Shown here: in pieces, positions 1 through 31,258 of the stretch
How positions within the stretch are numbered: the first letter of the stretch is position 1
How the letters are laid out: the number at the start of each line of letters is the position of its first letter
DNA from: a virus
Lineage: Duplodnaviria > Caudoviricetes
Strand: one strand, 5' to 3'
Virus record (IMG/VR): IMGVR_UViG_3300017821_000121
Span: 1-31,258 of that record
DNA: 31,258 nucleotides
Translations under genes and position numbers: made by a program
The notes under the pieces: generated by a model
The model's input: only the letters and a program-made list of their open reading frames with translations
Told to the model about the DNA's origin: nothing
Databases searched by the model: none

Positions 1-60
1 AGAGCCACTGCGTGCTCGCCGGCGTCACCCAGGTGACGCCGGCGAGCACGCAGTGGCTCT
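1..60. repeat. Perfect 29-bp inverted repeat with 2-nt spacer at contig start (probable fold-back artefact)
   Basis: 1-29 is the exact reverse complement of 32-60; similarity to the paralogous gene at 1276 begins only at base 29. Confidence 0.9.
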
Positions 61-141
61 TCACCGTGAACGAAACCGGCAATCCTATGCCGCTCGGCAC
101 CGGCCCGCAAACCTGCAGCGCGCAAATCACCATCAGCGGCG
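29..141 (+). repeat. Near-identical direct repeat of 1276-1388
   Basis: Direct alignment at offset 1247 with few substitutions. Confidence 0.9.
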
Positions 142-941
142 CGAGCCAGAGCGTTTCCAGTAGTTTTGCCGCGTGTCCTTCGCTCATCAATCTGGCCAGG
201 GGCGTGAATTTTGAAGTGGGTGGCACGCCAATATCTAATCAGACGGTCGTAAACTTCCAAGCCACTGGATCTCCGCCTGGACTCACGTGGGCTGTGACCA
301 ACCCCAGCGCCGGCAACGTGGATTACAGCCTGACTCCCACGGGCGGTTTGGCGCAAAACGAAGTGATGGCCACACCAGACGGATCCTCCGGCGCTTATAG
401 CCTTCGAGCGCTGGTGGGCAACGATCTTCCCGCCAGCACCAGCAACTGCAGCGGAAACAGTTTCGCGCAGGGTTTCAACGCCGGCTTCACGCCGATCTGC
501 AACACGCCTTCTTCCTTGACCGGCGTTTTGCTGTTTTCCGGCACCACGCTGGGCAGCGACGTTGCTGTTTCCGCCACCACTCCCACCACGGTGATGACGC
601 GCACGGTCACGATGCCGGCGAGCGGTTGCCCATGCCGCGCGTTTTTCAGCTATTCGCTGTACGTCAACACCGGCAGCAGCGGCGTGGGCTACAGCACCTG
701 GATCAACGACGGCACCAACAATATGGCCGGCGTGAACCAGGGCCAGTCCAACGCGTCGAGTGGCGCGCTCGCCAGCATGTCGTATGGAGGATTTAGCACC
801 GTCACGTATGCCAACAATGCCAACGTCACTTTCACGCTCACCACGGAAGGCGATCACACGTACACCGTGAAAGCCGCTTCCGTGGCGGCGGGCAGTGCGC
901 CGAATTCCAGTTTTGAGGTGGCCATCTTCACTAGCAATTAG
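29..941 (+). CDS. Spike/receptor-binding protein 1, 3' part (5' part at 31054-31258)
   Basis: QVTPASTQWLFTVNE...CP segment shared with 953-3505; Ser/Thr/Gly-rich beta protein with Cys pairs; frame compatible with the terminal fragment. Confidence 0.75.
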
Positions 942-952
942 AGGGTTGACGG

Positions 953-3505
953 ATGAAACGATTTCTCCTTCTCTGTGTTCTCTCTGCTCTCTCTGCCGGA
1001 TCCCTCTTCGCGCAAGTCACCACGGTGACCGGGCAGGTGCTCGACGTGAACGGCATTCCCTACGCCGGCGCGCAGGTCAAGGCGCAGCTCGTCACCACCG
1101 CGGGATCGCCGGTCACCGGCCAACCCACCGTCACCAACAATTCCGCGGCTTCCTGTAAACAAGCTGGCTTTGGCAGCGCGCCGTGCCAGATCCCGTTCCA
1201 GGGAACCTTTGGCCCGACGACGCTGGATAGCGCGGGAAAGATTCCTGCCGGCGGGATCCAGCTTCAGGACAACAGCCAGGTGACGCCGGCGAGCACGCAG
1301 TGGCTTTTCACCGTGAACGAGATCGGCAATCCTCTGCCGCTCGGCACCGGCCCGCAAACCTGCAGCGCGCAGATCACCATCAGCGGCGGCTCACAATCCG
1401 TCAGCTCTAGCTTTTCCGCCTGTCCCGCGCTCAGCAACTCAAATGGCGGCCTCACGCAAGCCGTAGGGCCAGTCATCAACGTCACAGCTTCCCCTTACAG
1501 TGCTTCGGCTTCATTGGCCGATAACGTTACGGCCTTTACTGCCGCTGCAACGGCGGCCAACGCAGCGTCACTTACGGCGGGCAATCCCACCTTTAAGCAG
1601 GCGGCAAATGCAAGTTGCCCGGCAGGTTGTGCCAGTCTGACTCCTACCATTCCGATTCTCCAAGGCGATTCTGTTCTGGTATTTATAATCGGGACCGCCC
1701 TCGGCAGGACAATCACGGTTTCCGACAGCGGAAGCAACGTATACAGCCTTGTCATAGTTCAATCGCTTTCCTCAAACTCAAACGCCAACATCATAGGCTA
1801 TGCCACAGCTCCGAGCGGTGCTGTCCCTGCAACCTCTATAACCGTTGCGGTAAGTGGCGCAAACGAGCAATTCGTGGTGCTGGTGATGACGGCAAGCAAT
1901 GTGGGGTCTTATCGCTTCCCCGTTCCACCCGTTCAGACGGGCACTGTGACTCCAGCAATCACCTCAACAACACTCGATACCAACAACATTTTAGTGGGAG
2001 TATCCGCCTGGTGGAAGGCTGCGGCAGATGCCGCTTCGCAAGCCTCGGGAACTTTGCAAACGACTGTTGCTTCTACGGCCAGCGCAGACGGAGCCTCTCT
2101 TGTTACGCAGGCTTCTGCAACTTCCGCTTCTTTGACTGATAGCGTTACTCTCGCCCTGCTCGCTGAAGCAGTTACGGTCGCGGTTGAACTCCGGAGCCGC
2201 ACCTTCGTGCTACCAACGCTGTACATCCCCTATGGGAACTACAACTATTCGGGGGGCTTGTCGCTGACTCAACCCTCAACATTGCTATGCGAACCCGGAA
2301 CGGTATTGAACTACATCGGGAGCGCCCATGCGGTCGATGTTGGCCCATCCACGCTGACCGTGAACACCCTTGAGGCGGCAACGCCTTACATCATTCAAGG
2401 CTGTCTCTTCACGGGTGGCGGGAAGATGACGCAGGGCATCTTTATTCAGCCTTGGATTTCTTATGTTGGCATCCGCTTTTGCACGTTCCACAATTTCGGG
2501 AATTCCACGGCCTATATGGTCTGGGGACAACTGGACAACTGGGACGTGGAGGTTGGCCCACAGAACCGATTCATCGTGGATGACCTTGTGCCCCGCAACC
2601 TGGTTCGTATGAATGGTGCAGGTGGTGGAGGGGACCAAGACAGTTATTTGCGCTTCCACGACAACATGACGGTTTGTTTTCCAGGGGCAGCCCCCGGCCT
2701 CACGGGGGGCTGTACAGCGGCGCAAACCGGCATCGGAATCTATACGGACGGTTCTCAAAACAGGGTTTACCACAACAACATGGCGCGATTTAATCCCAAT
2801 GTTTTATTGGGATGTTCGGCTCCACCTTGCTATGGAAACGAAGTGGGCTGGAATCAGTTCGAGACTGTTCAAACCGGTGCGGGATTGCCAGCCATCCAAT
2901 TTTCAGGGACTCAGTACGGAATAGTAATACATGAAAATTCCTCCAACCTCCACGGGCTAGCCATGTCCCTAATTGGTCCCGTTGGCGGATCGGACGCGCT
3001 CCAAGGAGCAAGAATAAACTTCAACACGACTGTGGGGATCCTGGCGGCAACTCCCTTGGTCGCATTGAACAATGTCGCCAATCAAACGGGGAACCAGTCC
3101 TCAAACAACCTCTGCGGTACTGCGGTAGCTGCGCTCGCTCCCTGTCCCATACCGCACACGACCGGAAGCAACATCAGTGCTTGGAACTTCAACATTGACG
3201 ATGCGCTGATGAATATCGGATCTCCTCCGACCGTAACTGGAACAGGGGCCTGCGCCACGGTCAGCACGCAAAAGGGCGGGAGCTTGGCTGGCTTGGTGAC
3301 CTGTACGGGCACTACGGGGGCGAGCACGTTGATTATCACCTTTGGGACCACGGCACCTAATGGCTGGAACTGCAGCGGCACGAAGGACGAAACGACTCCG
3401 GCAAACGTCCTGAATCAGACCTCGCACACCGCGACCTCGTGTACGCTGACCGCAAGCAGTATCACAGCCAATGACGTGATTCTTTTATCAGCCCTGGAAT
3501 TTTGA
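953..3505 (+). CDS. Spike/receptor-binding protein 2 with signal peptide and pectin-lyase-like beta-helix (putative depolymerase)
   Basis: GAGGG RBS; MKRFLLL...SLFA|Q signal; INV..PY.A...DN.TAF and TLYIPYGNY beta-helix cap motifs; Asn-rich repeats; Cys-rich C-terminal domain. Confidence 0.75.
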   Translation: MKRFLLLCVLSALSAGSLFAQVTTVTGQVLDVNGIPYAGAQVKAQLVTTAGSPVTGQPTVTNNSAASCKQAGFGSAPCQIPFQGTFGPTTLDSAGKIPAGGIQLQDNSQVTPASTQWLFTVNEIGNPLPLGTGPQTCSAQITISGGSQSVSSSFSACPALSNSNGGLTQAVGPVINVTASPYSASASLADNVTAFTAAATAANAASLTAGNPTFKQAANASCPAGCASLTPTIPILQGDSVLVFIIGTALGRTITVSDSGSNVYSLVIVQSLSSNSNANIIGYATAPSGAVPATSITVAVSGANEQFVVLVMTASNVGSYRFPVPPVQTGTVTPAITSTTLDTNNILVGVSAWWKAAADAASQASGTLQTTVASTASADGASLVTQASATSASLTDSVTLALLAEAVTVAVELRSRTFVLPTLYIPYGNYNYSGGLSLTQPSTLLCEPGTVLNYIGSAHAVDVGPSTLTVNTLEAATPYIIQGCLFTGGGKMTQGIFIQPWISYVGIRFCTFHNFGNSTAYMVWGQLDNWDVEVGPQNRFIVDDLVPRNLVRMNGAGGGGDQDSYLRFHDNMTVCFPGAAPGLTGGCTAAQTGIGIYTDGSQNRVYHNNMARFNPNVLLGCSAPPCYGNEVGWNQFETVQTGAGLPAIQFSGTQYGIVIHENSSNLHGLAMSLIGPVGGSDALQGARINFNTTVGILAATPLVALNNVANQTGNQSSNNLCGTAVAALAPCPIPHTTGSNISAWNFNIDDALMNIGSPPTVTGTGACATVSTQKGGSLAGLVTCTGTTGASTLIITFGTTAPNGWNCSGTKDETTPANVLNQTSHTATSCTLTASSITANDVILLSALEF

Positions 3506-3524
3506 TGGATAAGGAGGCAACACA

Positions 3525-3980
3525 GTGAAAGGCAAAATCGCATTGGGGCTTTTGGTTATCTGCTTGACGCTCGGCTTTCCGCCGCGCATTTTCGCGCAGA
3601 CTGGGACACCGCATGGCATCACCACGAAGTTCAACGCGCCTTCTCCCGTGGGCGGTAGCGGGACGCTGCAGGGGTTTTATCTCTTCCGCTGCGTTGGCAC
3701 GGCTTCGACTTGCACATTGACGGCAGGAACGTGGACGGCTGTCGGCGGCCTGCTGCCCCCCAACGTGTTCAGCGGAGTCAACTGCACCGGCTACACGAAT
3801 TGCTACTTGGATCCGGCCGCGGGATTGGCGGTGAACACGAGCTACGTCTACGCAGTGGCGGCCGTCGATTCGAATGGCAGCCAAAGCTCTTGGGATTTGG
3901 CAGCGGCTCCCGCCGTGGTGGGAGCGAGTTTCCCGACGAATCCGAACGCCCCGAGCGGCTGCAATTCGACGGTGAACTGA
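3525..3980 (+). CDS. Secreted fibronectin type III-like protein
   Basis: AAGGAGG RBS; signal peptide ending RIFA|Q; FN3-like YLD..L..NTSYVYAVAAVDSNG.QS motif. Confidence 0.7.
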   Translation: MKGKIALGLLVICLTLGFPPRIFAQTGTPHGITTKFNAPSPVGGSGTLQGFYLFRCVGTASTCTLTAGTWTAVGGLLPPNVFSGVNCTGYTNCYLDPAAGLAVNTSYVYAVAAVDSNGSQSSWDLAAAPAVVGASFPTNPNAPSGCNSTVN

Positions 3981-4076
3981 TCTCCGGCCCGGCCGATTCT
4001 CTGCCCGGTGGGGTTGGGGAAGCGGAAGCAGGTAGCTAGACTCACGGCCTGCGGGCCGGACCGTTTGTGCTGGGCA

Positions 4077-4105
4077 TTGACAGAAAAAGCAGCACACTCT
4101 ACCGT
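4077..4105 (+). promoter_or_regulatory. sigma70-type promoter
   Basis: TTGACA-17 bp-TACCGT upstream of the AGGAG RBS of 4134. Confidence 0.55.
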
Positions 4106-4133
4106 GAACCGCGAAAAGGAGTGATTCCTCACC

Positions 4134-4439
4134 ATGCCCATCATACTGCTCAGCTTCAAAAAAACCACCAGCGGCCGGATCATGTTTCACGGCTTTCTGG
4201 CGCCCAACGAACGCGACGCGGAAAAAGAACTGGAAGGACACGCCGCAATCTGCCCGCAGTTCGGCCCCGCGCACCGCGCCGGCCAAACCATCGATCAGGC
4301 CATCGAGATCGACGAGCTGCCGGAGTTCGACGAAGATTCCATCGCTGAATTTTGCGACGATCTGTTCGGCCTTGAAGGCGAGGACGAAGAGGAAGTGGAC
4401 GGGGAAGAGGACGGCGAAGAGGACGATGACGAGGACTAA
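4134..4439 (+). CDS. Hypothetical protein with highly acidic C-terminal tail
   Basis: AGGAG RBS; ends EGEDEEEVDGEEDGEEDDDED. Confidence 0.75.
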   Translation: MPIILLSFKKTTSGRIMFHGFLAPNERDAEKELEGHAAICPQFGPAHRAGQTIDQAIEIDELPEFDEDSIAEFCDDLFGLEGEDEEEVDGEEDGEEDDDED

Positions 4440-4661
4440 ATGACCCATGACACCCTGGCGCTGATCGTCACGATTCTGTTCGCTTTGCTCTCTTTCCTGG
4501 CAAGTATCGCGTATGAGGACATTCGAAGGCACCTTCGGAAAGTGGAAACGAATCACCGCCTGCTGCTCACGGTGGTCTACCATTTGGCGACTGGCACGGA
4601 AATTCCGGAGGCGGTGAAGAAAAAGTTGGAACTGGAGATGGTGAACGGCAAAAAAGAATGA
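4440..4661 (+). CDS. Small single-TM membrane protein
   Basis: N-terminal hydrophobic helix; abuts 4439 and has an ATGA overlap with 4658. Confidence 0.7.
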   Translation: MTHDTLALIVTILFALLSFLASIAYEDIRRHLRKVETNHRLLLTVVYHLATGTEIPEAVKKKLELEMVNGKKE

Positions 4662-5224
4662 AACGCCAGCGGCCCAATCCGGTGTTTGTGCGTGCTCGCG
4701 GCGCTTGGGGCAGGAAAAGCCTGGGCGCGCTGGGCGACGCCATCGATTACGGCACGCTGCAGCAGCTCGCCAGCAATGCCGGCTTCAGCGGCTCGGACGC
4801 GAACGTGGCCGCGGCGATCGCGCTGGCGGAAAGCAGCGGCAATCCCGGCGCGTACAATGCCGAACCGCAGAAGGGCACGCCGGCCGGCCAGGGCTCTTAC
4901 GGGCTCTGGCAAATTTATTTGGCGAAGCATCCGGAGTTCAACGGGCAGAACCTCTACGATCCGCAGACCAACGCGAACGCGGCGTACCAGGTCTATCTCC
5001 AGCAAGGGTTCGCGGCGTGGACCACGTTCACCAACGGCCGCTACATGGCCTATTTGCAAGCCGCGCCGGCGCTCCTAACCATCGATGCTTCCACCGGCCA
5101 GCCGATCGAGGACTCCACAGCCACCCCTGCAAATGTTGTGGGAATGCCCAGCTCGGGGCAAATGTTGGTGTTGACGGCGATGGCCGCGGGACTCTACTTT
5201 CTCGCTGACAGTCTCGCGGACTAA
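4658..5224 (+). CDS. Membrane-anchored lysozyme-like/lytic transglycosylase (probable virion entry enzyme)
   Basis: AIALAESSGN catalytic Glu, SYGLWQI, LYDP..NA motifs; C-terminal TM helix; basic leader ending SLGALG. Confidence 0.85.
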   Translation: MKRQRPNPVFVRARGAWGRKSLGALGDAIDYGTLQQLASNAGFSGSDANVAAAIALAESSGNPGAYNAEPQKGTPAGQGSYGLWQIYLAKHPEFNGQNLYDPQTNANAAYQVYLQQGFAAWTTFTNGRYMAYLQAAPALLTIDASTGQPIEDSTATPANVVGMPSSGQMLVLTAMAAGLYFLADSLAD

Positions 5225-5227
5225 AAA

Positions 5228-5491
5228 ATGCCCAAAGCGATTGAGTTCACGATCATCGATCCCAACACCAGCAAACGCCATAAAGCCTGCTACGACTCCA
5301 ACATCATCACCGGCGTCCAGGAGTACCGCTTTGAGGGTGGAATGCGCGCGCAGATCCTGATCGCGGGAATTCAGGGGTTGCTGCTCGACGAAGACTACGC
5401 TTCGTTTCGCAGCCGTTGGTTGGAGGCGCGCGACGGTTTGGAAGTGGTGCCCCTCGGGCTGCCGGCGCCGAAACTGCACACCGTGAGCTAA
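5228..5491 (+). CDS. Hypothetical protein
   Basis: Tightly packed ORF with protein-like composition. Confidence 0.65.
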   Translation: MPKAIEFTIIDPNTSKRHKACYDSNIITGVQEYRFEGGMRAQILIAGIQGLLLDEDYASFRSRWLEARDGLEVVPLGLPAPKLHTVS

Positions 5492-5494
5492 CCT

Positions 5495-5707
5495 GTGTTC
5501 TCCCTCTTTCCAAAAAAAACCGCAGAGCGCAGCGAAATGACGCGCCTGGTGCAAGAGCAGGAAGAATGGCAGCGGCAGCGCGCGGACCGGCGAATGTGGG
5601 CCATCGAGCAGGCGAATTTTACCTGCGCAGATGGTTCCGTGGACGATGTGATGCGCGCCGCCCGGCGATTCTATCGCGAAGCCTTTAACGAGGAGTGGAG
5701 CGAATGA
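5495..5707 (+). CDS. Hypothetical protein
   Basis: GTG start; ATGA overlap with next gene. Confidence 0.6.
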   Translation: MFSLFPKKTAERSEMTRLVQEQEEWQRQRADRRMWAIEQANFTCADGSVDDVMRAARRFYREAFNEEWSE

Positions 5708-5952
5708 GCAGCTTTCATGGAAAGAAGTGCGATTGGTGTGGAGCTGAAGAACGCGAACCATCACCGCAGGAGGAAACTGCGATGTTGGCCAGAGCTGATC
5801 AACAGCCTCCGCCGCCGACTTGGTTGACTCTTTTTGGTCCCGTCGATTTTTCGGATCTTTGTCCGAGCTGCGCACGTGTGGCGATCCTCGGGATGAAACA
5901 TGCCAAAGTGATCCGCGCGCTAATCATGGATCATCAGGAAAGAAGCACATGA
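5704..5952 (+). CDS. Zn-finger hypothetical protein
   Basis: CDWC...CPSC; ATGA overlaps at both ends. Confidence 0.65.
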   Translation: MSSFHGKKCDWCGAEEREPSPQEETAMLARADQQPPPPTWLTLFGPVDFSDLCPSCARVAILGMKHAKVIRALIMDHQERST

Positions 5953-6515
5953 CCGACCAGGAGCTGATGCAATCCATCAAGACGAAGTGGGGCGAGCTGC
6001 TGGATACCACGTGCAAAACTTCCAGCGTCCCGCCGGCGTTTCTCGCGGCCTTGATCGCCAACGAATCCGGCGGCAACCCGGACGCCAAACGTTTCGAGCC
6101 CGCGGTGATGACGCAACTTTTCGCGGTGCTGCTGAACCGCAAAGCGGCCTACGGCTCGATCGGCCGCTCGGACATCATCGCCTATGCCGCGCAAGTGGCC
6201 TCCACGCTGAACATGCAGCTCATTGTGGCGCTCGATCAGCTCTCGACGTCGTGGGGCCTGGTGCAAATCATGGGCTACGAAGCGATCAGCTATCGCACCA
6301 ACGGCGTGGCCGCGCTGACGCAACCCACTTCGGAAATGGTGATCGCGCTGCGCATGCTGGCGGCGTTTGCGGCGCACAATTCGCTGTGGCTGGCCAAGGA
6401 TTTTTCCCAGCTCTTCGATTGCTGGAACACCGGCCGGCCGCACTCGCCCACCGCGGATCCCAACTACATTCCCAACGGCCTGCGCCGCATGGAGCTGTAC
6501 CAGGCGCTGCCGTGA
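5949..6515 (+). CDS. Endolysin, lysozyme-like fold (SLT/N-acetylmuramidase type)
   Basis: LAALIANESGG catalytic Glu, RFEP, STSWGLVQIMG, WN.G..Y motifs; ATG at 5949. Confidence 0.85.
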   Translation: MTDQELMQSIKTKWGELLDTTCKTSSVPPAFLAALIANESGGNPDAKRFEPAVMTQLFAVLLNRKAAYGSIGRSDIIAYAAQVASTLNMQLIVALDQLSTSWGLVQIMGYEAISYRTNGVAALTQPTSEMVIALRMLAAFAAHNSLWLAKDFSQLFDCWNTGRPHSPTADPNYIPNGLRRMELYQALP

Positions 6516-6694
6516 GCGCCAACGTGCAGATGGTCTGCGACGCGCTCGACGAATGCGGCCGCACCGTGGTGTTTGTTTTCCTGGTGGCTGGCGGCATCAC
6601 CCTGATCGTTTGCACCGGCGCGCTTTTCCTGGGACTAGCGATCCGCTACACGGTGCGCAGGCTGGTGCAGCGCTTCGCCGAGCGGCGGATTTGA
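6512..6694 (+). CDS. Small membrane protein
   Basis: GTGA overlap with endolysin stop; long hydrophobic segment then basic tail. Confidence 0.6.
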   Translation: MSANVQMVCDALDECGRTVVFVFLVAGGITLIVCTGALFLGLAIRYTVRRLVQRFAERRI

Positions 6695-6709
6695 AAGGGA
6701 GTTATATAG

Positions 6710-7012
6710 ATGGTTCCCGGGCCTGATTTGAGACAGTGCGATTGGCCGGATGGCAAAGGCGGCAAGTGTAAACACTGGGCCACGAATCGACTCAGCAACG
6801 GATTCGCTTACTGTCTGAGACACTTCCTCGCCGTGCAGGAGTTGCGAAGCTGGCTATGCAGACGCAAATGCCCCGATCTTTCGCACTGTAAATCGTTGGT
6901 TCCTGCGCGGTGCAAATATATTGGCCCGAAACCCGCTCGCAAACACAGAAGTAGGTGGCCACGATTCACCATTGTTATGAGAGAAAGAGCGCAGGGGAAA
7001 ATGTTGGTCTAG
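6710..7012 (+). CDS. Cys-rich basic hypothetical protein
   Basis: AAAGGGAG RBS; C..C..C..H pattern. Confidence 0.5.
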   Translation: MVPGPDLRQCDWPDGKGGKCKHWATNRLSNGFAYCLRHFLAVQELRSWLCRRKCPDLSHCKSLVPARCKYIGPKPARKHRSRWPRFTIVMRERAQGKMLV

Positions 7013-7048
7013 ATTTTCGCGGGACGCTGTGCTTAGGATGCGAAAGCC

Positions 7049-7330
7049 ATGAAGGACAACTGGTTCAATCACAACACCGACAAGTTGCTGCTGTATTCCC
7101 TGGTGATCCTCGGCGGCGTTTTTATGATGCACGTGATCCATCACGGCGGCTCGGACGCGCAACTGCTGACCTGGCTGGAAAACGCGTTCTCCACGGTGCT
7201 TGGCGCGCTAATCCTGATCCTCACCGGCCGCATCGCCCGCGCCGGCAACGGCAGCACCAACGGCACGCCGCCACCGCCGCCAGGTCCGGACACTTTGAAC
7301 GTTACGCTGACGCCGGAGGACAAAAAATAA
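7049..7330 (+). CDS. Holin-like two-TM protein
   Basis: Two TM helices near the endolysin; Pro-rich C-terminal tail. Confidence 0.65.
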   Translation: MKDNWFNHNTDKLLLYSLVILGGVFMMHVIHHGGSDAQLLTWLENAFSTVLGALILILTGRIARAGNGSTNGTPPPPPGPDTLNVTLTPEDKK

Positions 7331-7468
7331 GTGGCGCGCCATCGGCTCACCAGGGAAGAACAGATCCGGGGATTAGAAAAGGCGCTGGCGAATCCGAAGA
7401 CCCCGAAACAGTTTCTGCCCGCGATGCGGGAGAGGTTGCAACAGTTGAAAAGGAGAACTACCCCATGA
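7331..7468 (+). CDS. Small basic protein, 45 aa (not in ORF track)
   Basis: GGAGG upstream, GTG start, MARHRLTREEQIRGLEKALANPKTP...; ATGA overlap with 7465. Confidence 0.6.
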   Translation: MARHRLTREEQIRGLEKALANPKTPKQFLPAMRERLQQLKRRTTP

Positions 7469-7878
7469 GACGCCGAGGATTTCTGAATTCGTTGCTGTCG
7501 TTTGTCGCGTTTTTCTGCGGCTTAGGCGGTCTGCTGCTGCTGGCTGGCTGCACGCCGCCGGAGAAAGCCGCGTATGAAGCGATCGTGTCGTCCAACGCGT
7601 TCCTGAAAAGCGTGAAAACGCAGCACCCGGAATGCACCACAGCGGTGCCGGCAGCTACGCAAGTGTGCGCGCTTTTGAAGCAGGCCACGGCCGCGAAGGA
7701 CACGTTGATCGACGCCACGGAGGAGTACTGTGCCGGACCCACGTTCAACAATGGCGGCGCGTGCAATCCGCCGGCAAAAGGAACGCCCGCGGCCACGCAA
7801 GCGCTCGCAAAACTGCAAGCCGCGCTGACGAGCTACGACCAGACGGCCGCAGACCTGAAAGGCGCGCTCGGGAAGTGA
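7465..7878 (+). CDS. Lipoprotein with twin-arginine-like signal (spanin candidate)
   Basis: AAGGAG RBS; MRRRGFL, hydrophobic core, LAGC lipobox; helical mature part with 4 more Cys. Confidence 0.75.
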   Translation: MRRRGFLNSLLSFVAFFCGLGGLLLLAGCTPPEKAAYEAIVSSNAFLKSVKTQHPECTTAVPAATQVCALLKQATAAKDTLIDATEEYCAGPTFNNGGACNPPAKGTPAATQALAKLQAALTSYDQTAADLKGALGK

Positions 7879-8255
7879 AACTGTATAGCGTCCATTTCGA
7901 AGTCTCCATCCGCGAGATCGGCCCGCTGGAAGAGCCGGAGCCGACGCCGGAAACAATTCCGCTCACGGAGGGAATTTCCAAAGATTCCCCGCTCCACGAC
8001 GCAGCGGAGCTTTTCGAACGCATGCAGGCGAAAGGCATGTTTCCCGGCCCAATGCCATATCTACGCCGCCGCCGTAGAGGAGCGCTCGCCCTTGGTCCCG
8101 GTGACGTTCTTTCCACTGGCGATGGGATGTCGATCAATGAAACGGTGGAGACGACTGCCGATAGCTTCGAAGAGCTGCAGGGCATCCTGGCAAAGTTTCA
8201 TGCCATTGCGGCCGCGCTGTCCACGGACGCGCAGCTCGACAAACTCGCAAGATGA
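7875..8255 (+). CDS. Hypothetical protein
   Basis: GTGA overlap with the lipoprotein stop. Confidence 0.65.
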   Translation: MKLYSVHFEVSIREIGPLEEPEPTPETIPLTEGISKDSPLHDAAELFERMQAKGMFPGPMPYLRRRRRGALALGPGDVLSTGDGMSINETVETTADSFEELQGILAKFHAIAAALSTDAQLDKLAR

Positions 8256-8282
8256 GATCCCAACTACACACGTGAGCAGTAA

Positions 8283-8435
8283 CCGCGATTGGAGGCGGGC
8301 AGCAGTTCTCGAAAAACGCAGTAGTCGGTTGCAGTCCGATGCGGGACCCCACTGTGACGAAAGTCCGTTGGCAACATCGCTAGGGACCGGCGAAGGGAAA
8401 GTGCGGAACTTCGGGATGCTCGCCTCTGGCCGCGG
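8283..8435 (+). ncRNA. Putative structured RNA or cis-element
   Basis: 8283-8301 pairs with 8417-8435 (19 positions, four G-U, one mismatch); internal GAC-GAAA-GTC and GTCGG/CCGAT hairpins; intergenic. Confidence 0.45.
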
Positions 8436-8461
8436 CAAAAGAGAATTTTCCTGGAGGACAC

Positions 8462-8632
8462 ATGGTCAGTCTATTGGACATCGGGTTTGGGTTGGTGGAG
8501 ATGGTGCTGCAGAAGTACAACCAGAAGCTGCCGGCGGAGCTGGTGACCGCGGGACAAGCTGCGGTGGACGCCTGGGCCGCGCACCGCGATGACGTGGTGA
8601 GCAAGGCCAACCTGGAAGCGCAGCGCGGCTAG
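8462..8632 (+). CDS. Small amphipathic protein, 56 aa (not in ORF track)
   Basis: GGAGG RBS; MVSLLDIGFGLVEMVLQKY...EAQRG. Confidence 0.7.
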   Translation: MVSLLDIGFGLVEMVLQKYNQKLPAELVTAGQAAVDAWAAHRDDVVSKANLEAQRG

Positions 8633-8763
8633 CTCGCGTGGGACGCAAGAAACACAAACATCGCGCGGCGGACCGGCTGACGGTTTTCTTCGAGCGCGAG
8701 CGGCGAACTTCCAAATGCGTGGAGAGAGTCAGTCACAAATCTAAACGAAGGAGAATTTTTCCG

Positions 8764-9120
8764 ATGGCAAACCCGCAGATTCTATCCAACGCAGCGAAAG
8801 GCTTGGTGCTCGGCATCGTGGAGACGCTGGCTGCGACCGGCCAGGTGTTTCCGTCCGCCGGGCCGTTCAACGTGGCGATCACCGATCCGAACGCCGACGC
8901 CAACGGCCAGAACGGCACCGTAACCGTGGTGCCGGGCACGCCGGATCAGAAGACCCCGACGATCTTCCGGCCAAGCGGCAACGGCAAAACCGGCACGATC
9001 GCGGTGAAGGTGACGGACACCAGCAATAACCTGGTGGGCGAAGCGAGCTTCGATGTGGTGGCGCCGCCTCCGCCGGCCGCACCCGATACGCTCACGGTCA
9101 GCTTCACCCCGGAGCCGTAG
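8764..9120 (+). CDS. Small beta-sandwich (Ig-like) protein; possible upstream start at 8638
   Basis: AAGGAG RBS at 8748-8753; alternating beta pattern, GKTGTIAVKVTD. Confidence 0.7.
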   Translation: MANPQILSNAAKGLVLGIVETLAATGQVFPSAGPFNVAITDPNADANGQNGTVTVVPGTPDQKTPTIFRPSGNGKTGTIAVKVTDTSNNLVGEASFDVVAPPPPAAPDTLTVSFTPEP

Positions 9121-9249
9121 GGGCGCGTCGCCCTTCCGGTTAGGAACTTCCACCTGGCGCGGGCCGTTCCGTCAACGGTTCGCGCTTCCCTCCGGCGCGG
9201 TGGCGTGGTTCCAAGGCACGCCGCCGCGCTTTCCCGCTGTCGAGACACG

Positions 9250-9287
9250 AAGGCCGTCCGCGAAAGCGGGCGGCCTTTGTGGTTTTT
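9250..9287 (+). terminator. Rho-independent terminator at the convergence of the two operons
   Basis: AAGGCCGTCCGC-GAAA-GCGGGCGGCCTT followed by a T-rich tract. Confidence 0.75.
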
Positions 9288-9609
9288 AGAGTGCGCGTTT
9301 TCCCCTACGGCGCGACGTCGGCAGCTCGCCGGCGCCGGCGAGCTCCGGATCCGGAGCTGTAGGGGATTTCCGGGGGGCTTTTCCGAGATAGAACGTGTGC
9401 ACGCGCTTTCCCGATCGCCAGCACAAATACACGTATCCCCGCTTATTTCGCAGGTGCGCTTTGATGTACGGATCCCGCCAAGGATGATCTGCATCGCGCT
9501 CGTGCACGTAGATCTCCGGGGGCGATACCCTACATCTGGCGATCGCCGCGCGCGGTCGTCTTTTGGATCTTTTTGCGGCCGTCAATTTTGTAGGGGAAGA
9601 CTTTTTCAT
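9286..9609 (-). CDS. Basic nucleic-acid-binding protein (DUF6788-like)
   Basis: GYVYLCWRSGKRVHTFYLGK motif; ATG at 9609. Confidence 0.6.
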   Translation of the reverse strand: MKKSSPTKLTAAKRSKRRPRAAIARCRVSPPEIYVHERDADHPWRDPYIKAHLRNKRGYVYLCWRSGKRVHTFYLGKAPRKSPTAPDPELAGAGELPTSRRRGKRAL

Positions 9610-9611
9610 AA

Positions 9612-10055
9612 TCAGATCCGGCACTTCGCCGCCGTGGATCCCCGATAGGCTTCGAGATCGAAATATCGCCAGCCGCGAAAACCTTCGTGGTACAGACGCT
9701 CTTTCATCCGGTGAAACGGTGGCGCACACACAGCCACCCAACGATCCGACTTGATCTGCCACTCGCTGGGCTTTCCGTCCAGCGTGGTGAGCAGCGGAAG
9801 CTGGCCGACGTTCTGCACGATGCAAACCACAGAGAAATTCCCAATCAAAATGCCTCTGTGGGAAAAATAGAGCTGATAGATTCCGCCCCAAGCCGGACAG
9901 CCGAGATAATCCCCGGCGGGCTCCGTCTTGCTCGGCCGGCCGCGGCCGAGGGTGAAAAAGTACATGGTGAAACACGCCTTCTCTTCCGTGCCAAAGAAGC
10001 GATCGAGCTGGCCGCGGGCAAAACGGGTCGGAAGCGTCTTGATGATAGCTCCCAC
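9612..10055 (-). CDS. Hypothetical protein
   Basis: Fills the operon slot between neighbours; protein-like composition. Confidence 0.65.
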   Translation of the reverse strand: MGAIIKTLPTRFARGQLDRFFGTEEKACFTMYFFTLGRGRPSKTEPAGDYLGCPAWGGIYQLYFSHRGILIGNFSVVCIVQNVGQLPLLTTLDGKPSEWQIKSDRWVAVCAPPFHRMKERLYHEGFRGWRYFDLEAYRGSTAAKCRI

Positions 10056-10061
10056 GGCGGT

Positions 10062-10565
10062 TTAGACCCCCTGTTTGGAAGCGGGGCTGGATATGGGGCA
10101 GTCTGTGGAATAGGCAGCAGGTAGGATGCCTGCCAGAGGCATCCAATCCCACAGTTTGCGCTGCCCGCGGACGAATACCGGCTTTTCCAGCCGCTGGACG
10201 TCGCGCAGGATCCATGCCCAGCGTCCGTTGTCGTAATTGCCGAGCTGCAGCTCCACTTCCCAGCCGCGCTTCGGGAAAAAATTTGGTTTCAGCTTTTTCA
10301 CCGCGGTGCCGACAAGCGCCGTGGGCACGCACGCCGCCAAGTGGCACACGGCCACCACCTGGCCCATGTGAAATTCGGGCAGCTCGTGCCCTTTGGAGCC
10401 GAGCAGAAACGTGAGGCGCGAAATTTCCGTCTTGTCCGGCGGATGCACGCTGGAATGAATGGCCAGCGGCCCGCGGTAGCCGGTGTACCAATCGCGCGTT
10501 TCCACTTCCTTCCAGCCGGCGGCAACCAGCGCGGCCCACGGCTCGTGCAGCGTGATGGCTTTCAT
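10062..10565 (-). CDS. ASCH domain protein
   Basis: MKAITLHEPWA..V..G.K.VETR.W.T.YRGPLAIHS; RGQRKLW. Confidence 0.92.
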   Translation of the reverse strand: MKAITLHEPWAALVAAGWKEVETRDWYTGYRGPLAIHSSVHPPDKTEISRLTFLLGSKGHELPEFHMGQVVAVCHLAACVPTALVGTAVKKLKPNFFPKRGWEVELQLGNYDNGRWAWILRDVQRLEKPVFVRGQRKLWDWMPLAGILPAAYSTDCPISSPASKQGV

Positions 10566-10879
10566 GGTTTGCCGCTTTTTCGCGGCCAGCCGATGCAGCC
10601 GCCGCTGGAGTGAAAATGCTTGTGATCGCCGGGGTGATTCGGTTCCAGCGTGCAGAAGTAATCAGCAGGACCGGAATTGTCGCCGCAGATCGACGAGCAG
10701 AGTCTTAATCGGCGACTTTGTTTCGCAATGTCTAACCAGATATAGGCCACAAGAGCCACACAGACGCACCCGATCGTGATTAGATCTTTCCACGTGTGAA
10801 ATCGAACGACGAGTATGGTCGCAGCGGCGACAACAAAGACGGAAAGCATCCAAGCGAAAATGCGATCAAAGCGATCCAT
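10562..10879 (-). CDS. Two-TM protein with C-terminal C..C..H..H motif
   Basis: Hydrophobic helices; ICG...CTLEPNHPGDH. Confidence 0.6.
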   Translation of the reverse strand: MDRFDRIFAWMLSVFVVAAATILVVRFHTWKDLITIGCVCVALVAYIWLDIAKQSRRLRLCSSICGDNSGPADYFCTLEPNHPGDHKHFHSSGGCIGWPRKSGKP

Positions 10880-11100
10880 CACGCGACCCCCGTAGCTTTC
10901 TCGATCAGCCGCAGCAGCGGCGGCCTTGTGCCATTGCGCTGGCGATCGCGGCGCGCCACCAAGCACGGCTCACAGCACACGTGGCGCTTCCCTTTCGCGT
11001 CCACGTGGGCTTTGTTCTTCCGGCAGTCCGGGCAAGTGCCTTTGGCGCGCAGCTCCGCGCGGCGGCGTTTTTGTTCGCGGTTGAATTCCTCGCGCGTCAT
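10879..11100 (-). CDS. Zn-finger basic protein
   Basis: GTCPDC...CEPC; ATGA overlap with DUF5131 gene. Confidence 0.7.
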   Translation of the reverse strand: MTREEFNREQKRRRAELRAKGTCPDCRKNKAHVDAKGKRHVCCEPCLVARRDRQRNGTRPPLLRLIEKATGVA

Positions 11101-12038
11101 GGCTGCACCGCCGCGGGTTTCGGGAATTCGTTCCACTCGCGGCCGTCGAGCAGCCGGCCGGCGCGTTTCTTGCCCACTTTGAAAAAGATCTCTGGACCGT
11201 TGGTACGGCACGGCGTGTCCATCGAAAGCGCTTTGATCTGGTCCACGGTCATGGCGGCTTCGATCTGCGACACGTGGATCCACTCGCCCCACTGTTTGAA
11301 GAAAAACGGCACGCCGCCGCCAACACACTGATCGCGCAGCGAGCGCGCCCAATCCGGATGCATTGGCCGCGCGTTGGGGCCGCTCTCGCCGCCGCACACC
11401 ACCCAATTCATTCGGCTTTCTGGCGTTTCGATATTTGGTGCTAAGAATCCGCGCTCAAACCTTATTCCGCGATCTCCGCACCTGGTGAGGTCCATCGGTC
11501 CAAGCAACGGCTCGGCGGAGATCCAGCGCACCGCCGCCGGCGTGGAAAGCAGCAGCGGGATCCGCTCATCGGCGAAATGCTGGCTTTCCACGCTGACGCC
11601 CAGCCAGACGTTGGGCAGTGGCCACTCTTTGCCCACTTTGCCGCCCAGGAACGGAATGCTCATCAGCGCGTTCATGCGCTCGGCGCGTTTGGTGAGGATC
11701 TGGAACGTGTGTTGCGGGCAGCGCTGCATCACGCTGAACACATCGTGGATCCACGCCCACGGCGTATCGAAGAACAAATCCGCCATGTCGCAGACGAAGA
11801 TTTTGCGCGGCTGGCGCCAGTGCAGCGGCTCGTTCAGGCGCTCCGGGTGGAAGCGCACTTCGCCGGTCCAACGCGTGTTTTCGCTGAACGTCGCCAGACC
11901 ATCGTACTCCGGAAGTTTTCGCAATCGCGTGGCGGCCAGGCGCGCGGCGTAGCAATTCGCGCAGCCGCGCGACACTTCTTTGCACCCGGTGATGGGATTC
12001 CAGGTCGCGTCCGTCCACTCGATCGATGTTTTACCCAC
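11097..12038 (-). CDS. Phage Gp37/Gp68 family protein (DUF5131)
   Basis: TSIEWTDATWNPITGC..VS.GC.NCYA, FQILTKR, NVWLGVSVE, SAEPLL, WVVCGGESG, FFFKQWG. Confidence 0.95.
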   Translation of the reverse strand: MGKTSIEWTDATWNPITGCKEVSRGCANCYAARLAATRLRKLPEYDGLATFSENTRWTGEVRFHPERLNEPLHWRQPRKIFVCDMADLFFDTPWAWIHDVFSVMQRCPQHTFQILTKRAERMNALMSIPFLGGKVGKEWPLPNVWLGVSVESQHFADERIPLLLSTPAAVRWISAEPLLGPMDLTRCGDRGIRFERGFLAPNIETPESRMNWVVCGGESGPNARPMHPDWARSLRDQCVGGGVPFFFKQWGEWIHVSQIEAAMTVDQIKALSMDTPCRTNGPEIFFKVGKKRAGRLLDGREWNEFPKPAAVQP

Positions 12039-12192
12039 GCCGCCTCTCCTTGCCCCGGTAAGCCCGCATGTTCTCGTAAATGTTTAGCGCCTCACTGCAG
12101 CGTTCACAGAGCTGCGCTCCACGGCATTTGCGCACCTTCTGTTTTTTCTTTCGGCAGTTCGAACACGTGCCAATGAATTCGCGGTGACTCAT
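12031..12192 (-). CDS. Small Zn-finger protein, 53 aa (not in ORF track)
   Basis: MSHREFIGTCSNC...LCERC. Confidence 0.6.
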   Translation of the reverse strand: MSHREFIGTCSNCRKKKQKVRKCRGAQLCERCSEALNIYENMRAYRGKERRRG

Positions 12193-12263
12193 GCGCCCCC
12201 TTCACTGCCAGGAAAACCACTTCATCCACAGCCAGCGATCCCGCAGCCAGCGCCAGATCCGCT

Positions 12264-12473
12264 TCATGGCTGGATCCTGGTGACGAAGCGGAGACGCCAG
12301 AGCAGTTCCGCTTCCTCGGCGGTGCAGGAATATTTGGTGCGGTCGATCATCGCGTTCAGCAGCTTCACGGCGTCGCACAGGTTGGCGTACATCTGCAGTT
12401 CGCTGGCGAGTGGCTTCTGGGCAGGGCCAACCGCTTGCTGCTGGATCGGGATTGCGTTGATCGAATGCGTCAT
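12264..12473 (-). CDS. Hypothetical protein
   Basis: ATGA overlap chain in the - strand operon. Confidence 0.55.
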   Translation of the reverse strand: MTHSINAIPIQQQAVGPAQKPLASELQMYANLCDAVKLLNAMIDRTKYSCTAEEAELLWRLRFVTRIQP

Positions 12474-12640
12474 GACTTTCGCCCAAATCTCAGTCGGGCA
12501 ACGTAACCCCCACCTGGAAGAATGAACCGCCAGCGACTTTGTGGGCTTTTATAGCAGTCTGGCCATTTCGTGGTGACGTAGCACCAGACATCGCCGATGA
12601 CAAATCCAGCCAAGCAAAAAGCAAAGAGTACGTTCATCAT
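12470..12640 (-). CDS. Small membrane protein, 56 aa (not in ORF track)
   Basis: MMNVLFAFCLAGFVIG...; ATGA overlaps on both sides. Confidence 0.55.
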   Translation of the reverse strand: MMNVLFAFCLAGFVIGDVWCYVTTKWPDCYKSPQSRWRFILPGGGYVARLRFGRKS

Positions 12641-12864
12641 GATGCGTCACCGTTGCGGAGCGGAAATGCGCCCAACAGTTTGGGCCACCGGCTAACCCGC
12701 TGATTTATGGCCAGCACCGTTCCCGGCGGCGGAGCGTCCACGTATTCCGCGCGCTCCATGCACTTCACCAACGCCTGCACGTTGTCGCAAAATTTTGCGT
12801 AAGCCGGCTCTTTCAAGTACAGCACCTTCCCGCCCGGCACCGGGAGTTTCACCCATCGCGTCAT
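12637..12864 (-). CDS. Hypothetical protein
   Basis: MTRWVKLPVPGG...; ATGA overlaps. Confidence 0.6.
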   Translation of the reverse strand: MTRWVKLPVPGGKVLYLKEPAYAKFCDNVQALVKCMERAEYVDAPPPGTVLAINQRVSRWPKLLGAFPLRNGDAS

Positions 12865-13526
12865 GACTCTTGAAACCTCGCGTCGAAATTGGCGGCGGTA
12901 ACGCGACGGCCGCGATGCGGCTTGATCGCGGGAAGAACACCAGCGCGGCGCGCTTCCCATTCCGCAAATCTGTCGCGAGCCGGCACGGAGCGAGTGGGGT
13001 CCGCGCCGGGCTCGCGCTTTGCCGCGCTGCGGACAACAGTGGGCAAACTTTTTGTGGCCGCGGCGGCGCGCAGCTCGCCGGGCCGGAGTACGCCTGCTGC
13101 GCCAGGGCTTGAGCGGAACTGCGGTCGCACATCCGCCGGCAGGGCATCCACTACTCGGCCGACGGGGCCGAGCTGCTCAAGATCGTTACGCAACTTCACT
13201 TCGGCGGCGTGCAGGCGATCGTCCGCGGCATCCAACGCAAAACGCAGCGTGCGCAGGATCCAGCGCTTTTTAGGATGGAGCGGCGTCTGGGAATCGAACC
13301 CAGCTACGGGGCGCTGGAAACGCGCGTCTTCACCAGAAGAACGCCGCCTCGCTCTCACTTTGGCCAAAACGAAATACACCGGATACCAGGACGCCAGCGC
13401 GGCCATGGAAAACAGCACCGCGTAGAACGTGTGCAGCGATCGGAAAAATGCCACCACGCACGCCGCGCCGATCACCAGCAGAAACGCTTTGGTCGTCCAC
13501 CACGCCGCTTTCAGATCCAGTTTCAT
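12861..13526 (-). CDS. Hypothetical protein with two N-terminal TM helices; contains an embedded tRNA-like sequence
   Basis: AAGGAG RBS; ATGA overlaps at both ends. Confidence 0.55.
   Translation of the reverse strand: MKLDLKAAWWTTKAFLLVIGAACVVAFFRSLHTFYAVLFSMAALASWYPVYFVLAKVRARRRSSGEDARFQRPVAGFDSQTPLHPKKRWILRTLRFALDAADDRLHAAEVKLRNDLEQLGPVGRVVDALPADVRPQFRSSPGAAGVLRPGELRAAAATKSLPTVVRSAAKREPGADPTRSVPARDRFAEWEARRAGVLPAIKPHRGRRVTAANFDARFQES
13276..13347 (-). tRNA. tRNA-Gly(TCC)-like element with shortened D-loop
   Basis: GCGGCGT/ACGCCGC acceptor stem, T73 plus encoded CCA, CTGGG-TTCGATT-CCCAG T-arm, TT-TCC-AG anticodon loop (one C-C mismatch in stem); 72 nt. Confidence 0.75.
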
Positions 13527-13768
13527 AGCTGACGCTCCTTTGCTCTTCTTACGGCTTCCGCGATGAAGCGTTTGTAGGCCAGCATGAATTTGGCGGCGCT
13601 CGCGTCGTCCGGCGGAAACTCATCCGGACAGGCGTAGAAAGTGCGCCCAGCTAACTGGACACAACGCCACTGCGAGGAAACAGTTGGGTCGCTCCGCTGC
13701 TCGCGACCGCAAAGGCAGCACACCATCAGCTCGCCGACAAACGGTATTGGCGCTTCGTTGATCCTCAT
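13523..13768 (-). CDS. Cys-containing hypothetical protein
   Basis: CCLC...YACP; ATGA overlaps. Confidence 0.65.
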   Translation of the reverse strand: MRINEAPIPFVGELMVCCLCGREQRSDPTVSSQWRCVQLAGRTFYACPDEFPPDDASAAKFMLAYKRFIAEAVRRAKERQL

Positions 13769-14178
13769 CGGGAACCTCTGCGGATGGCTTCGTCCACCGC
13801 GTCTTGTGTGTCGCGGCCGCGGCGCACAAAATTCTGAAGAACGCCGTTTTCATCGTTGTGATTCTCGCGTTCGCCTGCAGCGAGAGACTTGCCGTCGAGC
13901 CCAGCGGCGGGCGCCAGGGCCGCGCGGCCGTCGAAGCGATCGAGAAAATCCTCGATGAACCGGCAGTTGTCCGCGCGCAGCGTTTTTCCATCGAGCGCGC
14001 GCTTCAGCGTGTCCCACTTAAACGGCGCTTCCATCACCAGCTTGAGTTCGGGGATGCCCAGCGACGAACGCCCTAAGCGATCCGCCGCGCGCGCGCGGAA
14101 TTCCCGCAAGCGCCGGCGATCGCTGAACGACAACGCGCGCGACGCTCCCCCGGTCTTGTAGACTCGTTTCTTTGGCAT
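13765..14178 (-). CDS. Hypothetical basic protein (possible HTH)
   Basis: GGAGG RBS before MPKKRVYK. Confidence 0.6.
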   Translation of the reverse strand: MPKKRVYKTGGASRALSFSDRRRLREFRARAADRLGRSSLGIPELKLVMEAPFKWDTLKRALDGKTLRADNCRFIEDFLDRFDGRAALAPAAGLDGKSLAAGERENHNDENGVLQNFVRRGRDTQDAVDEAIRRGSR

Positions 14179-14221
14179 CGATCCGCCTCCTGGCAAAGAC
14201 GTGTGGTTCGCAAAACTTTTT

Positions 14222-14479
14222 CTAGCGCCGCTCCCAGAGCACGCGAACGGCGCGATCCACCGCTGCGAGACGTTCCGTCACCGCCTGCAGCCGCGACTCC
14301 ATGCGCACCGAACGCGTCAGCAAACGTTCGTAGAGCGCCAGCAGCTTTTCGCGCCGCGCGACGAGCACGCCGGTCAGCCAGCGCGAGCGCGTTCGGAATG
14401 CCCGGCGGGAAAGCGCCCGCGCCGACAAACGCCGCCGCAACGGGCTGACAAGCACGCGAAGAGTCTTGGTTCTGATCAT
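14222..14479 (-). CDS. Arg-rich coiled-coil protein
   Basis: AAAGGAAG upstream; heptad-like C-terminus. Confidence 0.5.
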   Translation of the reverse strand: MIRTKTLRVLVSPLRRRLSARALSRRAFRTRSRWLTGVLVARREKLLALYERLLTRSVRMESRLQAVTERLAAVDRAVRVLWERR

Positions 14480-14644
14480 GAGAGGACTTCCTTTTCTCTG
14501 CGGAGAAGGGAAACCTGTTCGATGGGACAACTGGCCGAAAAATGGCCGTTGGGCCAGTGGCGCGCGCAACTAATGCTTTGATAACGTGTTTTCAACGATA
14601 GCAGCCACCGCAGGGTTGCCCGGGTCAAGGAGTCCCGAGAACCC

Positions 14645-14971
14645 ATGCGCGCTCCCCTCACGGCGGACGAACGCGAAAGACGTGTGATTGAGTACCTGCT
14701 CACGCTGCACAAAGGGCAGATCGCCGAGTTCCGGCTGACGCGGCTGAACCGCGTGGCGAATTTCCGGAAAGCGCTGATGCAGTTGCTGGAGGAATTTATC
14801 GAGGCGCGCGCCGAAGTGCTGGCCGCGGGCATGGTGATGGAATACGCGCCGCCGCGGCCGGAGCGGCCGAAAAGCGATGTAGCGGAAGGAAGATTGCCGC
14901 CGCCGGAGAGAAAACGGCGCCGCCCGCCCTGGCTTCCGCCCGTGCACAGGCGCGAAAAGTTATCAAGGTAG
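14645..14971 (+). CDS. Hypothetical helical protein
   Basis: AAGGAG upstream; only + strand gene in the early region. Confidence 0.6.
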   Translation: MRAPLTADERERRVIEYLLTLHKGQIAEFRLTRLNRVANFRKALMQLLEEFIEARAEVLAAGMVMEYAPPRPERPKSDVAEGRLPPPERKRRRPPWLPPVHRREKLSR

Positions 14972-15017
14972 ACACTCGCTATACTATGTTTACCAGATAG
15001 AGCACAAAAAAACAGGC

Positions 15018-15434
15018 TCATTGGCTTGTCGTCTGTTGATAGCACTTCCATTGTCCCTCTTCGTTTTGAGCCAGCACTGGATACTCCGGAGGACACGTGA
15101 GCGTGCCGATCCTCGATGCAGCTTGCTGCTGCTGAATTGTTTTTCCGATTTGATTGAGGACGGTGCCGAGCCCCGGACGAACGGCGTTCAACACCGCCAC
15201 GGTGGAATTTGTTGGCGCTGCCTGCTGCTGGGAGTTTGCGATCGCAGCCCAGTGTTCCGCCGCCGCTTTATACTTCGCGCTCTCTGATTCCAGTTCATTG
15301 GCGCGGCCCACTGCTTGAGCCTTCTCCATTGTCAGATTCTGGATCACTGGTCTGACCGATCCGTCGTACCACACGCCGCCTATCAAAAGAACAAGAATCG
15401 CGCCGAGCGCCGCAGACCGCAGGTCTATCTTCAT
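15018..15434 (-). CDS. Membrane-anchored coiled-coil protein
   Basis: N-terminal TM, coiled coil, C-terminal Cys pair; TAATG overlap with repressor. Confidence 0.7.
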   Translation of the reverse strand: MKIDLRSAALGAILVLLIGGVWYDGSVRPVIQNLTMEKAQAVGRANELESESAKYKAAAEHWAAIANSQQQAAPTNSTVAVLNAVRPGLGTVLNQIGKTIQQQQAASRIGTLTCPPEYPVLAQNEEGQWKCYQQTTSQ

Positions 15435-15604
15435 TATCGCTCACCATTCCCTTCCACAGGACCGGCGTTACGCCGCTTCCATTCGTCTTCGAGCAGTAAT
15501 CGCACAAAGTCTGATTTTTCCCGCCGATCATGCGCGGCCATCTCTTCAACCTTCTTCTTCAGTTCTCGTGGAATCGCCACGTTAAGGAAGACTCTGTCTT
15601 TCAT
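15434..15604 (-). CDS. Ribbon-helix-helix (CopG/Arc-like) regulator
   Basis: VFLNVAIPRELKKKVEEMA..DRR.KSDFVRLLLED. Confidence 0.8.
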   Translation of the reverse strand: MKDRVFLNVAIPRELKKKVEEMAAHDRREKSDFVRLLLEDEWKRRNAGPVEGNGER

Positions 15605-15610
15605 ACACAC

Positions 15611-15640
15611 ATTGAAATACAGTATGCCACACTGTGTCAA
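15611..15640 (-). promoter_or_regulatory. Promoter with palindromic operator for the RHH gene
   Basis: TTGACA-18-TTCAAT, 6 nt before ATG; ACAGTATG-C-CACACTGT palindrome at 15619-15635. Confidence 0.5.
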
Positions 15641-15656
15641 TAGGAAAGTTGTACCA

Positions 15657-16123
15657 TGAGACAAGCTTTTCCGACCGCAAAATGCGAAATCCCTATATAA
15701 ACACAGGGTGTCTCATACTGTCTCATGATCCTGTCTCGCGTTCAGGCACACTTTTATTACAAACAAAGGACTTAGAAAATACCTTGTCTCATCGAAAAAT
15801 CCTGAATTTCGACGTATCTCTAAGAGAAAGAAAGAGTTTTTCTTATTTTGTGTCTCAGGGTGGGAGGGGGAGGGTACCCAAAGTTGAGTGTAAGTCACGC
15901 AAAAAAGAACTGGGGGGGGTGGCCTATACGGGGACACTGAGACAAATAGGCGAATAGACGGCGAAAGGTGTATTGAAAACAAAGGAATTAGGTGGCTGTC
16001 TCAAGGTTTTTGTGTAACGGACAACACACTCAAAAAATCGGCTATAACTATAGGCGTACTAATGACTTACGATTTGTCTCAGGGTTTGGGCGATTTTGTC
16101 TCGCGCCCCCCGACCCTGAGACT
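15657..16123. repeat. Iteron-like TGTCTC(A/G) repeat array in AT-rich non-coding DNA; probable replication origin
   Basis: Copies at 15709, 15719, 15732, 15785, 15851, 15997, 16075, 16097; inverted copies at 15657, 15938, 16117. Confidence 0.75.
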
Positions 16124-16404
16124 TATCCCAATTGTTTTCTTCTTAAATTCTCGAATTTCTTAGGCTCTGGTATCCAGAGAATCTGTCCGCCCCTACGCTC
16201 CGCGCTTCGATAAAGCCGCATTCTGAAGTCGGGTTCAAGTTCCCACCATCGTGCACGCCACACGTTAAATCGGTTTGCATGTGTGCGCACGCGACGCACG
16301 TTTAGTAAGAACCATGTCCGCTCGCGGCGATCCCCGCAATTTGACTGTAGCAAGTCTCCACGCTTGGGAATTTCACCGCTCGGGACGTTCATAATGAACG
16401 GCAT
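16123..16404 (-). CDS. Hypothetical Trp/Arg-rich protein
   Basis: Starts 1 nt after the helicase stop. Confidence 0.65.
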   Translation of the reverse strand: MPFIMNVPSGEIPKRGDLLQSNCGDRRERTWFLLNVRRVRTHANRFNVWRARWWELEPDFRMRLYRSAERRGGQILWIPEPKKFENLRRKQLG

Positions 16405-16405
16405 G

Positions 16406-17926
16406 TTACTCTTCGTCGTCGGAGGATGTGTCGGAGGGCAGCTTCTCTTTCCACTCGTGGTGCCAGCGGTAAAGTGTGGGTCGCTTCAGGATCGAGAACG
16501 CGCGAAGCACTTCGGTTGGGGGCGCGCCATTCGAGAACATCTCAAACACGGTTTTCTTCATTGCGCTCATCGCCGGCCTGGTGAGCCACTCCGCGCCGTT
16601 TTCCGGTGAAGTGCAGAGCTGCGCTTCGAAGGGCACGCCCCAATGCGGGTCCCGTAACTCGTGGCGGATCTTCTCCACGTTCAGCACCACGCGCAGCCCT
16701 TGTGAGCGCCGATAGTCGCCTGGGTGGTCCAGCTTGATGTAGGAGTCCAGGATGTGCACCTGCGCCGAGTCGCCAAGGAAATCTCCGCCTTTGCCGGCGT
16801 GCTGCAGAAAGCACACGGTGATGCCGCGCGTGTTCAGATCGATGAACCACTCTTTCAGTTCCGCCACTTGACGCGACTGGTCCTCTTGCGCGGCGCTCCA
16901 AAGCGTCGAGATGTTGTCGAGCACGAGAAATTGGAAACCTTCGCCGGCAATCACTTCTTCGATATGCTTGCGATCTTTCGGTTCTTTGACGCTCGGCCGC
17001 CAGGCGTGCGCGCACCGCGGAGCCCGTGCGATCCGCTTGTAATCTTTGGAGACTGTGGCCAGATCGGAAAAATTCGGCTCCACCTTCATGTGTTTGCCGA
17101 TCAGCTTGAGCCGCTCGCGGATTTTCTCTCCATGCATTTCGCCGTAGAGGTACAGCGTGCGCATTGGACCGTAAACCGGCCAATGTCCGCCCGGTCCTTC
17201 ATGCCCGCCGAACAAACAATCCAAACCGTGCGCGACGCAGAAAGCCATGTAGCTGGCGATCCAGCTCTTTCCCCACCCAGCCCACGAAAAAATCATGAAC
17301 GTGCCGGCGCGCGTCACCAGCGGCTCGATCATCGGATCCGCTTTGGGAAGTTCCAAGGTCAGCAGCTCGCTGTAAGGCACCACCACGATGGGATTCTGCG
17401 TGCTGGAGTTCCCTTCCGTGATTGCCGTGATTGAATTCTTGGCGTTGTCCACGATGGCGTCTGCGCCGGCTTCGGCTTCGAGGGCGCGCATCTGGATGTT
17501 GTGCGTGACGTGGATCAGATTTCGCAGTTTGGCTTTTTCAATGATGATGCCCGCGTAGTGCTTGACGTTCGACACCCGCGGTATGCCATCGATGAGCGAA
17601 GCGAGATAGGGCGCGCCGCCGGCTTCCTGGAGCTTCCCTTCCCCCTGCAGATGTTCCGACAGCGTGACGAGATCGATCCCGCCGATCTCCTCGCCTTTTT
17701 TTGCCACTTCGAGCGTGAGTTTCAGGATTCCAGAAAACACCGCTTTGTGCTGCGGGAGGAAAAAATCGTCAACCTTCAGCGCGCCGGCGATCTCTTTGAT
17801 CGCGGCGTTATTGATCAGCAGCGCGCCTAGAAGACTGCGCTCGGCGTCTAGGTTGGAAGGGAGCCTCGGTAGGATGTCAGCGGGAAGCGGAGTGGTGCGA
17901 TTTCGATGAAAAGGGACTGTTGACAT
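16406..17926 (-). CDS. Replicative helicase: DnaB N-terminal domain + RecA/AAA_25-type ATPase + C-terminal HTH
   Basis: LPSNLDAERSLLGALL, DFF..QH..VF, GG.PYLASL (DnaB-N); SWAGWGKS Walker A, LYLYGEM, LVLDN Walker B, QHAGK; RPTLYRW HTH-like. Confidence 0.85.
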   Translation of the reverse strand: MSTVPFHRNRTTPLPADILPRLPSNLDAERSLLGALLINNAAIKEIAGALKVDDFFLPQHKAVFSGILKLTLEVAKKGEEIGGIDLVTLSEHLQGEGKLQEAGGAPYLASLIDGIPRVSNVKHYAGIIIEKAKLRNLIHVTHNIQMRALEAEAGADAIVDNAKNSITAITEGNSSTQNPIVVVPYSELLTLELPKADPMIEPLVTRAGTFMIFSWAGWGKSWIASYMAFCVAHGLDCLFGGHEGPGGHWPVYGPMRTLYLYGEMHGEKIRERLKLIGKHMKVEPNFSDLATVSKDYKRIARAPRCAHAWRPSVKEPKDRKHIEEVIAGEGFQFLVLDNISTLWSAAQEDQSRQVAELKEWFIDLNTRGITVCFLQHAGKGGDFLGDSAQVHILDSYIKLDHPGDYRRSQGLRVVLNVEKIRHELRDPHWGVPFEAQLCTSPENGAEWLTRPAMSAMKKTVFEMFSNGAPPTEVLRAFSILKRPTLYRWHHEWKEKLPSDTSSDDEE

Positions 17927-18034
17927 TTTGGCAGCCAGTCACGGCATCGCTTCCTGAAAGGGTGGAGCGGCTGCTGGCTGCCAGGCCGTCGCCGCTCCCG
18001 ATCAGTTTTGCGATGTGCGGACGGATCGAGAGGC

Positions 18035-18063
18035 AGAATACGAACCACTAGGAATAGTGTCAA
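18035..18063 (-). promoter_or_regulatory. sigma70-type promoter for the helicase operon
   Basis: TTGACA-17-TATTCT. Confidence 0.65.
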
Positions 18064-18218
18064 CACCAGAATTGTCCCACCTGTGGTGTCGCGGTTACGA
18101 AAAGCTTTTTCGTTTTTCCCGGCAACAGTCATTCCAATCGTCTAGCCATATCACCAGTGCGAAGGCTGCACCACAAAGCAAGTAGAGTGGCAGCAGGAAA
18201 ATGACCGTGATGACGCGC

Positions 18219-19673
18219 TTAGTTCGGGACACGTTCGGCCGGCAGATCCTCTGCCAGGTACTGCTGCGCTTGCTTCAGCACGATGGGCCAGTTGGGATGC
18301 TGCACCGCTTCGCCGAGGATCGGATCGTTGGCCAGAAAGTTGGTGACTTGCTCCGCGCTGAACGATTCGAGATAGTTCACCATCTGCGGCCAGGCCAGTT
18401 CCAGGAAGTCCGCGATTAGCGAGCCTTCGTCGCCATCCATCACGGCTTTCAGCACGCGACGTTTCACGCCCACGAAGTAGGCTTGCTCCTCGATCGCAGC
18501 GAGTTGCTCCGCGGAAATTTGTTCCGCAGCGGCGACCGGCGGATTCGCGGGAACCTCGTCTGTGACACGCCCGTTTTCTGTCGTGTCCTTCGCTGCGGAT
18601 TCCTCTTCGCTGACGACGCGCAAACCGGTCGCTGCTGGCGCGGGACGAATCGGAGGCACAGGGCGTGCACCAGGCGCGGACGCTGCTGTGTGCACAATCG
18701 GCTGCGGATTCGCCGGCACGCTCGGCCGCTGCGGTGGCTGCGCCGCCACACCGGGACGCGCTCCCGGCCGGGCGCGCGGTTGTCCCATGCGTTCCAGGAT
18801 GGTGGGCAGCGCATCTCCGAATTTGTTGGCCAAAGTTTCTTTCCAATCCGCATCGCCGCGACGCCGCCGGCCGCCACCCTCTCCGCGCAGCTCGTCGATC
18901 TTTTCGAAGATGCCCAGAAAGAGATTCAACTGTTCGAGCGGATTTTGCGGCGTTGCCATCTGTCCGATCAGCCCCAACTCTTTCAGTACGCGGATGGTTC
19001 CCACGATTCCGGCATCGCCGTTGCCATTTCCGCCCATCAGTCCCATTTCTTTCGCGGTGCTCACCAGATCCTTCAGCAGCGCCGTGGGATTCACCTGCTC
19101 TTTTTGGATGGCGCCGATTCCGGCCTTGTAGGCGGTATCCATGATCTCCACCGCTTTTTGAAACGCGGGATCGCCACCGCTCGCCTCGCGCCGGCGAAGT
19201 TCGCTTTTCATCTCTTCCAGATTTTTCTGCAGCATGTCGAGCAAGCGAACTTCCAGATTACTTCCCTGCCCTTCTGTCGTTCTTCCCGCGCCGCTGGGAT
19301 CCTCGCGCGTCAAATCATATTTCGGAAGTCCCTCGATCTCCCAGGTGTGCGTGGCTACCAATTCCGATCCTTTGAGCAGCATCGCGCGAAACGTTCCGCC
19401 TCCATAACGCGCACGAACGTCTTCCGGTGTGAACGGTTGCGCGAGCTGGCAAAGATAGCCGCCTTGGCCAGCGATGCGAACTTTCGGAGAATCGCGGTAG
19501 AGGTAGATGGTGTAGGGTTTTCCCCACTCTTCGGCGGGAATGCGCAGCATGCGTTCCCAGAAATTCAGCTTTTCCGCTTCATCAACGCGAGCTTCATGTT
19601 TTTCAGGCGGCGGCATCTCGATAGTGGTGTGAACTGTGGGACCGGTCGGTTTCGCGCCAGCGTTACGTGGCAT
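18219..19673 (-). CDS. Large hypothetical protein (beta N-domain, amphipathic helical middle, Pro-rich linker, helical C-domain)
   Basis: ATG at 19673 after GAAGGAAG; the upstream ORF extension overlaps promoter DNA. Confidence 0.8.
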   Translation of the reverse strand: MPRNAGAKPTGPTVHTTIEMPPPEKHEARVDEAEKLNFWERMLRIPAEEWGKPYTIYLYRDSPKVRIAGQGGYLCQLAQPFTPEDVRARYGGGTFRAMLLKGSELVATHTWEIEGLPKYDLTREDPSGAGRTTEGQGSNLEVRLLDMLQKNLEEMKSELRRREASGGDPAFQKAVEIMDTAYKAGIGAIQKEQVNPTALLKDLVSTAKEMGLMGGNGNGDAGIVGTIRVLKELGLIGQMATPQNPLEQLNLFLGIFEKIDELRGEGGGRRRRGDADWKETLANKFGDALPTILERMGQPRARPGARPGVAAQPPQRPSVPANPQPIVHTAASAPGARPVPPIRPAPAATGLRVVSEEESAAKDTTENGRVTDEVPANPPVAAAEQISAEQLAAIEEQAYFVGVKRRVLKAVMDGDEGSLIADFLELAWPQMVNYLESFSAEQVTNFLANDPILGEAVQHPNWPIVLKQAQQYLAEDLPAERVPN

Positions 19674-19715
19674 TTTTCTTCCTTCTGGAGTCTGGCAACC
19701 CCACGCATGTCCGCG

Positions 19716-19744
19716 ATTCTGCGGCCCACGGTAATAGTTGTCAA
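19716..19744 (-). promoter_or_regulatory. Putative sigma70 promoter
   Basis: TTGACA-17-CAGAAT in the divergent intergenic region. Confidence 0.45.
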
Positions 19745-19953
19745 GCCTATATAAGCCCATGCCTGTGATTGTGCAGGTGTTGTGACTGGCGTTGTAACAG
19801 TAATTTGTTTGCTTCTTTTGCTGTTCGGCTCTCATCGTGAGCGTGAACGGCCTTAGATCGGCCGGTGCGGGGCCGTTCGGGGTTACCGGCGCAAAAAGCT
19901 CCGTCCTCCCCACGCATCCGCGCCGGCCTTTTTTCCATCGATCGATCCGATGA

Positions 19954-20910
19954 ATGCAAACGCAACCCACAACGCTGAACTTTCCGCTTCCCGATGGGGA
20001 TCCCGGCGTCGCGCTGACCATCCAGAAAATGTCCGCGCTGATCGACGCGGGGAAATCCAGCGCGATGGTGCACGCGCAGGCGCAAACGATCCTGAACCAG
20101 TACCACGTGCCGGCGTACGCCTGGGAGCGCCAAGCGCGCGCGATCTACGAGTGGGTGCGCCGCAACATCACGTTCACTCCGGATCCGGTGGGCAAAGAAG
20201 GCGTGCAAGACGCGGAGTGGACGCTGACCTATCGCCGCGGCGATTGCGACTGCATTTCGGTGCTGATGTGCTCGCTGCTGGAAACGATCGGCACGCGTTG
20301 CCGGCTGATGACCGTGGCCAGCGATCCGCGCGATCCGCAGCAGTTCAGCCACGTCTATCCGCAGGCGCTCGTCAACGGCCGCTGGATCTCCGTGGACGTC
20401 GCGCGGCGCTCGCCGGCGTTTGGCTTGTCGCCGTCGCGCTACTTTCGCAAGCGCGCCTGGAGCGTGCACTCCAATGAGTACGCAGACCTATCTTTTTATG
20501 GCGCGGAGGTGGGCATGAGAGGACTAGGCATCACGACGCCAGCGCTCCAGCCGCCGCTGAACTATTCCGCGCCGCCGGCGCCTTCGCGCTTCTATCGCCA
20601 GCGCCGCCGCTTGCGCGGACTGCGCGGCCTGGGACAAGACAACGGCGTGGATTGGAGTGCAATCTCGCAAGCGGTTCAGGTGGGAACCACTGGCGCCGCC
20701 AACATCATCGCCGCATCGCGCGCGAGTCCCTACAACCTGGTGCCCACCACGTACGCGCCGCTCGGAACTACGGGTGCAGTGCTGCAATCGCCGTATGGCT
20801 ACAGCTCGATGGCCACGCCCACCGCCGGATCTTTCATGGGCATCAGCACCACCACGCTGCTGCTGCTCGGGGTCCTGGGCATCGGCATCTTTGCCCTGGC
20901 CAATCGATGA
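19954..20910 (+). CDS. Transglutaminase-like cysteine protease with C-terminal TM anchor
   Basis: IYEWVRRNI.F..D, GDCDC (Cys at 20245), FSHVY (His at 20350), W.SVD (Asp at 20395); MRGLG and LRGLRGLGQ motifs; terminal TM. Confidence 0.85.
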   Translation: MQTQPTTLNFPLPDGDPGVALTIQKMSALIDAGKSSAMVHAQAQTILNQYHVPAYAWERQARAIYEWVRRNITFTPDPVGKEGVQDAEWTLTYRRGDCDCISVLMCSLLETIGTRCRLMTVASDPRDPQQFSHVYPQALVNGRWISVDVARRSPAFGLSPSRYFRKRAWSVHSNEYADLSFYGAEVGMRGLGITTPALQPPLNYSAPPAPSRFYRQRRRLRGLRGLGQDNGVDWSAISQAVQVGTTGAANIIAASRASPYNLVPTTYAPLGTTGAVLQSPYGYSSMATPTAGSFMGISTTTLLLLGVLGIGIFALANR

Positions 20911-20923
20911 CCTGGAGATAATC

Positions 20924-21661
20924 TTGCCGACCGCGCCACAAATCTTTTTGCCCGCCTCGTACCGCCGGCCGTTTGCGCGCCGGCGACGCGGCTCGCTGAT
21001 GCGCCTCGGCACGTTTGGCCTCGTCGCTGTGCCGCCATCGTCTGCCGGACGGCCGCCGATCTGTCCCGCGTGGGGCTGCGGTCCCGTTCGCATCGGTCCC
21101 GAACCATTTCGTCCACCAACCACCCCAACGCCAGTCACGACAGCCGGCACTCCGGTGCCGGCGTCGTTTCCCACCAATCAAATCTTCGTGAACACGGACG
21201 GCTCACAGTGGATGTACTCCGCGTCGCAAGGCACGTGGATCAACGTCGGCACACCGTACAACCCGAACGCGCCTTCCGCCAGCTCGCCAGTAAGCGCGGC
21301 GCCTGGAACGGTCGCCGTGCCTGTCATATCCACCGCGCCTAATGTCGCCGGCACTCCCGTGCCTGCGAACTATCCCACCAATCAGATCTACGTGAATTCC
21401 GACGGCTCGCAGTGGGTGTATTCCGCTGCAACCAATTCCTGGGTCAACATGGCGCTCACGACCAGCACGAGCAGCCCCACGACGTCCACCGGCGCACCCA
21501 TCAGTGTTTCCGTTGCCACGCCCACGAGCGCGTCTCCGTACGACAGCTTAATCAACTTCGCCACCGAGCAATCGTTACTGCCCGGCGTGCCCAACTGGCT
21601 GATCGCGATCGGCGCAGTGATCGCCGTCAAGATGGCCGGACAAATGGGAGGGAGGCGCTGA
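20924..21661 (+). CDS. Tail-anchored virion membrane protein with internal ~35-aa repeat
   Basis: GGAG then TTG start; two copies of GTPVPA..PTNQI.VN.DGSQW.YSA...W.N; C-terminal TM. Confidence 0.75.
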   Translation: MPTAPQIFLPASYRRPFARRRRGSLMRLGTFGLVAVPPSSAGRPPICPAWGCGPVRIGPEPFRPPTTPTPVTTAGTPVPASFPTNQIFVNTDGSQWMYSASQGTWINVGTPYNPNAPSASSPVSAAPGTVAVPVISTAPNVAGTPVPANYPTNQIYVNSDGSQWVYSAATNSWVNMALTTSTSSPTTSTGAPISVSVATPTSASPYDSLINFATEQSLLPGVPNWLIAIGAVIAVKMAGQMGGRR

Positions 21662-22549
21662 ATGGCTTACTACGCTCCACCGCAGGGAGATCTCACCGCT
21701 GCAGTCGCTTGGGGATTGCAAAAGCAGAGTCTCAGCGGCTTGGGAATTCTTCCCACGGTCAACGTGCGCACGCCGCGCGCTATTCCTGTGGCGATGGGTG
21801 CCGCGCGCCGGCGTTTCGAGGAAGAAACGCAAAGCGCCATGACCGGCATGGGCATCATCAGGGTAAAAGTTCCGCGGCTGCCCGTTCCCGCGGCGGTCAC
21901 ATTCCAAGCTGCGCGATCGCGCGCCGCGCTTTCCGGATTGGGTGCGGGCCGTGGCGGCGGTGCGCACATTCACGCCGAAGGTGCGATGCCCGTGACTGCC
22001 GGCGTGCGCCGCCAATCGGCGCCCTTCACTGCGCCCGGCGGCGGCTACAGCCAGATTCCGGGATTTCTTCCCCCGGTGCGCGTGCCCCTTCGCGGGCTTC
22101 GCGGACTGGGCCAGGATCCGTACACCGATGCGCTCAACTTAATCAACGCGAGCGACAACGTGGTGGCCAGCCCGGACGGCTCGATCGTCCAGGACATGAA
22201 CACCGGCTACATTTTGAACACGCAGACCGCTCAGATCCTGGACGCAAACGGCAACTACATTCCGCAAACCGCCGCTGGCGCGTACACGGTTGCAGCACCA
22301 ACCGGAACCGTTCCGACATCAAGCGCAGGCGCGGTGAATCCCTACGGGCTCGCCCCGACATCGCCAAGCAAGACCACGATCAATCCGGTCACTGGCGCGA
22401 TCAGCGTTATACAGCAGCCGCGCGTGGCTGCCGCGGCCCCGCTGACTATTTCGCCCACCTATCTGCTCATCGGTGGCGGCGTGTTGCTGCTGGCCATGAT
22501 GGGCGGAAAACGCCGGCGCAATCCGCGCAGGAGAAATCGCCGTGGCTAG
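21662..22549 (+). CDS. Tail-anchored virion membrane protein
   Basis: GGAGG RBS; four [LM]xG[LM]G motifs; TM then RRRNPRRRNRRG. Confidence 0.8.
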   Translation: MAYYAPPQGDLTAAVAWGLQKQSLSGLGILPTVNVRTPRAIPVAMGAARRRFEEETQSAMTGMGIIRVKVPRLPVPAAVTFQAARSRAALSGLGAGRGGGAHIHAEGAMPVTAGVRRQSAPFTAPGGGYSQIPGFLPPVRVPLRGLRGLGQDPYTDALNLINASDNVVASPDGSIVQDMNTGYILNTQTAQILDANGNYIPQTAAGAYTVAAPTGTVPTSSAGAVNPYGLAPTSPSKTTINPVTGAISVIQQPRVAAAAPLTISPTYLLIGGGVLLLAMMGGKRRRNPRRRNRRG

Positions 22550-23033
22550 AAGCGCCTATGTGGTTCCCACACCTGAAGCGTCGCTGACCGCAACGGCCGG
22601 GCGCGCGCTTCAGGGCTTTTCTCTCGGCTGCGATGGCTGTTCGGTGAAAGGTTTGGGCTGCAGCTCGTGCCGGCAGCTTCTGCAAAGCCAAGGCGCGCCC
22701 ACGGCGCTCAGTTATTACATTCGCGGCGTGCCCGCGCCCGGATCTCTGCTCAGCGGCTACGTGTTACCCCCATCACTGAGCGGCCTGGGTGCGGGATCCG
22801 GACCTGGGCGCTTCAATCGCGCGGTGGCGCGCGGCATCTACACGGAGCCGTTTGTGTCGCGGCCGTTCGCCGGCAGCCGCGGCCTCGGACAGCTTGAGGT
22901 GGATCCCACGCTGCTGATTGCCGGCATTGGTGTGCTGGCCCTCGGAATGTTCCTGCTCGGCGGCAAGCATGTGCCGCGAATTAAACGCCGCGTGCGGCGT
23001 GCACGCAGGCGCGTCAGGAGTTTCCTGCCGTGA
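22542..23033 (+). CDS. Tail-anchored virion membrane protein
   Basis: AGGAG RBS; GLG motifs, two CxxC; TM plus Arg-rich tail. Confidence 0.75.
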   Translation: MARSAYVVPTPEASLTATAGRALQGFSLGCDGCSVKGLGCSSCRQLLQSQGAPTALSYYIRGVPAPGSLLSGYVLPPSLSGLGAGSGPGRFNRAVARGIYTEPFVSRPFAGSRGLGQLEVDPTLLIAGIGVLALGMFLLGGKHVPRIKRRVRRARRRVRSFLP

Positions 23034-23120
23034 TCGCTTTCCTGCACTACAAAACGTACTGCGGATTCTCCCACTATCTGTGCGGGCTGGATCCGTGGGG
23101 CCGGTTCCGGTGGTGAGTTT

Positions 23121-23741
23121 ATGAACTACTACGTGCGCACCCAACAAGTGCTCGCCGCGAACGCCGCGCAGACGCAGCAGCGTCTCGCCGGCATGCACGC
23201 GCTGCGCATGGGCCGCGGTTTGCGCGGCCTGGGCCAATCCACTGCCGGTTTGCCAGCGGGCTCGCAGTTGACGTACTCCGCGACGTTTCAGATCGGAGCT
23301 GGTCCCACTGGCGAGCCGCTCAGCCTTACCAGCGTCGTGCAGGCGATGAAATCCGTGCTCAGCAATAATTTCGGAATTCAGGTGGTGGGCGCCCCGTATT
23401 TGGGTCCAAACGCTGATGCGCTTCTGACCAACCAACGCCAGTTGAACATGACCGTGCTCACCCAGTCAGACAGGAATTCTTCGGACGATGTGAAGAGCAT
23501 CCTAGATGGCTTGGTCTATCAACTGGGCTCTTCCACGGTTAGCGTGTCCAGCCTTAGTTCGAGCATCAATTTGATCAACCCCGGAGTTGTGGCACCCACA
23601 TCTCCGCCGGTCATTGATCCAAACACCGGATTGCCGGTGGGACAGCCGCAACCGTTCGACCTGACGCAGTTCCTCACCGATAACTGGCCCTACTTGGTGG
23701 CCGGCGGCGCAGCTCTTCTTCTTTTCAACGAGGTGCTCTGA
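23121..23741 (+). CDS. Tail-anchored virion membrane protein
   Basis: Leader ending GRGLRGLGQ; globular domain; C-terminal TM. Confidence 0.8.
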   Translation: MNYYVRTQQVLAANAAQTQQRLAGMHALRMGRGLRGLGQSTAGLPAGSQLTYSATFQIGAGPTGEPLSLTSVVQAMKSVLSNNFGIQVVGAPYLGPNADALLTNQRQLNMTVLTQSDRNSSDDVKSILDGLVYQLGSSTVSVSSLSSSINLINPGVVAPTSPPVIDPNTGLPVGQPQPFDLTQFLTDNWPYLVAGGAALLLFNEVL

Positions 23742-24103
23742 TGCAACCTGGAGACACGGTACAGATTTTGCAAACCGACTGCGCGATTCTGCGCGTTGGC
23801 GAAGAACCCAGCCCCGGCGTGCCGCACTGGATCTACGCGGTGGTGTTCGACACGCTGAAAAACGACGCGGGCGCGATCACCGCGGCGCACGTGGAAGTGA
23901 ATCATCCGGCGAATTTCCAGCACGGCCAGCGGATCTTAGTGTCGCGCAAAAACATCCGCACACTCGACGACCTGCGCTCGCTCGAAGCGCTGCATCCGCA
24001 GAAGGATGCCGTCAAGCTGGACTTCAACCGCGCCGACCATCGCGAGCTGAACAATCTCCGCGCCGCGATCGAGCGCTGCAAACCGCAGGAGGAAGCCGCG
24101 TGA
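23741..24103 (+). CDS. Hypothetical protein (SH3-like start)
   Basis: GAGG RBS; TGATG overlap; MQPGDTVQIL. Confidence 0.7.
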   Translation: MQPGDTVQILQTDCAILRVGEEPSPGVPHWIYAVVFDTLKNDAGAITAAHVEVNHPANFQHGQRILVSRKNIRTLDDLRSLEALHPQKDAVKLDFNRADHRELNNLRAAIERCKPQEEAA

Positions 24104-24300
24104 GGATGTCGCGCATTTTTTATCTGACGTACGGCGGCTCCTGTGTGCGCGTGCCCTTAGCAAAGAAACAGGGCTTCAGCACGGAGTGGCCACACGAAAG
24201 AAGACTGATGAAGAGATGCGATAAGGCAGGTCCGCATCCTCACATTGTTGGCCGGCCACGCAGAACGCGAAAGGACCCGACGAAGATCGTGAGTAAGTAA
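24100..24300 (+). CDS. Small basic protein
   Basis: GGAGG RBS; overlaps both neighbours. Confidence 0.55.
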   Translation: MRMSRIFYLTYGGSCVRVPLAKKQGFSTEWPHERRLMKRCDKAGPHPHIVGRPRRTRKDPTKIVSK

Positions 24301-25256
24301 TGGCCGCCGCCGCCCAATTCCGGATCGAGCACGTGGCCACGACGCCGCGGGGCTGGAAGGTGCGCTCGAAAAAGAGCGGCTCGCACCTGCTGCGTTTCGC
24401 GGTGCCTCCCGGCCGGCGCAAGAAGGGGCAAGCCAAGCTGCTCGAAGTGCTGCATCCCAAGGCGGAAAAAAATCCTTCGTGCATCGTCAGCCATCGCGCG
24501 AAGAGCAACCCGGAAGAGTTGCTGGTGTTTTTGAATCCCTCAACGCTGCAGAGGAAGCGCGCCACGCGCGAGCGCGCCGCGCGGATCCGCGCCGCCCGGT
24601 TGAATCCGAAAAAGGCCACGCCGATGCGGCGCCGCAAAGATCGTCAACTGCCGAAGCCCGCGCCGCCGAAAAAAATCGCGGCCAAAAAGACGAATCGCCG
24701 GCGTCAGCGGCACAACCCAGTCAGCGAAACGGAGCAAGCGGTGCACCTCTTCGAAATTTTCCACGGCAAAGACGCGCGCGAGATCCAGGAGAAGCATATC
24801 TCCGCCGCGATGCGCAAAGACTACACCGCGCTGGGCAAGCTGATCGCCGTGGTCACCGATGATTGCGGCCTGGGCGAACGCGAAATCGCCACCAAGTGGG
24901 ACCGCTGCCCGCACATCGATTTTTCCGAAGATCACGTCACGCTGGCCAGCTCGCCGGACGGCCGCCAGCTCTACGCCATCGGCGGCAATCAGAACCTCAC
25001 CGGCTGCCTGGGCAAGTTCGAAGGCGTGGATCCCACCAAGGATTTGATTGACCTGGGCGAAGTGGCTGCGATCGTGTACGAGGCGCGAAAGATCCACGAC
25101 AACTTCGAGCCGGTGCAGTACTGCCACAAATTCGGCGGACACGGCCGCACGCGGCCCGGGTGGTTTTTCGACCGCTTGAAGAAACAGGTTTTCTTCATCG
25201 GCGGCGAATACGAAATCGACATCACGGCGAAAATCTCGCCGGGTATCGAGGGGTAG
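24300..25256 (+). CDS. Basic N-terminal region with five NP motifs plus globular C-domain (putative core protein)
   Basis: KNP, SNP, LNP, LNP, HNP in a Lys/Arg-rich N-half. Confidence 0.8.
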   Translation: MAAAAQFRIEHVATTPRGWKVRSKKSGSHLLRFAVPPGRRKKGQAKLLEVLHPKAEKNPSCIVSHRAKSNPEELLVFLNPSTLQRKRATRERAARIRAARLNPKKATPMRRRKDRQLPKPAPPKKIAAKKTNRRRQRHNPVSETEQAVHLFEIFHGKDAREIQEKHISAAMRKDYTALGKLIAVVTDDCGLGEREIATKWDRCPHIDFSEDHVTLASSPDGRQLYAIGGNQNLTGCLGKFEGVDPTKDLIDLGEVAAIVYEARKIHDNFEPVQYCHKFGGHGRTRPGWFFDRLKKQVFFIGGEYEIDITAKISPGIEG

Positions 25257-25296
25257 TGCTGACCGATTTTTTTGACGGTCCCTTTAAGGAGGACAC

Positions 25297-25530
25297 ATGT
25301 CGGAAGTTCACAACGAAGAACGGCATCCCAACGGCGTGCCGAAAACCATCCACCACTTCGACGCGACGACCGGGAAGCCGGTCTATCACCACGAAGTTGT
25401 GGAGATGGATCACAAGGAACTGGTCGCGCTAGGCCACTCCGCCGCGGAAGCCACCGCGATGATCAACGAGGCGAAGCCCAACAAGGCCAAGGGTAAGAGC
25501 TTCACCACGGTCAACGCCCAACCGATTTAA
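25297..25530 (+). CDS. Hypothetical protein
   Basis: AAGGAGG RBS. Confidence 0.75.
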   Translation: MSEVHNEERHPNGVPKTIHHFDATTGKPVYHHEVVEMDHKELVALGHSAAEATAMINEAKPNKAKGKSFTTVNAQPI

Positions 25531-25549
25531 AGGAGTTCGTTTTCGGTGC

Positions 25550-26431
25550 ATGACGCTGGCGCCACAACTCGGAATCGATCCGTACTCTCGGGCGCGGATC
25601 CTGCTGGCCACCCGGCCATCGCCGTACGTGCGCGCGCAGCACGCGCCGGTGCGCCAGCAGCGCCGACGTCGCCGCCTGAGCCTCGGCGCGCTCACGCCGC
25701 AGCAAGCGGTGGAGTCCGTGTTCCCGCAAGCCAGCGTCACCAGCACCGCCGGACACACGCAAGCCGTGTGGGATGGCTACGTGCGCGACGTCCAGGCCGG
25801 ACAGATGGTGGACGCCAGCGGCCAGCCAGCCTATTTGCCGGGCACGCAGGATTGCTCCGCCACGGGAGTGAGCACCAGCGTGAGACTGGCGCAAACGGCC
25901 AGCGGCATGGCGCTCACCGGCACAGCGATCGGCTTGACCGCGGCGGGCGTGGCTACTGCTGCGGCGCTCGCGCCGTGGACGATGGGCATCTCCGTGATCA
26001 TCGGGCTTTTCCCGCTGATCTTTGGGCATCACGCTGCAGCGGTGAAGAAAGAACAAAGCGTGCTCTGCGCCGCGGTGCCGGCCGCGAACGATTACCTGCA
26101 GATTATCGACCAGGCCGTGCAGTCCGGCCAGGCGACGCCGCAGCAGGGCCAGCAAGCATTGCAATCGCTGGTGTCCGATTTCACCAACCAGGTGGCTTCC
26201 ATCGTCAAGGGCTCCGGTCCTGGGAATTCCGGCGACTGCAACGCTGCGTGCGTGATGATCGCCGCCCTGAAGTCCATCGCGGCCTACAAGAGCAGCGTGT
26301 ACCAGGACATGATTGCGTCGGCCTCGACGTCCACCAGCGCATCCGCCTTGCCGTCGTTCGGAATCACGGGATCTTCTTCCTGGCTGCCGTGGGCGGTCGG
26401 AGCTTTTATTTTGTACGAGGTGTTTTCGTGA
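25550..26431 (+). CDS. Tail-anchored protein with internal hydrophobic hairpin (putative genome-delivery protein)
   Basis: Arg-rich leader ending LSLGA; Gly/Ala-rich hydrophobic stretch; 4 Cys; C-terminal TM. Confidence 0.75.
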   Translation: MTLAPQLGIDPYSRARILLATRPSPYVRAQHAPVRQQRRRRRLSLGALTPQQAVESVFPQASVTSTAGHTQAVWDGYVRDVQAGQMVDASGQPAYLPGTQDCSATGVSTSVRLAQTASGMALTGTAIGLTAAGVATAAALAPWTMGISVIIGLFPLIFGHHAAAVKKEQSVLCAAVPAANDYLQIIDQAVQSGQATPQQGQQALQSLVSDFTNQVASIVKGSGPGNSGDCNAACVMIAALKSIAAYKSSVYQDMIASASTSTSASALPSFGITGSSSWLPWAVGAFILYEVFS

Positions 26432-26616
26432 CTGGGACGGTGATCAGCAACGATGGCGACATTGCCATCGTTCTCCTGGAGAACGGCGACCGCGTGCGAT
26501 TCGAGCGCGGCTGGACGTTGAAATCCAAGACTCCGGCCCAGTTCGCAAAAGATCTTCCAGTAGGACCGCTCTCAAAAGAGATTTCTATCGAGCGCCTACC
26601 GGATCGGGACAACTAA
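26428..26616 (+). CDS. Hypothetical protein
   Basis: GAGGTG RBS; GTGA overlap. Confidence 0.55.
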   Translation: MTGTVISNDGDIAIVLLENGDRVRFERGWTLKSKTPAQFAKDLPVGPLSKEISIERLPDRDN

Positions 26617-26642
26617 ATGCGCAAAAAAGGAGAAAGAGAGCA

Positions 26643-27275
26643 ATGCCACCAACGTTAACAGGAACGCCCGCGGACCTGATCACTTACCAGCGCGAGCTGG
26701 TACGCACGCATCAGTTCGAGCCGCTGGGCCGCATCAACAAGATCGCCATCGCGCCTTCGGACCAATGGGCGCCGATCGACGATCCCATCATCCGCAAATG
26801 GGGCCGCCTGATGGAATTTCGCTCGCAGTGGTTGCCGCTGGCGCAATCCGCGGATCGCACCATGCTGCTGATTCCCGCGCCGATGATGGACAAAAGCGGC
26901 CGCATCGGCCTGCCCGATCTGCCGGATCCCACGTGGCGGCCGGATCCCTGGACGCCCGAAGAATCGCAGGGACTGAAAGAGCGCCCGTTCGAAAAAGATT
27001 TAGCGCGGATGATTCCGCAGCGCCTCGAAGATCGCGCGGAGCGGCCCAACGGCAGGCTGGGCAAACTCGAAGGCACGAATTTTTTGGTATTTCAGCCGGT
27101 GATCAACATCGTGTTCCAGGCGGAAAAAGACCGCCAGCTCGTCGCGCAGATGTGGACCATCCAGGCGCAGTACGATCCCGGCACGCGCACGCACATGGCG
27201 CTGCTGGTGGATCCGCGCACCGGCGAATCGCTTTTCTTCGGGGGCCGCTACGACATCGCGGCCAACGAAGGATGA
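26643..27275 (+). CDS. Hypothetical protein
   Basis: AAGGAG upstream of ATG 26643. Confidence 0.75.
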   Translation: MPPTLTGTPADLITYQRELVRTHQFEPLGRINKIAIAPSDQWAPIDDPIIRKWGRLMEFRSQWLPLAQSADRTMLLIPAPMMDKSGRIGLPDLPDPTWRPDPWTPEESQGLKERPFEKDLARMIPQRLEDRAERPNGRLGKLEGTNFLVFQPVINIVFQAEKDRQLVAQMWTIQAQYDPGTRTHMALLVDPRTGESLFFGGRYDIAANEG

Positions 27276-27338
27276 AAAACAGAGTGCGAGCCTAGAGGGT
27301 GCGTGGGCTAAGTCCTCCGCTCTGAGAAAGCAGGAAAC

Positions 27339-28166
27339 ATGCCAACCGTGAGGCTGGTAAATCCAACTCGCCGGCGCCGCTCGCGCGCCGGCCGCAAGCG
27401 GCGTCAGCCCGCGGCCCTCCGGAAGTATTGGGCCAAGGCGCGGCGTGCAATGCGCTCGAATGCGAGCGGAGGACACATGGCAAAGAAACGTCGTAGCCGC
27501 CGCAGTGGTTCGCACCATCGCCGTCGCCGTTCCCACGCGATTGTGCATCACCGCCGGCGTCACAACCCCGCACGGTACTTGAATGTGCGCCATCGTCGGC
27601 GCGCAAACCTGAGCTTCGCGGGATTTAATACCACCGATCTGCTGTATCTCGGCGGCGGCGCGCTGGCCAACGGCGTGCTCGCCCGCGCGGTGCCGCAGAT
27701 GCTTTTGCCGCAGTACAACACCGGCTTCGCGGGTTATGGCCTGAACGCGGTAGCCGGCGGCATCGGCGCGTGGCTGATTTCCAAATTCAACAAGCGCGCG
27801 GGGCAAGGCGCCTGGATCGGCCTGATCGTCGCGCTCGGCCAACGTGTCATCGCCGATAAGTTCGGCGCGGGCACCGCGGGCGCCACCGGCGGCATGTCCG
27901 GGGATCTGGATTTCGACTTGGGTTATTACCTGAGCGATCCGTTCCCGTACGCCCAGGGCGCCAGCGCCGGTCCGTACGCGGCCTTCCCCGGCAATCCGTA
28001 TGCTCCGATGCTGCCCACGGCCAACGCAGCCGCTCCCGCACGCGCGCGGCAAACCGCAGCGCTTGTGGCCGCGGCCGCACCCGCAGCCCCTTCGGGCGGC
28101 GGTTCCAGCTCCGTGGCGATGCCCGGCGCGCAGACGCAGGCTTACCAGGCGGGGGCCTGGGGTTAG
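27339..28166 (+). CDS. Protamine-like Arg/His-rich N-terminus + Gly-rich hydrophobic helices (putative DNA-membrane linker)
   Basis: Very basic first ~90 aa with NP motifs; three hydrophobic segments; sits directly before the capsid gene. Confidence 0.75.
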   Translation: MPTVRLVNPTRRRRSRAGRKRRQPAALRKYWAKARRAMRSNASGGHMAKKRRSRRSGSHHRRRRSHAIVHHRRRHNPARYLNVRHRRRANLSFAGFNTTDLLYLGGGALANGVLARAVPQMLLPQYNTGFAGYGLNAVAGGIGAWLISKFNKRAGQGAWIGLIVALGQRVIADKFGAGTAGATGGMSGDLDFDLGYYLSDPFPYAQGASAGPYAAFPGNPYAPMLPTANAAAPARARQTAALVAAAAPAAPSGGGSSSVAMPGAQTQAYQAGAWG

Positions 28167-28293
28167 AGAACTGAGCGGTGCAACGGGCTGAGGCGAAAAA
28201 CCTCAGCCCATCCCAATGCGTGGGGCCCCAAGTCTTCGGAAAGAAGAGCTTGGGGGTGGAGAAGTAAAAATTTTCGAAGGAGAAGCTAACGAA

Positions 28294-29058
28294 ATGGAAA
28301 ACCGCACTCGCGCATTTCTCAGCCGTATGTGGCGCAAAGGCGGCGGCGTTTCCGAGCACACGCATGGCGTGGAGAAAATCCAGCTCAGCGAACTCGGCCG
28401 GCCGCACGCGCGCCTCGGCAATCCCAACACCGGCGTCCCTGAAGTGCTTGTCCAGGATGTGTACGACATTTTCTTCGCCGCCGCCGGTAGCGCCTTAACG
28501 AAGTTGACGCTGTTCACCCAGCCGCTCGGCTCGATCTACAACTTCATGGGCGTCACCGCCTTCGCCAAGGGCCTGAACCACACGCTGCTGACGCAGCCCG
28601 GCATGCTGGACTCTTCGTTCAGCTACGTGGTGCGCGCCGTCTCCGTGTACGTGCAGGCGCTGCAGGGCTCCACGCACCCCAACCTGCATCCGGAAGATCT
28701 GAACAATTTCCTCAGCACCTATGCGGAGTTGCAGATCAACCGCAAGCCCTGGCTGCAGGGCAACCTCGGCTGGTATCCCGGCGCAGGCGGCCCGGTGTTC
28801 AGCGGCTTCGGCTCGCTGACCGCGCCGGTTTCGGCGTTTTCCAGTTCCAACGGTGTGGCGTACCGCAATAACGCGTACGCGCTGCCCGGCGGGATCTTCA
28901 TCAACCCGCAGGAAAACTTCAACGTGGTCATCGACCCCACGCAAAACGCTGGCGGCGCGCCATCCATGCTCGCCGCGGCCGGCAACCCCACGGGCGTTGG
29001 GGCATCCGGGCTTTCCGCCTGGTGGCGTTTCATGGGGCAGCTCGTCAGAGTCGCTTAG
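28294..29058 (+). CDS. Probable major capsid protein, single jelly-roll type
   Basis: AAGGAG RBS; beta-strand pattern (VYD, LTLFTQP, YVVRAVSVYV, IFINPQENFNVVI, terminal WRFMG..R); flanking stem-loops; fold inferred by eye. Confidence 0.6.
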   Translation: MENRTRAFLSRMWRKGGGVSEHTHGVEKIQLSELGRPHARLGNPNTGVPEVLVQDVYDIFFAAAGSALTKLTLFTQPLGSIYNFMGVTAFAKGLNHTLLTQPGMLDSSFSYVVRAVSVYVQALQGSTHPNLHPEDLNNFLSTYAELQINRKPWLQGNLGWYPGAGGPVFSGFGSLTAPVSAFSSSNGVAYRNNAYALPGGIFINPQENFNVVIDPTQNAGGAPSMLAAAGNPTGVGASGLSAWWRFMGQLVRVA

Positions 29059-29264
29059 TTTGCGCGATCGCAGTCTGATCGCCATGCTCACCTTTCGGTG
29101 AGTCCAGAGGGACGAGGCGGCGGAAGAGCTGCTGGCGCAACCGGCATGGGAAGCTGCCGTCTCGTCTCACAAAAAATCTCCGCACACTGCGCGGCCCCAA
29201 ACCGGTTGGGGTGACGATCCGGCGAGAGAAAAGCGCTCCGCGAAGGAGCGCGGGAGAAAAAAAG

Positions 29265-29729
29265 ATGGCTTTGCAAACGTGCCCCACCTGCAGCGGCGCC
29301 GGCGCCGTGCAAAACGTCAAAACCGGCCAGGGCCAGCAGTGTCCCGCGTGCTCCGGCAACGGCGTGGTTTCCGGCGGCTTCGACGATCAAGATTTCTGGT
29401 ATCCCATCAACCCCGTGCAGCTCACCGCCAACCAGGTTGGCGTGATCGCCACGGTGACGATCGACAACGATGCGGATTTCCTCTGCGACCGTTTCATCTC
29501 CAGCTCCACGGGACTCTACAGCATCGATCTCTACGACAAGTTCCGCTCACGGCACTTCAGCCCGAGCCCGATCAATAGCGAAAATTTCGCCGGCACCGCG
29601 CAGCTTCCGCTGTGGCTGCCCAATCCCTTCATCATCCGCAAAAACGCGGTGGTCCAGGGCACGTTCAACGATCGCTCTGCCGCAAACAACACGATCCAGT
29701 TCGCGCTGGTCGGCCGGAAACTGCTGTAG
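29265..29729 (+). CDS. Probable single jelly-roll capsid/penton protein with N-terminal CxxCxGxG zinc finger
   Basis: CPTCSGAG...CPACSGNG; beta-rich domain paralogous to 29758. Confidence 0.6.
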   Translation: MALQTCPTCSGAGAVQNVKTGQGQQCPACSGNGVVSGGFDDQDFWYPINPVQLTANQVGVIATVTIDNDADFLCDRFISSSTGLYSIDLYDKFRSRHFSPSPINSENFAGTAQLPLWLPNPFIIRKNAVVQGTFNDRSAANNTIQFALVGRKLL

Positions 29730-29757
29730 CGCGCGCGTCTCGCGTTTGGAGAAAATT

Positions 29758-30330
29758 ATGTCCACCAGAGGCGCACCGATTTTCAGCACGCAGTTTGCTC
29801 ACCGGCGGAAGAACATCATCCGCCTGCCCGAACCGAAGAGCGTGGCGATTATCCGGCAGATGCTGCAGGATCCCTTCCCGTTCTTCATCAACATTTTCGA
29901 CACCGCGGAACAGTTCGCGGAAATCGGCGCGGCCAGCGGCATTTTCAGCGCCAGCGGGATCGCCGCGCTGGCCTCCGCCGAGCAGCGCGCCAACGTCCCG
30001 GAAGATTTCTGGCTGGTGGCGCTGATTGCTTCTTCTGTTGTCGTTGGCGGCGGGGGCGGCGGTCCGGATCCTCCCAACTTCGCGTTTCAGCTTTATCACA
30101 CGCGCAACGTCGGCGAATCCGATGAGCAGGGCTTCATTCATCAGCAGAGCCCGATCCTCGGCGAAAACATGTGCGGCACCGCGCAAAACCCGCTGTTCTT
30201 GATGGAGCCGAAATTCTTGCCGCGCAACACGGAGATTTCCTGCAGCGTGCAGAACCTGCAGAACGCCGACAACGCGATCCAGATCTGCCTGATGGGCTAC
30301 TTGGGCGAGCCCGCGGGAGGACTCACATGA
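29758..30330 (+). CDS. Probable single jelly-roll minor capsid protein
   Basis: SPILGENMCGTAQNPLFL.EP...N.IQICLMG aligns with SPINSENFAGTAQLPLWLPNP...NTIQFALVG of 29265. Confidence 0.6.
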   Translation: MSTRGAPIFSTQFAHRRKNIIRLPEPKSVAIIRQMLQDPFPFFINIFDTAEQFAEIGAASGIFSASGIAALASAEQRANVPEDFWLVALIASSVVVGGGGGGPDPPNFAFQLYHTRNVGESDEQGFIHQQSPILGENMCGTAQNPLFLMEPKFLPRNTEISCSVQNLQNADNAIQICLMGYLGEPAGGLT

Positions 30331-31037
30331 GCCGGAAACGCTTCCAGGAAGAATGCCGCCAGTGGATCGAAAAGGATCCGTTCTTCGGCGCGCTTGAACG
30401 CGCCAATATCTTGCCTCCCCGTCCGGCCATGGGCGGAGGAGGCACGGGAACGGGCGGCGGCAGCGGCGGCGGAGGAGGAACGGCCGGCGGCGGATCTGTG
30501 CCCACCGCGGCAACGGCTGCGCCGGAAGCCACCGGCGCCGGCACCGCGGGCATCGGCAATCTTCTGCCGTGGCTCTATCCCACCGCGGATTTCAAAAACG
30601 TGGACAAGTTCGGCGCGGTGGCGTTGCCGGCGATCGGCGCCTGGGCAGACATCCTGGTGTACAGCGTCGAGCAGGGCCGCTGCCAAAAAATCACGCAGCT
30701 CGGCATCGACTTTGTGCAGAACGGCGGCACAGCCTACGTTCAGGGCACGGTGCCTCCACAACTCCGGTTCTTCATCGGCGTGAATGGCAGCCCCGCGATC
30801 GCGGGCCGGCCGGGCCGTCCCTTCGCGGACTATTCCGGGCCAAACTTCGCGTTTCTTCCCGGCGCGGTCAGCGCGCCCACGCCGGTCAACGGGCTGATGC
30901 TGCGCGAGCGCGACGAGCTGCACATCGCGGTTTTCAACGTTTCAGTCGTGGTGACCGGGAAAGAAAGCCTTGCGGCGCGCGCACTGGCTTACAGCTTCTC
31001 CAAGAAATACTGGTCCAAGCTGATGGGCACGCAGTAA
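30327..31037 (+). CDS. Probable jelly-roll vertex protein with poly-Gly linker
   Basis: GGAGG RBS; Gly-rich run at 30432-30495 then a beta-rich domain. Confidence 0.55.
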   Translation: MSRKRFQEECRQWIEKDPFFGALERANILPPRPAMGGGGTGTGGGSGGGGGTAGGGSVPTAATAAPEATGAGTAGIGNLLPWLYPTADFKNVDKFGAVALPAIGAWADILVYSVEQGRCQKITQLGIDFVQNGGTAYVQGTVPPQLRFFIGVNGSPAIAGRPGRPFADYSGPNFAFLPGAVSAPTPVNGLMLRERDELHIAVFNVSVVVTGKESLAARALAYSFSKKYWSKLMGTQ

Positions 31038-31053
31038 CCCCGTGGGAGGAGCC

Positions 31054-31258
31054 ATGGAAATTCGAAACTGGAAATTGGTGGCGGCGCTCTCCCTGTTTTC
31101 GATTTTCTATTTTCCAATTTCCACGAGCGCGCAGATTACCACCGTCACCGGCCAAGTGCTCGACGTGAACGGCATTCCGTACGCCGGCGCGCAGCTCAAG
31201 GCGCAGCTCGTCACCACCGCGGGATCGCCGGTCACCGGCCAACCCACCATCACCAACA
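31054..31258 (+). CDS. Spike/receptor-binding protein 1, 5' part (truncated by contig end)
   Basis: GGAGG RBS; MEIRNWKLVAALSLFSIFYFPISTSA|QITTVTGQVLDVNG... Confidence 0.85.
   Translation, partial: MEIRNWKLVAALSLFSIFYFPISTSAQITTVTGQVLDVNGIPYAGAQLKAQLVTTAGSPVTGQPTITN
31128..31258 (+). repeat. Near-identical direct repeat of 1009-1139
   Basis: Direct alignment at offset 30119. Confidence 0.9.

Follow-up and report, generated by a model that had tools for sequence, protein, structure and literature searches.

Why does a tRNA-like cloverleaf lie on the sense strand of a protein-coding gene in a phage? The question is raised by a virus record of 31,258 bases, estimated to be 98% complete, which was analyzed as a whole and is referred to as the window. 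The original prediction placed a tRNA-Gly(TCC)-like cloverleaf at 13276..13347 on the sense strand of ORF 12861-13526, in frame and between the transmembrane (TM) and helical parts of the encoded protein. ARAGORN agrees: a tRNA-Gly(TCC) at 13276-13347 (minus strand, score 103.1) is its sole tRNA call in the window. A separately assembled contig from run X1, which may be the source sample, spans the element with 0 differing letters. Among sequencing runs, the best one to contain the stretch is a wetland metagenome, possibly its source. At about an even balance of probability, the element is best explained as a conserved, non-canonical glycine-tRNA-like RNA nested in an early gene, which would be excised by RNase P and charged or bound by GlyRS, and which would act as a mimic rather than as an ordinary decoding tRNA. 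At the level of sequence, this explanation draws on the structure, its recurrence at two positions and in two frames, covariation, the glycine identity set, the open frame and neighboring cassettes, all of which the analysis establishes. The features discussed first are these:

12861..13526, minus strand: carrier ORF, P0001, 221 aa (family search, dN/dS, structure model).
13350..13526, minus strand: N-terminal two-helix hydrophobic part of P0001, residues 1-59 (dN 0.13, dS 0.53 versus the homologous locus L002).
13276..13347, minus strand: tRNA-Gly(UCC)-like element, 72 nt, non-canonical, in frame at codons 59-84 (ARAGORN, fold, and a copy in locus L007 with compensatory changes).
13341..13347, minus strand: 5' strand of the acceptor stem, pairing with 13280-13286 (7/7 Watson-Crick in both copies, 2 compensatory).
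13328..13339, minus strand: short D-arm with a 4-bp stem, a 4-nt loop keeping GG, and 1 base between acceptor and D-stem (fold, L007 alignment).
13307..13326, minus strand: imperfect anticodon arm, with TCC at 13316-13318 in a U-UCC-A motif (motif in both copies).
13287..13303, minus strand: canonical T-arm (5/5 pairs in both copies, 3 compensatory).
13276-13279, minus strand: discriminator U and encoded CCA, the UCCA end of the element.

The cloverleaf in the window is not a product of chance. Every part of the predicted fold was recovered: the 7-bp acceptor stem and 5-bp T-stem are entirely Watson-Crick, the T-loop is TTCGATT, the 4-nt D-loop is UGGU, the anticodon is TCC, the end is UCCA, and the one predicted anticodon-stem mismatch is a C-C mismatch in a 5-bp register. 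The fold has a z-score of -2.73, equaled by 1 of 200 shuffles. In simulations, ARAGORN made 3 calls per 300 windows with either of two Markov models; a perfect T-arm arose 187 times in 200 Mb of simulated DNA (approximately 3,199 window-equivalents), 5 times together with CCA and 0 times together with a perfect acceptor. Further ARAGORN calls at relaxed thresholds were mostly noise. A search with Rfam RF00005, whose cut-off is 29 bits, left the window element unreported (0/1), and the top Rfam match of the element was tRNA-Sec at 28.3 bits. A tRNA-Sec (RF01852) identity was rejected: this family is marked by a long acceptor, a 6-bp D-stem, a long variable arm, a UCA anticodon and a cut-off of 47 bits, and the element has no variable arm.

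A second DNA copy came from an RF00005 search of 20 whole related viral records, as a sub-threshold match of 22.9 bits in G002 (L007:937-1008). The helicase of G002 is 62% identical to that of the window and its candidate capsid protein 33% identical. The L007 copy lies in the variable middle of the homologous gene, directly before a conserved FEEWEARR block, and begins at codon position 2, whereas the window element begins at codon position 3. Each copy is 72 nt long, and they align without gaps with 38/72 positions identical. Seven of 21 pairs are compensatory between the two (2 in the acceptor, 1 in the D-stem, 1 in the anticodon stem, 3 in the T-stem); the L007 D-arm keeps the same register, with its one compensatory pair and one mismatch. 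Across both copies 90.5% of cells are paired, compared to 40-60% in slid controls, and 5 of 500 shuffles reach 90.5%. The acceptor and T-stem are 100% paired, whereas the anticodon stem is paired in 67-70% of cells in either register. Both copies keep G1-C72, C2-G71, G3-C70, U73, the GG of the D-loop, and U-UCC-A, the last despite an anticodon loop of 7 nt in the window and 8 nt in L007. The encoded peptides share nothing, indicating that RNA shape is what is conserved. The sequences thus provide strong evidence that stem pairing is conserved across the two copies, although covariation drawn from two DNA rows is weaker than that from a large set at excluding shared ancestry. Of the two marks of a real element named in the original prediction, conserved pairing is present, whereas the RF00005 score is below the cut-off in both copies.

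The element shares with canonical bacterial tRNA-Gly the 7-bp acceptor, the 5-bp T-stem with a TTCRA loop, and the NCCA end. The bacterial glycine identity set given in the available portion of PMC9976931 (G1-C72, C2-G71, G3-C70, U73, C35 and C36) is complete in the window element and in the L007 copy, bearing out the expectation that GlyRS identity elements of tRNA-Gly(UCC) are retained. The element departs from canonical tRNA-Gly, which has two linker bases, A14, a purine at 15 and a regular 5-bp anticodon stem, none of which it has; it also lacks A21. A canonical tRNA-Gly reaches at least 29 bits with RF00005, unlike either copy, and an ordinary tRNA-Gly is not a 72-nt RNA with a 4-nt D-loop read in frame inside a gene. 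An alternative anticodon register (stem 22-41 to 27-36, 6 bp, 3-nt variable loop) fits the window element at least as well as the 5-bp register. In the alternative register 8/22 pairs are compensatory, including two covarying pairs at the foot of the stem, and 67% of cells are paired: 3/6 pairs in the window (a broken stem with a 7-nt loop) and 5/6 in L007 (an 8-nt loop).

This build, common to both copies and unremarked in the original prediction, has natural parallels. As described in the accessible part of PMC7609411, tRNA-Pyl and mt-tRNA-Ser(UCN) have one linker base, a small D-loop, a 6-bp anticodon stem and a 3-nt variable arm; in the tRNA-Pyl of M. alvus the D-loop measures 4 nt and the 6-bp anticodon stem is broken, and mammalian mt-tRNA-Ser(UCN) keeps GG and the T-loop. 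To the extent of that description, the element is like tRNA-Pyl and type I mt-tRNA in its single linker base and shortened D-loop, like M. alvus tRNA-Pyl in its 4-nt D-loop and, in the alternative register, its broken anticodon stem, and like mt-tRNA-Ser(UCN) in retaining GG and the T-loop. The element resembles these RNAs in build and is not a member of the tRNA-Pyl group, because its anticodon and discriminator are those of glycine (PMC9976931, in part): tRNA-Pyl has CUA and G73, whereas the element has UCC, U73 and glycine identity, and is phage-borne and nested in a gene. No PylRS was seen among the ORFs scanned. An identical short D-arm in two diverged copies would be hard to reach by decay, and this arm and the Pyl-like build argue against a decaying tRNA. 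Canonical phage tRNAs have a stop at nt 8-10 in 10/15 cases and are stop-free in the frame of the element in only 2/15, whereas both copies are open; the short D-arm removes the in-frame stop.

Alternatively, the element could be a genuine translating tRNA-Gly(UCC), unusual in its build, that supplements or replaces a host tRNA-Gly after a defense system has cut or modified it, its nesting in a gene only saving space. The full glycine identity set, with U33 and A37, in both copies is what such a tRNA would have, and tRNA-Pyl and mt-tRNA-Ser(UCN) translate with a similar build (PMC7609411, in part). Among the counted genes, 95 of the 556 Gly codons are GGA, and relatives carry an intergenic tRNA-Met. 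However, the anticodon stem is the least paired arm, L007 folds best with an 8-nt loop, A14, purine 15 and A21 are missing, and shorter forms of the element (below) keep the T-arm and the end but not the 72-nt spacing. A mimic is preferred to a decoding tRNA, since the bases read by GlyRS are kept, whereas the anticodon stem is the arm kept least and shorter forms occur. A translating tRNA is therefore an unlikely, if serious, alternative.

The virus that carries the element is sparsely annotated. A Pfam and PHROGs scan of 37 ORFs assigned only DUF5131, ASCH, a DnaB/AAA_25 helicase, a transglutaminase-like protein, a transglycosylase and, weakly, a spanin. ORF 28216-29058 is a candidate major capsid protein, without a Pfam family and conserved in 5/5 relatives tested; it has viral look-alikes at 0.98-0.99 and matches the PM2 P2 and PRD1 P3 capsid families at 0.76-0.77. 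Since the latter matches are weak and below the bar of the tool, a non-tailed phage of the double-jelly-roll type is no more than a lead. The N-terminal module of an 850-aa gene is repeated at the ends of the record (1-941, 953-3505, 31170-31258); two fiber-like genes therefore share a repeated block, and the first ORF crosses the ends of the record. A perfect hairpin is present at 1-60. No sigma-70-like promoter was found in 9000-16500.

The carrier ORF overlaps each neighbor through ATGA and is preceded by GGAG at 13535-13538. P0001 has no Pfam or PHROG family and consists, in order, of a TM hairpin, a linker (the element), a conserved helix, a variable cassette zone and a conserved C-terminal block. 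On the sense strand, the element separates two hydrophobic helices from a soluble one, as predicted. The structure model has helices at residues 5-31, 33-65 and 85-118, with 66-84 at low confidence; only local features of this model count, because it derives from 7 sequences with a pTM of 0.23. The stretch 66-84, where the element falls, is likely disordered. The closest gene homolog, P0002 in L002, is syntenic with the window and has the same TM and soluble fusion without the tRNA element. When the two are compared, each part of the ORF that flanks the linker shows purifying selection, in a single frame (dN/dS 0.13/0.53 over 58 codons in the N-part and 0.20/0.58 over 76 codons in the C-part). 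The linker of L002 is longer than that of the window, unalignable with it, and unstructured (z -1.46 and +0.26); descent of this linker from the element was rejected, as its alignment does not exceed that of shuffles (p 0.52 local, 0.76 global). In the window, the CCA end continues into CAT-CCT-AAA (13269-13277), and the Pro-Lys following CCA, common to L002, is the point where homology between the two resumes.

The family to which the soluble part belongs comprises at least 139 protein clusters. Among the matches listed (120 of the 139 clusters), the TM part occurs only in P0001 and P0002, and the soluble part is a stand-alone gene in most homologs. A word search found no stand-alone TM homolog; a profile-free HMMER scan then revealed a further fused form, P0122/P0124, and a stand-alone TM protein, P0123, of 66 aa. 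The linker of P0122 is unrelated to that of the window. Since L002 and P0122/P0124 are fused without the tRNA, the fusion is independent of it; with stems that are intact and covarying, this speaks against the proposal of two genes fused across a decaying tRNA. The proposal of dual coding, by comparison, is strengthened by a further in-frame copy, with compensatory changes, that occupies a different position and frame in a gene of this family, and by selection on the flanks. It had been argued that separate flanking genes in homologs would break dual coding. The soluble part is indeed often stand-alone, yet dual coding is unbroken because the L007 element sits in the middle of such a gene. No relative turned up in viral contigs when P0001, P0002 and the TM alignment served as queries, the family gene was absent from the GTDB genomes searched, and the ESM Atlas gave no usable match to P0001.

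The middle region of the family gene is hypervariable and assembled from recurring modules. Its folding reaches z <= -2.2 in 5/8 genes and is not better than z -2 in the other 3/8 (60 shuffles each). Rfam at E <= 1 matched 0 families in the 8 family-gene loci. The middles of two of these genes (L006:10000-10350 and L008:10000-10410) have z-scores of -6.4 and -4.5 and multi-branch folds without an Rfam match. DMLHQ/DMPHR modules recur in the family middle and encode an ACCA end in L007.

The element itself is rare. It is present in two of ten gene copies for which DNA was at hand (the window, L002 and those in 8 of 50 records), and a model of it, R1, found it in 1 of 33 viral records. R1 gave no other strong match in 82 sources (1.13 Mb) or the 33 records, and neither set contains a second copy or an intergenic one; its best non-self match is a phage tRNA-Gly(TCC) at 39 bits, at a locus chosen by BLAST likeness and thus not a blind control. 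As an exact or gapped DNA pattern the element had no match in viral contigs or GTDB genomes, BLAST against phage and plasmid records returned only short, chance-level pieces, and the G003 and G004 gene copies have no T-loop within the gene. Protein footprints, which report compatibility of a peptide with the element and not DNA, may extend this distribution. P0028 fits 37/38 invariant positions and 20/22 pairs in the L007 frame, compared to at most 30/38 for 248 shuffled proteins and 32 and 31 for the next real proteins. Compatibility with the T-arm and CCGC-UCCA is found in 7/124 family proteins, including that of the window, versus 1/2,480 shuffles; P0103, P0109, P0117 and P0118 correspond to the shorter forms (53 or 68 nt) and P0027 to 70 nt. 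A T-loop-type peptide occurs in 12/123 family proteins, a count with no control. In P0008, P0018, P0034, P0037 and P0060, likewise seen as proteins only, such peptides do not fit the glycine template and are possibly footprints of other tRNA-like cassettes.

Other tRNA-like sequences were seen in related viruses. The more distant loci L020/L021 (4254-4351) have an ARAGORN call of 111 with a two-base anticodon. L005:16472-16546(-) and L007:10799-10873(-) are intergenic tRNAs with a CAT anticodon, directly after the homolog of gene 8638-9120; the L005 tRNA has an odd D-arm and scores 38.6 bits. At the corresponding place the window (9121-9285) has strong hairpins only. Kinship of the element with the L005 tRNA-Met was rejected: it ranked first of 22 tRNAs (59.5 vs 45.5), but L005 gives 50-56 against unrelated tRNAs.

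Structured DNA read as a floppy peptide at tolerant sites is known from in-frame palindromic elements, the Rickettsia RPE and intragenic REPs. The element would likewise be structured DNA translated as a floppy peptide at a tolerant site. RPE and REP have dispersed copies in unrelated genes, whereas the element has no repeats in the window or the 82 sources and is restricted to one gene family; unlike them, it has a tRNA fold with synthetase identity.

The element could also be a passenger, a tRNA-like RNA with a function elsewhere, now or once, that was shuffled into tolerant loops or swallowed by read-through at a gene fusion, its place being unselected. Its patchy presence (2/10), the unrelated linkers in L002 and P0122, and the existence of stand-alone TM and soluble genes are consistent with such an origin. 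So are the linker codons, which are poorly adapted in both the window and L002 (lowest 1.6% and 0% of 427 windows), which resembles the reading through of what was once spacer DNA and speaks against a fully settled single gene. In L002, GGAGG lies 8 nt 5' of a CTG at the beginning of the soluble part, a possible separate start. However, every copy found is in one gene family and none is intergenic in the 82 sources or 33 records, the stems are intact despite 47% sequence divergence, and a canonical intergenic tRNA would usually close the frame of the element. We consider a passenger doubtful, and a glycine-tRNA-like RNA kept in this gene remains the favored explanation.

The same ORF contains a second RNA cassette, absent from the original prediction, with a corresponding site in the gene upstream:

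12974..13047, minus strand: second RNA cassette, two hairpins common to L002 and L009, with the first loop at 13029-13037.
13966..13974, minus strand: nine-base site complementary to the cassette loop, inside the upstream gene 13765-14178.

The loop and site are at 6391-6399 and 5562-5570 in L002 and at 13708-13716 and 13084-13092 in L009. Complementarity is 9/9 in the window, 9/9 in L002 and 8/9 in L009. In each phage no other of the 3,962 upstream sites does as well, and cross pairs between phages score 6-8, the window loop scoring 8 on both foreign sites. Loop and site covary across the three phages, like an antisense immunity RNA. The stem of the first cassette hairpin is invariant and so yields no covariation. 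A 9-mer complement within 4 kb arises for 9-15% of shuffled loops, and the homologous position of the site therefore carries the weight. A general loop-target rule for all cassettes was rejected as weak (4/25 loops in 8 genes at p <= 0.03); the fixed-window test of these 25 loops missed the L009 site. For the loops of the element itself, no complementary site is found at a homologous place in the window and L007, and the second cassette matched no curated Rfam family.

In phage P4, CI lies within orf199/eta; no paper with the term P4 orf199 was found in the literature. According to the available text of PMC4825925, P4 CI RNA matures from a primary transcript and base-pairs with seqA and seqC, sites in its own transcript, and in Gifsy-1 isrK-orf45-anrP with STnc1160, orf45 is translated, overlaps the next gene through AUGA, varies in its amino acids, and gives rise to a processed small RNA. 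P4 CI and P1-P7 C4 RNAs, without a T-loop, are suggested RNase P substrates (PMC5499578, in part). Like P4 CI, the second cassette has a hairpin loop complementary to a site upstream on the same strand (3/3 phages with the cassette). As far as those sources describe them, CI, C4 and the orf45 product are small RNAs processed out of an early phage transcript, and the second cassette with its upstream complement resembles them. The nested element differs from the CI/C4 hairpins so described in having a full T-arm, an anticodon and glycine identity.

The element might instead act only in cis, as an RNase P signal or as a folded spacer on which mRNA stability and the release of the antisense-like cassette depend; glycine identity would then be a leftover of its origin. 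The acceptor and T-arm are its best-kept parts, in the window the CI-like hairpin follows 230 nt further downstream, and in L007 another cassette, ending in ACCA, is directly upstream of the element. Yet RNase P has no need of U-UCC-A, which is kept in two DNA copies and fits P0028, though adjacent bases vary, and L002 and L009 keep the hairpin cassette without the tRNA-like element. A purely cis function is thus improbable. An attachment site or a chance fold, for which the sub-threshold Rfam score might speak, is scarcely credible, as chance is excluded by simulation, both halves are present and covary, no integrase was found among the 37 ORFs scanned with Pfam and PHROGs, and the pattern from D-arm to T-arm is unmatched in GTDB genomes.

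If the element is a glycine-tRNA mimic, the disordered stretches of the carrier gene would house small RNAs. Host RNase P would cut at the first G (13347), the 5' end of the acceptor stem, 3' trimming would halt at the encoded CCA, and GlyRS would bind or charge the released 72-nt product. Bacterial RNase P acts on minimal substrates and on phage non-tRNA substrates (PMC5499578, in part). Each cut would cost one full-length message, setting RNA output against protein output, and would also cost the translationally coupled downstream genes; in the window phage it would free a downstream piece with the antisense-like hairpin. During infection the released mimic may act either as a substrate of GlyRS or as a decoy for glycine tRNA. 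The decoy function is plausible because TacT selects tRNA-Gly through U73 and G71 (PMC9976931, in part). It is tempting, if distinctly more tentative, to view the whole gene as a modular small-RNA cassette gene with swappable RNase P substrates, including compact Pyl-shaped glycine tRNA mimics (72-nt and shorter) and antisense hairpins, that releases anti-defense decoys and times early genes.

Compact tRNAs are already known, as are small RNAs that are processed out of translated ORFs of phages. No description of a tRNA nested in a phage coding sequence was found in the literature, mostly open-access papers, and the combination of both with glycine identity in a cassette-bearing gene appears to be new. 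The element suggests a class of tRNA-like RNAs in phages that escape standard annotation on two counts, since they fall below the Rfam tRNA cut-off and lie inside called genes. The variable middles of at least 139 protein clusters are a minable source of further RNAs. As a 72-nt glycine acceptor built much like tRNA-Pyl, the element would, if it is charged, offer a natural probe of the minimal core for bacterial GlyRS, RNase P and EF-Tu. With a tRNA mimic in a translated message, one could ask directly whether phages exploit the tRNA processing of their host for early-gene timing or for decoys against tRNA-targeting defenses.

Follow-up and report, generated by a model that had tools for sequence, protein, structure and literature searches.

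A transglutaminase-fold enzyme and a recurrent Leu/Met-Gly tag in predicted membrane-anchored proteins of a bacterial virus: a candidate virion maturation system

The enzyme gene and the structural module

The window analysed here, i.e. the whole stretch of 31,258 nucleotides of the virus record IMGVR_UViG_3300017821_000121, contains a structural operon that opens with the gene for a transglutaminase-like Cys-His-Asp enzyme of 318 aa (19954..20910, +), in which the catalytic domain is combined with a leader, a conserved helix and an anchor at the C-terminus. Both family and fold support the assignment: PF01841 is the sole Pfam family matching at E<=0.05 (residues 59-148, E 5.5e-15, 56 bits against a cut-off of 23), and a transglutaminase-like fold spans residues 4-191. 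Homologues at E<=1e-10 number 179, and the catalytic residues Cys98 (codon 20245-20247), His133 (20350-20352) and Asp148 (20395-20397; span 20245..20397, +), in the order Cys-His-Asp, are each invariant in the full-length ones (118/118). The fold matches include 3kd4 (Z 15.5, rmsd 3.0, 151 aligned), factor XIII (Z 11.3) and PNGase (Z 11.0), with the proteases LapG, PeiP/PeiW and CPR-C4 among the neighbours. Since this fold also covers acyltransferases (arylamine N-acyltransferases), transamidases, amide synthase, cross-linking enzymes, amidases and inactive members, the reaction is not fixed by the fold.

Two copies of a short motif, [LM]xG[LM]G (the tag), are found within the enzyme. Site 1, MRGLG (20515..20529, +), directly follows the final strand of the catalytic domain; L/M is present there in 110/118 homologues, mostly behind D-x-x-G, the residues after it vary, and its conservation may be partly structural. 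Site 2, LRGLRGLGQD (20611..20640, +; core Leu226-Gly227 at 20629-20634), sits between the catalytic domain and the anchor, in a linker of low pLDDT, and the model puts both tags in disorder and not in the active site. The site 2 core reads [LMI][GA] in all 118 homologues and is followed by Q/D in 98 (Gln in 50, Asp in 48), the order Q/D and then D being conserved. Beyond it lie the conserved helix (residues 230-263) and the anchor (297-315; 20641..20898, +), with a column conservation of 0.62, as against 0.38 in the spacer ahead of site 2. Among the 57 complete fused enzymes, 56 have the tag in the tail and one has GFG instead, and the natural split genes of loci L066 and L077 stop at the end of the catalytic domain, the tags being found in the next ORF. 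The enzyme's own cut is predicted after Gly227, and helix and anchor would form a membrane protein after self-processing.

The other tag-carrying proteins are likewise C-anchored. The first (20927..21661, +), with a TTG start at 20927, not 20999, behind a GGAG site, has two internal repeats and an Arg-rich leader ending in MRLGTFG (20999). The next (21662..22549, +) starts with MAYYAPP, a YxxP element, and has four tags (21731, 21839, 21929 and 22088) and an Arg-rich tail with RRNP; its neighbour (22542..23033, +), with YVVP and a GTG start behind a GGAG site, has tags at 22644, 22776 and 22875, the last one a few residues ahead of the anchor, and a long Arg-rich tail. In the protein encoded at 23121..23741 (+) the leader ends with LRGLGQ (23220-23237); in this family Gly38 is invariant in 12/12 homologues, whose leaders measure about 10-65 aa, the conserved domain begins about 7 residues beyond it, and a cut after Gly38 is predicted. 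The leader of the 25550..26431 (+) product ends in RRRRRLSLGA at 25676 (18 aligned homologues: L in 12, G in 13, then Ala in 13, with the conserved domain after). Finally, a lytic transglycosylase (4658..5224, +; PF18896, E 6.4e-22 at residues 36-123) has a basic leader that ends in LGALGD (4721) and adjoins the SLT domain.

The predicted major capsid protein (28294..29058, +), whose basic N-terminal arm ends in RLGNP, is probably a single jelly-roll: its model (pLDDT 79) contains one beta-barrel at residues 43-255, and viral jelly rolls head the matches from two libraries, with moderate scores. The best solved matches are the capsid proteins of SPV1 (Sulfolobus polyhedral virus 1, Portogloboviridae; Z 7.2) and of the Halopanivirales HHIV-2 (6.4) and P23-77 (VP17, 5.8), values below 8 that do not place the family. 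A BFVD match, I1ZBH9 (TM 0.52), has 211 aa, a length like that of gp46 of the cultured phage SSIP-1; in the Atlas, the capsid protein matched only unnamed clusters and the 26643 product nothing. A second motif class is found in a basic protein (24300..25256, +) with repeated [RKHE]x?NP motifs (101 against 10 expected in 24 homologues) ahead of a conserved domain, for which no Pfam or PDB match was found and which compares with the C-terminus of SSIP-1 gp43 at an hhalign probability of 1.8%. An Arg/His-rich probable core protein (27339..28166, +) also has NP motifs (28 against 3.9 expected in 13 homologues). PHROGs returned no family for any structural-module gene. The search for a packaging ATPase gave no conserved [GA]xxxxGK[ST] within the structural module of this genome, of which about 130 bases are missing, and the only P-loop family match was a DnaB-like AAA_25 gene (16406-17926). 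The virus has been treated as a tailless phage.

Distribution of the tag and of the enzyme

The initial annotation had listed 13 copies of the motif in seven proteins, and all of them lie at their positions, in frame and in real genes of the + strand, the weaker variants in carriers 4658, 20927 and 25550 having the LG core only. With anchors excluded, the seven proteins contain 8 strict copies against 0.151 expected, distributed over 4/7 carriers, and none of 20,000 within-protein shuffles reached this number; the remaining 38 ORFs (6,635 aa) have no strict copy (0.55 expected). A compositional artefact was rejected, as shuffles preserve composition. So was a shared DNA repeat: the two LRGLRGLGQD copies do differ in their codons, as had been noted, sharing 22/30 bases and just 3/10 codons. 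A DNA pattern for this peptide gave a single match in viral contigs; it lies in L001, a tailed phage that is not related, is not in frame and is due to chance. Two general descriptions had to be narrowed. An Arg-rich leader, with at least 3 R/K in the preceding 15 residues, precedes 7 of the 13 copies and not the other 6; and a terminal TM helix, attributed to all seven carriers, is clear in five (KD19 1.69-2.19), but short and weak in 23121 and 25550 (1.15 and 1.17), whose homologues have anchors scoring higher than the window's own.

Enrichment over background, which had been named as a test of the proposal, extends to 37 related loci, where 116 C-anchored proteins contain 46 strict copies against 2.0 expected (0/300 shuffles). 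These counts are not independent, because the loci are kin. Expectation is exceeded in 35/36 loci, L017 being the sole one under it; only 35/116 anchored proteins have the strict motif, and about 20 lack a clear tag. The matches cluster near the N-terminus (105/156 within the first 30% of the protein), the R+K content is 11% upstream of the last tag and 2.6% downstream, and Gln is the commonest following residue (3.4-fold enriched). The tag sits where the leaders, variable and basic, give way to conserved domains. It is not limited to tail-anchored proteins, as had been thought, because some non-anchored capsid-module homologues have it in their leaders: those of the 30327..31037 (+) product contain L[AS]GLGQ in L080, L081 and L083 and [LM]GQD in L047, L050, L054 and L084. 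Soluble homologues as a whole (113) have 6 copies against 2.5 expected.

Tag and conserved cysteine enzyme are common to the window virus and dozens of relatives. Of the loci reached via the capsid gene, all five that extend far enough upstream contain the enzyme gene (5/5), its distances correlate with those of the capsid protein over 19 loci (0.88), with similar trees, and no enzyme-less relative was found. As controls, with uniform masking of hydrophobic helices, five membrane-containing viruses without an enzyme match have 2 G[LM]G against 5.4 expected in 34 C-anchored proteins. P23-77, HHIV-2 and HCIV-1 show neither an enzyme match nor tag enrichment. One C-anchored protein of P23-77 has SQGLGS at residue 14, which counts against a link between tag and enzyme. 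Locus scans with a single protein gave no matches and alignments were needed; the genome collection contributed a real MAG contig of 3.5 kb and a weak match, with neither a provirus nor a host.

Proposed leader removal and its alternatives

In the proposed mechanism, a transglutaminase-fold cysteine enzyme of membrane-anchored type would trim basic leader peptides from C-anchored proteins at the Leu/Met-Gly tag, and would probably release its own catalytic domain by the same cut, leader removal being presumably timed to particle assembly. The carriers would be virion membrane proteins, given their operon position, their anchors and the 'structural protein' annotation of SSIP-1 gp34, gp37 and gp53. 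Enzyme and substrates would have one topology, and therefore the catalytic domain and the leaders would lie on the same membrane side. The leaders, in which M-x(0-2)-Y or YxxP is often followed by an Arg-rich stretch and at least one xG[LM] triplet, may act in assembly before being removed. Papain-like folds usually recognise a hydrophobic residue at P2; as L/M-G is the invariant pair, the scissile bond would most likely follow Gly, with Leu/Met at P2, Gly at P1 and Gln/Asp as the new N-terminus, a cut ahead of Gly being the second choice. We regard it as fairly probable that the enzyme is a virion maturation protease, presumably cutting after Leu/Met-Gly. The earlier proposal that the co-encoded enzyme would process virion membrane proteins has good circumstantial support from conservation, boundary position, co-inheritance, the tag in the enzyme's linker and the layout of SSIP-1; its adenovirus-consensus argument is weak.

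Other readings have to be weighed against proteolysis. The tag and leader might be an uncut sorting or docking signal, bringing many membrane proteins to an assembly factor; this could be the capsid protein, a core protein or the enzyme in a binding role, and the target of the enzyme would lie elsewhere, e.g. in the host envelope at entry. Tandem copies (four in 21662, xG[LM] triplets) fit avidity, a second N-terminal element is present (YxxP within the first 10 residues of 26/116 anchored proteins of relatives, 2.7 expected), the fold relatives PeiP/PeiW cleave cell wall, and the enzyme homologue of SSIP-1 is annotated as a structural protein. However, a two-residue invariant core exactly at the border between leader and domain, with leader length varying about six-fold, suits a scissile bond better than a binding epitope, as does its recurrence in the linker that leads from the catalytic domain of the enzyme to the anchor; this alternative is unlikely. 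Cleavage at the tag might also be followed by transpeptidation onto an amine or lipid, or by acylation of the new N-terminus, linking a membrane-capsid network. Transamidases, arylamine N-acyltransferases and an amide synthase share the fold, and conservation extends past the tag (Q/D then D), but the leader, which is the piece to be transferred, is poorly conserved and a conserved acceptor was not identified, making this quite improbable.

The near limitation of the tag to C-anchored proteins, noted above for soluble homologues, would agree with a membrane-targeting or Gly helix-packing element in which the enzyme is not involved. Nevertheless, the tag occurs in hydrophilic, basic, predicted-disordered stretches distant from the anchor and in the leaders of non-anchored homologues, and it is not enriched in the anchored proteins of the five enzyme-less membrane viruses, so that we give this possibility very little credence. 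Least credible of all is true transglutaminase cross-linking via the Gln of GLGQ, for which the Gln enrichment and the fold matches to factor XIII and TG2/TG3 (Z 10-11) could be invoked: it is not supported, because Gln occupies the homologous site in just 50/118 homologues, against Asp in 48/118, and the 25550 family has Ala next in 13/18.

Comparison with known systems

The adenovirus protease (AVP) belongs to clan CE, with His before Cys, and cuts at [MIL]xGx|G or [MIL]xGG|x. The window enzyme, with its PF01841 fold and Cys-His-Asp order, is of another family and not an adenain; furthermore, enzyme and substrates are membrane-anchored here, the core is L/M-G and the host is bacterial. The match to the adenovirus consensus, on which the initial annotation had relied, does hold in the window, but the rule is not supported, because [MIL]xGx|G is kept at the homologous site in only 37/118 homologues (6/14 clusters at 60% identity, 5/6 at 50%), against 118/118 for [LMI][GA]; the 38 non-carrier ORFs contain 18 further copies of the adenovirus pattern. 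This pattern was rejected as the cleavage determinant. The pattern looked for in a virion maturation protease system, a shared short site bounding conserved domains in several predicted virion proteins, is found, and the maturation step known from adenovirus is likely performed here by an unrelated enzyme.

LapG, PeiP/PeiW and CPR-C4 resemble the enzyme as hydrolases with a Cys-His-Asp type site (fold Z 9-10), at 9-14% identity, and to our knowledge none of them is a virion maturation enzyme. A precedent for a transglutaminase-homologous leader peptidase is provided by the lasso peptide B/B2 protein, described in the relevant passages of PMC10368454 as a cysteine protease that removes a YxxPxL leader and reads the penultimate residue. 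In the present case, the substrates are membrane proteins of 100-350 aa, YxxP is found in only 26/116 and there is no cyclase; the lasso peptidase Pfam family was absent from the matches of the window proteins, and no leader-binding or recognition protein was identified in the window virus.

A literature search returned no description of such a system. The relevant passages of PMC6260650 treat the maturation protease of jelly-roll lineages as acquired at the eukaryotic stage, and the word 'protease' does not occur in PMC5894146, which surveys prokaryotic genomes of the double jelly-roll type. If the proposal is true, bacterial single jelly-roll viruses have a conserved maturation protease with another fold, and proteolytic maturation of multiple substrates has originated more than once; a function would be gained for transglutaminase-like phage genes, a common class so far unassigned, and a short-tag protease might be of laboratory use. 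More tentatively, and with considerable doubt, a widespread lineage of membrane-containing single jelly-roll bacterial viruses, with SSIP-1 as cultured member and apparently without a packaging ATPase, might use a two-address code, in which a self-processing, membrane-tethered transglutaminase-fold protease strips bipartite leaders (YxxP ... Arg-rich ... L/M-G) off many membrane proteins and R-x-N-P marks DNA-core proteins, so that adenovirus-style maturation would have been invented independently in prokaryotes.

SSIP-1, listed in the review passages concerned as membrane-containing, with a circular genome of 44 kb and 'single jelly roll?' (PMC6260650), is the sole cultured phage with a clear enzyme homologue, gp34 (tblastn E 3e-8, profile E 3e-25; about 31% identity, catalytic domain only). 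The capsid proteins of both viruses are not alignable by sequence (hhalign 0.7% and 0.1% for gp45/gp46), and the SSIP-1 structural genes include a Walker A protein, gp40, while those of the window virus do not. Tag enrichment in SSIP-1 is borderline with one anchor cut-off and uniform masking (4 against 1.56 expected, 125/2,000 shuffles) and not significant with the other, which misses gp34 and gp36 (2 against 1.41). Like the window enzyme, gp34, which is annotated as structural with neither a function nor processing noted, heads the structural genes and ends in an anchor; RARGMGE follows its catalytic domain, and G[LM]G is found in the same linker of gp34 and its two homologues (3/3). Moreover, gp36, gp37, gp52 and gp53 have G[LM]G close to the N-terminus, and gp41 and gp44 have NP repeats.

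Leu/Met-Gly tags at leader borders

All 13 motif copies listed by the initial annotation were located in the window at the positions it gives. Outside the anchors, the strict form of the tag, [LM]xG[LM]G, is observed eight times against 0.15 expected, a count matched in 0 of 20,000 shuffles, and is found in four of the seven carriers (the enzyme and the genes starting at 20927, 21662, 22542, 23121, 25550 and 4658); the remaining three have only LG, with no strict motif, and none was observed in the window's 38 other ORFs (0.55 expected). The two LRGLRGLGQD copies (20611 and 22088) do differ in codons, as claimed, and since only 3 of 10 are common they do not represent a DNA repeat. The leader described as usually Arg-rich is so for seven of the 13 copies and not for the other six, and among the C-terminal anchors attributed to all seven carriers two are weak. 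The observation is confirmed, and its interpretation partly supported.

Enrichment in related genomes, proposed as a check, was also found in a held-out set of 37 of the 84 related viral loci (L002-L085), from which duplicates, short contigs and the record that the window comes from had been removed. With the enzyme excluded, 116 C-anchored proteins, called automatically with gene starts set by rule and possibly including a few shadow ORFs, contain 46 strict motifs (2.0 expected) in 35 proteins, compared with 6 (2.5 expected; 12 of 300 shuffles) in 113 soluble homologues; these counts are not independent draws, because the loci are related. A looser tag pattern occurs more often than expected in 35 of the 36 loci with C-anchored non-enzyme proteins. 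Across the held-out loci the matches are N-terminal, 105 of 156 lying within the first 30% of the protein, and R+K amounts to 11% before the last tag and 2.6% after it.

In the 23121 family the final tag Gly is invariant (12/12), preceded by L, M, V or I and followed by Q or D; leaders are about 10 to 65 residues long, and the tag is immediately followed by the start of the conserved domain. The same arrangement is found in the 25550 family, with LGA at the leader end (L 12/18, G 13/18, A 13/18), and in 4658 the tag directly precedes the transglycosylase domain. Judged from the sequences, such placement between leader and conserved domain is the anatomy of a pro-peptide. Moreover, an aromatic N-terminal element, M-x(0-2)-Y, is present in 53 of the 116 C-anchored proteins (14 expected) and YxxP in 26 (2.7 expected), neither being found in soluble homologues; the aromatic element is seen at the starts of 21662 and 22542, at 20563 inside the enzyme, and in related loci.

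The transglutaminase-like enzyme and its distribution

The enzyme (19954-20910, plus strand) matches PF01841 above cut-off, and its fold is closest to 3kd4 (Z 15.5), followed by factor XIII, PNGase, LapG, PeiP and CPR-C4 (Z 9-11). Cys98, His133 and Asp148 are each invariant in 118/118 homologues (120 listed minus two truncated sequences), and a hydrophobic C-terminal segment is present in 117 of the 120. In the predicted model, sites 1 (MRGLG, 20515) and 2 (20611) lie in low-confidence linkers downstream of the catalytic domain. Site 2 retains [LMI][GA] in 118/118, with Q or D next in 98. The adenovirus protease consensus [MIL]xGx|G, which the motifs had been said to match, is complete there in only 37/118, the Gly it requires two places upstream occurring in 62/118, and the Gln of GLGQ, suggested as a cross-linking residue, in 50/118. 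On these counts the determinant is L/M-G rather than the adenovirus pattern, and the Gln is dispensable. At site 1, D-x-x-G-[LM] is conserved and the following residue variable, a conservation that may be partly structural.

Of 57 distinct enzymes that are complete and fused, 56 carry a tag in the tail. In seven loci (L066, L067, L068, L071, L072, L073 and L077) the catalytic domain is an ORF of its own, which in L066 and L077 ends where the domain ends and is followed by a tagged anchored protein. The window enzyme can therefore be read as a catalytic domain joined to a membrane protein of the usual kind with a leader. In two further loci, L074 and L075, the tails are long, lack an anchor and abound in GLG/FG.

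The enzyme co-occurs with the capsid gene: a capsid-gene search gave eight loci, and the enzyme is present in all five reaching far enough upstream, the other three being contigs that end too soon. Enzyme and capsid protein distances correlate (0.88; 19 distinct loci; 0 of 5,000 permutations), the main groups are common to both trees, and no relative without the enzyme was found among the loci examined. As outside controls, P23-77, HHIV-2, HCIV-1, PRD1 and PM2 gave no match to the enzyme profile, and their 34 C-anchored proteins contain two G[LM]G (5.4 expected), one being the N-terminal SQGLGS of P23-77 ORF18.

Among 50,697 phage records the only clear enzyme homologue is gp34 of SSIP-1, a cultured membrane-containing phage (profile E 3e-25). 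Annotated as structural, gp34 resembles the window enzyme in its C-terminal anchor and in a RARGMGE in the corresponding linker, a place taken by DGLGI and RGLGQ in its two homologues from the database. SSIP-1 gp36, gp37, gp52 and gp53 carry G[LM]G in their first 36 residues; for this phage alone the enrichment is borderline (4 against 1.56 expected, 125 of 2,000 shuffles; 2 against 1.41 by the first anchor cut-off).

Candidate maturation protease and alternative readings

The enzyme is probably a maturation protease, which would cut the leaders off and also free itself from its own anchor. Its topology would be that of its substrates, and the 22542 product would retain little beyond an anchor with an Arg-rich tail. 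Hydrophobic P2 residues are typical of this papain-like class of folds and L/M-G is the fixed pair, so that a cut after the tag Gly is favoured. In adenovirus maturation, protease sites delimit conserved domains (PMC12517501); the window system would work similarly, its sites bordering conserved domains, but it is not adenain-based. Lasso B proteins, transglutaminase homologues, recognise the last residue but one of a leader that contains YxxP (PMC10368454), and the YxxP enriched at the N-termini of the C-anchored proteins resembles that leader element.

That the tag is instead a sorting signal left uncut is unlikely. Transfer chemistry appears improbable. A role in membrane targeting is very improbable, and homologues of the non-anchored capsid-module protein 30327 carry the tag in their leader in 7 of 19 loci listed. 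Cross-linking through Gln, given the site 2 counts, is the most remote. With regard to the preferred reading, proteolytic maturation, no publication linking a transglutaminase with jelly-roll or membrane-containing phages was found in the literature searched, mostly papers available without subscription; new here are the measurement of the tag core, the finding that neither the adenovirus rule nor the Gln rule holds, the controls that lack the enzyme, and a second motif.

Genome setting and a second motif

This second motif, a basic residue plus Asn-Pro (NP), is repeated in basic non-anchored proteins; in the window it lies in 24300-25256, 27339-28166, the tail of 21662-22549 and the start of 4658-5224. 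Homologues contain 101 copies (10 expected) in the 24300 family and 28 (3.9 expected) in the 27339 family, and SSIP-1 gp41 and gp44 have RENP/HENP/AQNP repeats. In 24300 the final copy stands right before a conserved domain of 180 aa (24717-25253), with invariant Gln, Tyr, Lys and His in 18 homologues and no match in Pfam or PDB, which could be a second enzyme.

The window is an entire contig of 31,258 bases and represents a circular virus genome that is almost complete: the gene at 31054 runs on into the frame at 3-941 (regions 1-60, 26-141 and 31128-31258), and about 130 bases are missing from the circle, judged against the paralogous start of gene 953 (92-95% identical). The palindrome in the first 60 bases looks like an assembly artefact. 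The minus strand holds a DnaB-like gene and a large gene without assigned function; the plus-strand operon starts at 19954, passes the contig end and continues to about 9120. Related contigs of about 30 kb preserve the order enzyme, four or five C-anchored genes, 24300, 25550, 26643, 27339, capsid and three capsid-module genes, and MAG labels on homologues cover several phyla. The 28294 capsid protein is modelled as one jelly-roll barrel, its top solved matches (SPV1, Z 7.2; HHIV-2, 6.4; P23-77 VP17, 5.8) supporting the predicted fold and not any family assignment. The structural module (19954-31258 and 1-9120) showed no packaging ATPase; SPV1, the best capsid match, is not known to have one.

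Two lytic transglycosylase-like genes (4658, anchored and tagged; 5949, soluble) lie within 4658-8632, together with small membrane and lipoprotein-like genes, in what is probably a lysis block. Two conserved soluble proteins (26643-27275 and 23741-24103) gave no family match, the 23741 homologue shifting position from genome to genome. Finally, the capsid-module protein at 29265-29729 has near its N-terminus a zinc-finger-like CxxCxGxG pair that some homologues share and others lack.
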